Shown here: positions 1 through 39,816 of the stretch, one piece after another
Numbering within the stretch: position 1 is the stretch's first letter
How the letters are laid out: every line of letters starts with the position of its first letter
Sequence record: NC_011040.1
DNA length: 39,816 nucleotides
Source of the DNA: Escherichia phage BA14
Direction: 5' to 3' (one strand)
Translations under genes and position numbers: made by a program
The notes under the pieces: generated by a model
Told to the model about the DNA's origin: nothing
Seen by the model: only the letters and a program-made list of their open reading frames with translations
Database searches by the model: none

Positions 1-194
1 TCTCATAGTTCATACAAAGTGTTTACCCCCTATGGCCTCCTTCAGTTCCCCAAAGAGTGCCACCCCTTATGGTAACTTATGGTTTACTTAATGTCAATCA
101 TTATGTGAGACATTGGGTGAATCATTGGGATGACCACTAGATATAGTGTGTGGGAGACCTTATGACCACTATATGTAGTCCTCTCTGTGTCCCT
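1..194. repeat. Left direct terminal repeat (exact copy of 39623-39816)
   Basis: Bases 1-194 are identical to 39623-39816 when read from the sequence; T7-family genomes carry terminal direct repeats of this size. Confidence 0.95.
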
Positions 195-205
195 ATCTGT
201 AATTA

Positions 206-300
206 CCTTATGTTTCCTCTTAGGGTATAACTGAGAGTATCACCTTATGTCTATCCTTATGGCTGCCTATCCTTATGTTAACCTTCAGTCGGTGCCTTCA
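206..300. repeat. Array of CCTTATG/CTCTTAG/CCTTCAG heptamer repeats just inside the left terminal repeat
   Basis: CCTTATG at 206, 243, 255, 271; related CTCTTAG at 217 and CCTTCAG at 283 and 294; same heptamer also inside the terminal repeat (65, 158). Confidence 0.6.
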
Positions 301-352
301 GTCTATAGACCTAGCGTTACCACTATTAGACCAGCCTTAAAGACCATACAGC

Positions 353-375
353 TTATACGACTCACTATTGAGAAT
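353..375 (+). promoter_or_regulatory. Phage RNAP promoter, T7 phiOL-like (cttatACGACTCACTATTgagaa)
   Basis: Matches T7-type promoter core -13 to -1; downstream initiating region is GAGAA rather than GGGAGA, so probably weak. Confidence 0.55.
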
Positions 376-459
376 GTTGTTTATAGTCTTAATTACTATT
401 CCCTCCTTATAGGGATAACTTAAAGACTACTTAAAGACGACTTTTTGTTACTTTAAGTA

Positions 460-488
460 TTGACTCTGAGAAACAGCTATGAGACTAT
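460..488 (+). promoter_or_regulatory. Candidate host sigma70 early promoter (TTGACT-N17-GACTAT), A1-like
   Basis: Perfect -35-like TTGACT with 17-nt spacer to a -10-like hexamer; position corresponds to the T7 A1 region. Confidence 0.4.
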
Positions 489-594
489 AGCAACCGTTGA
501 GAGACACAACGCTACCAACCACTAGACAAGACCACGAGTTATCTAGTGAGGCTGAAGGGTCTCAAGTAGTCATCAACCAGACACACGAAAGTGG

Positions 595-623
595 TTGACT
601 CAACGAAAGCAATAACGTAGTAT
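595..623 (+). promoter_or_regulatory. Candidate host sigma70 early promoter (TTGACT-N17-TAGTAT)
   Basis: -35 TTGACT at 595-600, 17-nt spacer, -10 TAGTAT at 618-623. Confidence 0.45.
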
Positions 624-684
624 AGCAGTCGTCAACAACTGGTCGCCCTCTGAAACAACATGAGGTGTCACGGTGAGAAAGTAG

Positions 685-714
685 TTGACAAGCAGTAACG
701 ATAAGATGTAAGAT
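685..714 (+). promoter_or_regulatory. Candidate host sigma70 early promoter (TTGACA-N18-TAAGAT), A2-like
   Basis: Consensus -35 TTGACA at 685-690 and TAAGAT at 709-714; same hexamers as I recall for T7 A2. Confidence 0.5.
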
Positions 715-833
715 GTACGACATGCAGTAAGGGTGTAGGGATAGGAACCGAGAAACCTGCCCGTGACCCGCCAACGGATAAGGCACTAGCCGTGAGTCGA
801 ATTCGGTCACTCATCGCATAAAAGAATAACAGG

Positions 834-862
834 TTGACAGTCTCCTTTAAAAACTGTAAGCT
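834..862 (+). promoter_or_regulatory. Candidate host sigma70 early promoter (TTGACA-N17-TAAGCT), A3-like
   Basis: -35 TTGACA at 834-839, 17-nt spacer, -10-like TAAGCT at 857-862. Confidence 0.4.
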
Positions 863-988
863 GTACCGGAAACATACATAACGTTCTTGTGAGGTCACAC
901 ACTGAAAGTGACTCGGTGCTAACAAACCTGCACTTAAAGCTCTTTAACAATTTGGAATAGCACTCTTGAGATGGCGGCACTAGCGATT

Positions 989-1022
989 AACTCAAGGTGA
1001 CTCGAAAGAGAAGCCTTTATGA
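989..1022 (+). promoter_or_regulatory. Possible RNase III-type hairpin upstream of gene 0.3 (R0.3 position)
   Basis: aACTCAAGGTgactcgaaagagAAGCCTTt shares the AACTCAAGGT...GCCTT motif of the clearer hairpins at 6301, 6821 and 13571, but pairing is imperfect. Confidence 0.3.
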
Positions 1023-1049
1023 TAATCACTGCAACTGAGGAACCATCCC

Positions 1050-1508
1050 ATGATTCATACTAAAGAACAAGCTAACGTTTTCTATGTACTGGTAAGCGCA
1101 TTCCGTTCTAACCTCGACGATGAGGTCAACATGAGTCGCCACCGCCACATGGTTAACAACCTGCGCAACGCACCGGGTCTTTATGGTAGCGTTGAGTCTA
1201 CCGATTTAACTGGCTGTTACCGCGAAGCCATCTCAAGTGCACCGACTGAAGAGAAAACAATCCGTGTACGTTGTAAAGACAAGGCACAGGTTCTCAATGT
1301 CGCACGTCTGGCTTGTAACGAGTGGGAACAAGATTGCGTACTGGTCTATAAGTCACAGACTCACACGGCTGGCTTAGTGTACGCTAAAGGCATCGACGGG
1401 TACAAAGCTGAACGTCTGCACGGTAGCTTCCAGCGCATCCCTAAAGGTGCACCAATTCAAGGCTGCTTCACGGTTGACGAGTTCGGCAAATACTGGCAGG
1501 TAGCATAA
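1050..1508 (+). CDS. 0.3: S-adenosylmethionine-cleaving anti-restriction protein (T3 gene 0.3-type SAMase/SAM lyase)
   Basis: 152-aa ORF with RBS GAGG; sequence closely matches my recollection of T3 gp0.3 and is unrelated to T7 Ocr; first gene after the early promoters. Confidence 0.8.
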   Translation: MIHTKEQANVFYVLVSAFRSNLDDEVNMSRHRHMVNNLRNAPGLYGSVESTDLTGCYREAISSAPTEEKTIRVRCKDKAQVLNVARLACNEWEQDCVLVYKSQTHTAGLVYAKGIDGYKAERLHGSFQRIPKGAPIQGCFTVDEFGKYWQVA

Positions 1509-1509
1509 C

Positions 1510-1707
1510 ATGGTCGCACTCTTTGTAATCACAATGTACGCTCTGATTGGGGCGTACTTCCTAAGAGACTTCCGCAAGGGTCTCAAGGTACACAAGGCTA
1601 ACTTCTCGCACTTGAAGTATGGCTTTCTACCACGATTCACAGTCCGTGAACGCAACGGGCGCTTTAAGGCTAACAAGGTTGGTATCTTCTATGTTGCAAC
1701 ACATTAA
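1510..1707 (+). CDS. Small early membrane protein, hypothetical (gene 0.4-0.6 interval)
   Basis: 65-aa ORF beginning 2 nt after the gene 0.3 stop; N-terminal hydrophobic helix (VALFVITMYALIGAYFL) then a basic tail; weak RBS. Confidence 0.45.
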   Translation: MVALFVITMYALIGAYFLRDFRKGLKVHKANFSHLKYGFLPRFTVRERNGRFKANKVGIFYVATH

Positions 1708-1811
1708 ACGCAATATCGGCTTCTACATGGTCTTCGTTGTATGGCCTACGCTCTGTATTATCTTCATGAAATAACACTCTCACAATCTTCTCTCTTAAAG
1801 GACACAATCTA

Positions 1812-2912
1812 ATGAACTACACCGACATTCAGGCACGTCTGGCAATCATCAAGTCCCTCCCGATTAGCGAACTGGACAAGCGCCAGACTCTTCTGGTTGC
1901 ACTGGCTGCTGACATCGTGAACGGTGAGACAAGCGATGGCAACGACACTGAAGGCTCAAATGGCTTGGAGTATCAGGACTGGTGGAACACCTTGGGCGCT
2001 CTCATGCGTGATGCAGGTTTCCGCATGTTGGGTAATGGTCACTTCAGTGCGGCCTACTCGCACGAAATGTTACCGGGCCGAGTCATCAAGGTTGGCTTTA
2101 AGAAAGAGGATTCAGGCGCAGCATACACTGCATTCTGTAGGATGCACCAAGGCCGAGCGGGTATCCCTAACGTCTATCACGTAGCACGTCATGCAGGTTG
2201 CTATACGGTTGTTCTTGACAAGCTGGTAGCATGTGACCGCGATAATTATGACCATGAGGTATACGCTGACCTCGCACGTTACTTTGTGGAGTCGGATTGC
2301 CATGACGCAAGCGACTTTGCACCGGGTGACTACGAGTTCATTGAGACCTGCCAGCTTATCCGCAAGTTCTTCAAAGGGATTGCATCGTTTGACATGCACA
2401 GCGGGAACATTATGTTCTCTGAAGATGGCACACCATACATCACTGACCCGGTTAGCTTCTCACATGACCGTGAACGTGAGGACGGCTTCCCTCTGGACCC
2501 GGATGCACTGATTGCCGAGGTCGAGGCAATAGCTAACGAGCGCATGATTGAACGTTGTCGCAACCGCAAGGCCAAGCGTGACCCTAACGGAACCTTTCAG
2601 GTTAACCACAAGGCCGCAATGAAACGCCGCAAGCGCAACCGTAAGCTGCGTGCCAAACGTGGTGCCGAGGTTGCACAGCACTTTGTACAGCGTAGACATG
2701 AACAAAAGCAGGAACTAAGGGACGCTATGAGGGCGCAAGATTGGATGGGTGCGCACAACTGGCACAACATGTGGTTACACAACAACAATGCAGACGTAAT
2801 CATGATTGACAAGGTGAAAGCCTTTGAGTGGAAACAGGCAGAACGCATGGCTCTTATGCAATGCCGCTCACTTCCAATCGACAAGTTACTTGACGCACAA
2901 CTGCAAGGCTGA
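1812..2912 (+). CDS. 0.7: Serine/threonine protein kinase, host shutoff (gp0.7)
   Basis: 366 aa; conserved blocks GNGHFSAAYSH, RVIKVGFKKEDSGAAYTAFCRM, HSGNIMFS and YITDPVSFS match T7 gp0.7 as I recall it. Confidence 0.9.
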   Translation: MNYTDIQARLAIIKSLPISELDKRQTLLVALAADIVNGETSDGNDTEGSNGLEYQDWWNTLGALMRDAGFRMLGNGHFSAAYSHEMLPGRVIKVGFKKEDSGAAYTAFCRMHQGRAGIPNVYHVARHAGCYTVVLDKLVACDRDNYDHEVYADLARYFVESDCHDASDFAPGDYEFIETCQLIRKFFKGIASFDMHSGNIMFSEDGTPYITDPVSFSHDREREDGFPLDPDALIAEVEAIANERMIERCRNRKAKRDPNGTFQVNHKAAMKRRKRNRKLRAKRGAEVAQHFVQRRHEQKQELRDAMRAQDWMGAHNWHNMWLHNNNADVIMIDKVKAFEWKQAERMALMQCRSLPIDKLLDAQLQG

Positions 2913-2926
2913 TAAGGTGTATCTTC

Positions 2927-2951
2927 AAGGTCGGCACTGACTGCTGGCCTT
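2927..2951 (+). promoter_or_regulatory. RNase III-type hairpin upstream of gene 1 (R1 position)
   Basis: AAGGTCGGCA-ctgac-TGCTGGCCTT forms a 10-bp stem with G-U pairs; 35 nt upstream of the RNAP start. Confidence 0.5.
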
Positions 2952-2985
2952 TATAGATAAACTTTCTTAACAACGTGAGGCAACA

Positions 2986-5637
2986 ATGACTAACGTAATC
3001 AACGCACCAAAGAATGACTTCTCTGACATCGCTAATGCAATCCAGCCGTACAACATTCTGGCTGACCATTACGGTGCACAGCTTGCAGCTACGCAGCTTG
3101 AGTTGGAGCATGAAGCTCACACTGAGGGCGAGAAGCGTTTCCTTAAGGCGATGGAACGTCAAATCAAAGCGGGTGAGTTCGGTGATAACGCAGTGGCTAA
3201 ACCGCTCCTGTCATCCCTCGCACCAAAGTTCATCGAAGCGTGGAACACTTGGTTCACTGAAGTTGAAGCGAAGCGTGGCAAGCGTCCAGTGGCCTACAAT
3301 CTGGTACAGAAGGTTGCACCCGAAGCGGCTGCTTTCATCACACTTAAGGTCACACTCGCTTGCTTGACGAAAGAAGAGTTCACCAACCTGCAATCAGTCG
3401 CTACTAAGATTGGTCGTAGCATTGAAGATGAACTGCGTTTCGGTCGCATCCGTGACGAAGAAGCGAAGCACTTTAAGAACCACGTACAGGAGGCACTGAA
3501 CAAGCGCGTTGGTATCGTCTACAAGAAAGCATTCATGCAAGCCGTAGAAGGCAAGATGTTAGACGCTGGTCAACTGCAAACCAAGTGGACTACATGGACA
3601 CCTGAAGAATCAATTCACGTTGGTGTGCGCATGTTGGAACTGCTCATCGGGTCTACTGGTCTCGTTGAGTTACACCGACCGTTTGCTGGTAACGTTGAGA
3701 AGGATGGCGAGTACATTCAACTGACCGAACAATACGTTGACCTGTTATCTAAGCGTGCTGGTGCACTGGCTGCAATTGCTCCGATGTACCAACCATGTGT
3801 AGTTCCTCCGAAGCCTTGGACGAGTCCGGTCGGTGGTGGCTATTGGGCTGCTGGTCGCAAGCCTCTCTCTCTGGTTCGCACTGGTAGCAAGAAGGGACTT
3901 GAGCGTTACAACGATGTGTATATGCCTGAAGTTTACAAGGCGGTGAACATCGCACAGAATACTCCTTGGAAGATTAACAAGAAGGTTCTGGCAGTGGTCA
4001 ACGAGATTGTGAACTGGAAGCATTGCCCGGTTGACGATGTACCTGCTCTCGAACGTGGTGAACTGCCTATCAAACCTGAAGACATCGACACGAACGAAGC
4101 GGCTCTGAAAGCGTGGAAGAAAGCGGCCTCCGCAATCTATCGCAAAGAGAAAGCACGAGTTTCTCGCCGCATGAGCATGGAGTTCATGTTAGGTCAGGCC
4201 AATAAGTTCGCACAGTTCAAAGCTATCTGGTTCCCGATGAATATGGACTGGCGCGGTCGAGTGTATGCGGTCCCAATGTTTAACCCGCAAGGCAACGACA
4301 TGACCAAAGGCTTGCTGACGCTCGCTAAAGGTAAACCAATCGGTGTCGATGGGTACTACTGGCTGAAGATTCACGGTGCTAACACTGCTGGTGTGGACAA
4401 GGTGGACTTCGCTGAACGTATCAAGTTCATTGATGATAACCATGAGAACATCATGAGCGTTGCGGCTGACCCTATCGCTAACACTTGGTGGGCTGAACAA
4501 GATTCTCCGTTCTGCTTCCTCGCATTCTGCTTTGAGTATGCAGGAGTCCAGCACCACGGGATGAAATACAACTGCTCTCTTCCGCTGGCGTTTGATGGTA
4601 GCTGCTCCGGTATTCAGCACTTCTCCGCAATGCTTCGTGATGAAATTGGTGGTCGCGCTGTTAACTTACTGCCGAGCAAGGAAGTCCAAGACATCTACCG
4701 CATCGTAGCGGAACGTGTCAACGAGATTCTGAAGCAAGATGTAATCAATGGCACCGACAACGAAGTCGAAATCGTGACCAATAAGGACACTGGCGAAATC
4801 ACTGAGAAGCTCAAGCTGGGAACTAAGGAACTGGCTGGTCAATGGTTAGCATACGGTGTTACTCGTAAGGTGACTAAGCGTTCCGTTATGACCTTGGCGT
4901 ATGGTTCCAAAGAGTACGGCTTCCGTGACCAAGTGCTAGAGGATACCATTCAGCCAGCTATCGACGATGGCAAGGGCTTGATGTTCACTCAACCGAACCA
5001 AGCGGCTGGCTACATGGCTAAACTGATTTGGAACGCAGTAACGGTGACAGTGGTCGCAGCGGTTGAAGCAATGAACTGGCTGAAGTCTGCGGCTAAACTT
5101 CTGGCTGCTGAAGTAAAGGACAAGAAGACCAAAGAGGTTCTCCGTAAGCGCTGTGCGGTACATTGGGTTACTCCTGATGGCTTCCCGGTCTGGCAGGAAT
5201 ACAAGAAGCCAGTACAGACCCGCTTGAACCTGATGTTCTTAGGCCAGATTCGTCTACAGCCTACCGTGAACACCAACAAGGATAGCGGAATTGACGCACG
5301 TAAGCAGGAGTCAGGCATTGCACCTAACTTTGTCCACTCAATGGATGGTAGCCACCTCCGCATGACCGTGGTGCGCTCCTATGAGGTCTACGGTGTGGAA
5401 TCGTTCGCACTGATTCACGACTCCTTTGGTACTATCCCTGCTGATGCTGGCAACCTGTTCAAAGCAGTGCGTGAAACGATGGTCAACACTTACGAAGAGA
5501 ACGATGTACTTGCAGACTTCTATGAGCAATTTGCTGACCAGTTGCACGAATCACAGCTTGACAAGATGCCTGAGATGCCAGCTAAAGGTTCTCTGGACCT
5601 GCAAGAAATCCTGAAGTCAGACTTTGCGTTTGCCTAA
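2986..5637 (+). CDS. 1: Single-subunit DNA-directed RNA polymerase (gp1)
   Basis: 883 aa, near-collinear with T7 RNAP as I recall it (e.g. AIWFPMNMDWRGRVYAV, FDGSCSGIQHFSAML, specificity-loop region QPTVNTNKDSGIDARKQESG, C-terminal FAFA). Confidence 0.98.
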   Translation: MTNVINAPKNDFSDIANAIQPYNILADHYGAQLAATQLELEHEAHTEGEKRFLKAMERQIKAGEFGDNAVAKPLLSSLAPKFIEAWNTWFTEVEAKRGKRPVAYNLVQKVAPEAAAFITLKVTLACLTKEEFTNLQSVATKIGRSIEDELRFGRIRDEEAKHFKNHVQEALNKRVGIVYKKAFMQAVEGKMLDAGQLQTKWTTWTPEESIHVGVRMLELLIGSTGLVELHRPFAGNVEKDGEYIQLTEQYVDLLSKRAGALAAIAPMYQPCVVPPKPWTSPVGGGYWAAGRKPLSLVRTGSKKGLERYNDVYMPEVYKAVNIAQNTPWKINKKVLAVVNEIVNWKHCPVDDVPALERGELPIKPEDIDTNEAALKAWKKAASAIYRKEKARVSRRMSMEFMLGQANKFAQFKAIWFPMNMDWRGRVYAVPMFNPQGNDMTKGLLTLAKGKPIGVDGYYWLKIHGANTAGVDKVDFAERIKFIDDNHENIMSVAADPIANTWWAEQDSPFCFLAFCFEYAGVQHHGMKYNCSLPLAFDGSCSGIQHFSAMLRDEIGGRAVNLLPSKEVQDIYRIVAERVNEILKQDVINGTDNEVEIVTNKDTGEITEKLKLGTKELAGQWLAYGVTRKVTKRSVMTLAYGSKEYGFRDQVLEDTIQPAIDDGKGLMFTQPNQAAGYMAKLIWNAVTVTVVAAVEAMNWLKSAAKLLAAEVKDKKTKEVLRKRCAVHWVTPDGFPVWQEYKKPVQTRLNLMFLGQIRLQPTVNTNKDSGIDARKQESGIAPNFVHSMDGSHLRMTVVRSYEVYGVESFALIHDSFGTIPADAGNLFKAVRETMVNTYEENDVLADFYEQFADQLHESQLDKMPEMPAKGSLDLQEILKSDFAFA

Positions 5638-5644
5638 CGGAATC

Positions 5645-5667
5645 TAATACGACTCACTATTGGGAGA
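5645..5667 (+). promoter_or_regulatory. Phage RNAP promoter TAATACGACTCACTATTGGGAGA
   Basis: Full 23-bp match to T7-family consensus except T at -1; transcript begins with a GGGAGACCC...GGGTTTCCC 5' stem-loop. Confidence 0.85.
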
Positions 5668-5727
5668 CCCTTGGGGTTTCCCTACTTTAAGATAACTTTA
5701 AGTTTAACTTTAAGAGGAAACATAATC

Positions 5728-6285
5728 ATGTTTACTTTCATCACTTCAGTAGGCGCTCTCGTATCAACCATTCTTGCAGCAACATACTATAATCGTTCAA
5801 AGGTATTTCTCACTAAGCTAATCAAAGAAGAGAAGAACTCTCATGCACTCAAAGAGAGACTTGAAGATGGATGGCGAGAGAAGCAGGAACTAGCTGGTCG
5901 AATCCGTACCTTAGAGTTCGAACAACAATATGACATGTCGAACCAACGAGAACTCATTGAGCGTCTACGTGCTGAGGCAGTGGAGTACCGCAAGGAACTT
6001 AAAGAAGCCAAGAAGATTATCCGTGAGTATACACACAGTGACATCACGTCTATCAAGTTTACTGCTCACATCCCGGATGCTGGATGGAAGCGCACTGAGT
6101 TCAAGCTGGGTCTTGGCTCGTGTGGTAAGCAAGTCACATGTCTACATTGGGTTGAACAAGCCGACCGCTATCTGCTGACACAGACGTGCACTGACGGTGA
6201 GCGCAAAGAGTTCACCTACTATAAGAAAGATGTAGCGGGTCGCATTGAGATTGCACGTAAGGTTGCAGACAATACGACTCACTAA
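5728..6285 (+). CDS. Hypothetical membrane-anchored coiled-coil protein (gene 1.05 position)
   Basis: 185 aa from ATG 5728 preceded by AGAGGAAAC RBS and a TTAACTTTA epsilon-like motif; N-terminal TM helix, charged heptad-rich middle, Cys-containing C-terminus; sits between gene 1 and gene 1.1. Confidence 0.7.
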   Translation: MFTFITSVGALVSTILAATYYNRSKVFLTKLIKEEKNSHALKERLEDGWREKQELAGRIRTLEFEQQYDMSNQRELIERLRAEAVEYRKELKEAKKIIREYTHSDITSIKFTAHIPDAGWKRTEFKLGLGSCGKQVTCLHWVEQADRYLLTQTCTDGERKEFTYYKKDVAGRIEIARKVADNTTH

Positions 6286-6292
6286 TGGGAAA
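6270..6292 (+). promoter_or_regulatory. Phage RNAP promoter cAATACGACTCACTAATGGGAAA (phi1.1-like)
   Basis: T7-family promoter core; the stop codon of the upstream ORF (6283-6285) lies inside it. Confidence 0.8.
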
Positions 6293-6300
6293 CACTGAAA

Positions 6301-6343
6301 GTTAAACTCAAGGTCATCACTTCTGGTGGCCTTCATGATTAAC
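6301..6343 (+). promoter_or_regulatory. RNase III-type processing hairpin (R1.1 position)
   Basis: Lower stem GTTAA/TTAAC, internal loop, upper stem AAGGTCAT/GTGGCCTT; same element recurs at 6821 and 13571. Confidence 0.6.
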
Positions 6344-6376
6344 TGTCATTAACTATACACACAAGGAAACAACATT

Positions 6377-6526
6377 ATGCGTACCAACTTCGAACCAACT
6401 ACCAAGCGCAACAACGTAATCAATGAACACGGTGCTGAATGGCAGGAACGTAAAGACCGCATGAAGAAACGCCACAAGACACAACGTGGCAACGCTGAGA
6501 AACGTAACTGGAAGGAGGCACTCTAA
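6377..6526 (+). CDS. 1.1: Small basic protein gp1.1
   Basis: 49-aa ORF (below the ORF-track cutoff) with RBS AAGGAAAC; highly basic, as for T7 gp1.1; stop overlaps the gene 1.2 start (TAATG). Confidence 0.6.
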   Translation: MRTNFEPTTKRNNVINEHGAEWQERKDRMKKRHKTQRGNAEKRNWKEAL

Positions 6527-6798
6527 TGGGTCGCTTATACAGTGGTAACTTAATAGCATACAAAGACGCTATCGAACGACTCAAAGAAGACCACGATGTG
6601 AGTGTGGTCGTTGAGACTTTCCGCTATGAGAACTATGCGAGGATGCGCTGGGTATCAGGTGAGACTCTTCGAGTGGTCTTGCGGAATGGATTAGTGTTAA
6701 CCTCCAAGTGTTTCGAACAGGACGATGAAGACGTTCGCTGCAATGCACAGACTGAATGGCTTCGTAAGGTACACAGTGACCTGAAGCACTGGAAGTAA
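6526..6798 (+). CDS. 1.2: gp1.2, inhibitor of host dGTP triphosphohydrolase
   Basis: 90 aa; N-terminus MGRLYSGNL and C-terminus DLKHWK match T7 gp1.2 as I recall it. Confidence 0.8.
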   Translation: MGRLYSGNLIAYKDAIERLKEDHDVSVVVETFRYENYARMRWVSGETLRVVLRNGLVLTSKCFEQDDEDVRCNAQTEWLRKVHSDLKHWK

Positions 6799-6818
6799 TA
6801 CGACTCACTAATGCGAGA
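6796..6818 (+). promoter_or_regulatory. Phage RNAP promoter TAATACGACTCACTAATGCGAGA (phi1.3-like)
   Basis: T7-family promoter core overlapping the gene 1.2 stop; initiating region GCGAGA is atypical. Confidence 0.7.
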
Positions 6819-6820
6819 GA

Positions 6821-6862
6821 GCTAAACTCAAGGTCATCTATACGGTGGCCTTTGTGATTAAC
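6821..6862 (+). promoter_or_regulatory. RNase III-type processing hairpin (R1.3 position)
   Basis: GCTAAACTCAAGGTCATctatacGGTGGCCTTTGTGATTAAC, second copy of the 6301 element. Confidence 0.6.
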
Positions 6863-6899
6863 TTTTGTTTACTTAATAACCAACAATAGGAGTTCCATC

Positions 6900-7976
6900 A
6901 TGGAAATCACATTCAAGACTAACCCTTTTAAAGCTGTATCCTACGTTGAGTCTGCCATTAAGAAAGCACTCGACAAAGCTGGCTACCTGATTGCTGACAC
7001 TAAGCATGATGGTGTACGTGGTAACATCGTGGTTGACAATACGGCTGACTGCCTGTGGCTATCCCGTGTCTCCAAGACCATCCCCGCGCTTGAGCACCTT
7101 AATGGGTTCGACCAACGCTGGGCTAATGTTCTCAAAGATGACCGCTGGATTTTCCCTGATGGCTTCATGCTTGATGGTGAACTGATGGTCAAAGGCGTAG
7201 ACTTCAACACAGGGTCTGGCCTACTGCGTACCAAGTGGCTCAAGAAGACAAACTGTGGATTTGATATTGGTGGAGTAGAGCCTCTCAAGGGGAGTAAAGT
7301 AGACTTCTGCTTAGACCCTAAGAAACTTAAGGTTGTCCTGTATGCTGCTATGCCGTATCACGATATGGTAGAAGGCAAAGAGTATGGCGTTATGTCCCTC
7401 CTGATGCAAGAGCATGTGCGTTACCTCATTCCGGTTCTTAGTGAACACTTCCCGGAAATCACTTGGGAACTATCTGAAGCCAAGGAAGTCTACGACATGG
7501 TAGAACTTCAGGAACTCTACGAGAAAGCTCGTGCTGAAGGTCATGAAGGTCTGGTTGTCAAAGACCCGCTGGAAGTCTACAAGCGTGGTAAGAAGTCTGG
7601 CTGGTGGAAGATGAAACCTGAGAATGAAGCTGATGGTGTTATCGTTGGCCTCAATTGGGGTACTCCGGGTCTCGCTAATGAAGGCAAAGTGATTGGCTTC
7701 GAGGTTCTCCTTGAGTCAGGTCGCGTAGTTAACGCCAACAACATTAGCCAAGAGTTGATGGACGAGTTCACCGAGAAGGTAAAGGAGAAGACACTAAGTG
7801 ACTGTGGGTTCTTCAGTCCATACGGAATCGGAGACAATGATGCCTGTACGCGTAACCCTTATGAGGGCTGGCAGTGTCAGGTAGCCTACATGGAGGAAAC
7901 ACCAGACGGTTCTCTGCGTCACCCATCGTTCGTTATGTTCCGTGGTGTCGAGTCAGACCCAACGGTCAAGATGTAA
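6900..7976 (+). CDS. 1.3: ATP-dependent DNA ligase (gp1.3)
   Basis: 358 aa; adenylation motif TKHDGVRG near the N-terminus; length and position as T7 ligase. Confidence 0.95.
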   Translation: MEITFKTNPFKAVSYVESAIKKALDKAGYLIADTKHDGVRGNIVVDNTADCLWLSRVSKTIPALEHLNGFDQRWANVLKDDRWIFPDGFMLDGELMVKGVDFNTGSGLLRTKWLKKTNCGFDIGGVEPLKGSKVDFCLDPKKLKVVLYAAMPYHDMVEGKEYGVMSLLMQEHVRYLIPVLSEHFPEITWELSEAKEVYDMVELQELYEKARAEGHEGLVVKDPLEVYKRGKKSGWWKMKPENEADGVIVGLNWGTPGLANEGKVIGFEVLLESGRVVNANNISQELMDEFTEKVKEKTLSDCGFFSPYGIGDNDACTRNPYEGWQCQVAYMEETPDGSLRHPSFVMFRGVESDPTVKM

Positions 7977-7986
7977 ATCAACATAT

Positions 7987-8020
7987 GGTCAGACTTTCGG
8001 GTCTGGCCTTTTCGTGTTTC
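7987..8020 (+). terminator. Intrinsic terminator after ligase (TE position)
   Basis: GGTCAGAC-tttcgg-GTCTGGCC 8-bp stem followed by TTTTCGTGTTTC. Confidence 0.6.
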
Positions 8021-8041
8021 TATTAGACTCACTATGGAGGA
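8019..8041 (+). promoter_or_regulatory. Phage RNAP promoter, divergent (tcTATTAGACTCACTATGGAGGA)
   Basis: Core GACTCACTAT retained, upstream half degenerate, initiating GGAGG as in T7 phi1.5/phi1.6 as I recall them. Confidence 0.5.
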
Positions 8042-8049
8042 ACAACCTC

Positions 8050-8130
8050 ATGCTATTTCTAATTATTGCTAGCGTTGCTGCCACGTTTGCCTTCGTTATC
8101 ATTGACGACAACTGCTGGCCTGATTGCTAA
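8050..8130 (+). CDS. Hypothetical 26-aa hydrophobic peptide
   Basis: ATG 9 nt after a GGAGG RBS; MLFLIIASVAATFAFVIIDDNCWPDC; lies between two phage promoters. Confidence 0.4.
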   Translation: MLFLIIASVAATFAFVIIDDNCWPDC

Positions 8131-8150
8131 TACGACTCACCTATGGAGGA
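8128..8150 (+). promoter_or_regulatory. Phage RNAP promoter-like sequence with altered -4 to -1 (TAATACGACTCACctatGGAGGA)
   Basis: Perfect -17 to -5 match, but four substitutions in the -4 to -1 melting region. Confidence 0.4.
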
Positions 8151-8157
8151 AACACTT

Positions 8158-8421
8158 ATGTTACGACTACACTTCAACAAATCAAATGGCATCTTCTCTG
8201 CCCGTGGCGCTGACCGTTCAACCGTTCTGGCCTCTGAGAAACACGCAGTCATTCCTAAAGTGCTTGGCTCGACCATTGAGTTGGCACCTCGTGTTCACGC
8301 TGTGATTACGACTGGCTTATATAAAGAAGCGACCACTGGCTCCCGGCCTTTCATTCCGGTTCTCGTCACCCGTTTCCCTAAAGTCCGTCTGGTGATTGCA
8401 CGTATCAAGGAGGTGTTCTAA
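8158..8421 (+). CDS. Hypothetical protein (gene 1.6 position)
   Basis: 87 aa from ATG 8158 with RBS GGAGGAAAC; the longer ORF-track start at 8143 lies inside the promoter and lacks an RBS. Confidence 0.6.
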   Translation: MLRLHFNKSNGIFSARGADRSTVLASEKHAVIPKVLGSTIELAPRVHAVITTGLYKEATTGSRPFIPVLVTRFPKVRLVIARIKEVF

Positions 8422-8792
8422 TGTCTGGTTGCATCGCATGTTTAGAGAAAGATGACCGCTACCCGCATACCTGCAAAACAAAGCACACCAGTGAGTGTAC
8501 AATCTGGAATGGTGCTGGTGTATGTAGTTGCACTAAGTCAGACAAACCACAAGATATAGAGGGTGTTCGGACTCCGAGCCACTATATGTTGTTTGATGAC
8601 ATTGAGGCTATTGAAGTGATTGCCCGGTCGATGACCCGCGAACAGTTCAAAGGGTACTGCTTAGGGAACATCCTTAAGTACCGCCTCCGTGCTGGTAAGA
8701 AATCCGAACTGGCATTCTTAGAGAAGGACATGGCGAAAGCTGGGTTCTACGGTGAACTGTACGAGAAACATAAAGGTAAGTGCTATGCTTAA
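8421..8792 (+). CDS. gene 1.7-position protein with N-terminal Cys cluster and a phage-typical C-terminal module
   Basis: 123 aa, RBS AAGGAGG; six Cys in the first 40 residues; the C-terminal pattern TPSHY...IEVI...LGNILKYRLRAGKK resembles a widespread small phage domain (DUF3310-like, from memory). Confidence 0.65.
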   Translation: MSGCIACLEKDDRYPHTCKTKHTSECTIWNGAGVCSCTKSDKPQDIEGVRTPSHYMLFDDIEAIEVIARSMTREQFKGYCLGNILKYRLRAGKKSELAFLEKDMAKAGFYGELYEKHKGKCYA

Positions 8793-8883
8793 ACCTAGCG
8801 AATGGTGTGAGCGTATGTTTGAAAAGACAGGCAACACCGACTACCTTGAATTATATAATCACTGGAAGGAGAGAGGACAATGA
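8785..8883 (+). CDS. Small protein (gene 1.8 position)
   Basis: 32-aa ORF bridging the 1.7 stop and the gene 2 start with overlapping start/stop codons. Confidence 0.45.
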
Positions 8884-9071
8884 GCACTCTGAATAAAGGG
8901 TCACTGGTAAACGGTGACAAGAAGTTCTTCGCTACGGTAGAAGGCCAAGGCCAATCGTTCGAAGTACCTGTGTTCGCTACGTCTCTTGAAGAGGCCAATG
9001 AGTTAGCTGAGTGGCAATACGTCCCTGCTGGCTTCGCTGTAACACGCATCCGTCCAGACCGTAAGGTTTAA
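8880..9071 (+). CDS. 2: gp2, inhibitor of host RNA polymerase
   Basis: 63 aa; [19 protein letters not shown] matches T7 gp2 as I recall it. Confidence 0.85.
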
Positions 9072-9091
9072 TAGGACTCACTAATGGGAGA
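9069..9091 (+). promoter_or_regulatory. Phage RNAP promoter TAATAGGACTCACTAATGGGAGA (phi2.5-like)
   Basis: T7-family core overlapping the gene 2 stop; 5' leader GGGAGAcactaacgTTTCCC can fold. Confidence 0.75.
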
Positions 9092-9139
9092 CACTAACGT
9101 TTCCCACTTTTAACTTTCAGAAACTAAAGGAGAATCATT

Positions 9140-9838
9140 ATGGCATTCGCAAAACGTAAAGTATTCACTTCCGCTCGTGGTGTTGCTGAACCTTACTGCT
9201 ATCTGGCAAAGCCGGACTTCGGTAGTGGTGACTTCAAGAACGAACGTGGTGTCTACAAAGTATCACTGACTGTATCCAACGACGACCCTCGCTGTCAGAA
9301 AATGATTGACGAGATTGTCGAAGCCCACGAAACGGATTACGCTGCACGTCTGGAAGAGTACGAAGCGAACCCGCCGAAGGTAGTTAAGGGCAAGAAACCA
9401 CTGAAGCCATACGTTGGCGACATGCCGTTCATGGATAACGAAGACGGAACCACAACGTTCAACTTCAAGTGCTACGGCTCGTTCACTGACAAGAAGACTG
9501 GTGAGAACAAACCAATCGACTTGGCTATCGTGGACTCCAAAGGTAAGCGCATTCGTGGTGAGCGTCCAGCTATCTCTGGTGGCTCTGAACTGAAGATTAA
9601 ATACACTCTGTTCCCTTACGGTTGGTCTGCTGTGGCAGGTGCTTCCGTTAAGCTGCAACTGGATTCCGTGATGCTGATTAAGCTGGTCGAGTTCGGTGGT
9701 GGTGATGACGATTGGGGTGATGAAATCGAAGAAGACGGCTACGAAGCTGATGAAGCACAGACCCGCAAGCCTCAAAACGACTCTGGCTGGAATGAAGAAC
9801 CAGAAGAGGACGACGACGACGATAGTGGTGATTTTTAA
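9140..9838 (+). CDS. 2.5: Single-stranded DNA-binding protein (gp2.5)
   Basis: 232 aa; conserved PRCQKMIDEIV and GASVKLQLDSVML blocks and an acidic C-terminal tail ending DF, as in T7 gp2.5. Confidence 0.95.
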   Translation: MAFAKRKVFTSARGVAEPYCYLAKPDFGSGDFKNERGVYKVSLTVSNDDPRCQKMIDEIVEAHETDYAARLEEYEANPPKVVKGKKPLKPYVGDMPFMDNEDGTTTFNFKCYGSFTDKKTGENKPIDLAIVDSKGKRIRGERPAISGGSELKIKYTLFPYGWSAVAGASVKLQLDSVMLIKLVEFGGGDDDWGDEIEEDGYEADEAQTRKPQNDSGWNEEPEEDDDDDSGDF

Positions 9839-10284
9839 TGGCTAAGGGTTATGCAGGTCGAGGCACTCGTGTGGGTGCCTTTCGCTCTGGCTTGGAGGAC
9901 AAGGTAAGCAAACAGCTTGAGTCAAAGAACATTAAGTTCGACTACGAGCGTTGGCGTGTACCATATGTTGTTCCTGCAAGCAACCATACCTATTGCCCGG
10001 ACTTCCTGTTACCTAATGGCATCTTTGTGGAAACCAAAGGTCTGTGGGACAGTGACGACCGTAAGAAGCACTTGCTGATTCGTGAACAGTATCCTGAACT
10101 TGATGTGCGCATCGTGTTCTCTTCTAGCCGCTCCAAGCTGTACAAAGGGTCTCCGACCAGTTATGGCGAGTGGTGTGAGAAGCATGGCATTCTGTTCGCT
10201 GACAAATTAATTCCAGTTGATTGGCTTAGAGAGCCTTCTAAGTATGAGCCATTCCCAAAATTTACAGAGGTGAAGAAGGAATGA
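9838..10284 (+). CDS. 3: Endonuclease I, Holliday junction resolvase (gp3)
   Basis: 148 aa; VGAFRSGLEDKVSKQLES and PDFLLPNGIFVETKG nearly identical to T7 gp3 as I recall it. Confidence 0.95.
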   Translation: MAKGYAGRGTRVGAFRSGLEDKVSKQLESKNIKFDYERWRVPYVVPASNHTYCPDFLLPNGIFVETKGLWDSDDRKKHLLIREQYPELDVRIVFSSSRSKLYKGSPTSYGEWCEKHGILFADKLIPVDWLREPSKYEPFPKFTEVKKE

Positions 10285-10736
10285 GTAAGGTACAATTCAA
10301 ACCACGCGCCGTGTCAGAAGCAATCTTTGTCCACTGTAGCGCAACTAAGGCGACCATGAATGTTGGTCTGCGTGAAATCCGTCAGTGGCATAAAGAACAG
10401 GTCTGGCTTGATGTGGGCTACCACTTCATTATTAGCCGTGATGGTAGAATCGAAGAAGGCCGTCCGGTCGGTGTCGTTGGGTCTCATGTGAAAGACTGGA
10501 ACAGTAAGTCAGTTGGTGTGTGCCTCGTTGGTGGTATCGACGATAAGGGCAGACACGAAGCTAACTTTACGCCAGCACAGATGCACTCTCTTAAAGAGAA
10601 ACTGGCAGACCTGCTGGACATGTATCCAGATGCAGAAGTAAAAGCGCACCACGATGTGGCTCCTAAAGCGTGTCCAAGTTTTAACTTGAGTCGCTGGCTG
10701 AAGACTGGTGAATTAGTAACAAGTGATTGGGGATAA
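10281..10736 (+). CDS. 3.5: N-acetylmuramoyl-L-alanine amidase / T7 lysozyme (gp3.5)
   Basis: 151 aa; AIFVHCSAT, REIRQWHKEQ.WLDVGYHFII, AHHDVAPKACPSF match T7 gp3.5. Confidence 0.95.
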   Translation: MSKVQFKPRAVSEAIFVHCSATKATMNVGLREIRQWHKEQVWLDVGYHFIISRDGRIEEGRPVGVVGSHVKDWNSKSVGVCLVGGIDDKGRHEANFTPAQMHSLKEKLADLLDMYPDAEVKAHHDVAPKACPSFNLSRWLKTGELVTSDWG

Positions 10737-10740
10737 GATT

Positions 10741-10830
10741 ATGATGATTATTCATGAGATGGGCATGTACGATATGATTTACCGCTGTGTATTCGTTCTG
10801 GCATTGACCTATATCTTAACTCGTAAGTAA
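10741..10830 (+). CDS. Hypothetical 29-aa hydrophobic peptide
   Basis: ORF MMIIHEMGMYDMIYRCVFVLALTYILTRK starting 5 nt after the amidase stop; weak RBS. Confidence 0.35.
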   Translation: MMIIHEMGMYDMIYRCVFVLALTYILTRK

Positions 10831-10850
10831 TAGAACTCACTATGGGAGAG
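10828..10850 (+). promoter_or_regulatory. Phage RNAP promoter TAATAGAACTCACTATGGGAGAG
   Basis: T7-family core with G at -1; transcript starts with a GGGAGA...TCTCCC stem-loop. Confidence 0.65.
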
Positions 10851-10900
10851 CCGAAAGGTTTCTCCCTTTGTTCGCTAAAATTGTATAAGGAGTAACCACT

Positions 10901-12710
<1,810 letters not shown>

Positions 12711-12790
12711 GGCCAACGATTGGTTGTTGACAACTCAATGTAATTGCCCTTGGGACGCGCCCTGTGTGTGTCCTGAGAGACAGCCTGAAT

Positions 12791-12813
12791 AAATAGAACT
12801 CACTAATGGGACA
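12791..12813 (+). promoter_or_regulatory. Phage RNAP promoter aAATAGAACTCACTAATGGGACA (phi4.3-like)
   Basis: Core ACTCACTAATGGGA; 40 nt upstream of gene 4.3. Confidence 0.65.
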
Positions 12814-12856
12814 GACATTCTGTTCCCACTTATCAATCCACTTAAGGAGAAGCACA

Positions 12857-13069
12857 ATGTTTAAATTCATCAACACTCTCGGTAAACTGGTAGTTAAAAT
12901 GTACTTCCGTGAAGCTAAACGTCTGAACGACAAGGCACGTAAGGATGCAGAACAGGCTCAACGCTTGGCGAAACAGGCACGTCTGCTGTCTGAAGATGCA
13001 AGTGCTGGCGTTACGTCTGCTGCTAAGATTGCAGCGAAAGCAACCGACCTGAACAAGTTCTTCCTGTGA
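12857..13069 (+). CDS. 4.3: gp4.3-like small protein
   Basis: 70 aa from ATG 12857 with RBS AAGGAGA; MFKFINTLGKLVV...EAKRLND resembles T7 gp4.3 as I recall it. Confidence 0.75.
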   Translation: MFKFINTLGKLVVKMYFREAKRLNDKARKDAEQAQRLAKQARLLSEDASAGVTSAAKIAAKATDLNKFFL

Positions 13070-13248
13070 TGGTTACGATAACCCTTGTGCTCACTCTGAT
13101 AACTGTGAGCGGACAAACAATAAGTCAAGTCCCTATCACGGCACCGAAGGCTGAGGCATACGAGATATGCGAACAGCAAGGTCGCTCATGGTCTAAGGAC
13201 TTGATGAAGAACGGCAGGGTTTTCACTGCCAACTACAACTGCATCTAA
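13069..13248 (+). CDS. Hypothetical small protein with hydrophobic N-terminus
   Basis: 59 aa; ATG overlaps the 4.3 stop (TGATG); N-terminal VTITLVLTLITVSG. Confidence 0.45.
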   Translation: MVTITLVLTLITVSGQTISQVPITAPKAEAYEICEQQGRSWSKDLMKNGRVFTANYNCI

Positions 13249-13263
13249 TAGGAGTAACATAAC

Positions 13264-13566
13264 ATGGCTATTAAATTCCCCGGCAATACCATCCGTCTGT
13301 CCGATACCGTTGACCAGTATGCTCGTCGAGTGCACATCAACGTCCGTAATGGCAAGGTCACTCTGGTCTACCGTTGGAAAGACCATAAGTCCACCAAGGC
13401 GCACACACAGCGTGTAACTCTGGATGATACACAGGCAGGTCGTCTGCTGGCTTCCGTTGCTGTAGCCGCTACTGTGGCTGTAGGTGAAGACAAGGTTCGT
13501 GGTGTCCTGCTCGGTAAGACCGTCGAAGCTGAGGGCAACATGCTGGCTGAGAAGTCTGAAATCTAA
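13264..13566 (+). CDS. Hypothetical protein (gene 4.5 position)
   Basis: 100-aa ORF with upstream AGGAG; position between 4.3 and the R4.7/phi4.7 elements. Confidence 0.55.
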   Translation: MAIKFPGNTIRLSDTVDQYARRVHINVRNGKVTLVYRWKDHKSTKAHTQRVTLDDTQAGRLLASVAVAATVAVGEDKVRGVLLGKTVEAEGNMLAEKSEI

Positions 13567-13570
13567 AAGA

Positions 13571-13611
13571 GTTAAACTAAAGGTCATCTCCGGGTGGCCT
13601 TCGTGATTAAC
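13571..13611 (+). promoter_or_regulatory. RNase III-type processing hairpin (R4.7 position)
   Basis: GTTAAACTAAAGGTCATctccgGGTGGCCTTCGTGATTAAC, third copy of the 6301/6821 element, immediately upstream of a phage promoter. Confidence 0.6.
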
Positions 13612-13624
13612 TTTTGTATGAAAA

Positions 13625-13647
13625 CTATTCAACTCACTAATGGGAGA
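13625..13647 (+). promoter_or_regulatory. Phage RNAP promoter (ctattcAACTCACTAATGGGAGA)
   Basis: Core ACTCACTAATGGGAGA with degenerate upstream half; 9 nt upstream of the next ATG. Confidence 0.6.
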
Positions 13648-13655
13648 ACAACACT

Positions 13656-14072
13656 ATGCGTAATCGTAATGTAATCGAAGCTGAAATCTCTAAGCTGCAA
13701 ACTGAACTGGCTGATGTCAAAGAGTATGAATGTGCTCGTGACTCTGCGGTACACATCCTGAAGAACTTAGGGTGGACTCGCTCCCGTGGTCAATGGGTGA
13801 AACCTAAAGCCACTGGCGGTAGCGTTGGCTGTCAGACCTTTGATGCAAACAAGATGACTCACCTTAAGGCTGGGGACTTCTGCACCTTCACCAGCAACGC
13901 AGACATCTGGTATGTCCGTAAGGTCGAAGGGACAGACATTTGGTGCTCCCGTGTGACACGCATTGATGCAATGGGTACAGTCGCTGGGATTCAGTATCAC
14001 AAGATGAACCACAAGAACCTGCGAGTGATTGACCCGAAGAACTTCATGGGCTATCGCCGTTCAACATTTTAA
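13656..14072 (+). CDS. Hypothetical protein (gene 4.7 position)
   Basis: 138-aa ORF directly after the promoter; size and position as T7 gp4.7. Confidence 0.65.
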   Translation: MRNRNVIEAEISKLQTELADVKEYECARDSAVHILKNLGWTRSRGQWVKPKATGGSVGCQTFDANKMTHLKAGDFCTFTSNADIWYVRKVEGTDIWCSRVTRIDAMGTVAGIQYHKMNHKNLRVIDPKNFMGYRRSTF

Positions 14073-14101
14073 TAAATAAACACACAGAAGGAGATACTAC
14101 C

Positions 14102-14536
14102 GTGCATAAGTCTACTAAGATTCAGACGGTTGAATCCTTACTGTCTCGCACGGTTAGTGTTGAGGGCTGCTTGGAGTGGACAGGTTCCACAAGAGGTGGT
14201 TATGGTAGGGTGACAACTCAAGGAAAAGGATGGACAGTCATACGTTTAATTTGGACTCTTCAACACGGAGAGATACCAGAAGGTAACGTTGTACGCCACA
14301 CCTGCGACAACCCTAAGTGCTGCAACCCTGAACACCTTGTTGTAGGTACTCAAGGCGACAACATGCAGGATAGGTTTAACAGAGGGCGCTACTCGCTATT
14401 TCCACTGCCAAGTATGGTGGAAGCTCTTATCTCGCGTGGAATATCCCAAGCAAGTATTGCTGGATTCTTCTGCGTTAACCAAGGCCACATCTCTCGCATC
14501 CATCGTGGGGAGTATCGAGGTGCAAAGTGCTGTTAA
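14102..14536 (+). CDS. HNH homing endonuclease
   Basis: 144 aa from GTG 14102 (RBS GAAGGAGA 7 nt upstream); HNH signature RHTCDNPKCCNPEHLVVGTQGDNMQD. Confidence 0.85.
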   Translation: MHKSTKIQTVESLLSRTVSVEGCLEWTGSTRGGYGRVTTQGKGWTVIRLIWTLQHGEIPEGNVVRHTCDNPKCCNPEHLVVGTQGDNMQDRFNRGRYSLFPLPSMVEALISRGISQASIAGFFCVNQGHISRIHRGEYRGAKCC

Positions 14537-16641
14537 GTGATATTGAAACAAATGGTCTATTACACAATGTCTCGCAGTTTCACTGTGCGGTGACTTACGA
14601 CTACACAACTGACCAGTACATCCGTTATCGACCTGATGACTTTGGGGCGTACATTGATGCACTCGAAGCCGAGGTTGCTCGTGGTGGTCTCATTGTGTTC
14701 CATAATGGTCACAAGTATGACATCCCGGTAATCGAGTTGCTCGCCAAGAAACTGTTAGGCCGTGACGTTAAGTTCCCGAAAGAGAACGTACTGGATACCC
14801 TCGTGATGTCCCGCTTGATTTACTCTAACATCAAAGACACCGATGCTGGTCTGCTTCGTGCTGGCAAGCTGCCGGGTAAACGCTTTGGTTCCCACGCTCT
14901 GGAGGCTTGGGGCTATCGCTTAGGCGAAATGAAGGGTGAGTACAAGGACGACTTCAAGGCTTCACTGGCTGAGTCTGGTGAAGAATACGTTGATGGGATG
15001 GAGTGGTTGCTGTTCAACGAAGACATGATGGAATATAACGTTCAAGACGTTGTAGTAACCAAGGCTCTCTTCGAGAAACTTTGTAGCAACACATTCTATT
15101 TCCCTAACGAGACACCTGCTGGAAGCACAGAAGCAGAACGTTTCTGGAATGGTAGCCTTGAGGCTGTCAAACTGGAACACGATGCTGCATGGTTGTTAGC
15201 CAAGATGGAACGTAACGGTTTCCCTATTGACATCAAGTCCTTAGAGAATCTCTACGCTGAACTGGCTGGTCGCCGTGGTGAACTGCTGGTCGAACTGACC
15301 AACACTTTCGGTACGTGGTATCAGGCCAAGGGTGGCGTAGAAGCATTCCGTCACCCACGAACTGGTAAGCCTCTCACTAAGTATCCTCGTGTGAAGTATC
15401 CGAAACAGGGTGGCATCTTCAAGAAGCCGAAGAACAAGAAGCAACGTGAAGGTCTGGAACCCTGTGAACTGGACACTCGTGATTACGTAGAGGGCGCACC
15501 TTACACGCCTGTAGAGCACGTTGTGTTTAACCCTGCTAGTCGTGACCACATCACTCGTGTGCTTACCAAAGCTGGCTGGGTGCCCGTTGAGTTCACTCCT
15601 AGTGGTGCACCAAAGGTAGACGATGAAGTCTTAGAGCACGTTAAGGTAGACGACCCTGATGCACAGCGTTGCATTGAGTTGATTAAAGAATACCTTATGA
15701 TTCAGAAACGTATCGGTCAGGTTGCTGAAGGTGATAACGGCTGGCTCCGAATGATTGGAGAAGATGGTCGTATTCACGGTAGCGTTAACCCGAACGGTGC
15801 GGTAACTGGACGTGCAACTCATAGCTTCCCTAACGTGGCACAGGTGCCTTCTATCCGTGCTGCTTATGGTGAACCTTGCCGTGCTGCTTTCGGTGCCGAG
15901 CACAACATGAAAGACGGTAAGCCAGACCCTTGGATTCAAGTTGGTGTGGATGCGTCCGGCCTTGAGCTACGTTGCTTGGGTCACTTCATGTATCGTTATG
16001 ATGAAGGCGAGTACGTTGAGACAATCCTAACGGGTGACATCCATACGAAGAACCAGATGGCTGCGGGTCTACCGACTCGTGACAACGCCAAGACGTTTAT
16101 CTATGGATTCCTCTATGGTGCTGGTGCTGCGAAGATTGGACAGATTGTTGGTGGTACTGCCGAAGATGGTAAGCGACTCATCAAGAACTTCCTTGAGCAA
16201 ACTCCGGCTATCGCTGCGTTACGTGAAGCAATCACAGGGACACTCGTCAAGGACTCCAAGTGGGTTGGCGGCGAACAGAAAGTAACTTGGAAGCGCCGTT
16301 GGGTTCGTGGCTTGGATGGTCGTAAAGTCCACGTCCGTAGTCCTCACGCTGCGTTGAACACCTTGTTGCAGTCTGCTGGTGCACTTATTTGTAAACTGTG
16401 GATTGTCGAGACTGAACGTCTGTTACTGGAAGCTGGCCTGAAGCATGGCTGGGATGGTGACTTTGCATACATGGCTTGGGTACACGATGAAATTCAGGTC
16501 GCTGCAAGGACTCAAGAGATTGCCGATAAGATTGTCGAGTTGGCACAGCAAGCAATGCGTAATGTGGGAGACCACTTTAATTTTAGATGTCAGTTAGATA
16601 CCGAAGGTAAGACTGGCGCAAACTGGAAAGATTGTCACTAA
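14527..16641 (+). CDS. 5: DNA polymerase with 3'-5' exonuclease (gp5)
   Basis: 704 aa; N-terminal exo motif LLSDIETNG, thioredoxin-binding region, and polymerase motifs (YGFLYGAG, VHDEIQV) collinear with T7 gp5; apparent GTG start overlapping the HNH stop. Confidence 0.97.
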   Translation: MLLSDIETNGLLHNVSQFHCAVTYDYTTDQYIRYRPDDFGAYIDALEAEVARGGLIVFHNGHKYDIPVIELLAKKLLGRDVKFPKENVLDTLVMSRLIYSNIKDTDAGLLRAGKLPGKRFGSHALEAWGYRLGEMKGEYKDDFKASLAESGEEYVDGMEWLLFNEDMMEYNVQDVVVTKALFEKLCSNTFYFPNETPAGSTEAERFWNGSLEAVKLEHDAAWLLAKMERNGFPIDIKSLENLYAELAGRRGELLVELTNTFGTWYQAKGGVEAFRHPRTGKPLTKYPRVKYPKQGGIFKKPKNKKQREGLEPCELDTRDYVEGAPYTPVEHVVFNPASRDHITRVLTKAGWVPVEFTPSGAPKVDDEVLEHVKVDDPDAQRCIELIKEYLMIQKRIGQVAEGDNGWLRMIGEDGRIHGSVNPNGAVTGRATHSFPNVAQVPSIRAAYGEPCRAAFGAEHNMKDGKPDPWIQVGVDASGLELRCLGHFMYRYDEGEYVETILTGDIHTKNQMAAGLPTRDNAKTFIYGFLYGAGAAKIGQIVGGTAEDGKRLIKNFLEQTPAIAALREAITGTLVKDSKWVGGEQKVTWKRRWVRGLDGRKVHVRSPHAALNTLLQSAGALICKLWIVETERLLLEAGLKHGWDGDFAYMAWVHDEIQVAARTQEIADKIVELAQQAMRNVGDHFNFRCQLDTEGKTGANWKDCH

Positions 16642-16656
16642 TACAGGAGAAATATC

Positions 16657-16950
16657 ATGGCTATTACTAAACGTTTTAAAGTATCATTCGAAATGACCGT
16701 TAAGGTTGACTCTGAGACCGAAGTTATGATTCAGGAACGTATCTTAGACTTAGCTCGTAGCGTTCGTGATGGTGAGGAAGTTAGCGCACAGGACAAAGAG
16801 TTACTCGTACAGGCTCTTACTCATGGTGCCGATGGTGTTGTTGCCTTTGCTGTTAAGCAGGGCATTCGTAATGAAATCCGTGAGATGGGCATCGAGCACC
16901 ACGGTGAGGGCATCAAGTTCGCACCAGCAACTATCCGCGAGGTGAAGTAA
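16657..16950 (+). CDS. gp5.5-like protein
   Basis: 97 aa, RBS CAGGAGA; position and size of T7 gp5.5; N-terminus MAITKRFKV. Confidence 0.65.
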   Translation: MAITKRFKVSFEMTVKVDSETEVMIQERILDLARSVRDGEEVSAQDKELLVQALTHGADGVVAFAVKQGIRNEIREMGIEHHGEGIKFAPATIREVK

Positions 16951-17159
16951 TGGGTGATTATCTACGTGTACTGGCGGCTATCAAAAGCTGCCCTAAGACC
17001 TTTCAGTCGAACTATGTGCGCAACAATGCGTCACTGGTGGCTGAGGCTGCAAGCCGTGGTCATATCTCTTGCCTATCAACTGATGGGCGTAATGCTGGCG
17101 CTTGGGAAGTAACAGGTGCTGGTGTCCGCTTCTTGACTAAGATGGGAGGTTGTGTATGA
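16950..17159 (+). CDS. 5.7: gp5.7
   Basis: 69 aa; AIKSCPKTFQSNYVRNNASLVAEAASRGHISC near-identical to T7 gp5.7 as I recall it. Confidence 0.85.
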   Translation: MGDYLRVLAAIKSCPKTFQSNYVRNNASLVAEAASRGHISCLSTDGRNAGAWEVTGAGVRFLTKMGGCV

Positions 17160-18070
17160 GCGCCATTACACTGAAGGAGTTCTATGAGTTACGCCAAGGC
17201 AAATCAGACAATGGTGTCTTGGTCATGGATGGTGACTGGCTGGTATTCCAAGCGATGGCAGCAAGTGAAGTAGAGACCGATTGGGGTGATGATGTGTGGA
17301 CATTAGAGTGCGACCACGGGAAAGCGTGGAACATTCTGGTTGACTCTATCAAGTCCTATGCGAGCCGTAAGAAGGCTTGGCGTGATGCACCTATCGTACT
17401 GGCCTTCACTGACGCTGTGAACTGGCGTAAGGAACTGGTGGACCCAACCTATAAGGAGAACCGTAAGGCATCCCGTAAGCCTGTAGGCTACCGTGCGTTC
17501 GTCGAGCGTGTTCAAGCCTGTGAGGACTGGACGTCTATCCTTGAGCCTCGCTTAGAGGGTGATGATGTAATGGGAATCATCGGGTCTGGTGCTAAACACT
17601 TTGGCTTCAAGAAGGCTGTGTTGGTCTCCTGTGATAAGGACTTTAAGACCATCCCTGATTGTGACTTCTTGTGGTGTACCACTGGTAACATCTTGACTCA
17701 AGACCAGACTACTGCTGACTACTGGCACATCTATCAGACCATCAAAGGTGACTTGACAGATGGCTACGGTGGCATTCCGGGCTGGGGCGAGACTACCGCT
17801 GAGTGGCTGGAGAACCCATACGCCTTTGAACAGGTTGAGAAAACTTTCAAGTCTGGTGCCCGTAAGGGACAGACAGTTCTCGAATGGAAGAAGGTGGACA
17901 TGGGAGACCGAACCTTGTGGGAAGCGATTGTGACCCTTGGTGCCAAAGCTGGGATGACCGAAGAGGAAATCATTAAGCAAGGCCAGATGGCTCGCATCCT
18001 TCGTTTCGAAGAGTACAACTTTATCGACAAGGAGATTTACCTATGGTCGCCGGAACAGTTGCGTTCGTAA
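17156..18070 (+). CDS. 6: 5'-3' exonuclease (gp6)
   Basis: 304 aa from ATG 17156 (RBS GGGAGGT); blocks VMDGDWLVFQAM, CDKDFKTIPDCDFLWCTTGNILTQ and QMARILRFEEYNFIDKEIYLW match T7 gp6. Confidence 0.95.
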   Translation: MSAITLKEFYELRQGKSDNGVLVMDGDWLVFQAMAASEVETDWGDDVWTLECDHGKAWNILVDSIKSYASRKKAWRDAPIVLAFTDAVNWRKELVDPTYKENRKASRKPVGYRAFVERVQACEDWTSILEPRLEGDDVMGIIGSGAKHFGFKKAVLVSCDKDFKTIPDCDFLWCTTGNILTQDQTTADYWHIYQTIKGDLTDGYGGIPGWGETTAEWLENPYAFEQVEKTFKSGARKGQTVLEWKKVDMGDRTLWEAIVTLGAKAGMTEEEIIKQGQMARILRFEEYNFIDKEIYLWSPEQLRS

Positions 18071-18129
18071 TGTTCGCAATCGTAGCCTTCGCTATGGTGT
18101 GGGCTGCATTTATAGCTAAGAGTGTGTAA
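18070..18129 (+). CDS. Possible 19-aa hydrophobic peptide (gene 6.3 position)
   Basis: ATG overlaps the gene 6 stop (TAATG); MFAIVAFAMVWAAFIAKSV; very short, weak support. Confidence 0.25.
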   Translation: MFAIVAFAMVWAAFIAKSV

Positions 18130-18157
18130 CTCTAGGCATTCTTCTCGACAGTGAAAT

Positions 18158-18180
18158 TAATACGACTCACTATTGAGAGG
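18158..18180 (+). promoter_or_regulatory. Phage RNAP promoter TAATACGACTCACTATTGAGAGG (phi6.5-like)
   Basis: Full T7-family match through -1; initiating GAGAGG. Confidence 0.8.
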
Positions 18181-18232
18181 GGTGCCTATATGATACCTAC
18201 TTTAAGTTCTAACTTTAAGGAGAACATTAATT

Positions 18233-18478
18233 ATGTTAACCCCTATCAAGAAGTATATGGAGAACCCACAAGATATTCCTAATGTTCCTCGGAGTGTTAT
18301 GGAGTATCTACAGGTTCAATACAATGCTGGATATGCTATTCAGTCAGGTCTAATCAACCGATTGAAACAGGCTGGATGGTCTGAAAGCTACATTGCCGGG
18401 TTCCTTGCTGGTCTCAACTATGCGTCCCAAACTCTGGATGACATGGAGGCAATCCGTAAGGAACAGGCTGAGTCCTAG
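18233..18478 (+). CDS. gp6.5-like protein
   Basis: 81-aa ORF with RBS TAAGGAGA after the 18158 promoter. Confidence 0.7.
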   Translation: MLTPIKKYMENPQDIPNVPRSVMEYLQVQYNAGYAIQSGLINRLKQAGWSESYIAGFLAGLNYASQTLDDMEAIRKEQAES

Positions 18479-18493
18479 TGTTATGGAGGTCTT

Positions 18494-18766
18494 ATGTGCT
18501 TTTCACCAAAGATTAAGACACCTAAAGTAAAGACTGAATCCATCCGAGCTATCGACCCTGCTCCACTGACTGAGGAACCGAAAGGTATTCTCTTTGGTGG
18601 CGAAGAGGACAACGATAGCGGAACCTCTTCTGAGGTGCCAACGGGCGGCAAGAAGTCCCTGAAGGTGAAACTGGATGACTCCGTTGAGAAATCCAAGAAG
18701 GCAGACTCCGCTGCTGCCAAGAAGTCCAAGTCTGGTATCCGTACCAGTGTCTTTAAGAAGAAATAA
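18494..18766 (+). CDS. 6.7: gp6.7 virion protein
   Basis: 90 aa; N-terminus MCFSPKIKTPK and lysine-rich C-terminus resemble T7 gp6.7. Confidence 0.8.
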   Translation: MCFSPKIKTPKVKTESIRAIDPAPLTEEPKGILFGGEEDNDSGTSSEVPTGGKKSLKVKLDDSVEKSKKADSAAAKKSKSGIRTSVFKKK

Positions 18767-18780
18767 TTAGGAGGTTTATC

Positions 18781-19128
18781 ATGGGTTGGGGTAAAAAGAT
18801 TCGTAAGGCAGTCAAGAAGACTGTCAAGAAAGTAACTAAGCCTATCGAGAAGGTAGTCAAGGAAACTGGCAAGGTAGTCGAGAAGGTCGGTAAGGAAGCT
18901 GGTAAAGTCGTTGGTGGCGTTGCTGGTGCACTTGCTGGTGGTAAGCCTGATGTACAGGTAGTTGAACAAGCTGCTCCTGTAGCTGCACAGATTATCGAGC
19001 CACCGAGTAAAGACGATGTGGACACCGATGATGATGCACAGACTGAATCTGGCAAGAAGAAAGCCCGTGCTGGTGGTAAGAAATCCCTGAGTGTCGCTCG
19101 TAGTTCTGGCGGTGGTCTTAATATCTAA
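18781..19128 (+). CDS. 7.3: gp7.3 tail/adsorption protein
   Basis: 115 aa; C-terminus AQTESGKKKARAGGKKSLSVARSSGGGLNI matches T7 gp7.3 as I recall it. Confidence 0.85.
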   Translation: MGWGKKIRKAVKKTVKKVTKPIEKVVKETGKVVEKVGKEAGKVVGGVAGALAGGKPDVQVVEQAAPVAAQIIEPPSKDDVDTDDDAQTESGKKKARAGGKKSLSVARSSGGGLNI

Positions 19129-19142
19129 CAAGGAGGCGCTAA

Positions 19143-20750
19143 ATGGCAAGCTCACAGAAACGTGAAGGCTTCGCTGAGAATGGTGCCAAGGCGGTGTATG
19201 ACGCATTGAAGAACGACCGGAACTCCTATGAGACCCGTGCGGAAAACTGTGCGAAGTACACCATCCCCTCGTTGTTCCCGAAGGACTCCGATAACGCCTC
19301 TACTGACTACACGACTCCGTGGCAAGCAGTGGGCGCTCGTGGTCTGAACAACTTGGCCTCTAAGCTCATGCTTGCTCTGTTCCCTATGCAGACTTGGATG
19401 AAGCTGACCATCTCTGAGTTCGAAGCGAAACAATTGGTAGCACAACCCGCTGAACTGGCGAAGGTCGAAGAAGGTCTCTCTATGGTCGAGCGAATCTTGA
19501 TGAACTACATCGAGTCAAACTCATACCGTGTGACACTCTTTGAGACCCTCAAGCAGTTGGTCGTAGCTGGTAACGCTCTGCTGTACATTCCTGAACCTGA
19601 AGGTACTTACAATCCCATGAAGTTATACCGTCTGTCTTCTTATGTTGTCCAACGAGACGCATTCGGCACGGTACTACAGATTGTGACCTTGGATAAGACT
19701 GCCTATGCAGCACTTCCAGAAGACGTAAGGAACTCTATGGACTCCGGTCAGGAACATAAGGGTGACGAGATGATTGATGTGTACACTCACATTTATCTCG
19801 ATGAGGAATCTGGAGAGTACCTGAAGTACGAAGAGATTGATGGCGTTGAAGTCGAAGGCACAGATGCTTCTTATCCGGTGGACGCTTGTCCGTATATCCC
19901 GGTTCGCATGGTGCGCATTGATGGAGAGTCATATGGTCGTTCGTACTGTGAGGAATACTTAGGTGACTTACGTTCACTTGAGAACCTTCAGGAAGCAATC
20001 GTCAAGATGTCCATGATTAGTGCAAAGGTTATCGGCTTGGTTAACCCTGCTGGTATCACACAGGTTCGTCGCTTAACGAAAGCACAAACAGGTGACTTTG
20101 TGTCTGGTCGTCCAGAAGACATCTCGTTCCTTCAGTTGGAAAAGGCTGCTGACTTCTCTGTAGCGAAAGCTGTAAGTGAACAGATTGAAGGCCGACTGTC
20201 CTATGCCTTTATGTTGAACTCTGCGGTACAGCGTACTGGTGAGCGTGTGACAGCCGAAGAGATTCGTTATGTTGCATCTGAACTGGAAGATACCCTTGGT
20301 GGTGTCTATTCAATTCTCTCACAGGAACTTCAGTTACCTATGGTTCGTGTCCTACTGAAACAACTTCAAGCAACCAATCAGATTCCTGAGTTACCGAAAG
20401 AGGCCGTTGAGCCTACTATCAGTACCGGGATGGAAGCATTGGGTCGTGGTCAAGACCTCGATAAGCTGGAACGATGTATTGCTGCATGGTCTGCTCTTGC
20501 TCCTATGCAGAATGACCCGGACATCAACATTGCGACCATTAAGTTGCGCATTGCGAACGCTATCGGCATCGACACTTCTGGTATCCTTAAGACACCTGAA
20601 GAGAAGCAACAGGAAATGGCTGAGTCCGCTCAAGGCACTGCTCTGGAGAACGCTGCTGCGTCTGCTGGTGCTGGTGCTGGTGCACTGGCTACTGCAAGTC
20701 CTGAGAACATGGAAGCTGCTGCTGCACAGGCTGGTATGGTTCCTAATTAA
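19143..20750 (+). CDS. 8: Portal (head-tail connector) protein gp8
   Basis: 535 aa; long collinear identity with T7 gp8 (e.g. YTIPSLFPKDSDNASTDY.TPWQAVGARGLNNLASKLMLALFPMQTWM). Confidence 0.97.
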   Translation: MASSQKREGFAENGAKAVYDALKNDRNSYETRAENCAKYTIPSLFPKDSDNASTDYTTPWQAVGARGLNNLASKLMLALFPMQTWMKLTISEFEAKQLVAQPAELAKVEEGLSMVERILMNYIESNSYRVTLFETLKQLVVAGNALLYIPEPEGTYNPMKLYRLSSYVVQRDAFGTVLQIVTLDKTAYAALPEDVRNSMDSGQEHKGDEMIDVYTHIYLDEESGEYLKYEEIDGVEVEGTDASYPVDACPYIPVRMVRIDGESYGRSYCEEYLGDLRSLENLQEAIVKMSMISAKVIGLVNPAGITQVRRLTKAQTGDFVSGRPEDISFLQLEKAADFSVAKAVSEQIEGRLSYAFMLNSAVQRTGERVTAEEIRYVASELEDTLGGVYSILSQELQLPMVRVLLKQLQATNQIPELPKEAVEPTISTGMEALGRGQDLDKLERCIAAWSALAPMQNDPDINIATIKLRIANAIGIDTSGILKTPEEKQQEMAESAQGTALENAAASAGAGAGALATASPENMEAAAAQAGMVPN

Positions 20751-20770
20751 TACGACTCACTAATGGGAGA
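20748..20770 (+). promoter_or_regulatory. Phage RNAP promoter TAATACGACTCACTAATGGGAGA (phi9-like)
   Basis: 23-bp T7-family promoter overlapping the portal stop codon. Confidence 0.85.
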
Positions 20771-20824
20771 GACACTACGTCCTCCCTTTGAGTTCTAAAC
20801 TTTTATTATCAAAGGAGATACAAT

Positions 20825-21736
20825 ATGTCCGGTGAATCTAATGCTGATGTTTACGCATCTTTCGGTGTGAACTCTGCGGTTGTCGGTGGGTCTACTCCTA
20901 CTGACCACGAACAGGCTATGCTTGAACTCGATGTTGCTGCCCGTGATGGTGATGATGCAATCGAGTTAGTTGGCAATGATGACCCTTATGGTAATCCAGA
21001 CCCGTTTGGTGAAGAAGACGAGAATCGTACTGAGATTCGTATCTCCACTGATGGTGAACCTGAAGAGACCGAAGAGGGTGAGATTGATTACTCCGAAGGC
21101 GACGAAGAAGGTTCCGAAGAGTTTGAACCTGTGGGTGACGTTCCAGACGAACTGAATGAAGCCTCAAGTCAACTCGAAGAGCATGAAGCTGGCTTCGAAG
21201 AGATGGTCAATCAGGCTGCTGAACGTGGTCTGTCCGAAGAAACTATCGTCCGTATCCAACAGGAATATGGTGAAGATGGTCTGTCCGAAGAGTCCTATGA
21301 AGAACTGGCTAAGGCTGGCTACTCTAAGTCCTTCGTTGACTCCTACATTCGTGGACAGGAAGCACTGGTCGAACAGTACGTTCAGTCTGTTATGGAGTAT
21401 GCTGGTGGTGAAGCACAGTTCCAAGCAATCTACAATCACCTCGAAGTGTCCAACCCGGATGCTGCCGAGTCTCTGGTTAGTGCTCTGGAAAATCGTGACC
21501 TTGCGACCGTTAAGGCTATCGTGAATCTCGCTGGTGCAAGCCGTGCGAAGACTTTCGGTAAACCTGCTGCCCGTAGCATTTCTAAACGTGCCGTACCTGC
21601 TGCACCTGTACGAGCCAAACAGTCTGGCTTTGAGTCACAGGCTGAGATGATTGCTGCAATGTCTGACCCTCGCTACCGTTCGGACTCTAAGTTCCGTGCT
21701 GAAGTTGAGCGTAAGATGATGTACAGTAACTTCTAA
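20825..21736 (+). CDS. 9: Capsid assembly (scaffolding) protein gp9
   Basis: 303 aa, very acidic, RBS AAGGAGA; position between portal and capsid genes. Confidence 0.9.
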   Translation: MSGESNADVYASFGVNSAVVGGSTPTDHEQAMLELDVAARDGDDAIELVGNDDPYGNPDPFGEEDENRTEIRISTDGEPEETEEGEIDYSEGDEEGSEEFEPVGDVPDELNEASSQLEEHEAGFEEMVNQAAERGLSEETIVRIQQEYGEDGLSEESYEELAKAGYSKSFVDSYIRGQEALVEQYVQSVMEYAGGEAQFQAIYNHLEVSNPDAAESLVSALENRDLATVKAIVNLAGASRAKTFGKPAARSISKRAVPAAPVRAKQSGFESQAEMIAAMSDPRYRSDSKFRAEVERKMMYSNF

Positions 21737-21739
21737 AAT

Positions 21740-21762
21740 TAATACGACTCACTATTGGGAGA
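21740..21762 (+). promoter_or_regulatory. Phage RNAP promoter TAATACGACTCACTATTGGGAGA (phi10-like)
   Basis: Perfect family consensus 4 nt after the gene 9 stop; drives the capsid gene. Confidence 0.9.
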
Positions 21763-21930
21763 GAGATGGAATCCCACGATTGGAGGTCACACAGACCATT
21801 AAGTTGCTGTGGCATCTGGCTTCCGGGCTTGTCGTGGGAATGCTCCCTTTGAGTGATACACAATGAGAACCAACTCGTTTCAAGTAGTACCTCACACATT
21901 AAACTTTAAATCAACAGAAGGAGATTCAAC

Positions 21931-22974
21931 ATGGCTAACATTAATGGTGGACAACAGATGGGTAAAGACCAAGGTAAAGGCATGAGCGCTGGTGATAAAC
22001 TGGCTCTGTTCCTGAAGGTCTTCGGTGGTGAAGTTCTGACTGCATTTACCCGTACCTCCGTAACTATGAACAAACACCTTGTGCGTTCTATTCAGTCCGG
22101 TAAGTCTGCGCAGTTCCCTGTGCTGGGTCGTACCAAAGCTGCTTACCTGCAACCGGGTGAGAACCTTGATGACAAACGTAAAGACATGAAGCACACTGAG
22201 AAGACCATTAACATTGATGGTTTGCTGACTGCTGACGTTCTGATTTACGACATCGAAGACGCTATGAACCACTATGACGTGCGTTCTGAGTACACCGCAC
22301 AGTTGGGTGAATCTCTGGCAATGGCTGCTGATGGCGCGGTTCTGGCTGAAATGGCTAAACTGTGTAACCTGCCGTCTGCGTCCGATGAGAACATCGCAGG
22401 TCTCGGTAAGGCTCATGTACTGGAAGTTGGCGAACAGTCCGCTCTGAAAGGCGACCAAGTTAAGCTGGGTCAGGCGATTATCGCACAGTTGACTCTGGCT
22501 CGTGCCAAGCTGACCAGCAACTACGTTCCTTCAAGTGACCGTGTGTTCTACACCACTCCTGATAACTACTCTGCGATTCTGGCTGCTCTGATGCCTAACG
22601 CTGCAAACTATCAGGCACTGATTGACCCGTCTACTGGTTCTATCCGCAACGTCATGGGCTTTGAAGTAATCGAAGTTCCTCACCTGACTGCTGGTGGTGC
22701 TGGCGAAGACCGTACAGAAGAGGGTGTAAATCCGACTGGTCAGAAACATGCGTTCCCTGAGACTTCCTCTGGTGACACCCGTGTTGCTCTGGACAACGTT
22801 GTCGGTCTGTTCAATCACCGCTCTGCCGTTGGTACTGTTAAGCTGAAAGACATGGCACTGGAACGTGCTCGTCGAGCTAACTTCCAAGCAGACCAGATTA
22901 TCGCTAAGTACGCTATGGGTCACGGTGGTCTGCGCCCTGAAGCATGTGGCGCGCTGGTTTTAAAAAAGTCTTAA
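21931..22974 (+). CDS. 10A: Major capsid protein 10A
   Basis: 347 aa, RBS GAAGGAGA; collinear with T7 gp10A (KLALFLKVFGGEVLTAF, FQADQIIAKYAMGHGGLRPEA). Confidence 0.97.
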   Translation: MANINGGQQMGKDQGKGMSAGDKLALFLKVFGGEVLTAFTRTSVTMNKHLVRSIQSGKSAQFPVLGRTKAAYLQPGENLDDKRKDMKHTEKTINIDGLLTADVLIYDIEDAMNHYDVRSEYTAQLGESLAMAADGAVLAEMAKLCNLPSASDENIAGLGKAHVLEVGEQSALKGDQVKLGQAIIAQLTLARAKLTSNYVPSSDRVFYTTPDNYSAILAALMPNAANYQALIDPSTGSIRNVMGFEVIEVPHLTAGGAGEDRTEEGVNPTGQKHAFPETSSGDTRVALDNVVGLFNHRSAVGTVKLKDMALERARRANFQADQIIAKYAMGHGGLRPEACGALVLKKS

Positions 22975-23108
22975 CTTCTCACAAACTCGTAGGGGACGCT
23001 GAGTCCCTTACTGAAGTTGAGCAAGAGCTAACGCCACAACAGAAAGCTGCCCGTACCCGTGCGGCAAACAAGGCTCGAAAGGAAGCTGAGTTAGCTGCTA
23101 CTGAATGA
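21931..23108 (+). CDS. 10B: Minor capsid protein 10B, via programmed -1 frameshift at A AAA AAG (22962-22968)
   Basis: The -1 frame from the slip site stays open 46 codons and encodes ...TPQQKAARTRAANKARKEAELAATE, matching the T7 10B C-terminal extension as I recall it. Confidence 0.7.
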
Positions 23109-23119
23109 TAACTATATGA

Positions 23120-23160
23120 AACCCCTTGGGTGCCTTCGCGGGTGCTTGAGGGGTTTTTTC
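23120..23160 (+). terminator. Intrinsic terminator after the capsid gene (Tphi position)
   Basis: AACCCCTTGGG...CTTGAGGGGTTTTTTC, GC-rich hairpin plus U-run, near-identical in form to T7 Tphi. Confidence 0.8.
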
Positions 23161-23182
23161 GCTACAACAGGAGGAAACCATT

Positions 23183-23773
23183 ATGCGCTCCTATGAAACA
23201 ACCCTAGAGACAGGCGAAGAGTTGGCTGCGGTCAATGACATCTTGGCCTCTATCGGTGAACCGCCAGTCTCCACTTTGGAAGGTGATGCTAACGCCGATG
23301 TCGCTAACGCACGTCGAGTTCTCAATAAGATTAACCGTCAGATTCAGTCGAAGGGCTGGACGTTCAACATTGAGGAAGGCCAACAGTTGCTGCCTGATGT
23401 GTTCAACGGATTGATTCCCTATATGTCTGACTACCTGTCCGTACTGTCTGAAGGAGGCGCGACCGCTTACGTTAACCGTGGTGGTTACGTCTATGACCGG
23501 ACTACAGGAACCGATGTGTTCCAGAACCCTATCACTGTGACCATCATTAAACTGAGAGAGTTCTACGAGATGCCTGAATGCTTCCGCTTCTGGATTGTCA
23601 CTAAAGCTGCCCGTCAGTTTAACAACAGGTTCTTCGGTGCACCTGAGATTGACGCTGTGTTGGCTGAAGAGGAACAGGAAGCGAAGATGCAGTGTGCCGA
23701 GTACGAACTGGACTTCGGTAACTTCAACATGCTTGATGGTGATGCCTTCACTGGTGGTCTGCTGTCTCGTTAA
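23183..23773 (+). CDS. 11: Tail tubular protein A (gp11)
   Basis: 196 aa; [24 protein letters not shown] and [16 protein letters not shown] match T7 gp11. Confidence 0.95.
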
Positions 23774-23798
23774 TGATAACAATTTAAGGAGGTCTCTA

Positions 23799-26186
23799 AT
23801 GGCTCTTATTTCACAATCCGTCAAGAACCTGAAGGGCGGTATCAGTCAACAGCCGAACATCTTAAGGTTCCCCGAACAGGGTTCCGAACAGATTAACGGT
23901 TGGTCTTCGGAGACTGAGGGTCTTCAGAAGCGTCCACCTTTTGTCTTCACTAAGACCATTGGAGACCAGAATGCCCTTGGTGCCAAACCTCTCGTTCACC
24001 TCATCAACCGTGATAGTGTCGAACAGTATTACGTAGTGTTTACCGGACAGGGTGTTCGTGTGTTCGACCTCAATGGTAAAGAGTATGCTGTGAAGGGTGA
24101 CTTGTCCTACGTGAAGGTAGGGAACCCACGAGATGACTTAAGGATGGTCACTGTGGCTGACTATACGTTTATCGTAAACCGTAACATGGTGGTACGCGCT
24201 GACACTGCCCCTCTGTATAACCTAAAGGAGAATGGGGACTGTTTGATTAACGTCCGTGGGGGTCAGTATGGGCGTACATTGGCATTCACTATCAACGGTG
24301 TACGTATCGCATACAAGATTCACAACGGTGTCGGTGATGGTGCTGAACAGGCTGTACAGGAGACAGACGCACAGTGGCTCGTTAAGAAACTAGCTGGTCT
24401 TGCTCGTGCTCACGGTTCCTTTAAGGACTGGAAGTTCGACGAAGGGCCGGGGTTCATCCATGTGATTGCTCCGGGTAACAGCCAGATTAACTCACTGTCC
24501 ACTGAAGATGGCTACGCCAACCAGTTGATGAACGCAGTGATGCACACCAGCCAGTCATTCAGTAAGTTGCCCCTTGAGGCTCCTAATGGATACACAGTGA
24601 AGATTGTAGGTGACACCTCTAAGACTTCCGACCAGTTCTACGTTCAGTACGACAACGTGAAGAAGGTGTGGAAAGAGGTGGCTGGTTGGGGCGTACAGAA
24701 GGGACTCAATGGTGGCACGATGCCTCATGCTCTTGTGCGTCAGTCTGATGGTTCATTCCAGATGCAAGCCCTTCCGTGGTCACAGCGTACCTGTGGCGAC
24801 ATGGACACTAACCCTACTCCGTCTATTGTTGACCAGACGATTAACGATGTGTTCTTCTTTCGTAACCGCTTAGGGTTCCTCGCTGGTGAGAACATTGTGA
24901 TGTCCCGTACATCCAAGTATTTCTCATTGTTCCCTGCGTCCGTGGCTAACCTGTCCGACGATGACCCTATTGACGTGGCTGTGTCCCATAACCGAATCTC
25001 TATCCTGAAGTACGCTGTACCGTTCTCCGAAGAGTTGCTCCTATGGTCAGACCAAGCACAGTTCGTGTTGTCTGCTCAAGGTATCCTCTCACCGAAGTCA
25101 GTAGAGTTGAACCTCACGACCGAGTTCGATGTGTCAGACCGAGCGAGACCTTTTGGCGTTGGGCGTGGTGTGTACTTTGCGTCACCTCGTGCTTCCTATA
25201 CGTCACTTAACCGTTACTATGCGGTACAGGACGTTAGCTCTGTGAAGTCCGCTGAGGATATGAGTGCTCACGTTCCTAGTTACATTCCGAACGGTGTGTT
25301 CTCTATTCGTGGCTCCGGTACTGAGAACTTTATCTCTGTGCTCTCTGCGAATGCTCCTAGCAAAATCTTCCTCTATAAGTTCCTCTACTTGAATGAAGAG
25401 ATTGCCCAACAGTCGTGGTCACATTGGGAACTTGGAAGCAACGTTACCGTACTGGCCTGTGACTCTATCGGTTCCACCATGTACCTTGTGTTGCGCAACC
25501 AGTCACACACTTGGATGTGCCGTGCTCACTTTACGAAGAACAGCATTGACTTCACTGATGAACCATATCGCCTGTACATTGACAACAAGGTGAAGCATGT
25601 GATTCCTAAAGGTGCGTACAATGATGACACTTACACTACCACTGTGAAGCCTGTAGACATCTATGGGATGAAATATTGGACTGGTAAGTTCTACATTGTG
25701 GCCGCTGATGGTCTGGTCTCGTGGTTCGACCCTCCGCGTGGTGGTTGGCCTAATGGTGTCCCTGTGCTGTCAATGAGTGGGAACCGTGAGGGTGAGACAA
25801 TCTACGTTGGCTTGGCTATAAACTTCCGTTATGTGTTCTCTAAGTTCCTCATCAAGAAGACTGCTGATGATGGCTCGACAGCTACCGAGGACATTGGGCG
25901 CTTGCAGTTACGCCGAGCGTGGGTGAACTATGAGGACTCTGGTGCATTCACTGTAGAAGTGGAGAACACCTCTCGACTGTTCAGCTATGACATGGCGGGT
26001 GCTCGCTTGGGTTCCAATGCGTTACGCTCTGGTGGGCTTAATGTTGGTACTGGTCAGTTCCGCTTCCCGGTCGCTGGCAACGCACAGTTGAATGAAGTAC
26101 GTATTATCTCTGACCATACTACGCCACTGAACGTTATTGGTTGTGGCTGGGAGGGTAACTACCTGCGTCGTTCTTCTGGTATCTAA
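23799..26186 (+). CDS. 12: Tail tubular protein B (gp12)
   Basis: 795 aa from ATG 23799 (RBS TAAGGAGG); N-terminus MALISQSVKNLKGGISQQP as in T7 gp12; the ORF-track start at 23595 lies inside gene 11. Confidence 0.95.
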   Translation: MALISQSVKNLKGGISQQPNILRFPEQGSEQINGWSSETEGLQKRPPFVFTKTIGDQNALGAKPLVHLINRDSVEQYYVVFTGQGVRVFDLNGKEYAVKGDLSYVKVGNPRDDLRMVTVADYTFIVNRNMVVRADTAPLYNLKENGDCLINVRGGQYGRTLAFTINGVRIAYKIHNGVGDGAEQAVQETDAQWLVKKLAGLARAHGSFKDWKFDEGPGFIHVIAPGNSQINSLSTEDGYANQLMNAVMHTSQSFSKLPLEAPNGYTVKIVGDTSKTSDQFYVQYDNVKKVWKEVAGWGVQKGLNGGTMPHALVRQSDGSFQMQALPWSQRTCGDMDTNPTPSIVDQTINDVFFFRNRLGFLAGENIVMSRTSKYFSLFPASVANLSDDDPIDVAVSHNRISILKYAVPFSEELLLWSDQAQFVLSAQGILSPKSVELNLTTEFDVSDRARPFGVGRGVYFASPRASYTSLNRYYAVQDVSSVKSAEDMSAHVPSYIPNGVFSIRGSGTENFISVLSANAPSKIFLYKFLYLNEEIAQQSWSHWELGSNVTVLACDSIGSTMYLVLRNQSHTWMCRAHFTKNSIDFTDEPYRLYIDNKVKHVIPKGAYNDDTYTTTVKPVDIYGMKYWTGKFYIVAADGLVSWFDPPRGGWPNGVPVLSMSGNREGETIYVGLAINFRYVFSKFLIKKTADDGSTATEDIGRLQLRRAWVNYEDSGAFTVEVENTSRLFSYDMAGARLGSNALRSGGLNVGTGQFRFPVAGNAQLNEVRIISDHTTPLNVIGCGWEGNYLRRSSGI

Positions 26187-26216
26187 CCGTAAACACCCCC
26201 CGACTCATTTAGTGAA

Positions 26217-26239
26217 CAATACGACTCACTATTGGGAAG
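26217..26239 (+). promoter_or_regulatory. Phage RNAP promoter cAATACGACTCACTATTGGGAAG (phi13-like)
   Basis: T7-family promoter between gene 12 and gene 13. Confidence 0.8.
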
Positions 26240-26267
26240 GGGTTTTATACTATAGGAGAGAAACTCT

Positions 26268-26681
26268 ATGTTAATAATCAGACCTACCAAAGAATCAGAC
26301 TTCGAGAGATTCACACCGTCACCTGAAGACATCGCTGAGGCAAAAGCCTATGGCATTGAACCTTCATTTCCACCAGCCTCTGAGTGTGTCACTATGTCTC
26401 TTCATGGGATGCCTGTGGCTATTGGTGGTAACTGTGGAGACCAAGTGTGGTTCGTAACGTCTGCCCGTGTGTGGAAACTGAGCATTAAGACACGAAGAGA
26501 GTTCCGCAAGCTCATTCTAGAGTACCGCGATACGATGCTAAAACAGTATCCAATAATCTGGAACTATGTCTGGATAGGCAATAAGTCCCACATTAGGTTC
26601 TTGAAGTCTATCGGTGCGGTATTCCACAATGAGTTTACTGGTGACAGTAATCAATTCCAACTATTCACAATAGGAGGTTAA
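26268..26681 (+). CDS. 13: Internal virion protein A (gp13)
   Basis: 137 aa; GDQVWFVTSARV and IGAVFH.EFTGD blocks; position as T7 gp13. Confidence 0.85.
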   Translation: MLIIRPTKESDFERFTPSPEDIAEAKAYGIEPSFPPASECVTMSLHGMPVAIGGNCGDQVWFVTSARVWKLSIKTRREFRKLILEYRDTMLKQYPIIWNYVWIGNKSHIRFLKSIGAVFHNEFTGDSNQFQLFTIGG

Positions 26682-26683
26682 CT

Positions 26684-27289
26684 ATGTGCTGGATGGCTGC
26701 AATCCCTATCGCTATGCAAGGCGCTTCCATGATTATGGGAGGCATGCAGGGTGAACAGGCAAAGGCCGCACAGATTGACCAAGGTCGTCGTCAAAGTATG
26801 CAGATGCTGAAGGAGATGAACTACAACGAAGCTAACCTTAAGTTAGAATCCCGTGACCTCATTGACTCCACCGTGCAAGAGATGACCCAATCGAATATGA
26901 ACCGTGTGAGAAACATGGGGACTATCCGCGCGGCAATCGGTGAAGGGATGCTTGAAGGTAACTCTATGGAACGTGTAACCCGCGTTACCGAGGGTGACTT
27001 CCTTCGAGAGTCTCAAGGTCTCACTGAGAACTACCAACGTGACTATAGTGTCATCTTAGGGAAGCGTTTAGCTAACCATGAGAACACCGTGAGTCAAATT
27101 AATGAAATCAACAAGTCTGAACCTAAGCTGAAAGGCAAGCTGGAACAAATCATTGACCCATTGGGTTTAGGTTTAACCAAGCTGGTCGATGTGGCTACTG
27201 CTGGTAGTCCGTTAACCAATAAGTTAGGCAAGAAGGTGGCCTCTAAGGTTAAGGCTTCAGATGCTAAATCTACCGGACAAGGTAAATAA
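26684..27289 (+). CDS. 14: Internal virion protein B (gp14)
   Basis: 201 aa; N-terminus MCW.AAIPIA and IRAAIGEGMLEGNSMERV.RVTEG match T7 gp14. Confidence 0.9.
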   Translation: MCWMAAIPIAMQGASMIMGGMQGEQAKAAQIDQGRRQSMQMLKEMNYNEANLKLESRDLIDSTVQEMTQSNMNRVRNMGTIRAAIGEGMLEGNSMERVTRVTEGDFLRESQGLTENYQRDYSVILGKRLANHENTVSQINEINKSEPKLKGKLEQIIDPLGLGLTKLVDVATAGSPLTNKLGKKVASKVKASDAKSTGQGK

Positions 27290-27303
27290 AGGAGGTACAG
27301 TTT

Positions 27304-29583
27304 ATGAGTAAGTTAGCTCAAGCATTGGGTGGCATGAACGCTCCGTCTACTAGTCGTCTGCGTGGCACTGGTCGTGTGGAAGTGAAGGCTTCAACCGTCT
27401 ATGAAGACCCTAAGTATGCCAAGAAGTCCGCTCTGATTGGCACTGTAGGTAAACTTGCTGAGATGGGTGCGGATGCCTACATGAAGTATGACCAGCACCA
27501 GAAGGACAAGGCAGACGAACGCTCTAACGAGATTATTCGTAAGCTGACTCCTGAGCAACGTCGAGAGGCCATTAAGAATGGGACACTGTTATATCAGGAT
27601 GACCCTTACGCGATGGAAGCCCTCAAGACTAAGACTGGTCGTAACGCTGCGTATCTTGTAGATGACGAAGTGGCACAGAAGGTGAAGAACGGTGAGTTCC
27701 GTACTCGTCAAGAGTTGGAAGAGTTCCGTCACAGCCGACTGCAAGAAGCCGCTAAGAACTATGCGGAACAGTTCGGTATCGACGAGACTGATGAGCACTA
27801 TCAGAAAGGTTTCAACTCCGACATCACTGAACGTAACATCGCCCTCTATGGTGCCCACGATAACTTCCTGAGTGACCAAGCTAAGAAGGGTGCTGTCATC
27901 AACAGTCGCGTAGAGTTGAACTCCGTGTTGAACGACCCGGAAACCCTGCGCTCTCCACATGCTGGTGAGTTCTTTGAGAACTACTTCAGTGCTGGATTGA
28001 CGACTGGTAGTATTCCTAGTGATGACCAAGCGTTCACAATGATTAGCCAAGGTCTGTCTGACGTGGTTAACCGTGAAGGTGGCGGTCAGTTCCTGCAACA
28101 GATTGAGAACCGTAAGGTGAAACTCCACGGAAAAGAGACAACCTTCAAGGAACTGATGGGTGCCGAACAGTGGAACAATCTGATGGTTAAGGCTCAACAT
28201 AATGAGTTCCAGTTGAATGCTAAGAAGACCGAGGCGTTCCAACTTAATGTGAACTCTGCGTTGAACCAAGAGAACGTGAACACTGGCTGGGAACAGTTGC
28301 AATCCATCAAGGCTGAACTGGACACACTGCAACCGGGCGAAGAGATGACACCTGAACGTCAGGCGTTAATCAATGCACAGACGCAGATGCAGGACAGGAT
28401 GAAGCGGGAGACCGCTGAGTTAGCCAAGCAGATGGACAAGCAACAGAAGTCGATGAACAAGATGAACGTCATTGACGCACAGTTCCAGAAGCGGCTCAAT
28501 GGTCAGTATGTGTCTACTGCGTATGGCGATATGCCTACCAACGAGAACACTGGTGAGTTCACCCATAGTGACATGGTTAACTATGCGAACAAGAAGTTAG
28601 CCGACATTGACGCTATGGACATCCCTGCTGAACAGAAGGACCGAATGAAGCTGGACTACCTCAAGGCTGACTCTGAGAAGGGTGCTTTCCGTACTGCGGT
28701 TGGTGAACTTATTGGGGACGCTGAGAAGGAGTGGACGTCCGCTGTGATTAACGGGAAGATGCCCGAAGATGGTGGAGTGGCACTTAATGCTCTTCGTCGT
28801 GTTCGTAATGCTGACCCTGAGTTGTTCGCTGCGCTGTATCCTGATAAGGCCGAGATGTTCCTCACTATGGACATGATGGACAACCAAGGGATTGACCCGC
28901 AAATCCTGCTGGATGCAGATAAGGCTCGACAGTCTCTTACCAAAGAGATGCAGTACGAGGATGACAAGGCTTGGGCTTCGCTGAAGAACAACTCCGAGTC
29001 TCCCGAACTGTCCCGTATGCCAGCAACCTTGGACGCTGGTGCTCGTAAGATTTATGACTCTGTGAAGTACCGTACTGGCAATGCTGACATGGCGATGCAA
29101 CAGGTCGATAAGTATCTCAAAGAGAACACAACGACTCTCACTGGTGATGGTGTTGACGGTGATACCATTGGTGTCTTAACGAGAAACGCTCTGCGTGTTA
29201 CTGATGACCCGGACTCTTGGAAACAAGGTAAGGACATTATTGACACAGCCGCTAAGAAACTCGCTGAGACTAACCCTTGGGTTACTAACAAGCAACTCAC
29301 TGTGTTTGAGCGTGGTGACTCTATCTATCTGATGGACACGACCGGACAGGTAAACATTCGGTATGACAAGCAGTTGCTCTCTAAGATGTACCAAGAGAAC
29401 CAAGCGAAGCTGGACGAGGAAGCCCGTAACAAGGCACTCAAAGATGCCAACAAGCGAACCCTGCATACACGAGCTATGAACCGCAAGCGTGAACGTGAAG
29501 CTAAGAAGCCTAAACGCTCTGGCAGCATGTACGATAGCGTAAGTGGTAAAGGTATTCTGGATACGCTGACTGGTAAAGACTAA
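27304..29583 (+). CDS. 15: Internal virion protein C (gp15)
   Basis: 759-aa ORF with RBS AAGGAGG; size and position of T7 gp15. Confidence 0.9.
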   Translation: MSKLAQALGGMNAPSTSRLRGTGRVEVKASTVYEDPKYAKKSALIGTVGKLAEMGADAYMKYDQHQKDKADERSNEIIRKLTPEQRREAIKNGTLLYQDDPYAMEALKTKTGRNAAYLVDDEVAQKVKNGEFRTRQELEEFRHSRLQEAAKNYAEQFGIDETDEHYQKGFNSDITERNIALYGAHDNFLSDQAKKGAVINSRVELNSVLNDPETLRSPHAGEFFENYFSAGLTTGSIPSDDQAFTMISQGLSDVVNREGGGQFLQQIENRKVKLHGKETTFKELMGAEQWNNLMVKAQHNEFQLNAKKTEAFQLNVNSALNQENVNTGWEQLQSIKAELDTLQPGEEMTPERQALINAQTQMQDRMKRETAELAKQMDKQQKSMNKMNVIDAQFQKRLNGQYVSTAYGDMPTNENTGEFTHSDMVNYANKKLADIDAMDIPAEQKDRMKLDYLKADSEKGAFRTAVGELIGDAEKEWTSAVINGKMPEDGGVALNALRRVRNADPELFAALYPDKAEMFLTMDMMDNQGIDPQILLDADKARQSLTKEMQYEDDKAWASLKNNSESPELSRMPATLDAGARKIYDSVKYRTGNADMAMQQVDKYLKENTTTLTGDGVDGDTIGVLTRNALRVTDDPDSWKQGKDIIDTAAKKLAETNPWVTNKQLTVFERGDSIYLMDTTGQVNIRYDKQLLSKMYQENQAKLDEEARNKALKDANKRTLHTRAMNRKREREAKKPKRSGSMYDSVSGKGILDTLTGKD

Positions 29584-29606
29584 CAGACCACGATAGGAGG
29601 TTCCAA

Positions 29607-32600
29607 GTGGATAAGTATAACCCGAACGAACCGCATGAATATGATGCGTTATTTCAACAAGCTGCTGACACACATGGAGTCTCCTATGGCCTTCTTCGGA
29701 AGGTCGGTTGGGTAGAGTCCCGCTTTAAACCTACGGCTCAATCACCAACAGGGCCGAGAGGTGTCATGCAGTTCACTAAGGCAACTGGTCAGGCTTATGG
29801 TCTCCAGAACGATGAGGACTTCACTGACCCGGCTAAGTCCATTGATGCAGGTGCTCGTTACCTTGCAGACCTCGTTAAGAAGTACGATGGCGATGAACTT
29901 AAAGCCGCCCTAGCGTACAACCAAGGTGAAGGGCGTAATGGTAAGCCACAACTGGAAGCCTACGATTCTGGTAACTTTGCCAGCATTGGGGATGAAGGTC
30001 GTAACTACCTGCGTTCACTTCTGGATGTTGCTAAGTCACCTAAGAGTGGGGACATTGAGTCATTCGGTGGTATCACCCCAAAGGCTAAAGGGATTCCGTT
30101 TGATGCTGCGATGAGTGGTATCGGGAAGAAAGGAAAGGTAACAACTGAACTCCCTGAGTCTCACGAAATGTCCTTTCAAGGTAAAGAACAGGCCGCTCCC
30201 AATCAGCCATTCGGAAAAGATTATTGGGAAGCCAAAGGTACAACTCTTGACGAAGCAAACGAGCGTTCAACCTTCTTCGGATTTGGTAATGCTGCCGAAG
30301 CAGAACTCTCTAACTCAACATTGGGTGTTGCCTTCCGTGCTGGTAAGCGTGACAATGGTTTCGATGTTCTTACTGACGTACTTCAACCGACACGGTTTAA
30401 TAGCCACATTTGGACGCCTGAAGAACTCAATAAGATTCGTACTGAAGTGAAGAACCCTGCGTACATGAACGTTGTGCTTGGTGGTTCCGCTGAGAACCTT
30501 GACGAGCTAATCAAGATGGCTAACGAGAACTTCGAGGCTGACGCTAAGGCTGCTGAGGCTGGCCTCGGTGCCAAGCTGTCTGCTGGTCTTATTGGCGCTG
30601 GTGTTGACCCATTGACCTATGTTCCAATCGCTGGGGCTACCGCCAAGGGATTCAAGCTGGTGAACAAAGCGTTGGTTGTTGGTGCTCAAGCAGGTATGCT
30701 CAACGTTGCCTCTGAAGGTCTCCGCACATCGGTTGCTGGTGGTGATGCTCACTATGCTGAAGCTGCCCTTGCTGGGATGTTACTGGCAGGTGGACTGACT
30801 GCTGTGGCAGATGGTGTTGCCGCTGGTCTCCGTAAGTCTGGTGCTGAACAGATTGAGAACCCCTTTGCTGCTGCACAGATGCGTTTTGAGGCTCGTGAGA
30901 CTGCCCGTAACACTGGTGGTTATGACGCAAGCCGTATGCCTCCTAGTGAAGACCGAGTGTTCTCACAGCACAACGGCGTTGAGTATGCACCACTGGAAAC
31001 TGAACCGGGTGCTGTAGTGCTGAAGGATGGTTCCATTATCAGTGACACCAACCTAGCGAACCCCATGACAGCCAAAGAGTTTGCCGAGGTAGACCCTGAA
31101 CGTGCTGCTTGGGGCTTGCCTATGCGTGGCCTGAGTGAAATCGGTTTGAGAACTCTACGTTCTGAACATGCAGAAATCCGTGGACTAGCTAAGGACTTAG
31201 TGCGCTCACCTACAGGTATGGAGTCTGGCTCACATGGTAAGTTTGGGGCTACCGCCTCCGACATCAAAGAGCGCCTACACAGTAACAACCAGCGAACCTA
31301 CAATGACCTCTATGGTGCAATGAAGGAAGCTATGGCTGACCCTGAGTGGTCTGTGGGTATGTTCAAGCAGGGTGCCCAAGGTGCTCGTCAGGAAATCTAT
31401 CGTCGTGTTGCAATCGCTATTGAGCGTCCAGAACTTCAGGCTAACTTGACCAAGGCAGAACGTAAGGTGATGGACATCATGAAGGAACACTTTGACCTCA
31501 AGCGTGAGATGATGGAGAACCCGTCAATGTTCGGTAACAAGGCCAACTCTATCTTCCCTAACAGTCGTCACAAAGGGACTTACGTTCCTCATGTGTACTC
31601 ACGGGAAGCCAAGCAGTTGTACTCACAGGCTCTCGGTGGCTCTGATGGTTTACAGGAAGCAATCGCTGCAAGCTGGATGACCTCTTACCGTTCACGTCCA
31701 GAAGTTAAGGCTCGTGTAGATGAGCACTTAGCGGAAACCTTGGGTATCGACGTTAAGGCTGTTACCGAAGAGATGGTCATGAAACATGCCAGCGACAAGG
31801 CATATGGTATTGCGAAGACTGACCAGTTCAACTCTTCCAGTGTCATTGATGACAACATTGAGGGTCTTGTGGGCATTGAGAACAACTCATTCCTTGAAGC
31901 CCGTAACCTGTTCGATTCTGACATGCCTGTAACGCTTCCTAACGGACAACAGTTCTCTGTGAATGACTTGCGTGACTTCGACATGAAACACGTTATGCCA
32001 GCCTATGACCGCCGTGTTGATGGTGATATTGCTATCATGGGTGGTACAGGGAAGACTACGGCTGAACTGAAGGACGCTATCATGGCTCTCGATAAGAAGT
32101 CAGAAGGGAAAGGTACGATGAAAGGTGAAGTAGAGGCACTGAAAGATACCGTTAAGATTCTCACTGGTCGTGCTCGTCGCAATCATGATACTGTAGGTGA
32201 CACTATGTTTCGTGCTCTGTCCGATATGTCATTCTTTACGAAGAACGCGTACATGGGCTTGCAGAACCTAACTGAAATCTCCGGTCTCTTAGCGAAGGGT
32301 AACACTCGTGCGATGCTGCATGGTATCCCCGCTCTGCGTGACTTAGCGTTCCGCAACAAGCCAGTGTCCGGTAAGGAACTCAAGGAACTCCACTCAATGG
32401 TGTTTGGCAAAGAGTTCGACGACCTGATTCGTCCTGCGCGTCAAGACATTATTCAGCGACTTCGTGAGTCAACCGATACTCCAGATTTGGCTGCTAAGGT
32501 TGTGGGGACTATCAAGCACACGACTCAAGAGTTAGCGGCTCGCTCCCCGTTCACCAAGTTCCTAAATGGTACATCAAACTACATTCTCGACATGGCTCGA

Positions 32601-33554
32601 CAGGGTGTGATGGGTGATGTGGTCACTCATGCTATCACTGGCAAGGGTGCCAACAAGTGGATTAAGAAGGACATGCTGAAGTCTGCGAGTATCTCAAAGG
32701 AACAGTGGGAAGGCATTCAGAACCTCATCCGTGAGAACGTCACTCAAGGTGCTGACGGTAAGTACACCTTCAAGGACAAGCGCAAGCTGGCTAATGACCC
32801 TCGTGCTATGGACTTGTGGCGCTTAGCTGATAAGGTTGCCGATGAGACAATGCTGAGACCTCACAAGGTTTCACTTCAGGATTCCCATGCGTTTGGTGCC
32901 GCTGCCAAGCTGGTGCTTCAGTTCAAGTCCTTTGTCATCAAGTCGATGAACGCTAAGTTTATCCGCTCTGGTCACGAAGCTATGAAGAACCATCGTGCTA
33001 TGGACATGGCGCTGACCTATGCTATCTCTGGTGGCATTGCTGGCTCCTACTATGTTGCACAGGCTCACTTGAAAGCTGCTGGTCTTCCTAAAGAGCAACA
33101 GAAGGATTACTTGAAGAAAGCTCTCGACCCGAAGATGATTGCCTACGCTGCGGCCTCCCGAAGTTCACACTTAGGGTCTCCGTTGAGTATCGCTAACTTC
33201 GCTATGGGTGCTGCTGGTTACGACCAAGGTCTTATGGTTCGCTCTACGATTCTACCGAAAGGTGATGACAAGCGCGACCGCAATAAGGCAGTGACTTCAC
33301 GTGACATGGGTGATTCCATTATGGGCGCTATTGGTGAACAGGTTCCTGCTCTTGGCTTCGCTGGTGCAACTCTTGCTGCTGGTCGAAATGCTTATGGTGT
33401 CCTTACGGCTCCTAACAAACCGACCGAGCGTGAGATGATGACTGGCTTAATGAATGCTCACCGAGAGATGATTCCTAACGACCCAATCTCTCAACAGATG
33501 CTCATTAAGTTCTATGAGGCCAACGGTGTTCACATTAAGGCTGACAAGAAGTAA
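29607..33554 (+). CDS. 16: Internal virion protein D with N-terminal lytic transglycosylase domain (gp16)
   Basis: 1315 aa from GTG 29607 (RBS AGGAGG); N-terminal SLT-like block GLLRKVGWVESRF.PTAQSPTGPRGVMQFT and long collinearity with T7 gp16. Confidence 0.95.
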   Translation: MDKYNPNEPHEYDALFQQAADTHGVSYGLLRKVGWVESRFKPTAQSPTGPRGVMQFTKATGQAYGLQNDEDFTDPAKSIDAGARYLADLVKKYDGDELKAALAYNQGEGRNGKPQLEAYDSGNFASIGDEGRNYLRSLLDVAKSPKSGDIESFGGITPKAKGIPFDAAMSGIGKKGKVTTELPESHEMSFQGKEQAAPNQPFGKDYWEAKGTTLDEANERSTFFGFGNAAEAELSNSTLGVAFRAGKRDNGFDVLTDVLQPTRFNSHIWTPEELNKIRTEVKNPAYMNVVLGGSAENLDELIKMANENFEADAKAAEAGLGAKLSAGLIGAGVDPLTYVPIAGATAKGFKLVNKALVVGAQAGMLNVASEGLRTSVAGGDAHYAEAALAGMLLAGGLTAVADGVAAGLRKSGAEQIENPFAAAQMRFEARETARNTGGYDASRMPPSEDRVFSQHNGVEYAPLETEPGAVVLKDGSIISDTNLANPMTAKEFAEVDPERAAWGLPMRGLSEIGLRTLRSEHAEIRGLAKDLVRSPTGMESGSHGKFGATASDIKERLHSNNQRTYNDLYGAMKEAMADPEWSVGMFKQGAQGARQEIYRRVAIAIERPELQANLTKAERKVMDIMKEHFDLKREMMENPSMFGNKANSIFPNSRHKGTYVPHVYSREAKQLYSQALGGSDGLQEAIAASWMTSYRSRPEVKARVDEHLAETLGIDVKAVTEEMVMKHASDKAYGIAKTDQFNSSSVIDDNIEGLVGIENNSFLEARNLFDSDMPVTLPNGQQFSVNDLRDFDMKHVMPAYDRRVDGDIAIMGGTGKTTAELKDAIMALDKKSEGKGTMKGEVEALKDTVKILTGRARRNHDTVGDTMFRALSDMSFFTKNAYMGLQNLTEISGLLAKGNTRAMLHGIPALRDLAFRNKPVSGKELKELHSMVFGKEFDDLIRPARQDIIQRLRESTDTPDLAAKVVGTIKHTTQELAARSPFTKFLNGTSNYILDMARQGVMGDVVTHAITGKGANKWIKKDMLKSASISKEQWEGIQNLIRENVTQGADGKYTFKDKRKLANDPRAMDLWRLADKVADETMLRPHKVSLQDSHAFGAAAKLVLQFKSFVIKSMNAKFIRSGHEAMKNHRAMDMALTYAISGGIAGSYYVAQAHLKAAGLPKEQQKDYLKKALDPKMIAYAAASRSSHLGSPLSIANFAMGAAGYDQGLMVRSTILPKGDDKRDRNKAVTSRDMGDSIMGAIGEQVPALGFAGATLAAGRNAYGVLTAPNKPTEREMMTGLMNAHREMIPNDPISQQMLIKFYEANGVHIKADKK

Positions 33555-33555
33555 A

Positions 33556-33578
33556 CAATACGACTCACTATTGGGAAG
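33556..33578 (+). promoter_or_regulatory. Phage RNAP promoter cAATACGACTCACTATTGGGAAG (phi17-like)
   Basis: T7-family promoter 2 nt after the gp16 stop; leader forms a GGGAAG...CTTCCC stem-loop. Confidence 0.8.
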
Positions 33579-33626
33579 GCTCTCACAGCTTCCCTCCTAT
33601 TATACCTAACCGAAAGGAGGCTACAG

Positions 33627-35594
33627 ATGGCTAATAAAATTTCCACTGTACGTACTTACCCGCTGAACGGTGCCGTGAACTTCACGATTACCTTTGAGTA
33701 TTTAGCACGTAAGTTCGTCCAAGTGACACTCATCGGGAAAGACCGTAAAGAGTTGGTTCTCAATCAGGACTATCGCTTTACCACTAAGACCCAAATCACA
33801 ACCTCCCGTACATGGACTGCCGCTGATGGTTATCAGATGATTGAGATTCGTCGATTCACATCTGCAACCGACCGTCTGGTTGACTTTGCTGATGGCTCAA
33901 TCCTTCGTGCGTATGACCTTAACATCTCACAGATTCAGACGCTGCACGTAGCTGAAGAGGCACGAGACCTAACTGCGGATACCATTGGTGTCAACAATGA
34001 TGGTCACTTGGATGCCCGTGGTCGTAAGATTGTGAACCTAGCGTTCGCCACCAGTGACTATGATGCTGTCCCACTGAAGCAAGTAAAAGAGCGCGAGTCG
34101 TCTGCTTGGAACGCTGTTAACAAGGCCAATGAACATGCTAACCGCTCTAACACTGAGGCTAACCGCTCGCGAGATGAAGCTGACCGTGCAAAACGTGAAG
34201 CTGACCGCTCAACCCAACAGGCAGGTGTCTCTACGGCACAGGCAGTTGAGTCCAAGAAGCAAGCTGACCGTTCCAACTCTGAGGCTAACCGAGCTAAAGG
34301 TTATGCTGATAGTATGACCGCAAGTGTCGCTGAGGCCAAGAAGCAAGCTGACCGTTCCAACTCTGAGGCCAATCGTGCCCGTGATGAGGCCAATCGTGCT
34401 GCCGGAGAAGTGACTAAGGCTGCTGCTGAGGTTGCCAAAGCTGCTGCACACGTTGCTACCGCTAAAGGTCATGCTGACCGCGCCAACACTGAGGCTAACC
34501 GTTCCAAAGGTGAGGCTGACCGTGCTAAGGCCGAGGCCGATAAGTTGGGCAACATGAATGGCCTAGCTGAGACAGTTGAGAAGGTTGATGCTCCAGATGT
34601 CTACTTCAAGCGTAATGTGATTGCTGGCCACCGTCTGGAGACTAAGGGTGGTTCCCATCTACACCCTAACGAGTTGAAATTGGTGAACACTAAGTCTCCT
34701 GACCAGCACTTTATCGTACAAGCATGGGGCACTGGTGACCCAAACAATAGGGCACAGGTGTTTGAACTTAGGGATAACTTAGGTCCATATGCGTTTTACA
34801 TTCAGCGAATGAAGAAGACTGACCAAACGTGGCAAATGAGTGTGAATGGCACTGTTAGCTGTGTATCCGTTGAGGCTGGTAAGGGGTTCATCTCTAAGGA
34901 CAGTACAGGCTCTATTCAAATGAAAACGTGGGGTGGCAGTTGGAACCAGTGGACATCAAATGCTGTTCCAGACATTCAGCATGACATCGAAGCCCAACAT
35001 GATGCGGCTTATCTGCTGGAGAGGGCAACCATTTGGGGCAAAGAGCACCTGTATGCTAAGTGCTTATACAACAATGGCGGTGGCGCTAACTTCTTTATCA
35101 GACATTATCTCCGTGGGACTTACTTCGACTTCAGGAGTGATGGTACTCTTAGTGGCTCGACTGGTTGGTATATCCCGCCAGATGGCAACCTGTACATCAA
35201 GAAATATGGACTGTATATTGATACGTGGGTTAACAATCGCTTGGGCGAACACGCCTACAATAAGGGCGAAGTCAACAACTTGGTCAATGGTCGTCTTACC
35301 GCTGGTCAAGGTGATGGTCGATATGTCCGCAAGAACGCTGGGTGGGCTGAGGTCTGGAAAGGCTCTGCTGGTGGTGGTGTCTCCGTAGGTCTCTCACAGG
35401 ATGTCCGATGGAGAACTATCTGGATTCAAACTCAAGGACGCTGGAACCCGGTTCAGATTGGCGATAACGGGCCATACTACATCTCTTCTATGGGTGGGTG
35501 GCTACAGTTTACAATCTCCAACAACGGGAGAACTTTCCGAAATGATGCTGACCGTAGTTCTGTACCTACGAGAATCTTAGTTCAAAACCAATAA
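33627..35594 (+). CDS. 17: Tail fiber protein (gp17)
   Basis: 655 aa; N-terminal ~150 aa and C-terminal ~90 aa match T7 gp17; central coiled-coil region is repeat-expanded. Confidence 0.95.
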   Translation: MANKISTVRTYPLNGAVNFTITFEYLARKFVQVTLIGKDRKELVLNQDYRFTTKTQITTSRTWTAADGYQMIEIRRFTSATDRLVDFADGSILRAYDLNISQIQTLHVAEEARDLTADTIGVNNDGHLDARGRKIVNLAFATSDYDAVPLKQVKERESSAWNAVNKANEHANRSNTEANRSRDEADRAKREADRSTQQAGVSTAQAVESKKQADRSNSEANRAKGYADSMTASVAEAKKQADRSNSEANRARDEANRAAGEVTKAAAEVAKAAAHVATAKGHADRANTEANRSKGEADRAKAEADKLGNMNGLAETVEKVDAPDVYFKRNVIAGHRLETKGGSHLHPNELKLVNTKSPDQHFIVQAWGTGDPNNRAQVFELRDNLGPYAFYIQRMKKTDQTWQMSVNGTVSCVSVEAGKGFISKDSTGSIQMKTWGGSWNQWTSNAVPDIQHDIEAQHDAAYLLERATIWGKEHLYAKCLYNNGGGANFFIRHYLRGTYFDFRSDGTLSGSTGWYIPPDGNLYIKKYGLYIDTWVNNRLGEHAYNKGEVNNLVNGRLTAGQGDGRYVRKNAGWAEVWKGSAGGGVSVGLSQDVRWRTIWIQTQGRWNPVQIGDNGPYYISSMGGWLQFTISNNGRTFRNDADRSSVPTRILVQNQ

Positions 35595-35642
35595 GGACAA
35601 CACACAATGACCACGGATGGTCTCAACAATAAGGAGGACACA

Positions 35643-35849
35643 ATGTTGTCTTTAGATTTTAACAACGAGGTAGTGAAGGCTGCTCCGATTGTAGGGACAG
35701 GTGTAGCCGATGGTGCTGCCCGTCTATTCTTCGGACTGTCCCTTAACGAGTGGTTCTATGTAGCCGCAATTGCCTACACAGTGGCTCAAATTGGTGCCAA
35801 GGTAGTCGATGTGATTATCAAATGGAAGAAGGAGGGTAAAGATGTCTAA
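35643..35849 (+). CDS. 17.5: Holin (gp17.5)
   Basis: 68 aa from ATG 35643 (RBS AAGGAGG); MLSLDFNNE..AAPIVGTGVAD...LNEWFYVAAIAYTV near-identical to T7 gp17.5. Confidence 0.9.
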   Translation: MLSLDFNNEVVKAAPIVGTGVADGAARLFFGLSLNEWFYVAAIAYTVAQIGAKVVDVIIKWKKEGKDV

Positions 35850-36111
35850 CGATAAATCTTTGATTCAATTCCTTGAGATGCTGGACACTGAGATGGCTCA
35901 ACGTATGCTTGCTGACTTGCAGAATGATGAACGCCGAACACCTCAACTGTACAACGCAATAGGGAAACTGTTAGAGCGCCACAAGTTCCAAGTCTCCAAG
36001 TTACAGCCAGACCGTAACATCCTTGGTGGACTTGCTGATGGCCTAGAAGAGTACCAGAACTTGGTAGGCTCCGATGGTCTGACTGAAGACGAGAAGTACA
36101 CGCTGAACTGA
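35842..36111 (+). CDS. 18: Terminase small subunit (gp18)
   Basis: 89-aa ORF overlapping the holin end, RBS GGAGGG; size and position of T7 gp18. Confidence 0.8.
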   Translation: MSNDKSLIQFLEMLDTEMAQRMLADLQNDERRTPQLYNAIGKLLERHKFQVSKLQPDRNILGGLADGLEEYQNLVGSDGLTEDEKYTLN

Positions 36112-36122
36112 TGGTAATACTC

Positions 36123-36146
36123 AAGGCCACTACATCTAGTGGTCTT
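36123..36146 (+). promoter_or_regulatory. RNase III-type hairpin (R18.5 position)
   Basis: AAGGCCACTA-catc-TAGTGGTCTT, 10-bp stem, between gene 18 and gene 18.5. Confidence 0.5.
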
Positions 36147-36209
36147 TATGAATTATCAACACAACTCACGGTGACGCTACGTGAAATCTGAGAAATGGGG
36201 AGGGTAGTT

Positions 36210-36653
36210 ATGCTCAAGAATTTAAAGAGCTACGCCATCGCTGTGGCCTTTGCCTTGGGGATGACCCTTGCGTACAACCACGGCTATGACAAGGCTAACA
36301 CTAAATGGGAACAGGAGGTGCACAATGAGTACGTTAAGAAAGTTGAGGCGACTGCGGATAAACAGGCTGCTCTCAATGAAGTCTCACGACAATACCAAGA
36401 AGACCTTGCGGCGCTGGAAGGCAGCACTGATAGGGTCATTAATGATTTGCGTAACGATGGTAAGCGGCTGCGTGTCAAACTATCAGCCACCTCACGAGAA
36501 CTCCAAGCTAACGGTGGATGCCTCGTTGATGGTCGAGCCGAACTTGACGAAGAGTTTAGTAAGCGTCTTATCGGAGTAACTCAAAGAGGGGATGCGTGGA
36601 TTAAAGCGCTCCAAAATACAATAACTGAAATGCAATCTAAGAAGGAGAAATAA
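36210..36653 (+). CDS. 18.5: Inner-membrane spanin Rz (gp18.5)
   Basis: 147 aa from ATG 36210 (RBS GGGGAGGG); N-terminal TM helix and KWEQEVHNEYVKKVEA, YQEDLAALEGSTDR match T7 gp18.5. Confidence 0.9.
   Translation: MLKNLKSYAIAVAFALGMTLAYNHGYDKANTKWEQEVHNEYVKKVEATADKQAALNEVSRQYQEDLAALEGSTDRVINDLRNDGKRLRVKLSATSRELQANGGCLVDGRAELDEEFSKRLIGVTQRGDAWIKALQNTITEMQSKKEK
36325..36579 (+). CDS. 18.7: Outer-membrane lipoprotein spanin Rz1 (gp18.7), embedded in +1 frame of 18.5
   Basis: 84 aa from ATG 36325 (RBS AGGAGGTG); signal/lipobox LMICVTMVSGC and C-terminal DASLMVEPNLT as in T7 gp18.7. Confidence 0.85.
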   Translation: MSTLRKLRRLRINRLLSMKSHDNTKKTLRRWKAALIGSLMICVTMVSGCVSNYQPPHENSKLTVDASLMVEPNLTKSLVSVLSE

Positions 36654-36654
36654 T

Positions 36655-37212
36655 ATGGCTACTACAAACTCAAGAACCCGCACACTCTGGACCATCAATG
36701 GTCGCTCACCAGACAGTCGTGATGTGTATGACCACAACAATATTGGCCTTCGTGTTGGGCGTATCGACATCCCAGCTTCGGAGATGGTTAAGGTTGAGGG
36801 CTACTCTAAGGTTGAATACATTATCCAACTGAGTGATGGCACCACTGAGCAACATGCTACGTTCGAGACCCTTATGTCCACTTGGGGTGGCTCCGTCGAG
36901 TCTAAACCGGGTAGCGGGTTCATGACGGTGTTCCTGAATGAGCAAAGCACTGAGCGACTCGGTATGGTTCGAATCGACGTATACAAAGAGTGGACTGGTG
37001 CTGACCCTGAACCTGAAGGTGGTAGGGCTTCCTTAGTTAGTGCAACGCTTTCTGCGTCTGATAGTGCATTTGGTACACAGTTCGTGGATAGCGAAGGGAA
37101 GAGTGCTTCCGTTATGTTCCAACCTAGTGACATCGACGGGGCTGTATCTAAGACCGACACTATCAAGGCTCTTGAGAAGCGCATCGCTGACTTAGAGAAA
37201 GCTGCCAAGTAA
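36655..37212 (+). CDS. Hypothetical late protein, unplaced between spanins and large terminase
   Basis: 185-aa ORF with strong RBS GAAGGAGA; starts 2 nt after the Rz stop; no TM segment; C-terminal amphipathic stretch TIKALEKRIADLEKAAK. Confidence 0.7.
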   Translation: MATTNSRTRTLWTINGRSPDSRDVYDHNNIGLRVGRIDIPASEMVKVEGYSKVEYIIQLSDGTTEQHATFETLMSTWGGSVESKPGSGFMTVFLNEQSTERLGMVRIDVYKEWTGADPEPEGGRASLVSATLSASDSAFGTQFVDSEGKSASVMFQPSDIDGAVSKTDTIKALEKRIADLEKAAK

Positions 37213-37227
37213 CAATAGGAGGCCACA

Positions 37228-38985
37228 ATGTCTACTCAAGCAAACAAGAATGCGCTCATCGTGGCGCAACTTAAGGGTGACTTCGTGGCCTTCCTGTTCG
37301 TCTTATGGAAGGCTCTGAACTTACCTAAACCAACCAAGTGTCAGATTGATATGGCACGTACACTCGCTAACGGCGACCACAAGAAGTTTATCCTTCAGGC
37401 GTTCCGTGGTATCGGCAAGTCCTTTATCACCTGTGCGTTCGTTGTGTGGGTCTTATGGCGTGACCCTCAACTTAAGGTGCTCATTGTGTCTGCCTCTAAG
37501 GAACGTGCGGACGCTAACTCCATCTTCATTAAGAACATCATTGACCTGCTGCCATTCCTCGCTGAGTTGAAACCTCGACCGGGACAGCGTGACTCTGTGA
37601 TTAGCTTCGACGTTGGCTTGGCGAAACCCGACCACTCACCTTCTGTGAAGTCTGTGGGTATCACTGGTCAGTTGACTGGTAGTCGTGCTGACATCATTAT
37701 CGCAGATGACGTTGAGGTTCCCGGCAACAGTTCTACAAGCTCTGCTCGTGAGAAGCTGTGGACACTGGTAACTGAGTTTGCTGCGTTACTTAAGCCGTTA
37801 CCTACCTCTCGCGTTATCTACCTTGGGACACCTCAAACCGAGATGACTCTCTATAAGGAACTTGAGGATAACAAAGGGTACAGCACAGTAATCTGGCCAG
37901 CACAGTATCCACGCAATGACGCTGAGGCTCTCTACTATGGCGACCGACTGGCTCCTATGCTTAAGCAAGAGTATGATGAAGGCTACGAGATTCTTCGTGG
38001 ACAACCTACTGACCCTATTCGATTCGATATGGATGACCTCCGTGAACGTGAACTCGAATATGGCAAAGCTGGCTACACTCTTCAGTTCATGCTCAACCCT
38101 AACCTGTCCGATGCTGAGAAGTACCCGCTGAGGCTCCGTGATGCCATTGTGTGCGCAGTGGACACTGAACGTGCCCCATTGTCCTACCAGTGGTTGCCGA
38201 ACCGTCAGAACCGCAATGAGGAACTTCCTAACGTGGGTCTGAAGGGTGACGACATTCACAGCTTCCATGTGTGTTCCTCTAAGACCGCTGAGTACCAGCA
38301 AAAGATTCTCGTCATTGACCCCTCTGGTCGTGGTAAGGATGAAACGGGTTACGCAGTCCTCTACACCCTGAATGGCTACATCTACTTGATGGAAGTCGGT
38401 GGGTTCCGTGGTGGCTACGATGACCCTACCCTAGAGAAGCTCGCTAAGAAGGCCAAGCAGTGGAAGGTACAGACGGTCGTACACGAGAGTAACTTCGGTG
38501 ATGGTATGTTCGGTAAGGTATTCTCTCCGGTTCTCCTGAAGCACCACAAGTGTGCCTTAGAAGAGATTCGTGCTCGTGGCATGAAGGAGATGCGTATCTG
38601 CGACACTATCGAACCGTTGATGGGCGCACACCGCCTTATCATCCGTGACGAAGTAATCCGTGAGGACTACCAGACCGCTCGTGACCTTGATGGGAAACAT
38701 GATGTTCGCTATAGTGCGTTCTATCAGATGACCCGTATGACTCGTGAGAAGGGCGCTGTGGCACACGATGACCGACTTGATGCTATCGCATTGGGTATCG
38801 AGTTCCTTCGTGAAGGGATGCAGGTGGACTCTAAGGTGGGCGAGGAAGCTATGACACTTGAGTTCCTTGAACACCACATGGAGAAACCTATCATCGGTGG
38901 TGACATGGCTCGTGAGTTAGTGTCTGGAGGTGTGGACATCTACTATGAGGACGATGGCGATGGAGAGTGCTTCATTGAGTGGTAA
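37228..38985 (+). CDS. 19: Terminase large subunit (gp19)
   Basis: 585 aa, RBS TAGGAGG; Walker A-like FRGIGKS and extensive collinearity with T7 gp19. Confidence 0.97.
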
Positions 38986-39072
38986 TAGATAAGTATGCGG
39001 GAAAGGTGCATAGGTAAGCACTTAGTACCGCTACGTTATCATCAAGTAACTTACTGATATACATGAAGAAAT

Positions 39073-39095
39073 TAATACGACTCACTATTGGGAAG
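39073..39095 (+). promoter_or_regulatory. Phage RNAP promoter TAATACGACTCACTATTGGGAAG (phiOR-like)
   Basis: T7-family promoter downstream of gene 19, oriented toward the right end. Confidence 0.85.
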
Positions 39096-39180
39096 GGCAC
39101 CCTAAGACAACTTAAAGACACTTATAGACTGCATATTCAAAGTGCATACTTAGTGACTACTCTTAGAGACCCTTACAGTG

Positions 39181-39210
39181 AGGGATGATAGTAATTGTAA
39201 TTACATCCCT
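39181..39210 (+). other. Stable stem-loop in the leader of gene 19.5
   Basis: AGGGAT-gata-GTAATTgtAATTAC-ATCCCT: outer 6-bp and inner 6-bp stems. Confidence 0.4.
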
Positions 39211-39251
39211 ACTAACAGTGTAACCATCAAGTATAACAAGGAGGACGCTCT

Positions 39252-39407
39252 ATGCGCTTACTATCCGTGCTCAAGACACTGGCAACGCATCGAGTGACCT
39301 ACAAATTTCTCGTTGTACTTGCTGCTTCCATTGGTCTCGCATCTAGTGCTGAACACATCGGTGAACTGGAGACTCTGCTTTGTTCTCTACTCACTTGTGT
39401 TTCTTAG
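39252..39407 (+). CDS. 19.5: gp19.5 small protein
   Basis: 51-aa ORF with RBS AAGGAGG; HRVTYKFLVVL resembles T7 gp19.5 as I recall it. Confidence 0.7.
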   Translation: MRLLSVLKTLATHRVTYKFLVVLAASIGLASSAEHIGELETLLCSLLTCVS

Positions 39408-39575
39408 GCTACTCATTGGCGCTTAGTGCGCTCTTAGTGATTATGGTCGATATACATCTTCCCTATAATCACTGTAAGAAGTCAACTCTAAGAGTATCCC
39501 TTATGTACCCTCTATGGTCTACAGGGTCTCTTAGGGTCTCACCTTATGATAGAGCCTCTGTGGTTAACCTTATGA
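39405..39575. repeat. Array of CTCTTAG/CCTTATG heptamer repeats just inside the right terminal repeat
   Basis: CTCTTAG/CTCTAAG and CCTTATG copies at roughly 39430, 39487, 39499, 39528, 39542 and 39568, mirroring the left-end array. Confidence 0.6.
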
Positions 39576-39622
39576 GACTTGATGTACCCTTTAAGAATCC
39601 TACAGAAAAATCTGAGTGGGTA

Positions 39623-39816
39623 TCTCATAGTTCATACAAAGTGTTTACCCCCTATGGCCTCCTTCAGTTCCCCAAAGAGTGCCACCCCTTATGGTAACTT
39701 ATGGTTTACTTAATGTCAATCATTATGTGAGACATTGGGTGAATCATTGGGATGACCACTAGATATAGTGTGTGGGAGACCTTATGACCACTATATGTAG
39801 TCCTCTCTGTGTCCCT
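39623..39816. repeat. Right direct terminal repeat (exact copy of 1-194)
   Basis: Identical to bases 1-194. Confidence 0.95.

Follow-up and report, generated by a model that had tools for sequence, protein, structure and literature searches.

Do the ends of the BA14 record coincide with the ends of a linear phage genome, and what are the short repeats that crowd around them? The window, that is, the whole 39,816-nucleotide stretch analyzed here (NC_011040.1), corresponds to the entire linear genome of coliphage BA14 (Autographiviridae, Studiervirinae, Berlinvirus), which is already published. The feature at its ends is real, was read correctly by the original prediction and is already known in kind as the standard genome-end architecture of the T7 family. 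Its parts are all typical of the T7 group, namely the short-repeat arrays, the terminal repeat with its boundaries, the hairpin, the junction signal and the promoters phiOL and phiOR. Several of these parts are annotated in the public record of phage K11. Our analysis has little import beyond correct annotation; its modest additions are a cross-genus tabulation of heptamer cores, natural mosaics in which core and gene 18 are uncoupled, the ATCTGTA variant of the junction signal and a likely spurious open reading frame (ORF). Judging from sequence comparison, it is highly probable that the 194-bp repeat and the sequences on both of its sides form a T7-type concatemer junction and that BA14 is represented here by its whole linear genome.

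Terminal repeat and genome ends

A prefix/suffix test on the whole window returned a longest shared prefix and suffix of exactly 194 bp, with positions 1-194 identical to positions 39623-39816, as the original prediction had claimed. The left direct terminal repeat (DTR; 1-194, + strand) begins with TCTCATAGTT and ends with TGTGTCCCT. The right copy (39623-39816, + strand) is immediately preceded by the block ...AAAAATCTGAGTGGGTA, which is near-identical in all eight aligned Berlinviruses, three of them with 1-3 base differences. The bases adjoining the two copies differ, ATCTGTAATT following the left copy and TGAGTGGGTA preceding the right copy, so the boundaries are sharp. These boundaries (GGGTA/TCTCATAGTT and TGTGTCCCT/ATCTGT, the slash marking the edge of the repeat) are, to the base, those of T7, T3, K11 and FE44. 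The shared pattern reads ...TCTGAGTG..TA/TCTCAyAGT at the left edge of the repeat and ...TGTGTCCCT/ATCTGT at its right edge. The deposited ends of Kvp1 are one base out of register with it.

The repeat also has the expected size. T7-group genomes of ~40 kb carry an exact, non-permuted direct repeat of ~150-250 bp, and the same prefix/suffix test yielded 160 bp for T7, 231 bp for T3, 181 bp for K11, 178 bp for K1F and 226 bp for Berlin. Annotated terminal repeats of close relatives measure 193 bp (FE44) and 194 bp (Kvp1), the latter having been checked by primer walking on virion DNA (PMC2579914). The repeats of BA14 and T7 begin and end with the same bases (TCTCA... and ...CTCTCTGTGTCCCT), and the left ends of BA14 and T3 are identical over the first 13 bases, TCTCATAGTTCA(T/A)....

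The window spans gene 0.3 through gene 19.5. Exact-sequence look-up matched gp0.3, gp19, gp19.5 and a 105-aa ORF ("unknown product") to proteins of phage BA14, and BLAST against phage records gave 92-94% identity to Berlinvirus members (FE44, 285P, Kvp1, PYPS50 and others). Collinearity with Erwinia phage FE44 extends from one end of BA14 to the other, both repeats included, with 93% of the sequence aligned. Gene organization is T3-like. The first gene encodes a SAM hydrolase of T3 type, whereas that of T7 encodes the Ocr protein. Together with the boundaries shared with T7, T3, K11 and FE44, collinearity and gene content bear out the original claim of an intact linear genome.

Could the terminal duplication instead be an assembly artefact, produced by opening a circular or circularly permuted genome with overlapping ends? 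Several close relatives (for example P694, S523, CarlSpitteler and pEa_SNUABM_57) were indeed deposited in permuted or "circular" form with a single repeat copy in mid-record, and physical ends are not demonstrable by sequence alone. This explanation is nevertheless very improbable. The edges of the BA14 repeat fall to the base on the conserved T7-group ends TCTCAyAGT.../...TGTGTCCCT, the cut sites of the group, which an arbitrary assembly overlap would not give. Moreover, the 194-bp repeat of Kvp1, a phage 93% identical over the region, was verified on virion DNA (PMC2579914), and short-read assemblers yield permuted records from genomes with terminal repeats (PMC10438801). In the permuted or circular relatives, the one repeat copy lies between their right and left ends. 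A record that very probably carries the true genome ends should help to orient or complete Berlinvirus assemblies deposited permuted or without terminal repeats.

Elements flanking the terminal repeat

The sequences on both sides of the repeat follow the order found in T7: gene 19, phiOR, gene 19.5, an inverted repeat, the right array, the repeat itself, ATCTGT(A), the left array and phiOL. Gene 19 (37228-38985, + strand) encodes the large terminase subunit and is an exact match to BA14 gp19 (YP_002003498.1). Gene 18 (35842-36111, + strand) encodes the small terminase subunit and aligns with the annotated gp18 of relatives, with identities of 96% to FE44, 74% to T3, 72% to T7, 75% to K11 and 45% to K1F. 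With this gp19 and a gp18 that is 72-75% identical to its T7, T3 and K11 counterparts, the terminase, the trans-acting partner of the junction, is of the T7 type.

Downstream of gene 19, the phage promoter phiOR (TAATACGACTCACTATTGGGAAG; 39073-39095, + strand) is one of ten matches to the promoter pattern TAATACGACTCACTATWGGGAGA in the window, where none was expected. Its position equals that of the annotated phiOR of T7, T3 and K11 and of annotated promoters of FE44 and Kvp1. It is followed by CTTAAAGAC-type repeats, more of which occur at 418-443. Gene 19.5 (39252-39407, + strand; 51 aa) has exactly the sequence named gp19.5 in BA14 and other Berlinviruses.

Between gene 19.5 and the right array lies an inverted repeat, AGTGATTAT(N20)ATAATCACT (39436-39473), whose arms are complementary at 9 of 9 positions. 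Its DNA fold has a computed energy of -7.7 kcal/mol (z = -4.4). Inverted repeats able to form a hairpin also follow gene 19.5 directly in T7, T3 and K11, and the folding z-scores of the junction inverted repeats range from -2.8 to -4.4. FE44 carries the compensatory pair AGTGATAAT/ATTATCACT in place of AGTGATTAT/ATAATCACT. Between genera the arms also change together, AGTGAT../..ATCACT in BA14 replacing AGGGAT../..ATCCCT in T7. The T7 inverted repeat spans 39568-39608 and is centered 190 bp to the left of the right repeat, compared with 168 bp in BA14. A passage in PMC2680503, citing Kim et al. 1997, places an "M-hairpin" next to T7 gene 19.5 and links deletion of the region to defects in concatemer processing. 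From position and structure, we take 39436-39473 to be the probable counterpart of this M-hairpin.

The right array is separated from the repeat by a block at 39589-39622 (+ strand; CCCTTTAAGAATCCTACAGAAAAATCTGAGTGGGTA) that is 97% conserved across eight Berlinviruses. Its last part is common to T7, T3 and K11, T7 having ...AAAAATCTGAGTGACTA directly before the right repeat where BA14 has ...AAAAATCTGAGTGGGTA. On the left side of the genome, a phiOL-like phage promoter (CTTATACGACTCACTATTGAGAA; 349-371, + strand) was read from the sequence. It has four mismatches to the genome's own promoter consensus, is conserved in relatives and sits at the position of the annotated phiOL of T7, T3 and K11. 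Both phiOR and the phiOL-like site point rightward, as in the T7 group.

Matches to bacterial promoters complete the picture. Two sigma-70-like promoters are predicted by sequence match at 595-623 and 685-714, and T7 likewise has phiOL and E. coli promoters downstream on the left, as it has phiOR, gene 19.5 and the hairpin upstream on the right. Within the repeat, a putative leftward sigma-70-like promoter (TTGACA-17-TACCAT; 69-97, - strand) is a consensus match that, reading from 97 to 69, resembles the annotated leftward A0 promoter inside the T3 repeat. The right flank also holds four T7-primase-type sites, all on the + strand; 2% of same-size windows reach four, so the clustering is unconvincing.

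Several observations on T7 and T3 bear on how such a junction works. RNA polymerase pauses at the junction and interacts with gp18/gp19, and the second repeat copy is synthesized during maturation. According to work citing Chung and Hinkle 1990, a plasmid needs no more than a T7 origin and the concatemer junction to be packaged. By analogy, replicated BA14 genomes would recombine through the repeat into head-to-tail concatemers in which each junction holds one repeat copy. Phage RNA polymerase starting at phiOR would then read rightward through the right array and the repeat and pause at the concatemer junction (CJ) signal, where the paused complex would help to load terminase (gp18/gp19) and the prohead. 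Terminase would cut at the fixed repeat boundaries, and the repeat would be duplicated by local DNA synthesis, a step that would require the hairpin region on the left side of the right array, leaving a copy at both packaged ends. As BA14 has all cis elements in T7 order and a T7-type gp18/gp19, this pathway is the one that best explains the junction. The junction defined here also delimits a minimal segment for cloning transducing plasmids packaged by BA14.

The CJ signal-like heptamer ATCTGTA (195-201, + strand) lies directly to the right of the repeat, where T7, T3 and K11 have ATCTGTT and where the K11 record annotates 180-188 as "concatemeric junction". Its seven columns are 100% identical in eight relatives, and the variant is present in all Berlinviruses examined and in K1F. 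BA14 thus shares ATCTGT with T7 and matches the T7 signal at 6 of 7 bases, with A instead of T at position 7. ATCTGTT is a class II pause/termination signal of T7 RNA polymerase located at the T7 concatemer junction, and any base change in it is reported to abolish termination by this polymerase, which makes ATCTGTA a counterpoint to the pathway. Either A at position 7 is tolerated by the polymerases of Berlinviruses and K1F, or the pause is not a conserved step; a pause of RNA polymerase at the BA14 signal, suggested by analogy, is unproven.

Heptamers in and around the repeat

CCTTATG occurs 17 times in the window compared with 3.4 ± 1.75 times in dinucleotide shuffles, none of 100 of which reached 17. 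For a non-redundant view, the right flank, one repeat copy and the left flank were joined into a concatemer junction of 744 bp. All nine copies that it contains are on the + strand, with none in reverse orientation, whereas the remaining 38.9 kb of the genome body has five on the + strand and one on the other (Poisson P ~2e-15 from the body rate). In 1000 dinucleotide shuffles of the same stretch the top 7-mer never exceeded a count of five.

Exact + strand copies start at 206, 243, 255 and 271 in the left flank and at 39499, 39542 and 39568 in the right flank. The repeat contributes two more (65-71 and 158-164, corresponding to 39687 and 39780 in the right copy). It also has three relatives with one mismatch on the same strand, CCCTATG (28-34), ACTTATG (75-81) and CATTATG (99-105), as well as CCTTCAG (39-45, + strand), which is two positions off CCTTATG. 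The wider family takes in CCTTCAG (39, 282 and 295) and CTCTTAGGG-type variants. Thus the left array (202-310, + strand) comprises the four exact copies, the two CCTTCAG at 282 and 295 and CCTCTTAGGG at 216. The right array (39481-39588, + strand) comprises the three exact copies and the variants CCCTCTATGG (39509), TCTCTTAGGG (39527) and CCTCTGTGG (39555). The clusters predicted from the sequence are therefore present in both flanks and inside the repeat, except that the copy listed at 75 is the one-mismatch ACTTATG. The right cluster had been drawn too wide, at about 39430-39575: exact copies begin only at 39499, and 39419-39473 is occupied by a GCGCTTAGTG/GCTCTTAGTG direct repeat and the 9-bp inverted repeat, with no heptamers. 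Within the arrays the heptamers form tight clusters 11-16 bp apart. Tandem Repeats Finder did not report the heptamer arrays when run on the window because their spacing is irregular. The BA14 heptamers are dispersed iterated sites and not a tandem repeat.

We take the left array to be the equivalent of the T7 short-repeat array named SRL, and the right array presumably corresponds to SRR. The T7 arrays were reportedly first described by Dunn and Studier in 1983.

An alignment of BA14 with eight Berlinvirus relatives showed that the segments are conserved to very different degrees. The right array is 94% conserved, and the non-coding right flank as a whole, at 94-97%, is no less conserved than the coding gene 19.5 (92%). 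The repeat interior averages 83% identity across the eight relatives. Conservation is lowest in the left array (72%) because units have been gained and lost: FE44 and CarlSpitteler have 4-5 copies of a 26-bp unit that includes the heptamer and is present once in BA14, and several left-array copies are missing from Kvp1. In other respects these relatives are very close. FE44 and Kvp1 share the CCTTATG heptamers and ATCTGTA with BA14, their right ends are 93-96% identical to it, and the repeat of FE44, with the same boundaries, is 93% identical. Across the arrays and the repeat, heptamer columns are 92% conserved compared with 84% for other columns, and none of the eight relatives has a change in the copies at 39542, 39568 and 271.

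The original prediction also pointed to comparable arrays in T7, and this holds. CCTAAAG is the top junction 7-mer of both T7 (13 copies, three of them within its repeat) and T3 (9 copies), on the same strand, in both flanks and inside the repeat, at positions equivalent to those in BA14. T7 and BA14 thus differ in core and in the number of exact copies (13 versus 9) over an equivalent span, as they do in repeat length (160 versus 194 bp). T3 differs from BA14 by its CCTAAAG/CTTAAAG heptamers, by ATCTGTT and by its longer repeat (231 bp). The top junction 7-mer is CCTTATG in BA14, FE44, Kvp1 and Berlin (7-12 copies), CCTACAG in K1F (6 copies) and ACCTGAG in K11 (6 copies). In all eight phages, which represent five genera, the top heptamer has no reverse-strand copy and is found in both flanks; it also occurs inside the repeat, except in K1F. 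Same-strand arrays of a 7-bp motif on both sides of the repeat are thus common to BA14 and the T7 group.

This distribution recurred in a wider survey. A gp18 profile retrieved 80 loci from IMG/VR, 69 of which had enough downstream sequence to be scored. CCTTATG is present in every scored locus with a gp18 at least 92% BA14-like, and CCTAAAG in T3-like and T7-like loci. K11-like loci carry a mix of CCTGAGG, CCTTAGG and CCTTGGG (CCTKRGG), and CCTAATG was found in two further lineages. The common frame is CCT-NNN-G with a lineage-specific center, and orientation and placement are kept across genera. This combination of a variable core with a constant CCT...G frame, orientation and placement is a mildly useful comparative point.

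Possible roles of the heptamers

Our literature search found no source that gives the heptamers a function in any T7-group phage. That such arrays are implicated in packaging, as the original prediction puts it, can reasonably be said of the entire junction, given that origin plus junction suffices for packaging and that deletion of the M-hairpin impairs processing. It does not carry over to the heptamers.

Two natural mosaics from the survey are informative. In L036, a gp18 that is 91% BA14-like is combined with a gp19 whose C-terminal part is 94% T7-like, a T7-like right end and CCTAAAG arrays. L044 has a gp18 only 72% T3-like, a gp19 that is 98% T3-like and T3-type CCTAAAG arrays. Hence in both mosaics the heptamer type follows the gene 19/right-end module and not gene 18, an association that could mean involvement of gp19 or plain physical linkage. 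The copy number of the left array varies freely among close relatives, so many copies must be dispensable. T3 and T7 packaging is reported to discriminate between the two DNAs, yet both phages carry CCTAAAG, so the heptamers alone cannot determine specificity. Our preferred reading, put forward tentatively, is that the heptamers may be iterated, oriented, low-information contact or architectural sites for a packaging/processing complex at the junction, individually dispensable and evolving with the gene 19/right-end module.

The strongest competitor, possible though doubtful, holds that the heptamers have no sequence-specific reader but are products of slippage and recombination, kept as spacer or flexible DNA and homogenized by concerted evolution. 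The left array behaves in this way, growing and shrinking by 26-bp tandem units among close relatives and being only 72% conserved. Likewise, the core differs by lineage while the architecture persists, and K11-like phages mix three cores. Such a process does not readily account for the strict orientation, with no reverse-strand copy at the junctions of eight phages, or for the CCT...G frame retained across five genera. Nor does it account for the dispersed, non-tandem copies in the repeat and right flank, which are conserved in position across Berlinviruses, for the three copies intact in all eight relatives or for heptamer columns that are better conserved than their surroundings. We therefore argue against slippage debris alone as the whole story, while the variable left array fits slippage.

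Alternatively, the heptamers might be specific binding sites for gp18, comparable to the small-terminase sites at lambda cosB and SPP1 pac, with a core that co-evolves with gp18. Their arrangement is suggestive, as the copies are iterated, in one orientation, tightly clustered and near the cut sites. The six reference phages are compatible with it as well: the gp18 proteins of T3 and T7 are ~91% identical and both phages have CCTAAAG, while BA14, K11 and K1F differ in gp18 (72-75% and 45%) and in core. The mosaics make this reading rather improbable, since L036 pairs a BA14-like gp18 with CCTAAAG arrays and L044 has T3-type arrays despite its divergent gp18. Overall, at least three gp18 types, mutually 71-76% identical, are found together with CCTAAAG.

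CCTNNNG might also serve as a lineage-specific recognition code for packaging or processing, with gp19, or a factor that travels with the gene 19/right-end module, as its reader. The central triplet (AAA, TAT, ACA or KRG) would then help a phage to distinguish its concatemers from those of relatives infecting the same cell. We regard this as quite unlikely. The two mosaics are compatible with such a code, and physical linkage explains them equally.

Finally, the right-hand heptamers might be codons of a real gene, their repetition reflecting a repetitive peptide, as a 105-aa ORF with a TTG start (39380-39697; "unknown product") covers the array and is annotated in both BA14 (YP_002003502.1) and FE44. 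This is scarcely credible, as the frame stops after 10-52 codons in six of the eight relatives, the ORF would extend into the terminal repeat, and the left flank and the repeat have the same heptamers where there is no ORF. The right-array region moreover carries indels of 1, 2, 22 and 43 nt in relatives, which rules out coding. We rejected the coding explanation on the truncated frame, the indels and the single homolog, the protein cluster having only two members (BA14 and FE44) among 15 billion sequences. The ORF over the right array is likely spurious.

The junction signal and the left heptamer array

The heptamer at 195-201, immediately right of the left copy of the terminal repeat, reads ATCTGTA, compared with ATCTGTT for the class II signal of T7. 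This variant is common to FE44, Kvp1, Berlin and K1F, whereas T7, T3 and K11 have T in place of A at the last position. According to published work, T7 RNA polymerase no longer terminates at a signal altered in any way; hence either the polymerases of the ATCTGTA phages are different or pausing is not conserved. The adjoining left array is a tandem repeat of variable copy number among relatives (window 202-242; FE44 locus L001, 200-310; CarlSpitteler locus L011). BA14 has a single copy of its 26-bp unit, CACCTTATGTTTCCTCTTTGAGTCAT, against 4-5 copies in FE44 and CarlSpitteler. In addition, phiOL of CarlSpitteler is preceded by a long stretch of (GA)n.

Features of the right flank

Downstream of gene 19.5, a conserved inverted repeat (39436-39473) occupies the position of the T7 M-hairpin. 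Its arms carry a compensatory double change in FE44 relative to BA14, and hairpins are found at the equivalent place in T7, T3 and K11 with co-varying arm sequence. The flank additionally contains four T7-primase-type recognition sites ([GT]GGTC), all on the + strand between 39444 and 39538. Clustering of these sites is marginal, as the same count is reached in ~2% of 215-bp genome windows. The right array is spanned by a 105-aa ORF (39380-39697) that enters the terminal repeat and carries the label 'unknown product' in the BA14 annotation (YP_002003502.1). This ORF is probably not a gene, since only 10-52 codons of it are left in 6 of the 8 relatives.

The IMG/VR locus L036 (IMGVR_UViG_651703085_000001, 5834-8428) belongs to a mosaic phage, which combines a BA14-like gene 18 with a T7-like C-terminal part of gene 19 and right end. 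An insert of ~800 bp splits its gene 19 between alignment residues 161 and 148, and is possibly a homing-endonuclease or intron-type insertion.

Promoter-associated and tail fibre repeats

Inside the terminal repeat, a putative leftward sigma-70-like promoter (TTGACA-17-TACCAT, 69-97, - strand) was recognized by consensus match only. The candidate recalls promoter A0 of T3, which is likewise annotated as leftward and within the terminal repeat. Directly after phiOL and phiOR, at 418-443 and 39104-39129, lie short tandem repeats of the types CTTAAAGAC / ACTTAAAGAC, which resemble the AT-rich, origin-associated regions that follow both promoters in T7. Two further tandem arrays with a 21-bp (7-codon) unit, GCTGACCG..AAA.CTGA., are located in the tail fibre gene 17 region at 34137-34210 and 34473-34537.

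Follow-up and report, generated by a model that had tools for sequence, protein, structure and literature searches.

A probable class II pause signal for phage RNA polymerase at the terminal-repeat boundary of Escherichia phage BA14

Introduction

Class II signals for T7 RNA polymerase are read in the non-template strand as ATCTGTT preceded by a non-G base, and according to He et al. (1998), as cited, the core must directly follow A, C or T. The enzyme stops 6-8 nt after ATCTGTT (9 nt in one 3'-RACE experiment), and efficient release requires a downstream U-run. Secondary sources describe the 7-mer as 'strictly conserved', with any base change abolishing termination. The concatemer junction (CJ) of T7 is the natural example of the class and acts as a pause site that helps to initiate DNA packaging, and both the literature and established T7 knowledge hold that T7 lysozyme binds the polymerase and lengthens the pause. 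In the T7 genome the 160-bp terminal repeat is followed by ATCTGTTACAG, with ATCTGTT starting at position 161. A single copy of the repeat is believed to separate neighbouring genomes in T7 concatemers, and the natural consensus of the signal, as Zhang and Studier are said to have formulated it in 2004, is (C/T)ATCTGT(T/A).

The GenBank record of Klebsiella phage K11 (NC_011043, 180-188) labels nine bases, TATCTGTTG, as 'concatemeric junction'; neither the paper on the Kvp1 genome nor the one on przondovirus terminal repeats discusses the junction motif. Class II signals are also represented by artificial terminators in the human PTH gene and in VSV cDNA, which are accidental sequences without a biological role. 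Here we analysed the corresponding boundary in Escherichia phage BA14, where a first-pass annotation made from the letters of the DNA had proposed a CJ-like pause or termination motif.

Results

The motif lies directly on the terminal-repeat boundary

The window, that is, the whole stretch of 39,816 nt that was analysed, is a complete T7-like genome. The features that define the boundary are the following:

1-194: left direct terminal repeat, an exact 194-nt copy of 39623-39816
39623-39816: right direct terminal repeat, an exact 194-bp match to 1-194
180-194: conserved block CTCTCTGTGTCCCT that closes the repeat on the right; its last T precedes the mature right end of the genome
194-201, + strand: class II-type core recognition sequence TATCTGTA, in the non-template strand; CT/ATCTGT is invariant in the reference genomes
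207-210, + strand: predicted RNA 3' end at the pause, from the stop distances of T7 polymerase

The first-pass annotation had placed ATCTGT directly at the repeat boundary and had likened it to a class II signal containing ATCTGTT in the T7 concatemer junction. The position was confirmed, since the repeat spans 1-194 and the motif starts at 195 on the + strand, which is the placement of the CJ subtype, and the literature agrees on the T7 signal itself at position 161. The likeness holds for the hexamer and stops at position 7, which that annotation did not discuss and which is A in BA14 instead of T. The first unique bases after the left repeat are ATCTGTAA (195-202) and the + strand from 195 onward reads ATCTGTAATTACC; ATCTGTA thus occupies 195-201, and T194 provides the required non-G base before the core. 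Under the strict definition of the class, exact ATCTGTT, the site is a 6/7 match, and a search of the + strand of the window for the canonical 7-mer found no copy.

The closest described counterpart is the T7 CJ (nt 161-167). The two boundaries, ...TCTCTGTGTCCCT|ATCTGTT in T7 and ...TCTCTGTGTCCCT|ATCTGTA in BA14, share the 14 nt before the boundary (TCTCTGTGTCCCT, with T at -1) and the first six bases after it, which in both phages are the first bases after the repeat and lie on the same strand relative to all phage transcription. They differ at position 7 (T in T7, A in BA14), and 3' of the motif the sequence is AATTACCTTATG in BA14 versus ACAGTCTCCTAAAG in T7. Both lack a downstream U-run, have a phiOR-type promoter upstream and belong to phages with homologous polymerase, lysozyme and terminase. 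Since no U-run follows the BA14 motif, a pause would be expected there and not efficient release, as at the T7 CJ.

The artificial terminators of the PTH gene and VSV cDNA share with BA14 the ATCTGT core in the non-template strand and the non-G base before it, but they combine ATCTGTT with a U-run that drives RNA release, whereas BA14 has neither, its core being followed directly by AATTACCTTATG. Class I terminators of the T-phi type, represented in BA14 at 23133-23152, likewise act on the elongating phage RNA polymerase, but they consist of an RNA hairpin plus a U-run, while the junction signal has no hairpin and would act through sequence alone.

The end of the motif overlaps a perfect palindrome of 8 bp, GTAATTAC (199-206). 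We considered this palindrome as part of the element and dropped it; it is probably incidental, because neither FE44 nor Kvp1 has a conserved copy.

The junction motif is conserved across T7-like phages

We compared ten reference Autographiviridae genomes from two subfamilies, anchored on the hexamer ATCTGT. The boundary reads CT|ATCTGT in 10/10 of them, and the start of the hexamer coincides with the repeat boundary, as deposited or annotated, or lies within 1-4 nt of it in T7, T3, K11, FE44, Kvp1, PcCB251, K1F, gh-1 and SP6. In the phage collection, the best-matching records were those of Erwinia phage FE44 (94%) and Kluyvera phage Kvp1 (89%), which both belong to Berlinvirus. Position 7 is T in T7, T3, K11 and SP6 and A in BA14, FE44, Kvp1, PcCB251, K1F and gh-1. 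The A form is a frequent natural variant: Berlinvirus, Kayfunavirus and Ghunavirus, and so at least three genera, have it fixed, and it is present in further T7-like contigs. The natural junction consensus derived from this survey is TATCTGT followed by T or A, to which TATCTGTA of the window conforms. The 'concatemeric junction' of K11 is this same element at the equivalent position, where TATCTGT spans the repeat boundary, and differs from BA14 in having T at position 7.

On the repeat side, TGTGTCCCT stands directly 5' of ATCTGT in T7, T3, K11, FE44 and Kvp1, and is partial in PcCB251, K1F and gh-1. SP6, from the other subfamily, does not have it; this phage shares only CT|ATCTGTT, and the remainder of its repeat end is unrelated. 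Because SP6 lacks the repeat-side block, ATCTGTW is conserved as a separate unit.

A scan of IMG/VR with the 15-mer TGTGTCCCTATCTGT returned at least 120 loci, whose T7-like status was set by protein or end homology. Among the matches listed, the base after the 15-mer in the 66 T7-like loci is T in 52 and A in 14 and never C or G, while in unrelated contexts all four bases come next. The first-pass annotation had named the equivalent position in close relatives as the place to look, and there the motif is present, in 10/10 references and in the 66 T7-like contigs listed.

Several further occurrences were recorded during this survey. Of the 120 listed matches, 54 to TGTGTCCCTATCTGT (e.g. L013-L015, L038-L043) lie in viral contigs without detectable T7-like similarity, and in one group of non-T7-like contigs of about 39 kb the 15-mer is found just upstream of an opposite-strand ORF. 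In gh-1 (L126, 205-228) the junction motif occurs as a tandem duplicate, CCCTATCTGTC|CCTATCTGTAAG; the annotated end of the repeat lies between the two copies, the first of which has C at position 7. A second TATCTGTAG, missing from T3 itself, is found in two T3-like contigs (L005, position 4207; L023, position 176) about 140-150 nt past the junction motif and shortly before the phiOL promoter.

Phage transcription would reach the motif in concatemers

The window contains 13 T7-type phage promoters (ACTCACTAWTGNGA), every one on the + strand. The promoters and genes that bear on the junction are the following:

353-375, + strand: phiOL-like phage promoter, the first phage promoter of the genome, downstream of the motif
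2986-5637, + strand: gene 1, single-subunit RNA polymerase, 883 aa, an exact match to BA14 gp1 and 76% identical to the T7 enzyme over 882 aa
10281-10736, + strand: gene 3.5 lysozyme homologue, 67% identical to T7 gp3.5
35842-36111, + strand: gene 18, small terminase subunit, 73% identical to T7 gp18
37228-38985, + strand: gene 19, large terminase subunit, 585 aa, an exact match to BA14 gp19 and 81% identical to T7 gp19
39073-39095, + strand: phiOR-like phage promoter TAATACGACTCACTATTGGGAAG, one of the 13 promoter matches, with +1 at 39090

The phiOR start lies 727 nt from the right end and, in a concatemer, from 195. We searched for a hairpin terminator between the phiOR-like promoter and the junction and found none; the only convincing class I terminator of the late region is the one at 23133-23152, after gene 10. 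The expectation of the first-pass annotation that transcripts from the promoter at 39073 would cross the repeat and meet the motif therefore agrees with the arrangement of the genome, in which promoter and motif share a strand with no intervening terminator. Since the first phage promoter lies at 353-375, the phage polymerase can meet position 195 only in a concatemer and not in a single linear genome.

In T7 polymerase, alteration of the residues around 172-179 (R173) abolishes class II recognition. The BA14 enzyme keeps this N-terminal region, with the LNKRVG segment and K172/R173 retained, and S43 is replaced by A.

In vitro data suggest partial activity of the A form

A 2026 preprint gives, for T7 polymerase reactions, the termination strength of each 6-mer; the data come from pooled 6-mers with the T7 enzyme and score termination, not pausing. 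In this table ATCTGT has a termination strength of 8.24, with the fitted stop 12.8 nt from the 6-mer start. The 6-mers that start at the third base of the motif, and so include position 7, are listed below with the stop distance from the 6-mer start:

CTGTTT: strength 2.56, stop at about 10-11 nt
CTGTTA: strength 1.75 (1.75-1.87), stop at about 10-11 nt
CTGTTG: strength 0.73, stop at about 10-11 nt
CTGTTC: strength 0.63, stop at about 10-11 nt
CTGTAA: strength 0.46 (second batch 0.49), stop at 11.3 nt
CTGTAT: strength 0.15, stop at 10.9 nt
CTGTC*, CTGTG*: no signal at that distance

The scores of CTGTAA and CTGTTA at the same distance, taken from these pooled termination data, suggest that, even with the T7 enzyme, ATCTGTAA is about a quarter as active as ATCTGTTA. 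The two forms of position 7 might be non-equivalent, the A form giving an intrinsically weaker pause with a greater dependence on lysozyme or on lineage-specific changes in the polymerase, and repeated switching between T and A across the Autographiviridae might tune the coupling of packaging to late transcription; we regard this extension as doubtful.

Outside the junction, ATCTGTW is avoided on the transcribed strand

The hexamer is not enriched in the window, where ATCTGT has 19 matches on both strands compared with 25.9 expected from shuffles, and the case for the motif stands on position and conservation, not on frequency. An Rfam search of the whole window gave no match. Only two copies are on the + strand (195 and 12393), against 17 on the opposite strand. 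We rejected this scarcity as evidence by itself: a maximal-order Markov model predicts 3.7 copies on the + strand, about 80 other hexamers show a strand skew equal to or above that of ATCTGT, and the low count is due to coding-strand composition, all genes pointing one way.

The base that follows the hexamer was more informative. We pooled 70 T7-like sequences totalling 649 kb (the window, L001-L003 and the IMG/VR loci within L004-L123), counted distinct contexts outside the junction, and used BTCTGT on the same strand as the control for the base that follows ATCTGT:

ATCTGTN, + strand: T 0, A 3, C 5, G 15
BTCTGTN, + strand (control): T 53, A 55, C 39, G 113
ATCTGTN, opposite strand: T 40, A 22, C 15, G 38

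On the + strand, T or A follows BTCTGT in 41.5% of contexts in the 70 pooled sequences. Since these sequences are related, the p-values are only indicative: W versus S after + strand ATCTGT gives Fisher p=0.007 against the + strand control and p=0.0004 against the opposite strand, and on the opposite strand the comparison with its own control gives p=0.23, with no such effect; taken singly, the avoidance has p=0.011 for ATCTGTT and is not significant for ATCTGTA (3/23 vs 21%, p=0.43). In the four full genomes, all other + strand copies of ATCTGT are followed by C or G (12393 in the window, 2072 and 5219 in T7, 12410 in Kvp1). This strand-limited bias looks like selection against internal class II signals, and the avoidance of ATCTGTW elsewhere only on the transcribed strand points to an effect on transcription.

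Other features in and near the terminal repeats

The 17 nt immediately before the right repeat (39606-39622), AAAAATCTGAGTGGGTA, are nearly identical in T7 (AAAAATCTGAGTGACTA) and contain another ATCTG; they are not common to K1F or SP6. This element may be part of a packaging or left-end cutting signal.

Within the repeat there are two near-palindromic 13-mers, ACTAGATATAGTG and CACTATATGTAGT, at 136-148 and 167-179 (also 39758-39770 and 39789-39801), which are 92% complementary and 18 nt apart. In Berlinvirus and Przondovirus the second copy, ACTATATGT, precedes the repeat end by about 16-24 nt; T7 and T3 lack it. Heptamers CCTTATG cluster in and around the repeat (65, 158, 206, 243, 255 and 271; 39499, 39542 and 39568), in a manner that resembles the CCTAAAG arrays of T7. 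The first heptamer after the motif starts at 206, where the pause is predicted, and the relatives examined have a similar short repeat after ATCTGTW, past a short variable spacer.

The repeat also contains a leftward sigma-70-like promoter (97-69, - strand; also 39719-39691) with TTGACA, a 17-nt spacer and TACCAT (10/12 matches), which is reminiscent of A0, the leftward promoter in the annotations of T7 and T3. An ORF of 105 aa with a TTG start (39380-39697) reaches 75 nt into the right repeat, and its counterpart in the FE44 record is annotated as similar to a BA14 'unknown product'. Farther away, within the tail-fibre gene (33627-35594), the stretch 34125-34528 holds degenerate direct repeats rich in GCTGACCG/GCTAACCG, in five 68-nt copies whose start-to-start spacings are all multiples of 21 nt.

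Discussion

Taken by its sequence and its setting, TATCTGTA (194-201) is probably the BA14 orthologue of the T7 CJ class II signal, a sequence-specific and orientation-dependent pause site for the phage's own polymerase. The interpretation offered by the first-pass annotation is supported in this form, and pausing by the BA14 polymerase is predicted. The element is of a known kind, ordinary for its phage family, in a published phage.

By analogy with T7 we propose the following sequence of events. In replicating concatemers, position 39816 would be joined directly to 195, and polymerases starting at phiOR (39073-39095), or at late promoters located past the gene-10 terminator, would travel rightward across the single repeat. 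On reading TATCTGTA in the non-template strand they would pause about 6-9 nt farther on, which places the RNA 3' end near 207-210, and with no U-run after the motif they would be expected to pause rather than release efficiently, as at the T7 CJ. The gp3.5 lysozyme, bound to the polymerase, would lengthen this pause, and the paused complex over the boundary between repeat and unique sequence could serve as a landmark at which the prohead-terminase complex (gp18/gp19) starts maturation and packaging.

The main rival to this reading is that the block is mainly a DNA-level terminase signal for the right-end cut CCCT/ATCTGT and that pausing in BA14 is weak or irrelevant, which we consider unlikely. 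The cut falls exactly inside the conserved block, and conservation of a block that spans the cut fits this possibility equally well; moreover, about 14 nt of the repeat (TCTCTGTGTCCCT) share in this conservation, which in most Studiervirinae also includes the upstream ACTATATGT, and position 7 departs from the canonical polymerase signal. SP6, however, has CT|ATCTGTT alone and none of the repeat-side block, the avoidance of ATCTGTW is limited to the transcribed strand, and work on T7 ascribes the pausing to ATCTGTT. A terminase signal is compatible with a pause signal at the same place, and as a replacement for it is weakened by SP6 and by the strand-specific avoidance.

We find it very unlikely that the site is an inactive relic in which the change from T to A at position 7 destroyed the class II signal while the rest was kept by descent. 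This is what would follow from the reviews that call the 7-mer strictly conserved and state that any base change abolishes termination, but the A form is fixed in at least three genera, C and G are found in none of the 66 T7-like loci listed, and a decaying site would not remain limited to T and A; in addition, with T7 polymerase CTGTAA still yields a positioned termination signal. We find it highly improbable, more so than a relic, that the site is a cryptic host sigma-70 extended -10 promoter. In E. coli, Bao and Forster reported promoter activity of the TGnTA type for the T7 CJ, but this activity requires TGnTA, and BA14 has TGTAATTAC, where the change from T to A removes the -12 T; K11 (TGTTGG) and SP6 (TGTTCG) also lack TGnTA, and a promoter scan of the + strand at the site found nothing. 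We therefore rejected this reading, the TGnTA motif being missing from the BA14 site. Finally, although ATCTGT is a common hexamer (19 copies against 25.9 expected), its presence beside the repeat by chance deserves practically no credence and is refuted by conservation, since the same position is filled in 10/10 references and in the 66 T7-like contigs listed.

For sequences used in RNA synthesis with T7-type polymerases, the natural T/A polymorphism and the in vitro 6-mer data agree, and for this reason ATCTGTA, besides ATCTGTT, may give some premature stops. For BA14, the pause site that we propose marks the right edge of the concatemer junction and matters little beyond correct annotation. 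For the family, it backs the view that a transcription-coupled start of packaging is common to T7-like phages.

Follow-up and report, generated by a model that had tools for sequence, protein, structure and literature searches.

The phage BA14 combines an S-adenosylmethionine (SAM) lyase from the family of T3 gp0.3 with T7-like promoters and an RNA polymerase (RNAP) whose specificity residues are T7-like. Our comparison indicates that this combination is, with high probability, the inherited layout of the genus Berlinvirus, to which BA14 belongs, and not a recent hybrid of T3 and T7. The window analysed here is the whole stretch of 39,816 nucleotides in the record NC_011040.1.

The window starts with a left direct terminal repeat at positions 1..194, and an exact copy of it is found at 39623-39816. 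The exact 194-bp repeats at both ends show that the window is the complete linear genome in its natural orientation. Terminal repeats of similar length are annotated in Kvp1 (194 bp) and in FE44 (193 bp). The best relatives in a megablast search were the Berlinvirus phages Kvp1, 285P, FE44, vB_CECAV_058, PYPS50, PhiV-1 and others, and the taxonomy lines in the records of the nearest relatives read Berlinvirus. In the early 8 kb, BA14 and the Berlinvirus records were 85-94% identical in nucleotides, and in the following 25 kb 90-95% with a coverage of 94-97%, whereas T7 and T3 reached only 66-78%. The comparison with the genomes of the T7 group, which had been proposed as a check of a mixed origin, thus returned an ordinary Berlinvirus at 90-95% nucleotide identity. 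Because of this identity to the genus records, and because its RNAP is 96.5-99% identical to others within a genus clade of 100% bootstrap, BA14 is the complete genome of a T7-like Berlinvirus phage (Studiervirinae). Since the genome around gene 0.3 is only about 90-95% identical to the relatives, BA14 represents a further strain or species of the genus. It does not have the marks of Teetrevirus, the T3 branch: no CCCTCACTA-type promoters were found, and the RNAP has an N where T3 has D749.

Gene 0.3 extends from 1050 to 1508 on the plus strand and was assigned from the open reading frame and from BLASTP, Pfam and PDB matches to a SAM lyase (SAMase) of 152 amino acids. The original prediction had assigned the product to the T3 SAMase type and not to Ocr, and the alignments bore this out. 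In BLASTP, gp0.3 of BA14 was 90.1% identical to T3 gp0.3 over 151 amino acids with a significant E value of 6e-108, whereas T7 Ocr gave no match at E <= 10 when gp0.3 itself was the query. The protein matched the Pfam family PF23780 (S-AdoMet_lyase) with E 8e-44 and a score of 149 bits (cutoff 28) over the profile positions 1-132 of 133. The solved T3 SAMase chains 7OCK_L/8BB1 were matched with E 5e-92. Ocr of T7 sits in the same slot and has the same purpose, namely that type I restriction and BREX are neutralised early. However, Ocr acts by DNA mimicry and has no sequence similarity to gp0.3, whereas gp0.3 of BA14 would act by SAM depletion.

The functional residues were followed in an alignment of eight gp0.3 sequences, from BA14, T3, phiYeO3-12, Kvp1, three divergent Berlinvirus alleles and K11. 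The residues E67, E68, Q94, D95, G55, I2, T4, K5, A8 and N9 were invariant, and Y57 was read in all eight rows. In the T3 SAMase, E68, Q94 and D95 were mutated to kill the enzyme, and G55 and Y57 of the T3 family were taken as the equivalents of G56 and Y58 in Svi3-3 (residue roles in both cases from bioRxiv 10.1101/2023.02.27.530186 and PMC7877911). The N-terminal tail of T3 gp0.3 contacts the host SAM synthetase MetK with the residues M1, I2, F3, T4, K5, A8 and N9 (bioRxiv 10.1101/2023.02.27.530186, PMC7877911, PMC8406200), and all of these are kept in BA14 except for F3, which is changed to H. An internal in-frame ATG with GAGG just before it is located at 1131..1133 (plus strand) and encodes Met28. 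In T3, gene 0.3 is annotated with '982..1359 in-frame internal initiation', which is codon 28 and the same codon as Met28 of BA14. In the alignment M28 was kept in the T3 alleles and in those of class A, which are described below.

Taken together, gp0.3 of BA14 resembles T3 gp0.3 in E68, Q94 and D95, in most of the MetK-binding N-terminus, in the internal Met28 and in its site 3' of the host promoters. It differs by 15 substitutions in the 151 aligned residues, among them F3H and P7Q in the N-terminal tail. The two genes share only about 80% of their nucleotides (pS 0.61), and the T3 phage uses T3 promoters whereas BA14 has T7-like ones. Could the protein nevertheless have drifted to another main role, either as an inhibitor of MetK only or for the degradation of SAM-AMP, the signal of type III CRISPR? 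When the catalysis of the T3 SAMase is abolished, part of its anti-BREX activity persists via MetK binding (bioRxiv 10.1101/2023.02.27.530186), and phage SAM-AMP lyases with a PII-fold that are related to the SAM lyases do exist (PMC12255297). However, the SAM-AMP lyase that has been described is a distinct and distant protein (PMC12255297), the T3 residues for SAM binding and catalysis are all unchanged in BA14, and the protein shares 90% of its residues with the characterised T3 enzyme. We consider such a change of role very improbable and regard gp0.3 of BA14 as a SAM lyase of the T3 type with predicted enzymatic activity, MetK binding and anti-defence function.

Upstream of gene 0.3, a consensus scan detected two putative sigma-70-type promoters on the plus strand, TTGACT-17-TAGTAT at 595-623 and TTGACA-18-TAAGAT at 685-714. 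Their positions are analogous to those of the A1-A3 promoters in T7 and T3. More TTGAC(T/A) boxes were noticed by eye with starts at 461 and 833. A Shine-Dalgarno sequence GAGGA was read at 1037..1041 (plus strand), 8 nt 5' of the ATG at 1050. An RNase III hairpin 5' of gene 0.3, equivalent to R0.3, did not stand out in the fold of 960-1049, which had a z of -1.14, and 28 of 200 shuffled sequences folded as well. Gene 0.3 is followed on the plus strand by a homologue of gene 0.6 at 1510..1707, detected as an open reading frame of 65 amino acids that is 63% identical to T3 gp0.6 by comparison, and by the gene 0.7 protein kinase at 1812..2912, with 366 amino acids and about 52-54% identity to gp0.7 of T3 and T7. 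A TE-like early terminator on the plus strand, a hairpin with a T-run after gene 1.3 at 7987..8018, delimits the early region that the host transcribes. A rho-independent terminator is annotated at the equivalent place in Kvp1.

From this arrangement, the host RNA polymerase would start at the sigma-70-type promoters and read genes 0.3, 0.6, 0.7 and 1 and on to gene 1.3, until it stops at the TE-like site at 7987-8018. The gp0.3 protein would be made first, and by homology to T3 it would convert SAM to methylthioadenosine (MTA) and homoserine lactone. The cleavage of SAM is a unimolecular lyase reaction (PMC7877911). The N-terminal tail of gp0.3 would in addition bind and inhibit MetK, as described for the T3-type SAMase (PMC8406200; bioRxiv 10.1101/2023.02.27.530186). 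The depletion of SAM would then disarm the SAM-dependent defences, type I restriction-modification and BREX, before the remaining phage DNA has entered the cell, and the phage RNAP would take over from 12-16 T7-like promoters.

The phage promoters were analysed by a core search. The sequence GACTCACTA was found in 12 copies in BA14, all on the plus strand, against 0.55 copies expected by chance. Ten of these 12 strong sites read CGACTCACTA with a C at -12, and the sites at 8020 (AGACTCACTA) and 9069 (GGACTCACTA) diverge at this position. G-11 and A-10 were present in all 12. A phiOL-like promoter, TTATACGACTCACTATTGAGAAT, is located at 353..375 and the promoter phi1.05 at 5645..5667, where TAATACGACTCACTATTGGGAGA equals the 23-bp consensus. 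The other strong promoters start at 6270, 6796, 8020, 9069, 18158, 20748, 21740, 26217, 33556 and 39073. The sequence TAATACGACTCACTATTGGGAGA is identical to phi1.05, phi1.1 and phi1.3 as annotated in Kvp1. Compared with the class II/III promoters of T7, the BA14 consensus is the same from -17 to -2 but has T and not A at -1. In the Berlinvirus consensus the T at -1, where T7 and T3 have A, is found in 11 of the 12 BA14 sites, and -2 is T or A.

When the T3-type promoter 19-mer was used for the search, no match was obtained in BA14 at up to 3 mismatches, and CCTCACTA, also a T3-type search, occurred at chance-level frequency. A scan with a position weight matrix (PWM) added four weaker candidate promoters, of which 10828, 12791 and 13625 have AACTCACTA and the fourth, at 8128, has a 1-bp insertion. 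This fourth candidate, TAATACGACTCACCTATGGAGGA at 8128-8150, has a promoter-like core with one inserted base and follows the phi1.5-like site at 8020 at a distance of about 100 bp; it could be a weak promoter or one in decay. The original prediction that all phage promoters are of the T7 type was right for the 12 strong sites, none of which is T3-type, but the word 'all' slightly overstates the case in view of the four weaker candidates and the two variants at -12. Nine other Berlinvirus early regions were scanned (P483 and P694 left out), and each contained 3-5 CGACTCACTA sites and no CCCTCACTA.

Gene 1 at 2986..5637 (plus strand) encodes the single-subunit RNA polymerase of 883 amino acids with matches to PF00940 and PF14700. 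The polymerase was 76.4% identical to T7 RNAP, 75.1% to T3 RNAP and 96.5-99% to the Berlinvirus RNAPs, whereas the T3 and T7 enzymes are 82.2% identical to each other. The comparison with the T3 and T7 enzymes, suggested as a check along with the original prediction, therefore did not place BA14 in the T7 branch. For both gp0.3 and RNAP, neighbour-joining trees of 12-14 taxa were calculated. In the RNAP tree, rooted with K11, the Berlinvirus clade had 100% bootstrap and was the sister of a clade of T3, YeO3-12 and T7 (80%). Since the latter clade excludes BA14, the possibility that BA14 has a T7-branch (Teseptimavirus) polymerase was ruled out.

The residues 735-770 with the specificity loop inside, VWQEYKKPVQTRLNLMFLGQIRLQPTVNTNKDSGID, are encoded at 5188..5295 (plus strand), and the codon of N748 is at 5227-5229. 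Of the 36 positions in this stretch, from V735 to D770, 4 are different between BA14 and T7 and 9 between BA14 and T3. The residues R746, N748, R756 and Q758 are the same as in T7, where they are the base-contacting specificity residues. BA14 reads TRLNLMFLGQIRLQ, in which TRLNLMF matches T7 (R746, N748) at the place where T3 has KRLDMIF; the D in the T3 motif is known to switch the promoter recognition at -10/-11. The resemblance to T7 had been predicted from the 20-mer QPTVNTNKDSGIDARKQESG. This 20-mer is present in BA14, and the four residues named above are indeed T7-like. However, QPTVNTNKDSGIDARKQESG itself does not tell T7 from T3 because it has 3 differences from either of them, and the discriminating residues are just upstream.

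BA14 has the features of the T7-type promoter system on both sides, the core CGACTCACTATA with G-11 and A-10 in the DNA and N748, R746, R756 and Q758 in the polymerase. To judge from the sites and these residues, BA14 would use the promoters described here and its polymerase would prefer T7-type templates. As the Berlinvirus RNAPs are the sister group of the T3 and T7 clade, the T7-like core together with N748 is most simply read as an ancestral state that was altered in the T3 lineage, and not as a 'T7 module'. The T7-like core could also have originated twice independently, in T7 and in Berlinvirus.

The divergence of gene 0.3 from T3 was compared with that of the other genes. Among the BA14 proteins, gp0.3 is the most T3-like with 90% identity, followed by gp8 (83%), gp19 (82%), and gp3 and gp5.7 (81% each), and the flanking gp0.6 and gp0.7 reach 63% and 52%. 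The synonymous divergence gave another picture. Between BA14 and T3, the pS of gene 0.3 was 0.607 +/- 0.048 (Nei-Gojobori), and 22 other genes ranged from 0.525 (10A) to 0.891 (gene 3). The pN of gene 0.3 to T3 was 0.086, the lowest in the genome. Since the pS is ordinary and the pN the lowest, the 90% identity of gp0.3 reflects strong purifying selection and not a recent import. A recent import of gene 0.3 from the T3 lineage was ruled out because its pS is within the backbone range. At the nucleotide level, the 0.3 region was 77% identical to T3 over 600 nt, compared to 66-78% elsewhere. The synonymous sites are near saturation at a pS of about 0.6-0.7, such that the values do not date events older than about the genus split.

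A phage of the genus Przondovirus, the Klebsiella phage NL_ZS_1 (MT813140.1; gene 0.3 at 4801-5259), was used as a positive control. Its gp0.3 is 96-97% identical in amino acids to those of T3 and phiYeO3-12. The pS of its gene 0.3 to T3 and YeO3-12 was 0.18-0.26, whereas the pS of its RNAP was 0.67-0.68. The RNAP of NL_ZS_1 is 98% identical to that of K11, and the gp0.3 of K11 itself is only about 42% identical to that of T3. These values identify gene 0.3 of NL_ZS_1 as a clear case of a SAM lyase cassette that was recently transferred between genera. NL_ZS_1 and BA14 both carry a SAM lyase of the T3 type, with 87% identity between the two, on a backbone other than that of T3, but BA14 does not have the signal of a recent import.

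The gene 0.3 alleles of the genus fall into at least three deep lineages. Class A1 consists of BA14, Kvp1, 285P, FE44 and vB_CECAV_058 and grouped with T3 and YeO3-12 at 98% bootstrap in the gp0.3 tree. The gp0.3 of 285P and vB_CECAV_058 is 100% identical to that of BA14, and that of Kvp1 and FE44 is 99.3% identical. The A1 genes are 97.6-99.1% identical to BA14 in nucleotides, and in 285P and vB_CECAV_058 all of the differences are synonymous. In 285P, vB_CECAV_058, Kvp1 and FE44, 0.3 is also the first early gene, with the same 0.6, 0.7 and gene 1 flanks and the same promoter sequences. Class A2 with P483 and P694 is 82-85% identical to the BA14 protein. Class B, with PhiV-1, PYPS50, ErnstBeyeler and JSS2, was separate from A1 in the gp0.3 tree with 100% bootstrap and is 68-71% identical to the BA14 protein. 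Its amino acid change is about 3 times that of A1 from T3.

The history of the alleles differed from that of the backbone. In the RNAP tree the phages of class A and class B were interleaved. The pS between the A1, A2 and B lineages was 0.53-0.66, whereas the RNAP genes of these phages gave 0.22-0.42. Within A1 the reverse was observed, as the dS of gene 0.3 was 0.04-0.10 and more uniform than the RNAP dS of 0.24-0.35 in the same phages, which suggests a spread of the cassette. The allele pS above that of the backbone, the discordance of the two trees and the uniformity of A1 point to the 0.3 slot as an exchange hot spot, a recombination cassette whose alleles appear to be older than the genus backbone and to have been reassorted.

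These data would also fit a mosaic in which a Berlinvirus backbone acquired its 0.3 cassette from a T3-like (Teetrevirus) phage in an ancient exchange. The outlying 90% identity of gp0.3 to T3 and the grouping of class A with T3 speak for it, as do the allele divergence and the spread within A1, and NL_ZS_1 demonstrates that transfers of 0.3 between genera occur. However, the pS of 0.607 is no lower than that of genes 9, 10A, 17.5 and 19, and since gene 0.3 is at the level of the core genes, any transfer would have to go back roughly as far as the genera do. The adjoining gene 0.6 is also T3-like (63%). In addition, a tblastn search with class B in the phage collection found only 13 phage records of about 39-40.6 kb, of which at least 5 are confirmed Berlinvirus, and the next match was at 75%. 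A class B donor outside Berlinvirus was not found in this collection, so class B could equally be the odd, fast-evolving allele. Finally, the polymerase half of such a mosaic is wrong because the RNAP is outside the T7 branch. We consider the ancient acquisition from a T3-like phage unlikely and favour the inherited Berlinvirus layout. From the prediction that several branches of the T7 group contributed modules to BA14, the part that survives is the exchange of the 0.3 slot as a recombination cassette; a polymerase off the T7 branch, an ordinary pS and a combination found in every sampled Berlinvirus with a 0.3 gene do not agree with the rest.

It is possible, but rather unlikely, that old and functionally distinct alleles are shuffled among otherwise 98%-identical phages under long-term balancing or diversifying selection. 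The selective forces on the 0.3 alleles could be the MetK of different hosts or the escape from a defence that senses the SAM lyase.

A SAM lyase was present in all Berlinviruses compared except for Berlin. In this type phage, which infects Yersinia, the whole 0.3-0.6 block (corresponding to 1031-1785 of BA14) is absent and a 77-aa hypothetical ORF is found there. The Berlinvirus early region as a whole is hypervariable. The gp0.7 proteins are only 71-82% identical among Berlinviruses (pN 0.10-0.19) despite RNAPs at 96.5-99%, and the copy of gene 0.7 in ErnstBeyeler is shorter, with 307 amino acids. Escherichia phage P694 has another early-region insertion (5342-6508), in which genes 0.3 and 0.7 are separated by about 1.2 kb with additional small ORFs, one of them with 120 aa and annotated 'protein kinase'. 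Gene 1.05 (5728-6285, 185 aa) is also present in Kvp1, 285P and PhiV-1 and absent from FE44 and Berlin, and only its C-terminal 70 amino acids resemble T3 gp1.05 (47%). Outside the early region, the least conserved large structural gene is the gene 17 tail fibre (33627-35594) with an overall identity of 36-38% to the T3 and T7 fibres, which is expected of a host-range module.

The combination of a T3-type gene 0.3 with T7-like promoters is already known. For Kvp1 it was published in 2008 that the phage 'encodes T3-like Gp0.3, 0.6 and 0.7 homologs' and that the nearest counterparts of its phage promoters are those of Berlin (PMC2579914), and gp0.3 of BA14 is identical to deposited Berlinvirus proteins. 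The T7-like character of the Berlin-type promoters is shown in the present comparison. In the wider phage collection, homologues of the SAM lyase were found in 484 phage records and those of Ocr in 572, counted separately. The early region of K11 has a SAM lyase and no promoter core of the T7 or the T3 type, and Ocr is present in SP6 and K1F. The combinations in K11, SP6 and K1F show that the type of gene 0.3 is not tied to the promoter type across the Studiervirinae.

The RefSeq re-annotation of the records NC_011534, NC_015249, NC_022744 and NC_003298 calls gp0.3 a 'SAM-dependent methyltransferase' and gene 1 an 'N4-like RNA polymerase'. These labels mislead, as the first protein is a SAM lyase and the second a single-subunit RNAP of the T7-like kind. 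Beyond the correct annotation, the significance of our findings is small. On the basis of its predicted SAM lyase, BA14 should evade SAM-dependent defences such as type I restriction-modification and BREX, which is relevant to therapy or to the prediction of the host range. Since the type of gene 0.3 and the promoter specificity assort independently across the Studiervirinae, T7-like phages are poorly sorted by a simple choice of 'T3 versus T7'.

What the first reader, a model, noticed from the sequence alone, without database searches (positions are those of the whole stretch)
1510..1707. Early small membrane protein immediately after the anti-restriction gene
A 65-aa ORF with one N-terminal TM helix and a basic C-terminus begins 2 nt after gene 0.3. 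In T7 this interval encodes small early proteins including the FtsZ inhibitor gp0.4, which is unrelated in sequence as far as I can tell. An early membrane-targeted peptide is a candidate for host cell-division or envelope modulation.
Basis: partly seen in the sequence, partly recalled or inferred. Interest (0 to 1): 0.35.

Follow-up and report, generated by a model that had tools for sequence, protein, structure and literature searches.

The report
T3-type phage early gene 0.6
The 65-codon reading frame is a real, strongly conserved early gene of T3/Berlin-like phages (known as gene 0.6 or 0.6A) that encodes a small membrane-anchored basic protein whose function nobody has yet determined, so the finding is correct but ordinary.

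Summary
Window 1510-1707 is an intact 65-aa ORF starting one base after the stop of gene 0.3, with a hydrophobic helix at residues 2-18 and a very basic C-terminal part (12 K/R in 47 residues). It is not a chance ORF. It matches PHROG 2385 (E 6e-29), occurs in about 790 phage records, and shows dN/dS of 0.15 with 62 of 65 third codon positions variable.

It is the already annotated gene 0.6 of T3, called 0.6A in phiYeO3-12 and 0.6 in Kvp1, whose copy is identical. The window is a whole Berlinvirus genome. Its gene 0.3 is the T3-type SAM lyase, not Ocr.

The protein is unrelated to T7 gp0.4 and gp0.5. It shares only its last 13 residues with T7 gp0.6A, the MreB inhibitor. That tail is a conserved junction holding the start of a hypervariable downstream cassette.

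AlphaFold predicts a long helix, a three-stranded sheet and a short helix. No solved structure resembles it. No function is published in the library searched.

My best reading is a membrane-tethered early accessory protein, with its C-terminus in the cytoplasm, that binds a host target at the inner membrane. The target is unknown. Novelty: already known. Interest: low.

The parts
1510..1707 (+). Gene 0.6 (T3 type), 65 aa plus stop
   Evidence: ORF. PHROG 2385 at E 5.7e-29. Identical to Kvp1 gp0.6. dN/dS 0.15.
1498..1501 (+). Shine-Dalgarno-like AGGT, 8 nt before the ATG and inside the end of gene 0.3
   Evidence: Read. The same 20 nt upstream are present in all Berlinvirus-type alleles, and AAGGT is present in the Klebsiella-phage alleles.
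1513..1563 (+). Codons 2-18: hydrophobic transmembrane segment
   Evidence: Kyte-Doolittle mean 2.24. Part of AlphaFold helix 2-27. The sequence varies but stays hydrophobic, with Y10, I13 and F17 nearly invariant.
1564..1704 (+). Codons 19-65: basic, highly conserved soluble part (juxtamembrane helix to residue 27, strands 31-36, 40-46 and 52-57, helix 59-64)
   Evidence: AlphaFold2 mean pLDDT 90.3. 12 K/R and pI 11.4. dN/dS 0.12 for codons 20-57 and 0.03 for codons 58-65.
1050..1508 (+). Gene 0.3, T3-type S-adenosylmethionine lyase (context; its stop abuts the gene 0.6 start)
   Evidence: PF23780 at E 7.8e-44. PHROG 2226.
1691..1774 (+). Overlapping 27-aa hydrophobic ORF in the +1 frame, started by an ATG 17 nt before the end of gene 0.6 (the cassette slot)
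   Evidence: The same ORF is found in 285P, S523 and one metagenomic contig. In other relatives the same ATG starts different genes.
1812..2912 (+). Gene 0.7 protein kinase (context; downstream boundary of the small-gene interval)
   Evidence: PHROG 2828 at E 6e-179.
595..714 (+). Two sigma-70-type early promoters upstream (595-623 and 685-714)
   Evidence: No phage-polymerase promoter lies between 353 and 5645, and no terminator-like site on the + strand in 1-3100 (the one site found is on the - strand, inside gene 0.7).

Best explanation
This is the T3-type gene 0.6, a class I (early) accessory gene of enterobacterial T7-like phages. Shown: it sits in the host-polymerase-transcribed left end. 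It is packed against the stop of the SAM-lyase gene 0.3, with its ribosome-binding site inside that gene. It is under strong purifying selection as a protein. Inferred from sequence and model: the product is a bitopic inner-membrane protein. Residues 2-18 span the membrane with the N-terminus outside. The basic part, residues 19-65, stays in the cytoplasm by the positive-inside rule. That part folds into a continuation of the helix, a three-stranded antiparallel sheet and a short C-terminal helix. One face of the long helix (Y10, I13, F17, D20, F21, G24, L25, H28) and almost the whole sheet are invariant. This points to a specific binding partner rather than a mere anchor. Speculative: it binds and modulates a host protein at the cytoplasmic face of the inner membrane that is conserved across Enterobacterales, as a dispensable host-takeover function. 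It occupies exactly the slot where T7 carries the unrelated gp0.6A, a reported MreB inhibitor, so the most specific guess is an analogous action on cell-wall elongation or cell shape. I give that sub-claim about 0.2. The confidence below is for the general statement of a membrane-tethered early effector acting on a host target.
For: Identity: PHROG 2385 at E 5.7e-29, identical to Kvp1 gp0.6, and 63-69% identical to T3 gp0.6 and phiYeO3-12 gp0.6A. Early expression: sigma-70-type promoters at 595-714, no terminator-like site on the + strand in 1-3100, and no phage promoter between 353 and 5645. Real protein: dN/dS 0.15 overall, 0.12 in codons 20-57 and 0.03 in the last 8 codons, even though synonymous divergence there is 0.60. 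Membrane helix and charge asymmetry. TMHMM-predicted transmembrane domain in the AP5 homologue: PMC4283147. Fold: AlphaFold2 pLDDT 90.3, and the independent BFVD model of the phiYeO3-12 homologue superposes at TM 0.98. One conserved helix face: resultant 0.76, permutation p about 0.001. Fixed position between Ocr or SAM lyase and the 0.7 kinase in 78 relatives, never together with T7-type 0.6A. T7 Gp0.6 is cited as targeting MreB (PMC6965359; PMC5624674).
Against: There is no experimental datum on this family in the searched literature. Topology is only rule-based. The annotators of phage ETEP21B report contradictory predictions: Phobius gives a signal peptide at residues 1-17, and TMHMM gives N-in, C-out. 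Three of the five AlphaFold models scored only 62-65 pLDDT. There is no structural or sequence link to any protein of known function. Positional equivalence to T7 gp0.6A is a weak argument, because the interval is mosaic and holds many unrelated genes.
Confidence: 0.55

Rival explanations
1. Superinfection exclusion. The early membrane protein blocks DNA ejection or channel formation by a second T7-like phage at the inner membrane, as small early membrane proteins do in other phages (T4 Imm, HK97 gp15; from general knowledge).
For: It is early, small and membrane-anchored. It is confined to one phage lineage that shares one ejection machinery, with only 11 clusters at 50% identity among 1.84 billion proteins. 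It is conserved across phages of many enterobacterial genera.
Against: There is no homology to any known exclusion protein. T7 itself lacks the protein. No supporting literature was found.
Confidence: 0.15
2. Counter-defence. The protein neutralises a membrane-associated host defence or abortive-infection effector, in line with its neighbours (SAM lyase or Ocr, 0.7 kinase) in an early anti-defence region.
For: It is immediately adjacent to, and probably translationally coupled with, the anti-restriction gene. In relatives the neighbour alternates between Ocr and SAM lyase while gp0.6 stays.
Against: Its very high conservation (dN/dS 0.12, many invariant residues) is unlike the fast turnover usual for anti-defence genes. 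There is no match to any described family.
Confidence: 0.15
3. It is the orthologue of T7 gp0.6A and therefore an MreB inhibitor by homology.
For: It has the same name in annotations and the same position before the 0.6B/0.65 reading frame. The last 13 residues are similar, 7 of 13 identical.
Against: BLASTP and hhalign align only those 13 residues, with hhalign probability 1.5%. The two belong to different PHROGs, 2385 and 8393. T7 gp0.6A has no hydrophobic helix. The rV5-like homologue of T7 gp0.6A lacks the shared tail, so the tail comes from the junction and not from the family.
Confidence: 0.03
4. The ORF matters mainly as a translational leader, or as the upstream half of a +1 frameshift fusion ('0.6B', as proposed for phiYeO3-12). 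The protein itself would be unimportant.
For: The phiYeO3-12 record annotates a putative +1 frameshift product. A +1-frame ORF overlaps the 3' end here.
Against: Purifying selection acts on the whole protein in frame 0. The downstream frame has its own ATG and an AAGG motif, and it encodes unrelated proteins in different relatives or nothing at all. About 17 of 78 relatives have no downstream overlapping ORF yet keep gp0.6 intact.
Confidence: 0.04

Closest known systems
T3 gene 0.6 protein (NP_523298) / phiYeO3-12 gp0.6A (NP_052068) / Kvp1 gp0.6 (ACJ14545) = PHROG 2385
   Same: Same family. Kvp1 is 100% identical, 285P is 94% identical, and T3 and phiYeO3-12 are 63-69% identical. They share the same length, N-terminal hydrophobic helix, conserved C-terminal motif PRFTVRxxNGRFKANKVGIFYVATH, and place in the early region.
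   Different: Here the gene abuts gene 0.3 with one base between them. In T3 an RNase III site and a host promoter lie between the two, and in phiYeO3-12 gene 0.45 does. The downstream overlapping gene also differs.
T7 gp0.6A (PHROG 8393), reported inhibitor of MreB (Molshanski-Mor et al. 2014, as cited in PMC6965359 and PMC5624674)
   Same: It occupies the same slot of the early region, directly before the 0.6B/0.65 reading frame. It is a small early non-essential protein, and the last 13 residues are similar.
   Different: The other 40 residues are unrelated. T7 gp0.6A has no membrane helix and belongs to a different PHROG. Whether the function is analogous is unknown.
T7 gp0.4 (FtsZ inhibitor) and T7 gp0.5 (small hydrophobic protein)
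   Same: They are small proteins of the same early interval, and gp0.5 is also hydrophobic.
   Different: There is no sequence relation. Homologues of both co-occur with this gene in relatives, for example in L084.

Membership tests
T3-type gp0.6 / gp0.6A (PHROG 2385) | Significant full-length match to the family profile | tested here: met
   E 5.7e-29, residues 1-65 on profile positions 7-66 of 70. The distant Kayfunavirus member Vec13 gp07 hits the same PHROG.
T3-type gp0.6 / gp0.6A (PHROG 2385) | About 65 aa, with an N-terminal hydrophobic helix followed by the conserved RDFxKGLxVHKA ... PRFTVRxxNGRFKANKVGIFYxATH part | tested here: met
   Alignments of 31 and 121 members; Y10, G24, H28, A30, T44, R46, F52, K53, N55, K56 and F60 are invariant in all 121 sequences.
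T3-type gp0.6 / gp0.6A (PHROG 2385) | Location in the early region between the anti-restriction gene (Ocr or SAM lyase) and the 0.7 kinase / RNA polymerase | tested here: met
   The window order is SAM lyase, gp0.6, 27-aa ORF, kinase, RNA polymerase. The same frame of genes is found in the 78 related loci.
T7 gp0.6A (PHROG 8393; MreB inhibitor) | Sequence homology over the body of the protein | tested here: not met
   Only 13 C-terminal residues align (BLASTP E 0.006 for a single comparison; hhalign probability 1.5%). The PHROGs differ.
T7 gp0.6A (PHROG 8393; MreB inhibitor) | Binds or inhibits MreB and changes cell shape | not testable with these tools
   This needs expression, microscopy and interaction assays.
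T7 gp0.4 (FtsZ inhibitor) | Sequence homology | tested here: not met
   hhalign probability 0.06%. gp0.4 homologues are separate genes upstream of gp0.6 in many relatives.
T7 gp0.5 | Sequence homology | tested here: not met
   hhalign probability 0.4%.
Cleaved Sec signal peptide (secreted protein) | Positively charged n-region before the hydrophobic core and a small-x-small cleavage site after it | tested here: inconclusive
   There is no K/R before the core, and the core is followed by RDFRK, which argues for an uncleaved anchor with the C-terminus inside. The ETEP21B annotators report that Phobius calls residues 1-17 a signal peptide. No dedicated predictor was available here.

The most novel reading that the evidence does not exclude
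The T3-type gp0.6 is a membrane-tethered inhibitor of a host inner-membrane-associated machine. The candidates are the MreB/RodZ elongation complex, by analogy of position with T7 gp0.6A, or a membrane-bound defence effector. It would act through the invariant face of its transmembrane and juxtamembrane helix and through its basic three-stranded sheet. That fold has no solved counterpart. This would give a new, widely conserved small-protein inhibitor, present in about 790 sequenced phages of Klebsiella, Escherichia, Salmonella, Yersinia and relatives.
Probability: 0.2. Interest if true: 0.55.

Novelty: already known. Interest (0 to 1): 0.2.

Why it matters
As a sequence feature it adds nothing new, because the gene has been annotated in T3, phiYeO3-12 and hundreds of relatives for two decades. 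It still has some value as a target for experiment. It is one of the most conserved small early genes of enterobacterial T7-like phages, many of them therapy candidates against Klebsiella. It is under strong purifying selection. Its predicted fold has no solved counterpart, and no function is assigned. It sits where T7 carries a cytoskeleton inhibitor. Finding its host target could yield a new small-protein inhibitor of an inner-membrane process in Enterobacterales.

Tried and rejected
- Pfam gave only a sub-threshold DUF3149 hit (13.9 bits against a cut-off of 23.2, on the hydrophobic helix), which I rejected as compositional.
- NCBIfam gave nothing.
- A profile search of PDB sequences gave nothing at E up to 10.
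- Foldseek against PDB gave a best E of 0.69 (YkfF, TM 0.34), which is not meaningful.
- BFVD returned only uncharacterised members of the same phage family.
- The exhaustive HMMER search of 1.84 billion representatives found only 11 clusters, all the same family or its fragments, so no remote relatives exist to lean on.
- There is no paralogue in the window.
- Literature searches for gp0.6, gene 0.6, 0.6A, superinfection exclusion and toxic early proteins gave no functional data on the T3-type protein.
- The phiYeO3-12 non-essential-genes paper and the T7 gp0.6-MreB paper are not held in the library.
It was repeated with permitted rows.
- Own error, corrected: I first placed the start of the overlapping 27-aa ORF at 1690. 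The true ATG is 1691-1693. As a result the query labelled 'orf27_win' was the frame-0 read-through. The presence of that segment in 285P, S523 and L019 was re-established in the right frame.
- I considered a holin-like or antiholin role and dropped it: the gene is early, far from the lysis genes, and has no similarity to any other window ORF.

Full report
**What the window is.** The 39.8-kb window is a complete genome of a T3/Berlin-like podovirus (Autographiviridae, Studiervirinae, genus Berlinvirus).
- Its first 25 kb are 93-94% identical to Yersinia phage PYPS50, Enterobacter phage PZJ0206 and Escherichia phage 285P.
- The 1-kb stretch around the finding is 95.5% identical to 285P and 95.2% identical to vB_EcoP_S523.
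- The gene before the finding (1050-1508) is the T3-type S-adenosylmethionine lyase (Pfam PF23780, E 7.8e-44), not the Ocr DNA mimic of T7.

**The observation.**
- It has ATG at 1510, TAA at 1705-1707, and encodes 65 aa.
- The stop of gene 0.3 (1506-1508) is separated from the start by one base. An AGGT lies 8 nt upstream, inside gene 0.3. The arrangement suggests translational coupling; that is inference.
- Residues 2-18 are the only strongly hydrophobic stretch (Kyte-Doolittle mean 2.24).
- The remaining 47 residues carry 12 K/R against 2 D/E, with a pI of 11.4.

**Is it more than chance?** An ORF of 65 codons is not remarkable on its own, since one search lists dozens of similar size on both strands. 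The comparative evidence is decisive.
- The protein matches PHROG 2385 over its full length (E 5.7e-29).
- tblastn finds it in 790 of 50,697 phage records, 782 of them over at least 80% of the query. These are mostly phages of Klebsiella, Escherichia, Salmonella, Pectobacterium, Enterobacter, Yersinia, Citrobacter and Erwinia.
- The 5.8-billion-protein collection holds 179 clusters, nearly all 64-67 aa and all unnamed.
- Over 28 distinct 65-codon alleles, synonymous divergence is near saturation (pS 0.56) while pN is 0.14, giving dN/dS of 0.15. By region it is 0.30 in the membrane segment, 0.12 in codons 20-57 and 0.03 in the last eight codons.
- 62 of 65 third positions vary, against 27 of 65 second positions.

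**What it is called.** The gene is annotated as gp0.6a in 285P and as gene 0.6 in Kvp1, where the protein is identical. It is gene 0.6 in T3 and 0.6A in phiYeO3-12. A paper on phage AP5 already lists a TMHMM-predicted transmembrane domain in its 67-aa gene 0.6 product, without a function (PMC4283147). So the feature is already known, and only its function is not.

**Expression class.**
- Sigma-70-type promoters lie at 595-623 and 685-714, and no terminator-like site follows on the coding strand within 1-3100; the only one found lies on the minus strand inside gene 0.7.
- The phage-polymerase promoter consensus occurs nine times in the window, against 0 expected by chance. It is at 353 and then not again until 5645, after the RNA polymerase gene.
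- The gene therefore belongs to the class I region read by the host polymerase. This is shown at the level of sequence signals; expression itself is not shown.

**Relation to the T7 small early proteins.**
- Profile comparisons find nothing with T7 gp0.4 (probability 0.06%) or gp0.5 (0.4%).
- With T7 gp0.6A only the last 13 residues align: KANKVGIFYVATH against KINKIGSGYDRTH. BLASTP gives E 0.006 for one comparison and hhalign gives probability 1.5%.
- T7 gp0.6A belongs to a different PHROG, 8393, and has no hydrophobic helix.
- Its homologue in an rV5-like phage ends differently, NNRATGFKRWGG. The shared tail is therefore not a property of the T7 family.

**Why the tail is shared.** The DNA alignment and a survey of 78 related loci explain it.
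- An ATG 17 nt before the end of gene 0.6, in the +1 frame, starts the next gene.
- In different relatives that next gene is a T7-0.6B-like protein, a T3-0.65-like protein, a 59-aa protein or a 77-aa protein.
- It can also be an endonuclease VII-type nuclease (PF02945, E 1.6e-25) or a Bro-N protein (PF02498, E 3.3e-10).
- In some relatives there is no downstream gene at all. In this window, 285P, S523 and one metagenomic contig it is a 27-aa hydrophobic peptide.
- The 3' end of gene 0.6 is thus a conserved junction in front of a hypervariable cassette slot. T7 gp0.6A looks like a different N-terminal module sitting on the same junction.
- The reported MreB-inhibiting activity of T7 Gp0.6 (cited in PMC6965359, and PMC5624674) therefore cannot be transferred by homology.

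**Context.** In 78 IMG/VR loci the gene always lies between an anti-restriction gene and the 0.7 kinase or RNA polymerase.
- The anti-restriction gene is Ocr or SAM lyase, and one locus has both.
- The gene is accompanied by a changing set of small genes: homologues of 0.4, 0.45, 0.5 and 0.65.
- T7-type 0.6A never co-occurs with it, whereas gp0.4 homologues often do.
- The window has the most compact version: SAM lyase, gp0.6, the 27-aa ORF, then the kinase.

**Structure.**
- AlphaFold2 with a 45-sequence alignment gives mean pLDDT 90.3. Two of the five models are about 90 and three are 62-65.
- The model has a helix at 2-27, strands at 31-36, 40-46 and 52-57, and a helix at 59-64.
- The independent BFVD model of the phiYeO3-12 homologue superposes at TM 0.98.
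- No solved structure resembles it: the best Foldseek E is 0.69, and there are no PDB sequence hits.
- An exhaustive HMMER search of 1.84 billion representatives finds only 11 clusters, all the same family or its fragments.
- In the 121-sequence alignment the membrane segment varies except for Y10 (121/121), I13 (117) and F17 (120). Together with D20, F21, G24, L25 and H28 these fall on one face of the helix, with resultant 0.76 and permutation p about 0.001.
- The sheet region is almost invariant.

**Mechanism.**
- Shown: this is a real early-region gene for a conserved small protein with one hydrophobic helix and a basic, probably folded C-terminal part.
- Inferred: it inserts in the inner membrane with the N-terminus out and the C-terminus in. 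This follows the positive-inside rule, with 0 K/R before the helix and 5 in the 15 residues after it. Third-party predictions noted in the ETEP21B record disagree with one another.
- Inferred: the invariant helix face and sheet form a binding surface for a partner.
- Speculative: the partner is a host protein at the cytoplasmic face of the membrane that is conserved among Enterobacterales.
- Three functions fit the data. The first is modulation of cell-wall elongation or shape, by analogy of position with T7 gp0.6A; I prefer this, at about 0.2. The second is exclusion of superinfecting phage (0.15). The third is neutralisation of a membrane-bound defence (0.15).
- The idea that the ORF is only a leader, or half of a frameshift fusion, is unlikely given selection on the whole protein and its retention where no downstream ORF overlaps.

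**Verdict.** The gene is already known as T3-type gene 0.6 and has no known function. Interest is low (0.2). If a host target were found, interest would be moderate.

Noticed in passing
window 1691-1774 (+), overlapping the end of gene 0.6: A 27-aa hydrophobic ORF (MLQHIKRNIGFYMVFVVWPTLCIIFMK) starts at an ATG in the +1 frame 17 nt before the gene 0.6 stop, with AAGG at 1675-1678. It is also present in 285P (I9V), S523 (I9F) and one metagenomic contig, L019. It matches no family.
   Followed up: partly
window 1680-1811, and loci L009-L086 at the end of their gp0.6 genes: The same embedded ATG starts a different gene in different relatives. These include a T7-0.6B-like protein, a T3-0.65-like protein, 59-aa and 77-aa proteins, an endonuclease VII-type nuclease and a Bro-N protein. 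All begin M[LS]Q[RH][TI] because they overlap the gp0.6 C-terminus. The gp0.6 3' end is thus a fixed junction before a hypervariable cassette slot.
   Followed up: partly
L004 (T7) 837-998 compared with window 1666-1707: T7 gp0.6A shares only its last 13 codons with the T3-type gene. Its rV5-like homologue JLBYU50_215 lacks that tail. T7 0.6A therefore looks chimeric: a foreign N-terminal module on the ancestral junction. Kvp1 gp0.62 aligns first with T7's +1 frame and then with T7's frame 0. This suggests the T7 '0.6B' reading frame carries an internal frameshift relative to relatives.
   Followed up: partly
window 1050-1508, and loci L015-L084: The gene 0.3 position holds either a SAM lyase or an Ocr homologue in different relatives, and one locus (L016) carries both in tandem.
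   Followed up: no
window 353-373 and eight further sites (5645, 6796, 18158, 20748, 21740, 26217, 33556, 39073): The phage promoters resemble the T7 consensus (TAATACGACTCACTAT) rather than the T3 one, but are followed by TGAGA/TGGGA. There are nine matches against 0 expected by chance.
   Followed up: no

What the first reader, a model, noticed from the sequence alone, without database searches (positions are those of the whole stretch)
5645..5667. Phage promoter family differs from T7 consensus at -1 and shows 5' leader stem-loops
Across 16 promoters the -17 to -5 region is essentially T7 consensus, but -1 is T (CACTATTGGG or CACTAATGGG) rather than the A I recall for T7. Several transcripts begin with an inverted repeat that can pair the initiating GGGAGA with a downstream TCTCCC or TTTCCC (5662-5681, 10844-10866, 33573-33594), like the T7 phi10 leader hairpin. 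The six late-type promoters (18158, 20748, 21740, 26217, 33556, 39073) are the closest to consensus.
Basis: partly seen in the sequence, partly recalled or inferred. Interest (0 to 1): 0.3.

Follow-up and report, generated by a model that had tools for sequence, protein, structure and literature searches.

The report
Berlinvirus-type T7-like phage promoters
These are the 16 promoters that a T7-like phage's own RNA polymerase uses. The single-base difference from the T7 promoter and the hairpins at the start of several transcripts are real, but both are typical of this phage group and already annotated in its close relatives.

Summary
The window is a complete T7-like genome of the Berlinvirus group (285P, Kvp1, Berlin, Yepe2). 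It carries exactly 16 copies of a 23-bp phage-RNA-polymerase promoter, all on the + strand. They score 22.9-38.6 bits; the next-best site scores 8.3.

Positions -17 to -5 match T7. T7's own phi2.5 has T at -1.

The -1 T is clade-wide: 114 T, 11 G and 1 A in 126 distinct relative instances, and 12/12 in Helsettvirus fPS-9. The same 23-mers are annotated as promoters in the Kvp1, Yepe2 and fPS-9 GenBank records. A 2024 paper showed a 94%-identical polymerase (PP74) active in vitro on TAATACGACTCACTATTGGGAA.

Six leaders form strong hairpins starting at +1 (0.38 expected by chance). A seventh, phi10, keeps the terminal pairing around a roughly 80-nt insertion. T7 has equivalents at phi3.8, phi10 and phi17.

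The claim that the six late promoters are closest to consensus holds only partly: 5645 ties for best.

Verdict: real, correctly read, ordinary and already known.

The parts
2986..5637 (+). Gene 1: T7-like single-subunit RNA polymerase (883 aa), the enzyme that reads these promoters
   Evidence: ORF. 76% identical to T7 RNAP, with R746, N748, R756, Q758, V237, W422 and H784 conserved. 99% identical to 285P gp1 and 94% to PP74 RNAP.
353..375 (+). Promoter, left-end (phiOL-equivalent): TTATACGACTCACTATT|GAGAAT
   Evidence: Matrix score 31.6. Orthologue at Kvp1 440.
5645..5667 (+). Promoter phi1.05 (T7 phi1.1A position), the finding's own site: TAATACGACTCACTATT|GGGAGA; lies just downstream of the gene 1 ORF, whose listed end is 5637
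   Evidence: score 38.6, joint best. Identical 23-mer annotated 'Kvp1 promoter phi1.05' and Yepe2 'phi1.1'.
6270..6292 (+). Promoter phi1.1: CAATACGACTCACTAAT|GGGAAA
   Evidence: Score 37.1. Identical to the annotated Kvp1 phi1.1.
6796..6818 (+). Promoter phi1.3: TAATACGACTCACTAAT|GCGAGA
   Evidence: Score 35.1. Identical to the annotated Kvp1 phi1.3.
8020..8042 (+). Promoter phi1.5: CTATTAGACTCACTATG|GAGGAA (-1 is G)
   Evidence: Score 22.9. Orthologues annotated in the same register in Kvp1 and Yepe2.
8128..8150 (+). Promoter phi1.6: TAATACGACTCACCTAT|GGAGGA
   Evidence: Score 26.5. Yepe2 annotates its phi1.6 (TAATACGACTCACATAT|GGAGGA) at the equivalent place.
9069..9091 (+). Promoter phi2.5: TAATAGGACTCACTAAT|GGGAGA
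   Evidence: Score 36.1. Identical to the annotated Kvp1 phi2.5.
10828..10850 (+). Promoter phi3.8/4A: TAATAGAACTCACTATG|GGAGAG (-1 is G)
   Evidence: Score 25.9. Identical 23-mer annotated in Kvp1 (phi4A) and Yepe2 (phi3.8).
12791..12813 (+). Promoter phi4c-equivalent: AAATAGAACTCACTAAT|GGGACA
   Evidence: Score 28.3. Orthologues in 285P and Berlin.
13625..13647 (+). Promoter phi4.7: CTATTCAACTCACTAAT|GGGAGA
   Evidence: Score 30.8. Same downstream sequence as the annotated Kvp1 phi4.7.
18158..18180 (+). Promoter phi6.5: TAATACGACTCACTATT|GAGAGG
   Evidence: Score 35.7. Orthologue of Kvp1 phi6.5.
20748..20770 (+). Promoter phi9: TAATACGACTCACTAAT|GGGAGA
   Evidence: Score 38.2. Identical to Kvp1 phi9.
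21740..21762 (+). Promoter phi10: TAATACGACTCACTATT|GGGAGA
   Evidence: Score 38.6. Identical to Kvp1 phi10A. Aligned with T7 phi10, the only difference between -17 and +6 is at -1.
26217..26239 (+). Promoter phi13: CAATACGACTCACTATT|GGGAAG
   Evidence: Score 36.6. Identical to Kvp1 phi13.
33556..33578 (+). Promoter phi17: CAATACGACTCACTATT|GGGAAG
   Evidence: Score 36.6. Identical to Kvp1 phi17.
39073..39095 (+). Promoter, right-end (phiOR / Kvp1 'phi19.2'): TAATACGACTCACTATT|GGGAAG
   Evidence: Score 37.5. Identical to Kvp1 phi19.2.
5662..5682 (+). 5'-terminal leader hairpin of the phi1.05 transcript: GGGAGACCC/GGGUUUCCC
   Evidence: -15.5 kcal/mol, z -2.9. All orthologues fold, with different stems, for example GGGAGCC/GGCUUCC.
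9086..9105 (+). 5'-terminal leader hairpin of the phi2.5 transcript
   Evidence: -10.9 kcal/mol, z -4.6. Conserved in 7 orthologue variants. The only leader hairpin that also looks terminator-like.
10845..10865 (+). 5'-terminal leader hairpin of the phi3.8 transcript (GAAA loop). It would gain one G-C pair (10844-10866) if transcription began at the -1 G.
   Evidence: -10.3 kcal/mol. Occupies the same promoter position as the T7 phi3.8 hairpin. One orthologue has the compensated stem GGGAUGACC/GGUUGUCCC.
12808..12826 (+). 5'-terminal leader hairpin of the phi4c transcript
   Evidence: -9.8 kcal/mol, z -2.9. Conserved in 5 variants.
20765..20786 (+). 5'-terminal leader hairpin of the phi9 transcript
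   Evidence: -12.2 kcal/mol, z -2.1. Conserved in 8 variants.
33573..33594 (+). 5'-terminal leader hairpin of the phi17 transcript
   Evidence: -9.3 kcal/mol. Orthologues carry A-U to G-C double changes: GGGAAGGCU/AGCUUCCC versus GGGGAGGCU/AGCUCCCC.
21757..21847 (+). phi10 leader: terminal pairing GGGAG (21757-21761) with CUCCC (21843-21847), enclosing an inserted long hairpin
   Evidence: MFE -36.1 kcal/mol, z only -1.4. In the alignment the insertion replaces the loop and 3' arm of the short hairpin that Kvp1, 285P and Berlin carry here.

Best explanation
The 16 sites are the middle and late promoters read by this phage's own T7-like RNA polymerase (gene 1, 2986-5637). The genome belongs to the Berlinvirus group of T7 relatives.

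Inferred mechanism, by homology to T7: the polymerase binds duplex DNA from -17 to -5 through its AT-rich loop and specificity loop. Both the bases and the contacting residues are unchanged from T7. It then melts -4 to -1 and starts RNA synthesis at the G that follows.

In this clade the melted 'TATA' box reads TATT or TAAT, so -1 is T. This is a lineage-typical variant of the least constrained promoter position. It has probably co-evolved with changes in the polymerase's intercalating hairpin and next to H784.

About seven of the 16 transcripts fold their first bases (GGGAGA, GGGAAG) into a stem with a downstream YYUCCC. This leaves no single-stranded 5' end. That most likely protects these mRNAs from 5'-end-dependent decay by RppH and RNase E, as proposed for comparable T7 leaders.

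Shown here: sequence family, register, clade distribution, polymerase conservation, and hairpin excess and conservation. Inferred: the start site, the effect of -1 T on activity, and the stabilising role of the hairpins.
For: Promoter family:
- 16 sites on one strand are cleanly separated from background.
- Identical 23-mers in the same register are annotated as phage promoters in Kvp1, Yepe2 and fPS-9.
- Logos showing that Kvp1 promoters resemble those of phage Berlin were published in 2008 (PMC2579914).

Polymerase:
- It is 76% identical to T7 RNAP, with R746, N748, R756 and Q758 unchanged and the AT-rich loop nearly so (AKRGKRPVA versus T7 AKRGKRPTA). This matches the T7-like -17 to -5.

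Position -1:
- -1 is T 114, G 11, A 1, and +1 is G 126/126, in distinct promoter instances from Berlinvirus- and Helsettvirus-type DNA.
- -1 varies between clades. It is A in T7 (16/17). It is T in T7 phi2.5, and T7-like contigs have TATT|GGGAGA at phi2.5. It is C in contig L074, and mixed in L019, L071 and L072.
- The -1 T clades (Berlinvirus, fPS-9, L094) share the hairpin motif RP(F/Y)AGN(V/I)EKD and Q786M. T7-type enzymes have RQNAGVVGQD and Q786.
- Functional proof for the type: PP74 RNAP (94% identical) transcribed from TAATACGACTCACTATTGGGAA in vitro and was the most active of 26 enzymes tested (PMC11475235).

Hairpins:
- 6 of 16 leaders have a 5'-terminal hairpin of -9 kcal/mol or stronger, against 0.38 expected. 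None of 1000 shuffles reached 6, and 1 of 32 non-promoter GGGARR sites did.
- Orthologues keep the hairpin with different stem sequences.
- T7 has hairpins at phi3.8, phi10 and phi17.
- RppH and RNase E need single-stranded 5' ends, which explains stabilisation by 5' structure (review PMC3997798).
Against: - No start-site or expression data exist for this genome, so +1 is assigned by homology and by the register that GenBank annotators used.
- Two promoters (8020, 10828) read TATG|G. For these it is unknown whether initiation is at the fixed-distance G or one base upstream.
- Nine leaders lack a terminal hairpin, so the hairpin is not a general requirement.
- The formal covariation counts were weak because the MAFFT alignments were out of structural register.
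- The link between -1 T and polymerase substitutions rests on few independent lineages and is confounded by phylogeny.
Confidence: 0.88

Rival explanations
1. Position -1 is a true specificity determinant. Berlinvirus-type polymerases require T (or tolerate G) and reject A, so a single base pair makes this promoter set functionally orthogonal to T7 promoters. It would not merely be a neutral or weakly preferred clade variant.
For: - Only 1 A among 126 distinct instances, although A is one mutation away at every site.
[quoted passage not shown] Among promoters of active enzymes, only the T7 promoter could differ from TAATACGACTCACTATTGGG by one base (Table 1). That identification is my inference; the figure is not readable here.
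- Clade-specific substitutions occur in the intercalating hairpin and at Q786M.
Against: - The paper's text does not name the one-base variant.
- T7-type enzymes naturally use -1 T (T7 phi2.5; TATT|GGGAGA in T7-like contigs).
- Phages with T7-type hairpins show A, T and C mixed at -1 (L019).
- G occurs at -1 in about 9% of clade instances, so the position is not strictly read.
- -1 lies in the melted region, where T7-type enzymes are generally held to make few base-specific contacts (own knowledge; not checked here).
Confidence: 0.25
2. The alignment register is wrong. Transcription would start elsewhere, for example one base upstream in the TATG promoters or at a different G, so the 'T at -1' would really be another position.
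For: - In promoter 10828 the hairpin would gain one G-C pair (10844-10866) if the -1 G were transcribed.
- No start-site mapping exists.
Against: - +1 is G in 126/126 instances at a fixed distance from the invariant ACTCAC.
- The terminal stems of the six strong short hairpins all begin exactly at that G.
- The Yepe2, Kvp1 and fPS-9 GenBank annotations use the same register.
- T7-type enzymes set the start by distance from the binding region (established knowledge; not tested here).
Confidence: 0.07
3. The leader hairpins do something other than protect the 5' end. They could be terminators or attenuators for upstream read-through, RNase III sites, or aids to promoter clearance.
For: - The phi2.5 leader hairpin plus CTTTTAAC meets a terminator-like pattern.
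- The fPS-9 annotators marked two leader hairpins as terminators overlapping promoters.
- Several stems are followed by CUUUG.
Against: - Only 1 of the 6 hairpins meets the terminator pattern.
- The stems are short (7-9 bp), too short for typical RNase III sites. Separate, longer hairpins of the kind that serve as RNase III sites in T7 (own knowledge) lie further downstream, at 6310-6333 and 6830-6852.
- The conserved property is that pairing starts at nucleotide +1, which matters for 5'-end access rather than for termination.
- The phi10 insertion preserved the terminal pairing.
Confidence: 0.12
4. The repeated motif and the hairpins are chance or compositional artefacts.
For: None.
Against: - 0.00 matches expected in shuffles for the 23-mer.
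- There is a 14-bit gap between the 16th site and the best background site.
- Hairpin excess: 0 of 1000 shuffles reached the observed count.
Confidence: 0.01

Closest known systems
Annotated phage promoters of Berlinvirus relatives (Kluyvera phage Kvp1 FJ194439, Yersinia phage Yepe2 EU734170, phage Berlin) and of Helsettvirus fPS-9 (LT960606)
   Same: Same 23-bp element in the same register and at the same map positions. Nine of the window's 16 23-mers are identical to annotated Kvp1 promoters and one more to an unannotated Kvp1 site. -1 is T or G.
   Different: Nothing essential. There are small differences in promoter number: Kvp1 has a phi11 that the window lacks, and the window has a phi4c-type site that was not found in Kvp1. 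The window's phi10 leader carries an insertion.
Bacteriophage T7 class II/III promoters (consensus TAATACGACTCACTATAGGGAGA)
   Same: -17 to -5 identical in consensus. +1 to +6 is GGGAGA. Same genome positions. Same TAT/TAA dimorphism at -2. Polymerase 76% identical with the same specificity-loop residues.
   Different: -1 is T (14/16) or G (2/16) here, against A in 16/17 T7 promoters. The six late promoters are not identical to one another as they are in T7.
T7 phi2.5 promoter (TAATACGACTCACTATT|AGGGAA)
   Same: T at -1 within a genuine T7 promoter. In T7-like contigs L036 and L054 the phi2.5 site reads TATT|GGGAGA, identical to the consensus here.
   Different: T7 phi2.5 starts with A (cites it as adenosine-initiating). 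All promoters here have G at +1.
Pectobacterium phage PP74 RNA polymerase and its promoter TAATACGACTCACTATTGGGAA (Biotechnol J 2024, PMC11475235)
   Same: Berlinvirus. Polymerase 94% identical to the window's. Promoter identical through +5 to the window's 39073 promoter and to the -16..+5 part of 26217 and 33556. Experimentally active in cell-free and purified in vitro transcription.
   Different: Different phage and host. PP74's AT-rich loop reads AKSGPRP rather than AKRGKRP.
T7 phi10, phi3.8 and phi17 leader stem-loops, and 5'-terminal stabilising stem-loops such as ompA
   Same: The stem starts at +1 and pairs GGGAGA with YYUCCC. Hairpins occur at the same promoters (phi3.8, phi17, and phi10 in most relatives), with similar energies of -9 to -15 kcal/mol. 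5' structure blocks RppH and RNase E access (PMC3997798).
   Different: More promoters carry one here (also phi1.05, phi2.5, phi4c, phi9). No stability measurement exists for this phage.

Membership tests
T7-group (Studiervirinae) single-subunit RNA polymerase promoter | A roughly 23-bp element (-17 to +6) repeated many times in one genome, far above chance | tested here: met
   16 sites at 22.9-38.6 bits versus 8.3 for the best other site. 0.00 expected in shuffles.
T7-group (Studiervirinae) single-subunit RNA polymerase promoter | All copies are co-oriented with the genes and lie at the T7-map positions (after gene 1; before 1.1, 1.3, 1.5, 1.6, 2.5, 3.8/4, 4.7, 6.5, 9, 10, 13, 17; near both ends) | tested here: met
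   All are on the + strand. Orthologous positions are annotated in Kvp1, Yepe2 and T7.
T7-group (Studiervirinae) single-subunit RNA polymerase promoter | A cognate T7-like RNA polymerase is encoded in the same genome, with specificity-loop residues consistent with the -7 to -11 bases | tested here: met
   Gene 1 at 2986-5637. R746, N748, R756 and Q758 are identical to T7, and -12 to -5 are identical to T7.
T7-group (Studiervirinae) single-subunit RNA polymerase promoter | Transcription initiates at the purine at +1, a fixed distance from the binding region | not testable with these tools
   Indirect only: G at +1 in 126/126 instances, and hairpin stems begin at that G.
T7-group (Studiervirinae) single-subunit RNA polymerase promoter | The cognate polymerase transcribes from the element in vitro | not testable with these tools
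   Shown in the literature for the 94%-identical PP74 enzyme on TAATACGACTCACTATTGGGAA. Not shown for this genome.
T7 promoter in the strict sense (Teseptimavirus consensus TAATACGACTCACTATAGGGAGA) | A at -1 (TATA|G) | tested here: not met
   0 of 16 have A at -1 (T 14, G 2). T7 has A in 16/17.
Berlinvirus/Helsettvirus-type promoter (TAATACGACTCACTAWT|GGGAGA) | T at -1 in most copies, G in a minority, with the upstream half identical to T7 | tested here: met
   Window 14 T and 2 G. Clade 114 T, 11 G, 1 A. fPS-9 12/12 T.
Berlinvirus/Helsettvirus-type promoter (TAATACGACTCACTAWT|GGGAGA) | Sequence identity to promoters annotated in member genomes | tested here: met
   The 23-mers at 5645, 6270, 6796, 9069, 10828, 20748, 21740, 26217, 33556 and 39073 are identical to Kvp1 sites.
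5'-terminal stabilising stem-loop (T7 phi10-leader / ompA type) | The stem begins at, or within one nucleotide of, the transcript's first base | tested here: met
   Six leaders pair from +1 with dG -9.3 to -15.5 kcal/mol. phi10 keeps terminal pairing over a long insert.
5'-terminal stabilising stem-loop (T7 phi10-leader / ompA type) | More frequent than chance and conserved in orthologues despite sequence change | tested here: met
   6 observed versus 0.38 expected, 0 of 1000 shuffles. Orthologue stems differ yet all fold. Alignment-based pair counts give only weak covariation.
5'-terminal stabilising stem-loop (T7 phi10-leader / ompA type) | Lengthens mRNA half-life by blocking 5'-end-dependent decay | not testable with these tools
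   Rests on established knowledge (PMC3997798). No measurement exists for this phage.
Intrinsic (hairpin plus T-run) terminator | G+C-rich stem followed directly by a T-rich tract | tested here: not met
   Of the five leader hairpins inside the scanned 5000-24000 region, only the phi2.5 one (9085-9106) is flagged; the phi17 hairpin at 33573 lies outside it and was not scanned. The true TE-like (7987-8008) and Tphi-like (23120-23155) terminators are elsewhere.

The most novel reading that the evidence does not exclude
Position -1 may act as a one-way orthogonality switch. Berlinvirus- and Helsettvirus-type polymerases would reject A at -1, and hence T7 promoters, while T7-type enzymes accept T. 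The discrimination would arise from the clade-specific intercalating hairpin (RPFAGN(V/I)EKD versus RQNAGVVGQD) and/or Q786M next to H784. A single base pair in the melted region, rather than the specificity-loop contacts, would then separate two otherwise identical promoter sets.
Probability: 0.2. Interest if true: 0.4.

Novelty: already known. Interest (0 to 1): 0.1.

Why it matters
It matters little beyond correct annotation. The promoter set, its register and the -1 T are already recorded in GenBank entries of close relatives and in a 2008 paper. A near-identical polymerase-promoter pair was validated in vitro in 2024. The leader hairpins repeat a known T7 design.

The one point of practical interest is for synthetic biology. 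If the -1 base alone blocks cross-recognition between T7-type and Berlinvirus-type polymerases, it would offer a minimal orthogonal polymerase-promoter pair and a handle on how the melted -4 to -1 region is read. That remains untested.

Tried and rejected
- Identity of the window: I recalled it as coliphage BA14. NC_011040 and EU734171 are not in the collection. EU734172 turned out to be EcoDS1, so my accession memory was wrong. The identity remains unverified.
- Literature: Chen & Schneider 2005 (PMC1275584) is not held. Komura 2018 gave no -1 data in the passages searched. Searches for the exact promoter string in papers found only the PP74 paper and unrelated primers.
- Covariation: alignment-based tests on the phi1.05 and phi17 leaders were weakened because MAFFT put the 5' ends out of structural register. 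I relied on folding each orthologue separately.
- Rfam: no family matched anywhere in the window.
- Terminator reading of the leader hairpins: rejected for all but phi2.5.
- Site 17707 (GACTACTGCTGACTACT|GGCACA) appeared in a loose mismatch scan but fails the matrix. Rejected as a promoter.
- The mitochondrial RNAP structure paper shows only that the -1 template base stacks on the first base pair in a homologous enzyme. It is not evidence about T7-type base preference.

Full report
**What the window is.** The 39,816-bp window is a complete T7-like phage genome with 194-bp terminal direct repeats at 1-194 and 39623-39816. Its DNA and its RNA polymerase are closest to the Berlinvirus genus. The polymerase is 99% identical in amino acids to 285P gp1, 97-98% to Yepe2 and LPST144, 94% to PP74 and 76% to T7. 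From memory I take it to be coliphage BA14, but I could not verify this. The accessions I recalled were absent or wrong.

**Checking the observation.** The 23-mer at 5645-5667 is TAATACGACTCACTATTGGGAGA, just downstream of the gene 1 ORF, whose listed end is 5637. A weight matrix built from the candidate sites finds exactly 16 promoters, all on the + strand. They score 22.9-38.6 bits, and the next-best site on either strand scores 8.3. Shuffled sequence yields none. The sites start at 353, 5645, 6270, 6796, 8020, 8128, 9069, 10828, 12791, 13625, 18158, 20748, 21740, 26217, 33556 and 39073.

Positions -10 to -5 are invariant, and -17 to -11 follow T7's TAATACG. Position -1 is T in 14 promoters and G in two. 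In the annotated T7 genome, -1 is A in 16 of 17 promoters. The exception is phi2.5, TATT|AGGGAA, which has T.

**How widespread the -1 T is.** A scan of IMG/VR for ACGACTCACTATTGGGA returned 53 loci from about 22 contigs. Combined with Kvp1, Berlin, 285P, PP74, Yepe2 and fPS-9, I obtained 126 distinct promoter instances in Berlinvirus- or Helsettvirus-type DNA. Among them -1 is T 114, G 11 and A 1, and +1 is G in all 126. The sister genus Helsettvirus (fPS-9, polymerase 82.6% identical) has T in 12 of 12 annotated promoters. A contig with an 85%-identical polymerase (L094) also uses TAAT|G.

Other clades differ. T7-like contigs use A, but their phi2.5 reads TATT|GGGAGA, identical to the consensus here. 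One contig (L019) mixes A, T and C. A 75%-identity clade (L074) uses C, reading CACTAAC|GGGAGA. Contigs L071 and L072 are heterogeneous. So -1 is the position of the initiation box that varies most between T7-like lineages, and the T here is a lineage trait.

**Is it already known?** Yes. The GenBank records of Kvp1, Yepe2 and fPS-9 annotate 23-bp phage promoters in exactly this register, including the TATG|G ones. Ten of the window's 23-mers are identical to Kvp1 sites, nine of them annotated there as promoters. Lingohr et al. 2008 published logos showing that Kvp1 promoters resemble those of phage Berlin (PMC2579914). In 2024 the polymerase of the Berlinvirus PP74 was shown to transcribe from TAATACGACTCACTATTGGGAA. 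This was done in a cell-free assay and with purified enzyme, and it was the most active of 26 enzymes tested (PMC11475235).

**The polymerase.** The window's gp1 keeps the T7 residues that read -7 to -11 (R746, N748, R756, Q758). It also keeps the intercalating V237, W422 and H784, and the AT-rich loop is nearly unchanged. This fits the T7-identical upstream half of the promoter.

Clade-specific differences cluster in the flanks of the intercalating hairpin: HRPFAGNVEKDGEYIQL against T7's HRQNAGVVGQDSETIEL. Others are Q786M, F755I and S430P. The hairpin motif and Q786M recur in fPS-9 and L094, which also use -1 T. They are absent from L019, L036, L071, L072 and L074, which do not. This is a lead for co-evolution, but it rests on few independent lineages.

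**Leader hairpins.** I folded +1 to +35 of all 16 transcripts. Six have a strong hairpin that starts at the first nucleotide:
- 5662-5682: -15.5 kcal/mol
- 9086-9105: -10.9
- 10845-10865: -10.3
- 12808-12826: -9.8
- 20765-20786: -12.2
- 33573-33594: -9.3

With +1 to +6 held fixed and the rest shuffled, 0.38 such hairpins are expected, and none of 1000 trials reached six. Only 1 of 32 non-promoter GGGARR sites has one.

Orthologous leaders in relatives all fold, with different stems. Examples are phi1.05 as GGGAGACCC/GGGUUUCCC, GGGAGCC/GGCUUCC or GGGAACCC/GGGUUCUC. For phi17 the pair is GGGAAGGCU/AGCUUCCC against GGGGAGGCU/AGCUCCCC. For phi3.8 it is GGAGAGCC/GGUUUCUCC against GGGAUGACC/GGUUGUCCC. 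Alignment-based pair counts show some double changes but are blurred by misregistered alignments.

T7 has the same device at phi3.8, phi10 and phi17, with a weak one at phi2.5.

The window's phi10 leader looked like an exception. It turns out to carry a roughly 80-nt insertion where relatives have the loop and 3' arm of a short hairpin. The terminal GGGAG/CUCCC pairing is kept at 21757-21761 and 21843-21847. The same insertion is present in PP74, S523, BSP161, nasanit, PZJ0206, vB_SEqdws-315 and Serratia phage Pila.

**The late-promoter remark.** By matrix score the order is 5645 = 21740 (38.6), 20748 (38.2), 39073 (37.5), 6270 (37.1), 26217 = 33556 (36.6), 9069 (36.1), 18158 (35.7), 6796 (35.1). 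The six late-type promoters are all strong but are not the six closest to consensus. Unlike T7's class III set, they are not identical to one another.

**How it most likely works.** By homology with T7, gp1 binds -17 to -5 as duplex DNA, and its hairpin opens the duplex downstream of -5. The template -4 to -1 is fed into the active site and RNA starts at the following G. The -1 base lies in the melted segment. In a homologous mitochondrial polymerase the -1 template base stacks on the first base pair (PMC10600007), so a preference without strict recognition is plausible. That step is inference.

The terminal hairpins leave no single-stranded 5' end. RppH and RNase E both need one, which explains the long-known stabilising effect of 5' structure (PMC3997798). 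I therefore regard mRNA protection as the most likely role. Termination is unlikely, because only the phi2.5 hairpin resembles a terminator.

**What remains open.** No start-site data exist for this phage. It is unknown whether the TATG|G promoters start at the fixed-distance G or one base earlier. It is also unknown whether A at -1 is actually rejected by this polymerase. The PP74 paper says that even one nucleotide change abolished output. By elimination from its Table 1 that template was probably the T7 promoter, but the text does not say so and I could not see the figure. I give that reading about 0.2-0.25.

**Verdict.** The feature is ordinary for this phage group and already documented.

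Noticed in passing
window 21762-21846: The phi10 leader carries a roughly 80-nt insertion that folds into a long imperfect hairpin. It sits where Kvp1, 285P and Berlin have the loop and 3' arm of a short 5' hairpin, and the terminal GGGAG/CUCCC pairing is kept. The same insertion (93-100% identical) occurs at one place each in PP74, S523, BSP161, nasanit, PZJ0206, vB_SEqdws-315 and Serratia phage Pila. Its role is unknown; it could be an RNase III site.
   Followed up: partly
window 8020-8042 and 10828-10850: Two promoters read CACTATG|G, so -1 is G. About 9% of clade instances do the same. At 10828 the leader stem would gain a G-C pair if transcription began at the -1 G, so the true start is ambiguous.
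   Followed up: partly
window 6310-6333 and 6830-6852: Conserved hairpins AAGGUCAUC...GGUGGCCUU lie 23 and 17 nt downstream of the phi1.1 and phi1.3 starts. The surrounding folds are -18.1 and -17.4 kcal/mol. T7's phi1.1A and phi1.3 leaders carry similar AAGGUC...GGCCU sequences at the equivalent places, where T7's RNase III sites R1.1 and R1.3 lie (own knowledge). They are present in all relatives.
   Followed up: partly
window 7987-8008 and 23120-23155: Two strong terminator-like hairpins followed by T-runs. The first follows the ligase gene and corresponds to the TE terminator annotated in Kvp1 and Yepe2. The second (-23.6 kcal/mol) follows gene 10 and corresponds to T7's Tphi.
   Followed up: partly
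window 1-194 and 39623-39816: Exact 194-bp terminal direct repeat, the same length as annotated in Kvp1. The window is therefore a full linear genome.
   Followed up: yes
L019 (IMGVR_UViG_2595698912_000001), positions 2747-7244: A T7-like contig whose eight promoters mix A (4), T (3) and C (1) at -1, while its polymerase has the T7-type intercalating hairpin. It suggests that T7-type enzymes tolerate several bases at -1.
   Followed up: partly
L074 (IMGVR_UViG_2595698761_000001): Another T7-like clade (polymerase 75% identical) whose promoters read TAAGACTCACTAAC|GGGAGA, with C at -1. Several of its leaders have phi10-like hairpins (GGGAGACCAUAACGGUUUCCC).
   Followed up: no
L040 (IMGVR_UViG_3300034358_000001), positions 2150-2374: Three phage promoters in tandem within about 200 bp (TATT|G, TAAA|G, TAAT|G). 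The middle one is the only -1 A instance found in a Berlinvirus-like genome.
   Followed up: no
L059 (PP74 gene 1), T7 residues 93-99: PP74's AT-rich recognition loop reads AKSGPRP where the window and T7 have AKRGKRP. Yet its promoters keep the same TAATAC upstream half.
   Followed up: no

Follow-up and report, generated by a model that had tools for sequence, protein, structure and literature searches.

The gene for the phage RNA polymerase of Escherichia phage BA14 is followed by a promoter and a tight cluster of short AT-rich repeats, which raises the question whether this locus is the primary origin of DNA replication, the leader of the next gene, or both at once. The window analysed here (39,816 bp) is a complete T7-like genome with exact direct terminal repeats of 194 bp. 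Its stretch 5500-6500 is 95-97% identical over 1 kb to Escherichia phage vB_EcoP_S523 and Kluyvera phage Kvp1, and the region matches phages filed under Yersinia, Escherichia, Salmonella, Kluyvera and Pectobacterium. By sequence comparison, the window is a Berlinvirus genome (Studiervirinae, T7 group).

Anatomy of the promoter, hairpin and repeat array behind gene 1

Gene 1, encoding the phage RNA polymerase, occupies positions 2986-5637 of the + strand (883-aa ORF; its counterparts in Kvp1 and S523 carry the RNA polymerase annotation). The promoter-leader cassette begins 8 nt past its stop codon with the phage promoter phi1.05, TAATACGACTCACTATTGGGAGA (5645-5667, + strand). As the initial annotation had stated, this promoter lies directly upstream of the repeats; it conforms to the consensus and is identical to the site at 21740, and the homologous site is annotated as 'Kvp1 promoter phi1.05'. 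It is one of 14 phage-type promoters in the window. The predicted +1 is G5662, located 25 nt past the gene 1 stop. From +1 onwards the transcript is predicted to form a 5'-terminal hairpin, GGGAGACCC-ttg-GGGTTTCCC (5662-5682, +1 to +21, + strand), consisting of 9 pairs including one G.U pair. The predicted fold of the leader 5662-5745 has a free energy of -23 kcal/mol (z -2.9), and the hairpin segment, i.e. the 23 nt from +1 up to the first repeat unit, one of -15.5 kcal/mol (z -5.0). A search of the region 5400-6500 on either strand with Rfam covariance models returned no family at E <= 1. A reading of the hairpin as a terminator was rejected, as a scan shows no terminator-like site on the + strand around it.

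The repeat array starts two nt past the hairpin. It is composed of three exact copies of ACTTTAAG on the + strand, at 5684-5691 (+23 to +30), 5695-5702 and 5707-5714, and the units are spaced by 11 and 12 nt. The triple had been placed at about 5684, 5696 and 5708; the number of copies and the first position are correct, and the second and third copies each start one nucleotide earlier. In the whole window ACTTTAAG occurs 8 times, always on the + strand, compared to 1.05 copies expected, and none of 100 shuffled sequences reached 8. It is the sole 8-mer of the window with three non-overlapping copies within 40 nt. A comparable triple of any 8-mer was found in one of 200 dinucleotide shuffles. 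The last G of unit 3 is also the first base of the Shine-Dalgarno (SD) core GAGG of gene 1.05 (5714-5717, + strand), which is located 10 nt upstream of the ATG at 5728.

Gene 1.05 (5728-6285, + strand; 185 aa), annotated under this name in Kvp1, starts at an internal ATG of an ORF spanning 5671-6285. The product matches PHROG 8103, a family of unknown function, with E = 1e-61, and its other matches are likewise to families of unknown function only. The longer, TTG-initiated ORF 5671-6285, which runs through the repeats, is regarded as an artefact: the SD sequence and the ATG stand after the array, and both the unit periods of 10-13 nt and the changes in copy number among relatives break the frame.

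The array overlaps with a known translational element. The exact 9-nt enhancer of T7 gene 10, TTAACTTTA, is present once in the window, at 5704-5712, where it is formed by unit 3 together with its 5' flank. It adjoins the SD core GAGG at 5714-5717, in line with the definition of Enh as UUAACUUUA just upstream of an SD sequence. Unit 2 with its flank gives ATAACTTTA, which has one mismatch to the Enh 9-mer. The overlap with an epsilon-like enhancer suspected in the initial annotation is therefore real, with an exact Enh 9-mer at 5704 and the last unit fused to the SD. Enh stimulates translation in E. coli, probably via ribosomal protein S1 and not by pairing with 16S rRNA (PMC8748333). Pairing of Enh with 16S rRNA nucleotides 458-466 was considered and dropped, being unsupported in the literature (PMC8748333). 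The leader of T7 gene 10 (g10-L) likewise begins, at +1 of a phage promoter, with a 5' hairpin and has UUAACUUUAAG directly before the SD sequence, UUAACUUUA being the epsilon/Enh element. It differs in having one copy of the motif, compared to three tandem copies at the BA14 locus. In the cited passages of the literature phi10 is absent among the T7 origins that are named. Unlike the T7 gene 10 leader, the leader of the BA14 capsid gene lacks the motif. Single copies of ACTTTAAG are located beside the SD sequences of T7 genes 7.3, 9, 10 and 17, and a single unit is also found at T3 gene 2. None of the unit sites at T7 genes 7.3, 9, 10 and 17 is named as an origin in the cited literature. A literature search with the motif as a string returned vector sequences only.

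Correspondence with the origins of T3, phiYeO3-12 and T7

The T3 RefSeq record carries a rep_origin at 5682-5758, labelled 'primary origin of DNA replication', directly after phi1.05 (5642-5664). This feature opens at CTTTAAG with its C at +24, the same placement as in the window. The record of phiYeO3-12 has a rep_origin in the same place (5995-6136). The T3 annotation may rest on the mapping by Schmitt et al. 1987. The relative positions in the genome agree as well: +1 lies at 14.2% of the genome in the window, at 14.8% for T7 phi1.1B (5923/39,937), and the T3 rep_origin is found at 14.9% (5682/38,208). In an alignment the window, T3 and T7 are collinear through promoter, hairpin and ACTTTAAGA, the columns of which coincide for the T3 origin and the T7 tract behind phi1.1B. 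Past phi1.1B, T7 reads CCTTAAGGtttaACTTTAAGaccCTTAAG, in units CCTTAAGG-tttaACTTTAAG-acc-CTTAAG, and further AT-rich DNA extends from there to gene 1.1.

With the origins of T3 and phiYeO3-12 (Teetrevirus), the locus shares the position next to the end of gene 1 (~14-15% of the genome), the presence of only one phage promoter, directed rightward, a hairpin from +1, ACTTTAAGA at +23, and the overlap with the leader and the start of gene 1.05. A second promoter (phi1.1) and an RNase III site follow a few hundred bp downstream in each case. T3 differs in that its leader units are degenerate (ACTTTAAG, ACTTTAGG, ACTAAGAG) and two more exact units are located inside the gene 1.05 ORF. Its AT-rich tract is longer (77 bp at 77% AT), its promoter is of T3-type specificity, and the gp1.05 proteins of T3 and the window are only partly related.

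The usual description of a T7 origin is that of a promoter combined with an AT-rich region, and phiOL and phiOR are named as presumptive origins; a secondary origin maps near phiOL. We know of no initiator protein in T7-group origins, and of none that binds repeats of this kind. The T7 primary origin has in common with the BA14 locus that gene 1 immediately precedes it, that a top-ranking AT-rich tract comes behind a phage promoter, that it contains ACTTTAAG, flanked in T7 by CTTAAG repeats, and that it runs into an SD sequence and an ATG. Priming by the phage RNA polymerase would also be shared, if the window behaves like T7. T7 differs in having two tandem promoters (phi1.1A and phi1.1B) with an RNase III site between them, whereas the window has one promoter here, like T3. 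Furthermore, T7 has no gene 1.05, its primary origin contains only one exact heptamer, and its AT tract is mostly of unrelated sequence. In T7 replication starts at phi1.1A/phi1.1B, and every T7 origin requires a T7 promoter; phages from which the primary origins have been deleted initiate at secondary ones, e.g. phiOR and phi6.5 (PMC8373140). The A/T-rich cluster of the T7 origin includes a single GGGTC primase site (PMC12839067, PMC2910064), which is reported to be unused (PMC12839067). This site lies within the T7 AT tract (PMC12839067), whereas the GGGTC of the BA14 element sits in the hairpin. The latter (bottom strand, 5666-5670) is the sole recognition site for the gene 4 helicase-primase inside the element and falls outside the AT tract. 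The nearest top-strand primase site is TGGTC at 5895.

AT-richness was assessed by ranking all 45-bp and 60-bp windows of the genome by AT content, with T7, T3 and K11 as controls. The span 5668-5727 had been described as AT-rich. As a whole it has an AT content of only 67%, because the GC-rich hairpin falls inside it, while the description is right for the core 5683-5728, which has 78% AT compared to 51% for the genome and ranks first among 39,772 45-bp windows. The most AT-rich tract of the window is 5682-5741 at both 45 bp and 60 bp. The array behind the phi6.5 equivalent is tied second at 45 bp and sole second at 60 bp, and that behind the phiOL equivalent is among the next most AT-rich windows. 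In T7 the top three ranks are held by the tracts downstream of phiOL, phi1.1B and phi6.5, and in T3 the top two by the phiOL tract and the annotated origin. For K11, the top six include the tracts behind phiOR, phi6.5, phiOL and phi1.05. The AT-content proxy thus passes its positive controls. Cumulative GC skew, AT skew and the strand bias of primase sites (GGGTC, TGGTC, GTGTC) left the known T7 origin unmarked and were, owing to this failure on the positive control, discarded for the window. The AT tract of the window is short (~45 bp) compared to 60-77 bp in T7 and T3.

Position, an upstream rightward promoter, an AT-rich tract and homology to an annotated origin, four features that characterize a primary origin in the T7 group, are found at this locus. 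The initial suggestion of a candidate primary origin by analogy with T7 is strengthened by the match to the T3 and phiYeO3-12 rep_origin features and to the T7 phi1.1B region, as well as by the top-ranking AT tract. These homologies support the view that the element corresponds, in a Berlinvirus, to the primary-origin region of T3 and T7, with an origin activity that is suggested by homology only. In the light of the match to the T3 and T7 origins and of the leader role, the repeats are an expected feature of the locus and no surprise. A literature search for an origin in Kvp1 or other Berlinviruses found none, the Kvp1 paper and record are silent on the origin, and the Berlin record has no origin annotated in the adjacent stretch that was viewed.

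Beyond the T7 group, ColE1 RNA II and the mitochondrial light-strand promoter may, by way of analogy, share the principle of a transcript from a dedicated promoter that becomes the leading-strand primer. Likewise, the three AT-rich 13-mers of E. coli oriC may share the opening of the duplex at a short tandem AT-rich repeat. The window has no sequence relationship to these systems and no initiator such as DnaA; unlike them, its array is also part of a translated-leader RNA. For the T7 group we know of no RNase H processing.

Conservation of the heptamer arrays among relatives and at other promoters

To follow the cassette through related phages, 80 loci were fetched through the C-terminus of the RNA polymerase, which gave 76 distinct sequences past the gene 1 stop. 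Arrays of 2-4 exact CTT(T/A)AAG units follow gene 1 in 53 of these 76 sequences. The unit period is 10-13 nt across 101 unit pairs, and the T/A centre is uniform within each of the 53 arrays. At 49 of the 71 related loci with at least one unit, AGG follows the last unit, and an ATG is usually located 9-13 nt further on. The order of the cassette is constant (promoter, hairpin at +1 or +2, array, SD, ATG) and is kept across promoter types, including T7-like, T3-like, K11-like and other promoters. The gene behind the array is either gene 1.05, which comes in several unrelated versions, or directly gene 1.1. The protein gp1.05 is absent from relatives that retain the array: promoter and array are kept without gene 1.05 in L007, L008, L011, L012, L015, L051 and L075. 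Berlinviruses have 2, 3 or 4 exact copies, and L012 has up to 5 if degenerate and separated copies are counted. The units, including the flanking C and G, are conserved while spacers and hairpins vary, a comparison to which we give less weight because the arrays were in part selected by their exact copies.

A hairpin that starts at +1 or +2 is common to 20 distinct sequences, although their stems differ (z -3.1 to -6.3). Its conservation was judged by folding the sequences singly, as the MAFFT alignment misplaces stems of unequal length and covariation is then uninformative. Several of the 20 versions contain G.U pairs, which places the selection on the strand of the transcript.

In four relatives the array is missing: in L058, L064 and L077 the whole cassette is gone, and L018 has a promoter without units. 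The array is therefore dispensable. The T7 primary origin is likewise dispensable, as secondary origins are used after its deletion (PMC8373140).

Arrays of the same unit are also found elsewhere in the window. A promoter equivalent to phi6.5 in position and gene order, as in T7, T3 and K11, is located at 18158-18180 (+ strand, +1 at 18175). It is followed by the two-unit array ACTTTAAG-ttcta-ACTTTAAG (18199-18219, + strand), which is fused to the SD sequence GGAG of gene 6.5 (ATG 18233). The repeat pair previously noticed here was thus confirmed, with ACTTTAAG at 18199 and 18212 and a preceding A at the second copy only. Its designation as a related site is also apt, since it follows the equivalent of phi6.5, a cited secondary origin of T7 (PMC8373140). 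In all lineages sampled, gene 6.5 is preceded by the same design: the promoter is followed by the 3' portion of an RNase III-type site, then as a rule by two units, and finally by the SD sequence.

The promoter equivalent to phiOL (353-375, + strand, +1 at 370) is followed by an array of ACTTAAAGACT, ACTTAAAGACG, ACTTTTTGTT and ACTTTAAG (418-457, + strand), the tandem part of which (418-443) is reported by Tandem Repeats Finder with period 11 and 2.4 copies. There is no ribosome site behind this array, and a host-type -35 box (TTGACT, 460) is located just downstream. Behind the phiOR equivalent (39073-39095, + strand, +1 at 39090) lies a degenerate array, AAGACAACTTAAAGACACTTATAGAC (39104-39129, + strand; period 10, 2.5 copies in Tandem Repeats Finder), again with no ribosome site behind it. 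Some Berlinvirus relatives have two exact CTTAAAG units after phiOR. In Berlinvirus, T7-like, T3 and K11-like phages, CTTAAAG-type units are found at about +8 to +35 after phiOL and phiOR. Their degenerate partner units include CCTAAAG, ACTATAAG and ACTTATAG, and no ribosome site is located behind them. T7 phiOR has no exact unit.

The window has clusters of at least two CTTWAAG heptamers at three places only, behind phiOL, phi1.05 and phi6.5. In total, 9 of the 24 heptamers are located within 100 nt downstream of a phage promoter, a zone that makes up 3.5% of the genome. This promoter-proximal (100 nt) enrichment is about ten-fold in the window, T7, T3 and K11 alike. Genes 1.05 and 6.5 are the only ones in the window with units at their ribosome sites; the genes behind the other promoters, including the equivalents of phi9, phi10 and phi17, have none.

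As to the central base of the unit, phi1.05 and phi6.5 agree within each lineage: Berlinvirus, T7-like and T3-like phages have T at both sites, and K11-like phages and three smaller lineages have A. An in silico substitution offers a possible explanation for the uniformity within arrays. Uniform arrays (TTT, AAA) are predicted to fold at -23.0 and -22.8 kcal/mol, whereas mixed T/A arrays reach -25.3 to -26.9 kcal/mol, a gain of 2.3-3.9 kcal/mol through a perfect 7-bp stem between units. In this model, avoidance of the inter-unit stem could account for the uniformity, in that the tract is kept unstructured. Such a tract would suit either the loading of ribosomes on the RNA or the loading of the helicase on the displaced DNA of the same sequence. 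The agreement in the central base between phi1.05 and phi6.5 is left unexplained by hairpin avoidance. A single reader that co-evolves with the T/A centre was considered as well. It is argued against by phiOL and phiOR, which keep CTTAAAG in every lineage, even in those with CTTTAAG leaders.

Probable dual use of the cassette as origin and leader

The comparisons favour a dual function. With a probability of about 60%, we consider it most likely that 5645-5730, the phi1.05 promoter-leader cassette, serves both as a transcription-primed origin in the DNA and, in the RNA, as a leader that stabilises the message and enhances translation. For priming, helicase loading and translational enhancement in the window, the following sequence of events would be expected. 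The phage RNA polymerase would start at G5662 of this strong promoter and transcribe to the right, into the three ACTTTAAG units of 11-12 bp, where the duplex is less stable than anywhere else in the genome. By what is known from T7 biochemistry, the phage DNA polymerase would use some of the nascent transcripts to prime the first leading strand, and the helicase-primase could then load on the displaced strand, which is predicted to be unstructured and has the same sequence as the RNA. The first leftward strand might be primed at a primase site further to the right, e.g. the TGGTC at 5895. Full-length transcripts would be the mRNA of gene 1.05, with a 5' end protected by the hairpin at 5662-5682. 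The A/U-rich units, including the exact copy of the gene 10 enhancer, would recruit ribosomes to the SD at 5714-5717 and the ATG at 5728.

It is possible, though we would not expect it, that the element is a leader only, in which an A/U-rich, Enh-like tract recruits ribosomes or holds them in standby behind a stabilising hairpin, while replication starts elsewhere (phiOL, phi6.5 or another site). Translation alone could explain the conservation of the units: the fusion of the last unit to the SD is nearly invariant (AGG at 49 loci), the array always sits before whichever gene comes next, and the exact TTAACTTTA is an element that raises translation, it is thought via S1 (PMC8748333). The single units flanking the SD sequences of T7 genes 7.3, 9, 10 and 17 and of T3 gene 2 fit this reading, as does the existence of relatives without the cassette. 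However, units also follow phiOL and phiOR in four genera with no gene start behind them, and in the window the ribosome sites other than those of genes 1.05 and 6.5 are devoid of units. Moreover, the homologous segment of T3 and phiYeO3-12 is annotated as origin, and T3 has two further units within the gene 1.05 ORF, all of which speaks against a leader alone. That the repeats arose by chance or by neutral slippage and are without function is highly improbable. Copy number does vary in close relatives (2-4 exact, up to 5 in L012) and the periods of 10-13 nt are not tied to multiples of 3, both of which are typical of slippage. Against this stand the rarity of such a triple in shuffled sequence, the conservation of arrays across genera despite differing promoters, hairpins and downstream genes, and the persistence of the units while the spacers drift.

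An unlikely variant of the origin reading assigns the function to the heptamer itself, i.e. CTT(T/A)AAG would itself be recognised, either as the point where the RNA polymerase pauses or hands off to the DNA polymerase or as the place where the helicase-primase is loaded, and would define all T7-group origins (phiOL, phi1.05/phi1.1B, phi6.5 and phiOR). It could account for the strictly kept flanking C and G in a tract that is otherwise AT-rich and surrounded by varying spacers and hairpins, and for the regular period in the 101 unit pairs. It would also fit the uniform central base of the 53 arrays with its match between phi1.05 and phi6.5 in each lineage, and the presence of units at the non-coding phiOL and phiOR. 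The uniformity is, however, alternatively explained by avoidance of the 7-bp inter-unit hairpin, T7 phiOR manages without an exact unit, and T7 origins, to our knowledge, are described as promoter plus AT-rich region without an initiator protein. We also know of no reader of the CTT(T/A)AAG motif.

It emerges from the comparison that one conserved heptamer makes up the AT-rich parts of T7-group origins and also forms the core of the gene 10 translational enhancer, an element in wide use. It is doubtful, but conceivable, that T7-group origins share a defined module of tandem CTT(T/A)AAG with a period of 10-13 nt, beginning 8-35 nt past the start site of phiOL, phi1.05/phi1.1B, phi6.5 and phiOR. 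Such a module might be read in a sequence-specific manner, either in the hand-over from RNA polymerase to DNA polymerase or in helicase loading, and the epsilon enhancer would then be a derivative of it. What merits experiment is the conserved heptamer architecture that the four origin-associated promoters have in common.

For BA14, the analysis provides a concrete origin candidate at 5645-5760, while phiOL, phi6.5 and phiOR are each followed by a likely secondary origin. These candidates are useful for the engineering of Berlinvirus genomes and for orthogonal replicons in the style of T7. If the repeats are part of a leader only, the result is a matter of routine annotation. Once known, the importance of the heptamer itself for initiation would refine the 40-year-old model of transcription-primed replication.

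Arrays at the genome ends

The first and last 194 bp of the window (1-194 and 39623-39816) are exact direct terminal repeats, and the window is therefore a linear genome that is complete and naturally oriented. Close to the left end, the phiOL-equivalent promoter precedes an array (353-457 for promoter and array together) of the units ACTTAAAGACT, ACTTAAAGACG, ACTTTTTGTT and ACTTTAAG with a period of 11 nt. No gene start follows downstream of this array. Its 3' end lies immediately upstream of a host-type -35 box (TTGACT at 460). In T7, T3 and K11, CTTAAAG is located at +8 to +17 relative to the phiOL of each phage. At the right end, the phiOR-equivalent promoter is followed by a degenerate array, AAGACAACTTAAAGACACTTATAGAC, with a period of 10 nt (39073-39129 for both). 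Some relatives have two exact CTTAAAG after phiOR. In K11-type phages CCTAAAG, ACTATAAG and CTTAAAG are found at phiOR with a period of 11 nt.

The central base of the unit

Among the related phage loci L004-L163, the centre of CTT(T/A)AAG is uniform inside every leader array, and the centre at phi1.05 equals that at phi6.5 within a given lineage. Between lineages, the centre of the leader-array units varies (e.g. L041-L082 versus L004-L016). In contrast, the phiOL and phiOR units are always CTTAAAG. Avoiding a 7-bp hairpin between units can account for the uniform centre inside one array, but for nothing beyond that.

Gene 1.05 and the downstream promoters

Gene 1.05 (5728-6285) encodes 185 aa with a hydrophobic N-terminus, MFTFITSVGALVSTILAATYY; its PHROG matches are all of unknown function. 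The Kvp1 paper notes regions in which Kvp1 and Berlin are dissimilar, and this gene is one of them. In the predicted fold, codons 2-4 (UUUACUUUC) pair weakly with the Shine-Dalgarno sequence GAGG (the pairing region is 5714-5745), which has an unpaired probability of ~0.25. Such predicted pairing could moderate gene 1.05 translation.

The next two phage promoters after phi1.05 are the phi1.1 and phi1.3 equivalents. Both are followed by AAACTCAAGGTCATC...GGTGGCCTT(C/T)(A/G)TGATTAAC, a motif similar to R1.1 and R1.3, which are RNase III sites of T7/T3; promoter and motif together occupy 6287-6345 and 6813-6860. The order of "promoter plus RNase III site" and "promoter plus AT-rich tract" in T7 is opposite to that in the window.

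Natural variation of the phi1.05 cassette

The array is absent from four natural isolates. In three K11-type phages (L058, L064, L077) the entire phi1.05-array-gene 1.05 cassette is gone, and gene 1 leads directly via a weaker promoter and an RNase III-type hairpin to gene 1.1. L018 retains a promoter without units, and its next gene is 1.1. Conversely, promoter and array are retained without gene 1.05 in L007, L008, L011, L012, L015, L051 and L075. T3 (L245) has two more exact CTTTAAG, 12 nt apart, within the gene 1.05 coding sequence (5737-5756), and this intragenic pair still falls inside the annotated T3 rep_origin.

Follow-up and report, generated by a model that had tools for sequence, protein, structure and literature searches.

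Probable RNase III processing hairpins in a Berlinvirus-type, T7-like phage genome and their counterparts in T7 and T3

The phage genome analysed here carries a family of intercistronic hairpins at which RNase III very probably processes the polycistronic mRNAs of a T7-like phage, and which are orthologous to sites of T7 and T3 by position as well as by sequence. They are homologous to these sites in sequence and structure, lie in the same gene order, fold preferentially on one strand, and covary among relatives. A preliminary description had read three of them as T7-type RNase III sites in the R1.1, R1.3, and R4.7 arrangement, a reading on which homology, a covariance model (CM) built from T7 sites only, gene context, recognition determinants, and covariation all agree. 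The window, by which we mean the whole stretch of DNA analysed (39,816 bp), is the complete linear genome of a T7-like podophage with an exact direct terminal repeat of 194 bp; it is 90–97% identical to 285P, Kvp1, PYPS50, PZJ0206, and CarlSpitteler over most of its length, and its sequence assigns the phage to a Berlinvirus-type, T7-like group.

In T7, host RNase III cleaves the early and late polycistronic transcripts at ten sites, which often lie beside promoters (PMC4858673; PMC6938266). Such hairpins are a textbook feature of the T7 group, with orthologues already annotated in T3 and phiYeO3-12. Only one point is mildly new here: the three main copies are much closer to one another, and to T3 R1.1, than to their orthologues by position. 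In GenBank, the closest relatives (285P, Berlin, and Kvp1) carry no annotation of RNase III sites, and a literature search on RNase III sites of Berlinvirus, Kvp1, and 285P found no description or experiment.

Six hairpins with a common fold

We built the CM from seven T7 sites (R0.3, R0.5, R1, R1.1, R1.3, R4.7, and R18.5), without any sequence from the window. As the T7 records NC_001604 and V01146, as retrieved, do not list RNase III features, we used T7 cleavage coordinates (5887, 13892, and others) that are reportedly those of Dunn and Studier (1983). These coordinates map to CCUU(U/C)AU^GA, on the 3' side of the internal loop, and were checked only indirectly, against the hairpin geometry, the T3 annotation, and the numbering of R1.1 in PMC1540722. 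T7 R3.8 was misaligned in the model alignment and was dropped; R3.8, R6.5, and R13 are laid out differently and were compared by direct alignment. A simple scan for the pattern AAGG...CCTT, which gave many chance matches in coding regions, was superseded by the CM.

Run over the whole window with filters off, the CM search returned exactly six elements, with scores of 41.5–53.9 bits and E-values from 6.5e-11 to 9.4e-8, and no further match on the + strand better than E = 8.6. The six elements are the following:

981..1032, + strand: R0.3-type RNase III hairpin (CM 43.5 bits, E 2.8e-8; fold z -3.1)
2914..2966, + strand: R1-type RNase III hairpin (CM 43.0 bits, E 3.9e-8; fold -19.6 kcal/mol, z -4.8)
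6297..6348, + strand: R1.1-type RNase III hairpin (T7-site CM 51.3 bits, E 2.9e-10; fold -18.1 kcal/mol, z -4.4)
6817..6867, + strand: R1.3-type RNase III hairpin (CM 48.0 bits, E 2.1e-9; fold -14.5 kcal/mol, z -2.1)
13567..13616, + strand: R4.7-type RNase III hairpin (top CM score, 53.9 bits, E 6.5e-11; fold -19.2 kcal/mol, z -4.6)
36110..36161, + strand: R18.5-type RNase III hairpin (CM 41.5 bits, E 9.4e-8; fold z -5.0)

The reverse strands of these six loci scored only 13.6–17.3 bits. We validated the model on T3, where 8 of the 10 stem-loops annotated as “RNase III recognition site” were recovered at their annotated coordinates (R0.3, R0.5, R1, R1.1, R1.3, R4.7, R6.5, and R18.5); it also detects the held-out T7 R6.5 and the equivalent sites of phiYeO3-12, and it gives in 285P the same six canonical matches as in the window. 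IMG/VR loci on unrelated large contigs that merely contain the pattern AAGGTC...GTGGCCTT yielded no CM match. Searching the whole window against Rfam at gathering thresholds matched no family, a null result that says nothing against the RNase III reading because T7 RNase III sites apparently have no Rfam model.

Three of the six, the R1.1-, R1.3-, and R4.7-type copies, form a closer set. The sequence TAAACTNAAGGTCAT occurs with no mismatch at 6303, 6823, and 13573 and nowhere else in the window. The three near-identical elements of the preliminary description are found where it had placed them, and their arms share 39–42 of 47 bases (83–89%). The extents that it gave are slightly short, the pairing spanning 6297–6348, 6817–6867, and 13567–13616, and the consensus (C/T)GTGATTAAC that it proposed for all three does not hold for the copy at 6301, which carries CATGATTAAC in its place and reads CCTTCATGATTAAC with an A at 6335, a departure of one base.

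The six elements share one fold, made of a lower stem of 6–9 bp, an asymmetric internal loop, an upper stem of 9–10 bp, and a terminal loop of 4–5 nt. The strands of the internal loop read ACUCA on the 5' side and (U/C)(A/G)UGA on the 3' side, and the upper stem includes two U-G pairs; a lower stem, an internal loop, and an upper stem with G-U pairs are what had been described beforehand, and all six fold in this way. An irregular hairpin of about 50 nt is obtained with the minimum free energy (MFE) and centroid folds of the six elements as well as with the RNAalifold consensus of 63 sequences. Folding and aligning the six had been put forward as a check on the family; it returned the same architecture for each, z-scores of -2.1 to -5.0 against dinucleotide shuffles, and homology to the T7 and T3 sites. 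The copy at 6817 folds only modestly better than its shuffled sequences (z -2.1). The looser relatives that had been pointed out, which span 981–1032, 2914–2966, and 36110–36161 in our analysis, all fold alike and are all detected by the T7-only CM. In five of the six elements the + strand gives a stronger fold than the − strand, the behaviour expected when an RNA element contains U-G pairs.

Gene context and comparison with T7 and T3

Placed on the ORF map, with gene identities taken from PHROGs and compared with the T7 and T3 feature tables, the elements are found on the sense strand, between cistrons, and in syntenic positions. The genes identified around them are 0.3 (SAM hydrolase type), 0.7 (protein kinase), 1 (RNA polymerase), 1.05, 1.1, 1.2 (dGTPase inhibitor), 1.3 (ligase), 4.5, 4.7, and 18.5 (Rz-like spanin). 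The phage-polymerase promoter consensus ACGACTCACTA(A/T)TG(G/A)GA has 13 matches in the window, versus 0.44 expected by chance, and three promoters neighbour the main copies:

6270..6292, + strand: promoter phi1.1 (+1 = G6287; CAATACGACTCACTAATGGGAAA; one of the 13 consensus matches; corresponds to the annotated phi1.1 of Kvp1)
6796..6818, + strand: promoter phi1.3 (+1 = G6813; overlaps the stop codon of gene 1.2; the annotated phi1.3 of Kvp1 is likewise placed)
13625..13647, + strand: promoter phi4.7 (+1 = G13642; downstream of the R4.7-type hairpin; in T7, phi4.7 (13915) is just past R4.7)

Two hairpins had been said to follow a promoter and one to precede a promoter, and this is the arrangement found. 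The R1.1-type hairpin begins 10 nt after the start site at 6287, and the R1.3-type hairpin 4 nt after the one at 6813; they are followed in turn by gene 1.1 at 6377 and by the ligase gene 1.3 at 6900. The R4.7-type hairpin abuts the gene 4.5 stop codon (13564–13566) and ends 26 nt ahead of the phi4.7 start site at 13642, with gene 4.7 starting at 13656. As for the looser copies, the R0.3-type hairpin is 18 nt upstream of gene 0.3, T3 R0.3 being annotated at the corresponding place; the R1-type hairpin is between genes 0.7 and 1, and the R18.5-type hairpin is between gene 18 (stop codon at 36109–36111) and gene 18.5.

The T7 sites R1.1, R1.3, and R4.7, reportedly those of Dunn and Studier (1983), have the same architecture and the same order relative to phage promoters as the elements of the window. 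The neighbourhoods 1.05/phi1.1/R1.1/1.1, 1.2/phi1.3/R1.3/ligase, and 4.5/R4.7/phi4.7/4.7 of T7 and T3 are all present in the window, and its looser copies match the positions of T7 and T3 R0.3 (before gene 0.3), R1 (between 0.7 and 1), and R18.5 (between 18 and 18.5). The promoters differ around R1.1, which is flanked in T7 by phi1.1A and phi1.1B, whereas the window has one promoter, phi1.1, before it. The elements are directly alignable to R1.1, R1.3, and R4.7 of both phages: the R1.1-type hairpin reads GTTAAACTCAAGGTCATCACTTCTGGTGGCCTTCATGATTAAC at 6301, where T7 R1.1 reads ACAAACTCAAGGTCATTCGCAAGAGTGGCCTTTATGATTGAC and the annotated R1.1 stem-loop of T3 reads GTTAAACTTAAGGTCATCACCAACGGTGGCCTTTGTGATTAAC, and the R1.3-type hairpin has the position of T7 R1.3 and T3 R1.3. 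With T7 R1.1, the window has an identical AAGGUCAU/GUGGCCUU and conserved flanking motifs ACUCA...CCUU(U/C)AUGAUU; the apical pairs, the loop, and the lower-stem sequence differ, mostly by compensatory changes. Cleavage has been demonstrated for the T7 sites and is predicted for those of the window.

T3 and phiYeO3-12 (NC_003298, NC_001271) carry annotated “RNase III recognition site” stem-loops from R0.3 to R18.5 and have the gene order of the window, including gene 1.05 and promoters phi1.05, phi1.1, and phi1.3. They also possess an R0.5/R0.45 site that is absent from the window, where gene 0.3 runs to 1508 and another ORF follows from 1510.

Recognition determinants, putative processing, and alternative explanations

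The reactivity epitopes of E. coli RNase III were defined in R1.1 by Pertzev and Nicholson as a proximal box of 4 bp (pb1 GC, pb2 AU or UA, pb3 AU, and pb4 AU or UA), a middle box of 2 bp (U12:G27 and C13:G26), and a distal box of 2 bp (UA and UG) (PMC1540722). The numbering used in that work implies that A8-A9-G10-G11-U12-C13-A14-U15 is paired with G24-U25-G26-G27-C28-C29-U30-U31, that is, AAGGUCAU/GUGGCCUU. The three main copies (at 6310, 6830, and 13580) are identical to T7 R1.1 in these 8 bp, which cover positions 1–3 of the proximal box (three of its four pairs) together with the middle and distal boxes. Taking the specificity of the host RNase III to resemble that of the E. coli enzyme, the box base pairs of the main copies appear compatible with its binding. 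The looser copies differ in the upper part of the hairpin, with a 2x2 mismatch in the R0.3-type element and GGCC/GGUC, as in T7 R18.5, in the R18.5-type element.

For covariation, we collected 77 CM matches (67 distinct) from the window, T3, phiYeO3-12, 285P, and T7-like contigs of IMG/VR. In the model-fitted alignment, standard pairs fill 92.2% of cells, versus 74.4% for shuffled and 35–49% for slid controls; 17 of the 19 pairs show compensatory change on both sides, and the covariation score is 0.49 versus 0.07–0.12 for slid controls. Because this alignment was fitted to the CM, we repeated the analysis without a model, using MAFFT and RNAalifold on 63 distinct sequences, and obtained the same structure with compensatory changes in 14 of 17 pairs. 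Fourteen bases of the upper stem were prescribed by the pattern used to gather many of the loci, which are thus weak evidence for those pairs; the informative covariation is therefore that of the lower stem and of the apical pairs. Compensatory changes support the hairpin fold in 63–67 distinct relatives.

Internal loops confine RNase III to a single phosphodiester, and the hairpin left at the 3' end guards the RNA against 3'-5' exonucleases (PMC1540722). For the window, established T7 biology is our basis for inferring cleavage, the bond at which it would occur, and its stabilising effect, and the process may be pictured as follows. Upon transcription of the + strand, either by host RNA polymerase running from the early promoters to the terminator at about 7987–8008 or by phage RNA polymerase starting from its own promoters, each stretch of about 50 nt would form an irregular hairpin. 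Host RNase III would bind about two helical turns made of the upper and lower stems and read the proximal, middle, and distal box pairs in AAGGUCAU/GUGGCCUU; the asymmetric internal loop would then restrict the enzyme to one cut on the 3' side, predicted at CCUU(C/U)(A/G)U^GAUUAAC, which by homology corresponds to U6336^G6337, U6855^G6856, and U13604^G13605 in the three main copies. With such a single 3'-side cut, the upstream RNA would therefore end in a protective 3' hairpin, while the 5' end of the downstream mRNA would be about 40 nt ahead of the next start codon at the R1.1- and R1.3-type sites and 51 nt ahead of it at the R4.7-type site. The R1.1 and R1.3 cuts would trim the short leader of the transcripts started at phi1.1 and phi1.3, and thus give the same 5' end to the transcripts of host and phage polymerases. 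Cellular RNase III sites, such as the precursor stems of rRNA operons, are targets of the same enzyme and are also recognised over about two turns of double helix (PMC1540722); they are typically cut on both strands with 2-nt 3' overhangs, whereas the phage-type internal loop leads to a one-strand cut that leaves a 3' hairpin.

That cleavage of the window sites is a prediction leaves some room, which we consider small, for hairpins that remain uncut and act by stabilising or insulating mRNAs or by tuning the translation of the next gene, as relics of T7-type sites that bind RNase III without being processed. Binding and cleavage can be uncoupled by changes in the pairs beside the scissile bond (PMC1540722), and T7 is able to grow without RNase III (PMC6938266). 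The pair concerned, pb4, is non-Watson–Crick in the window as it is in T7 and varies from copy to copy, being C.C at 6301, C.U at 6821 (as in T7 R1.1), and A.C at 13571; the C.C of the first copy is, however, found too in T7 R4.7, which is an annotated site. Positions 1–3 of the proximal box and the whole of the middle and distal boxes are identical to those of the efficiently cut T7 R1.1, and 63 relatives conserve the sequence of the internal loop, for which a hairpin serving only to stabilise would have no use; all this speaks for processed sites rather than for uncut relics.

Sites of intrinsic termination or pausing by host or phage RNA polymerase would also be intergenic hairpins, and the copies at 6817 and 13567 are followed by ACUUUUGU; yet this U-rich run takes part in the pairing of the lower stem, the internal loop and the lower stem part it from the G+C-rich upper stem, a terminator scan flags none of the six elements although it does flag the true early terminator at 7987–8008, and two of the hairpins begin 4–10 nt past a promoter +1, where termination would defeat the promoter, so that we give this explanation very little credence. 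No more can be given to DNA-level repeats (sites of recombination, replication, or protein binding) in place of RNA elements, an idea that could draw on the 83–89% identity between the arms of the three copies and on the location of T7 R1.1 within the phi1.1A/1.1B region, but that accommodates neither the U-G pairs favouring the + strand fold in five of the six elements, nor CM scores of 13.6–17.3 bits on the reverse strands against 41–54 bits, nor compensatory changes that keep pairing and not sequence.

Likeness among copies and further sites

The R1.3-type hairpin of the window shares 91% identity with the R4.7-type hairpin of the window and as much with T3 R1.1; with T3 R1.3, the orthologue at its own position, the figure is only 59%. 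Outside the loop, T3 R1.1 is 89–91% identical to the three main copies, which are far more alike than R1.1, R1.3, and R4.7 of T7 are to one another; in 285P, R1.3 and R4.7 are 98% identical. Between the copies of the window, the likeness stops within a few bases of the hairpin. We tentatively suggest, as a possibility that we hold to be somewhat under even chances, that Berlinvirus hairpins evolve in concert, an R1.1-type copy having replaced the R1.3 and R4.7 sites by intragenomic recombination or conversion over short tracts. A short motif under convergent selection by RNase III would show the same pattern of likeness, and this is an equally simple explanation.

Beyond annotation, the import of these hairpins is small: this genome, and the Berlinvirus group generally, retain most of the T7 RNase III signals. 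Transcript maps, expression models, and phage engineering stand to benefit from the exact predicted mRNA ends, and a CM derived from T7 offers a practical annotator of such sites, Rfam having none.

Two more candidate sites, both absent from the list of the preliminary description, were found in the window by direct alignment:

10845..10875, + strand: R3.8-type site (promoter-proximal hairpin GGAGAGCC-GAAA-GGUUUCUCC, then CUUUGUUCGC)
18114..18208, + strand: R6.5-type site (long hairpin enclosing promoter phi6.5; MFE -37.2 kcal/mol)

The first is alignable to T7 R3.8 and to the annotated R3.8 stem-loops of T3 and phiYeO3-12, with which it has the motif CCCTTTGTTC in common. The second is alignable to R6.5 of T7, T3, and phiYeO3-12; its arms carry the motifs ACUCU-AGGCA and UGCCU-AUAUGAU, and the layout of lower stem, internal loop, and upper stem is kept. 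Its assignment rests on alignment, as the CM search gives it no score better than E = 10. An R13 equivalent at about 26198–26244 is doubtful and is not claimed, the CCCC/GGGG hairpin that surrounds promoter phi13 there being no more than weak. Judged from their sequences, the putative RNase III sites present in the window are R0.3, R1, R1.1, R1.3, R3.8, R4.7, R6.5, and R18.5.

The window also encodes a kinase of the T7 type, an accessory gene of the context that stands outside the hairpin family:

1812..2912, + strand: gene 0.7 protein kinase (phrog_2828, E 5.7e-179; also phrog_15752, “positively regulates RNaseIII”)

In T7, phosphorylation by this kinase raises RNase III turnover (PMC4858673).

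Sites of the R3.8 and R6.5 type

Two hairpins in the window, which are listed below, are homologous to RNase III sites of T7, T3, and phiYeO3-12; these sites are annotated as R3.8 in the first case and are the R6.5 sites in the second.

10832-10875: R3.8-type site, in the order degenerate phage promoter, hairpin, CUUUGUUCGC
18114-18208: R6.5-type long hairpin, with RNase III-site motifs in both arms and an MFE of -37.2 kcal/mol

At the R3.8-type site, the degenerate promoter reads TAGAACTCACTATGGGAGA and the hairpin GGAGAGCC-GAAA-GGUUUCUCC, the latter followed by CUUUGUUCGC. The R6.5-type hairpin contains the entire phi6.5 promoter, and it was not picked up when the window was searched with a covariance model built from seven T7 RNase III sites only, because of the long insert it carries.

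The R0.5 and R13 positions

An R0.5 (or R0.45) site is missing from the window, where gene 0.3 runs to 1508 and is followed by an ORF beginning at 1510; this arrangement, without R0.5/R0.45, is shared with 285P, whereas T7, T3, and phiYeO3-12 all have an RNase III site at that position. Around promoter phi13, where R13 lies in T7 and T3, we noted a weak CCCC...GGGG hairpin (26198-26244), whose homology to R13 of these two phages is unconvincing.

Likeness among sites within and between genomes

When the R1.1 (6297-6348), R1.3 (6817-6867), and R4.7 (13567-13616) sites of the window were compared with those of T3 and 285P, they grouped by genome and not by position, which may reflect concerted evolution or site replacement. 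The window R1.3 is 91% identical to the window R4.7, and also to T3 R1.1, but only 59% identical to T3 R1.3; in 285P, R1.3 and R4.7 share 98% identity.

Genome ends, early terminator, and leader hairpins

The window begins and ends with an exact direct terminal repeat of 194 bp (1-194 and 39623-39816) and is, therefore, a complete linear T7-like genome. Just downstream of the ligase gene lies the counterpart of the T7 early terminator TE and of the terminator annotated in Kvp1:

7987-8008: strong intrinsic terminator, GGTCAGACTTTCGGGTCTGGCC followed by a T run

Several +1 hairpins of the GGGAGA...UCCC type, resembling the T7 phi10 leader, directly follow phage promoters with their +1 at 5662, 9086, 12808, 20765, and 33573; one of them (9085-9106) was rated terminator-like by a simple terminator scan.

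Follow-up and report, generated by a model that had tools for sequence, protein, structure and literature searches.

The phi1.5, gene 1.5 and phi1.6 cassette of Escherichia phage BA14, with phi1.6 as a probable weak class II promoter

In Escherichia phage BA14, a 26-codon open reading frame (ORF) lies between two sequences that resemble promoters of the phage single-subunit RNA polymerase (RNAP), and the second of them combines a perfect binding half with an unusual melting region. Two questions are raised by this locus: whether the second site is a working promoter, and whether the short ORF is a gene. The original prediction considered the second site to be either a very weak promoter or a decayed one that has been retained for polymerase binding or pausing. 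Here, we analyzed the locus within the whole stretch of available DNA (39,816 nucleotides, sequence record NC_011040.1; hereafter the window) and compared it with related phages. The region is the known phi1.5 - gene 1.5 - phi1.6 cassette of the T7 group and has already been annotated; its features are listed in Table 1. The closest records in the phage collection were members of the genus Berlinvirus, to which BA14 belongs, for example, BSP161, 285P, FE44, Kvp1 and Yepe2. On the basis of current results, we consider it quite likely that BA14 carries this cassette with phi1.6 as a weak but active class II promoter. The module reportedly entered the T7 map with the genome annotation by Dunn and Studier in 1983, and gp1.5 is already annotated in BA14; the discovery value of the module as such is therefore small.

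Table 1. Features of the BA14 cassette and its flanking genes (positions in the window)
Feature	Position	Strand	Basis
Gene 1.3 (ATP-dependent DNA ligase), last early-region gene	6900..7976	+	ORF; exact match to BA14 gp1.3
TE, intrinsic terminator for host RNA polymerase	7987..8018	+	Terminator scan and fold
phi1.5, predicted class II phage-RNAP promoter	8020..8042	+	Weight matrix, core conservation, orthologue annotation
Shine-Dalgarno GGAGG of gene 1.5	8036..8040	+	Read from sequence; overlaps -1/+1..+4 of phi1.5
Gene 1.5, 26-aa micro-protein	8050..8130	+	BA14 gp1.5 annotation, PHROG 10145, synteny, pN/pS
phi1.6, probable class II phage-RNAP promoter variant	8128..8150	+	13/13 binding half, weight matrix, conservation, orthology
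Shine-Dalgarno GGAGG of gene 1.6 (+1..+5 of phi1.6)	8145..8149	+	Read from sequence
Gene 1.6 (87 aa; BC10 family / PHROG 1777), first gene served by phi1.6	8158..8421	+	

The cassette begins directly after gene 1.3, whose relatives also carry a DNA ligase annotation. The terminator TE consists of a 9-bp stem with a 4-nt loop (7987-8008) followed by a T-rich tail (-15 kcal/mol, z = -4.6), and the orthologous terminator is annotated as 'TE' in T7 and Yepe2 and as 'rho-independent terminator' in Kvp1. No sigma-70 promoter could be identified across positions 7700-8500. The two phage promoters are in tandem, 108 bp apart and both on the + strand, so the description of them as divergent could hold for their sequences only. 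The elements overlap closely: the TAA stop codon of gene 1.5 (8128-8130) is the first triplet of phi1.6, and both GGAGG Shine-Dalgarno sequences, which were invariant in 19 core relatives, lie at or next to a predicted transcription start. In each promoter, the GGAGG at the beginning of the transcribed region is also the Shine-Dalgarno sequence of the gene that follows; both predicted transcripts would therefore start at the ribosome-binding site, with leaders of 13 nt. The transcripts predicted from phi1.5 and phi1.6, as well as positions 8036-8160 as a whole, folded no better than shuffled sequences (z = -1.3, +0.7 and -0.6, respectively). The sole fold feature, a 4-bp GAGG/CCUC hairpin that covers the Shine-Dalgarno sequence of gene 1.5, was dropped as not significant.

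To score the two sites, we used a weight matrix (register -17..+6) built from 13 canonical promoters of the BA14 genome. Their consensus is TAATACGACTCAC-TA(A/T)T-GGGAGA, with T-A-(A/T)-T at -4..-1 in all 13. Canonical promoters scored 29-40 bits, whereas the best unrelated site scored 9.5; the maxima of 20 shuffles averaged 6.8 bits and one of them reached 16.2. The 13-mer TAATACGACTCAC occurs in seven exact copies in the window, all on the + strand, and about 1e-3 copies of one such 13-mer would be expected by chance in 2 x 39.8 kb. A third site of intermediate score (16.2 bits) was found at 10828-10850 (TAATAGAACTCAC TATG GGAGAG); as in phi1.5, its CAC is separated from the G run by just three bases (TAT), and its orthologue in Yepe2 is annotated as phi3.8. 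The promoter at 13625-13647 (CTATTCAACTCAC TAAT GGGAGA; 30.6 bits) has a canonical initiation region and shares an unusual CTATT upstream half with phi1.5.

The sequence of phi1.6 is TAATACGACTCAC CTAT GGAGGA. As predicted for 8128-8150, its binding half (-17..-5) matched the consensus at 13 of 13 positions, and the score of 16.5 bits was composed of +23.6 for binding, -4.9 at -4..-1 and -2.1 at +1..+6. The melting block CTAT fits TA(A/T)T at two of four positions and departs from it at -4 (T>C) and -3 (A>T). The previous count of four substitutions applies only if TATA of T7 is taken as the reference; against the BA14 block there are two. Neither -4C nor -3T was present in any of the 13 canonical BA14 promoters or in any other promoter of Yepe2. 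On the + strand, initiation would occur at G8145, 13 nt before the ATG of gene 1.6. The first site, phi1.5 (CTATTAGACTCAC TATG GAGGAA), is also present, and its -17..+6 register is 8020-8042, one base to the right of the 8019-8041 proposed before, with a predicted +1 at G8037 or G8036. This site had been treated as the promoter of the pair, but it is the poorer match: it scored 13.6 bits (rank 16 in the genome), which is above the 9.5-bit background but below the 16.2 bits reached by one of the 20 shuffles. Its mismatches are located at -17, -16, -13 and -12 (four of the six positions at -17..-12), with G at -1 and A at +2, whereas the core GACTCAC at -11..-5 is conserved (pi 0.015), and orthologous sites are annotated as phi1.5 in Kvp1 and Yepe2.

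The conservation of phi1.6 was then examined in an alignment of 23 distinct Berlinvirus-type sequences, and pi was calculated by site class in 19 core sequences. At -14..-5, pi was 0.011, and only one of ten columns was variable (a 1-nt deletion in one contig); the values were 0.158 at -4..-1 and 0.000 at +1..+5 (GGAGG). By comparison, pi at third codon positions was 0.195 in gene 1.5 and 0.234 in gene 1.6, and it was 0.234 in the spacer between the Shine-Dalgarno sequence and the ATG of gene 1.6. The binding half of phi1.6 was thus about 20-fold less variable than nearby silent sites in these 19 Berlinvirus sequences, and given that about 64% of silent and spacer columns were variable, the probability of observing at most one variable column in ten is ~7e-4. 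This near invariance relative to silent and spacer sites indicates that the recognition half is under purifying selection as a promoter sequence, and the idea of a decayed promoter fits such a pattern poorly. The variants observed at -4..-1 in the Berlinvirus alignment were CTAT, ATAT, ACAT or a form without the extra base (CAC-TAT-GGAGG), and more distant relatives have CAC-TAA-GGAGG at phi1.6.

The site was kept in 22 of the 23 distinct Berlinvirus sequences. It was missing from IMGVR_UViG_3300034358_000001 and from all sampled Klebsiella phages, and is dispensable in some relatives. In IMGVR_UViG_3300034358_000001, gene 1.5 is intact, and the ~170 nt upstream of gene 1.6 contain a duplicated phi1.5 upstream half (CTATACGACTCTATACGACTCAC) with a canonical TAAT|GGAGAG. 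Annotations of the orthologous site vary: it is named phi1.6 in Yepe2 and T7 and 'promoter' in FE44 and ETEP21B, and the annotators of Kvp1 listed phi1.5, the terminator and gene 1.5, yet no phi1.6. On promoters, the Kvp1 paper offers PHIRE-based logos only. The annotators of FE44 questioned the relevance of the promoter at the phi1.6 position because of its proximity to the downstream gene. We scanned viral contigs for the pattern TAATACGACTCAC-NNNN-GGAG-(5-10 nt)-ATG and found that this cassette is a conserved design of the T7 group, which occurs at phi1.5, phi1.6 and phi4.3 with a TAA stop codon before each. In about 14 T7-clade genomes, both promoters take the form of a TAA stop, TAATACGACTCAC, TAAA or TATA, GGAG and ATG. 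The conservation of this promoter/Shine-Dalgarno/ATG cassette, together with the TAA overlap, answers the doubt of the FE44 annotators. In the same scan, the tetrads CTAT (eight matches) and ATAT (three matches) were confined to Berlinvirus phi1.6, and every T7-clade cassette had TAAA or TATA. CTAT is a lineage-specific variant that probably makes phi1.6 weak but not dead. It should be noted that at 7049-7054 of Yepe2, gene 1.5 ends one codon early (TGA), yet the TAA that follows, at -17..-15 of phi1.6, is kept, which is consistent with a promoter constraint independent of the stop codon.

How weak might phi1.6 be? Weak promoters with non-consensus sequences are normal in class II of T7, and T7 promoter mutants in the initiation region were reportedly studied by Imburgio et al. 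in 2000. A 2025 NAR paper on the specificity of T7-like promoters is silent on -4..-1. RNA/DNA read ratios for variants of the T7 promoter have been provided by Komura et al. (2018; PMC5937735, file S2), who used T7 RNAP on linear engineered templates with one barcode per variant. Among the values in that file, the activity of wild-type TATA is ~169 (the reference), and TAAA, the form of T7 phi1.5 and phi1.6, is close to it (138-161). TATT reaches 73 (~43%), and TATG in two double mutants 22-26 versus 68-115 for the respective backgrounds. CATA, also in two double mutants, has values of 6.9 and 10.9 versus 115 and 192 for the single-mutant backgrounds. CTTA, the -4C/-3T double mutant, was taken as the variant nearest to CTAT; its activity is 3.63, ~2% of wild type (PMC5937735, file S2). 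The product of the single-mutant effects predicts ~1% of the T7 consensus, which is low enough that the site might be functionally silent. The RNAP of BA14 is 76% identical to that of T7 and has the same residues at the positions that align with N748, R756, Q758 and V237; therefore the transfer of T7 RNAP data is reasonable, although not proven.

Judged by these variant data, phi1.6 would bind the polymerase normally and initiate with roughly a few percent of the activity of a consensus promoter, and phi1.5 should be similarly weak. Such an estimate is within the strength assumed for T7 class II promoters, which have been simulated at 0.01 relative to phi10 (Jack et al., 2019; PMC6938266). The two unique bases, -4C and -3T, which cost 4.9 bits, and the ~2% of CTTA in file S2 fit the suggestion of a very weak promoter. 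This is the better of the two alternatives in the original prediction and agrees with what is known of class II promoters. Taken together, sequence and conservation point to phi1.6 as a conserved but weak class II promoter.

A different reading of the same pattern is that phi1.6 of Berlinviruses binds the phage polymerase without initiating, and has been kept as a binding site that could, for example, block or slow read-through transcription into genes 1.6-2 or act as a sink for polymerase. This is the second alternative of the original prediction, and we regard it as unlikely. The strong conservation of the recognition half while -4/-3 drift (C, A, AC or a deletion) speaks for it, as do the low activity of the T7 RNAP -4C/-3T double mutant in file S2 and the absence of this pair from the canonical BA14 and the other Yepe2 promoters. 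However, -4..-1 is intrinsically less constrained than -11..-5: among the variants with at least 1% activity in file S2 of PMC5937735, the wild-type base was retained in 82-90% at -4..-1 versus ~99% at -9..-7, and drift at these positions need not mean a loss of function. Moreover, GG at +1/+2, the 13-nt leader and the Shine-Dalgarno sequence are exactly as in functional T7 cassettes, and no pause heptamer is found nearby.

The heptamer ATCTGTT is the class II pause/termination signal of T7 RNAP. It has no occurrence on the + (transcribed) strand of the whole window, and the RNA folds described above are unremarkable; a pausing site, as suggested before, finds no support in either. On the - strand, the heptamer occurs seven times (11977, 20179, 21953, 23887, 28097, 30847 and 33493), and the total of seven is as chance predicts; this imbalance between the strands suggests that the heptamer is avoided in sense orientation. 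We are not aware of any T7-type promoter that has a biological role without initiating. The specific claim that Berlinvirus phi1.6 has been converted from a promoter to a binding-competent, melting-deficient docking site for the polymerase seems quite doubtful to us. If it were true, selection would act on -17..-5 only (pi 0.011) and the melting tetrad would be free to vary, and the docking site, as a brake or roadblock, could tune how much transcription from phi1.5 and the promoters before it continues into genes 1.6-2, or could hold the polymerase locally. With phi1.6 as a weak class II promoter, a decayed but retained binding site is not needed to explain the data.

It is also conceivable that the second site has no transcriptional role at all and has been conserved through recombination or gene conversion from other promoter copies, or for the translation of gene 1.6. 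Genomes of the T7 group do contain many near-identical 23-bp promoter copies (the seven exact 13-mers here are an example), and gene 1.6 needs GGAGG as its Shine-Dalgarno sequence with or without a promoter. Nevertheless, conversion from canonical copies would also restore TA(A/T)T at -4..-1, and none of the 22 Berlinvirus sequences with the site (of 23 distinct ones) has this block restored. As for translation, the conserved block TACGACTCAC is located upstream of the Shine-Dalgarno sequence and is identical to the promoter consensus at each base, whereas the spacer between the Shine-Dalgarno sequence and ATG varies freely (pi 0.234). We consider this possibility very improbable.

With regard to the second question, the sequence reads as predicted: a 26-aa hydrophobic ORF (ATG at 8050, TAA at 8128-8130) is preceded by a GGAGG that ends 9 nt before the ATG. 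Its product, MLFLIIASVAATFAFVIIDDNCWPDC, exactly matches the annotated gp1.5 of BA14 (ACF15736.1 / YP_002003459.1), and is composed of an 18-residue hydrophobic helix (mean Kyte-Doolittle hydropathy of the first 18 residues, ~2.8) followed by the acidic tail DDNCWPDC. It matched PHROG 10145 (E = 2.4e-17, 26 of 26 residues covered), and T7 gp1.5 belongs to PHROG 12128; in Pfam, no match could be found for either of the two proteins. In 70 of 72 loci across Studiervirinae, an ORF of the gene 1.5 type is located between ligase/TE and gene 1.6, a short distance before the latter; its design comprises 25-35 codons preceded by a Shine-Dalgarno sequence, a hydrophobic helix at the N-terminus and a (D/E)(D/E)N..WP acidic tail. 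This design is kept even where the DNA is unrelated to that of BA14, for example, in Klebsiella phages (MSINLILIIVFILAAIVWSMNDEPPKGA) and T3-like phages (MDNILYLYLFLILLMVITYPDDNWPET). Among Berlinviruses, pN/pS was 0.31 for gene 1.5 as a whole, with values of 0.47 for the helix and 0.01 for the tail DDNCWPDC, and diversity at the first, second and third codon positions was 0.120, 0.077 and 0.195, respectively, in the 19 core sequences, indicating codon periodicity. In the region 7000-9500, 43 ORFs of at least 20 aa could be identified, so the 26-codon ORF alone is within chance. It is the conservation that indicates that gene 1.5 is a real gene, which is predicted to encode a conserved single-helix membrane micro-protein. 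In a recent study, expression of T7 Gp1.5 in E. coli was toxic, an effect that was suppressed in stringent-like RNAP mutants (bioRxiv 10.64898/2026.01.27.700999). That the ORF is untranslated and a mere spacer between two promoters appears hardly credible: short ORFs are indeed common by chance in these 2.5 kb, Pfam has no match and the ORF was left unannotated in many relatives, but the ORF, Shine-Dalgarno sequence, length (25-35 aa) and design kept in 70 of 72 loci, some of them with unrelated nucleotide sequence, the pN/pS values, the codon periodicity, the PHROG match and the toxicity of T7 Gp1.5 all speak against it. Gene 1.5 may be described as a broadly conserved, predicted membrane micro-protein gene whose tail DDNCWPDC is very strongly constrained.

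The downstream gp1.6 matched Pfam PF06726 (E = 3.9e-19) and PHROG 1777 (E = 2.9e-38), and exactly the same protein is present in BA14 and many relatives. PF06726 is named 'Bladder cancer-related protein BC10', and the match covered 64 of 65 profile positions; a phage protein thus belongs to a family whose name comes from a human gene. Another ATG (8143-8145) lies within phi1.6 (-2..+1) in frame with gene 1.6 and would give a 92-aa reading, and this longer form is annotated in PhiV-1, vB_EcoP_S523 and ETEP21B. The ATG at 8158 is more likely to be the start of gene 1.6, because it is located 8 nt after GGAGG and is the same as the start in T7. At the position of gene 1.7, there is an ORF of 123 aa (8421-8792) with a Cys-rich N-terminus; gene 1.7 of T7 has 591 nt (about 196 aa), and its length also varies widely among relatives.

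How the module might work can be proposed as follows. Transcription of the early region by host RNA polymerase would stop at TE, past the ligase gene, where two tandem class II promoters for the phage single-subunit RNA polymerase come next. The second of them, phi1.6, would still bind the polymerase normally, because its -17..-5 half is perfect and under selection, and it would open and initiate poorly, because -4C and -3T disturb the melted TA(A/T)T block. It may then add a small increment of gene 1.6-2 message over the read-through from upstream phage promoters (5645, 6270 and 6796) and phi1.5, and should be easily shut off once lysozyme-bound polymerase moves to the strong late promoters. 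Such a shut-off is known behavior of T7 class II promoters.

Finally, we compared the module with those of T7 and Yepe2. In T7 (NC_001604), TE is at 7588, phi1.5 at 7778, gene 1.5 at 7791-7880, phi1.6 at 7895 and gene 1.6 at 7906, and the order of TE, phi1.5, micro-ORF, phi1.6 and gene 1.6 is the same as in BA14. The two phages also share the binding half of phi1.6 (TAATACGACTCAC), the TAA stop of gene 1.5 as the first triplet of this promoter, a GGAG(G) at +1 that doubles as the Shine-Dalgarno sequence, and a micro-ORF with a hydrophobic helix and an acidic tail (29 aa in T7, MMYLMPLLIVIVGCLALHCSDDDMPDGHA; 26 aa in BA14). The leaders have 13 and 11 nt in T7 and 13 nt in BA14. On the other hand, BA14 lacks gene 1.4, unlike T7, and hence its phi1.5 directly abuts TE, as in several T7-clade genomes. 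The upstream half of phi1.5 is degenerate in BA14 (CTATTA versus TAATAC in T7), and -4..-1 is TAAA in both T7 promoters, whereas it is TATG in phi1.5 and CTAT in phi1.6 of BA14. At the level of the enzymes, the 76% identity between T7 RNAP and its BA14 counterpart is accompanied by a BA14 consensus that has T at -1.

The curated annotation of Yepe2 (NC_011038, Berlinvirus) has TE, phi1.5, gene 1.5, phi1.6 and gene 1.6 at orthologous places. Its phi1.5 is TAATTAGACTCAC TATG GAGGAA, and its phi1.6 is TAATACGACTCAC ATAT GGAGGA, which combines a perfect binding half with non-consensus bases at -4/-3 and differs from the BA14 site in having ATAT instead of CTAT; gene 1.5 stops at TGA, one codon before that of BA14. 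In terms of the synthetic T7 mutants in file S2 of PMC5937735, phi1.6 of BA14 corresponds to a perfect promoter in which the two bases at -4/-3 have been substituted, and this natural variant with an intact binding half may serve as a naturally attenuated promoter.
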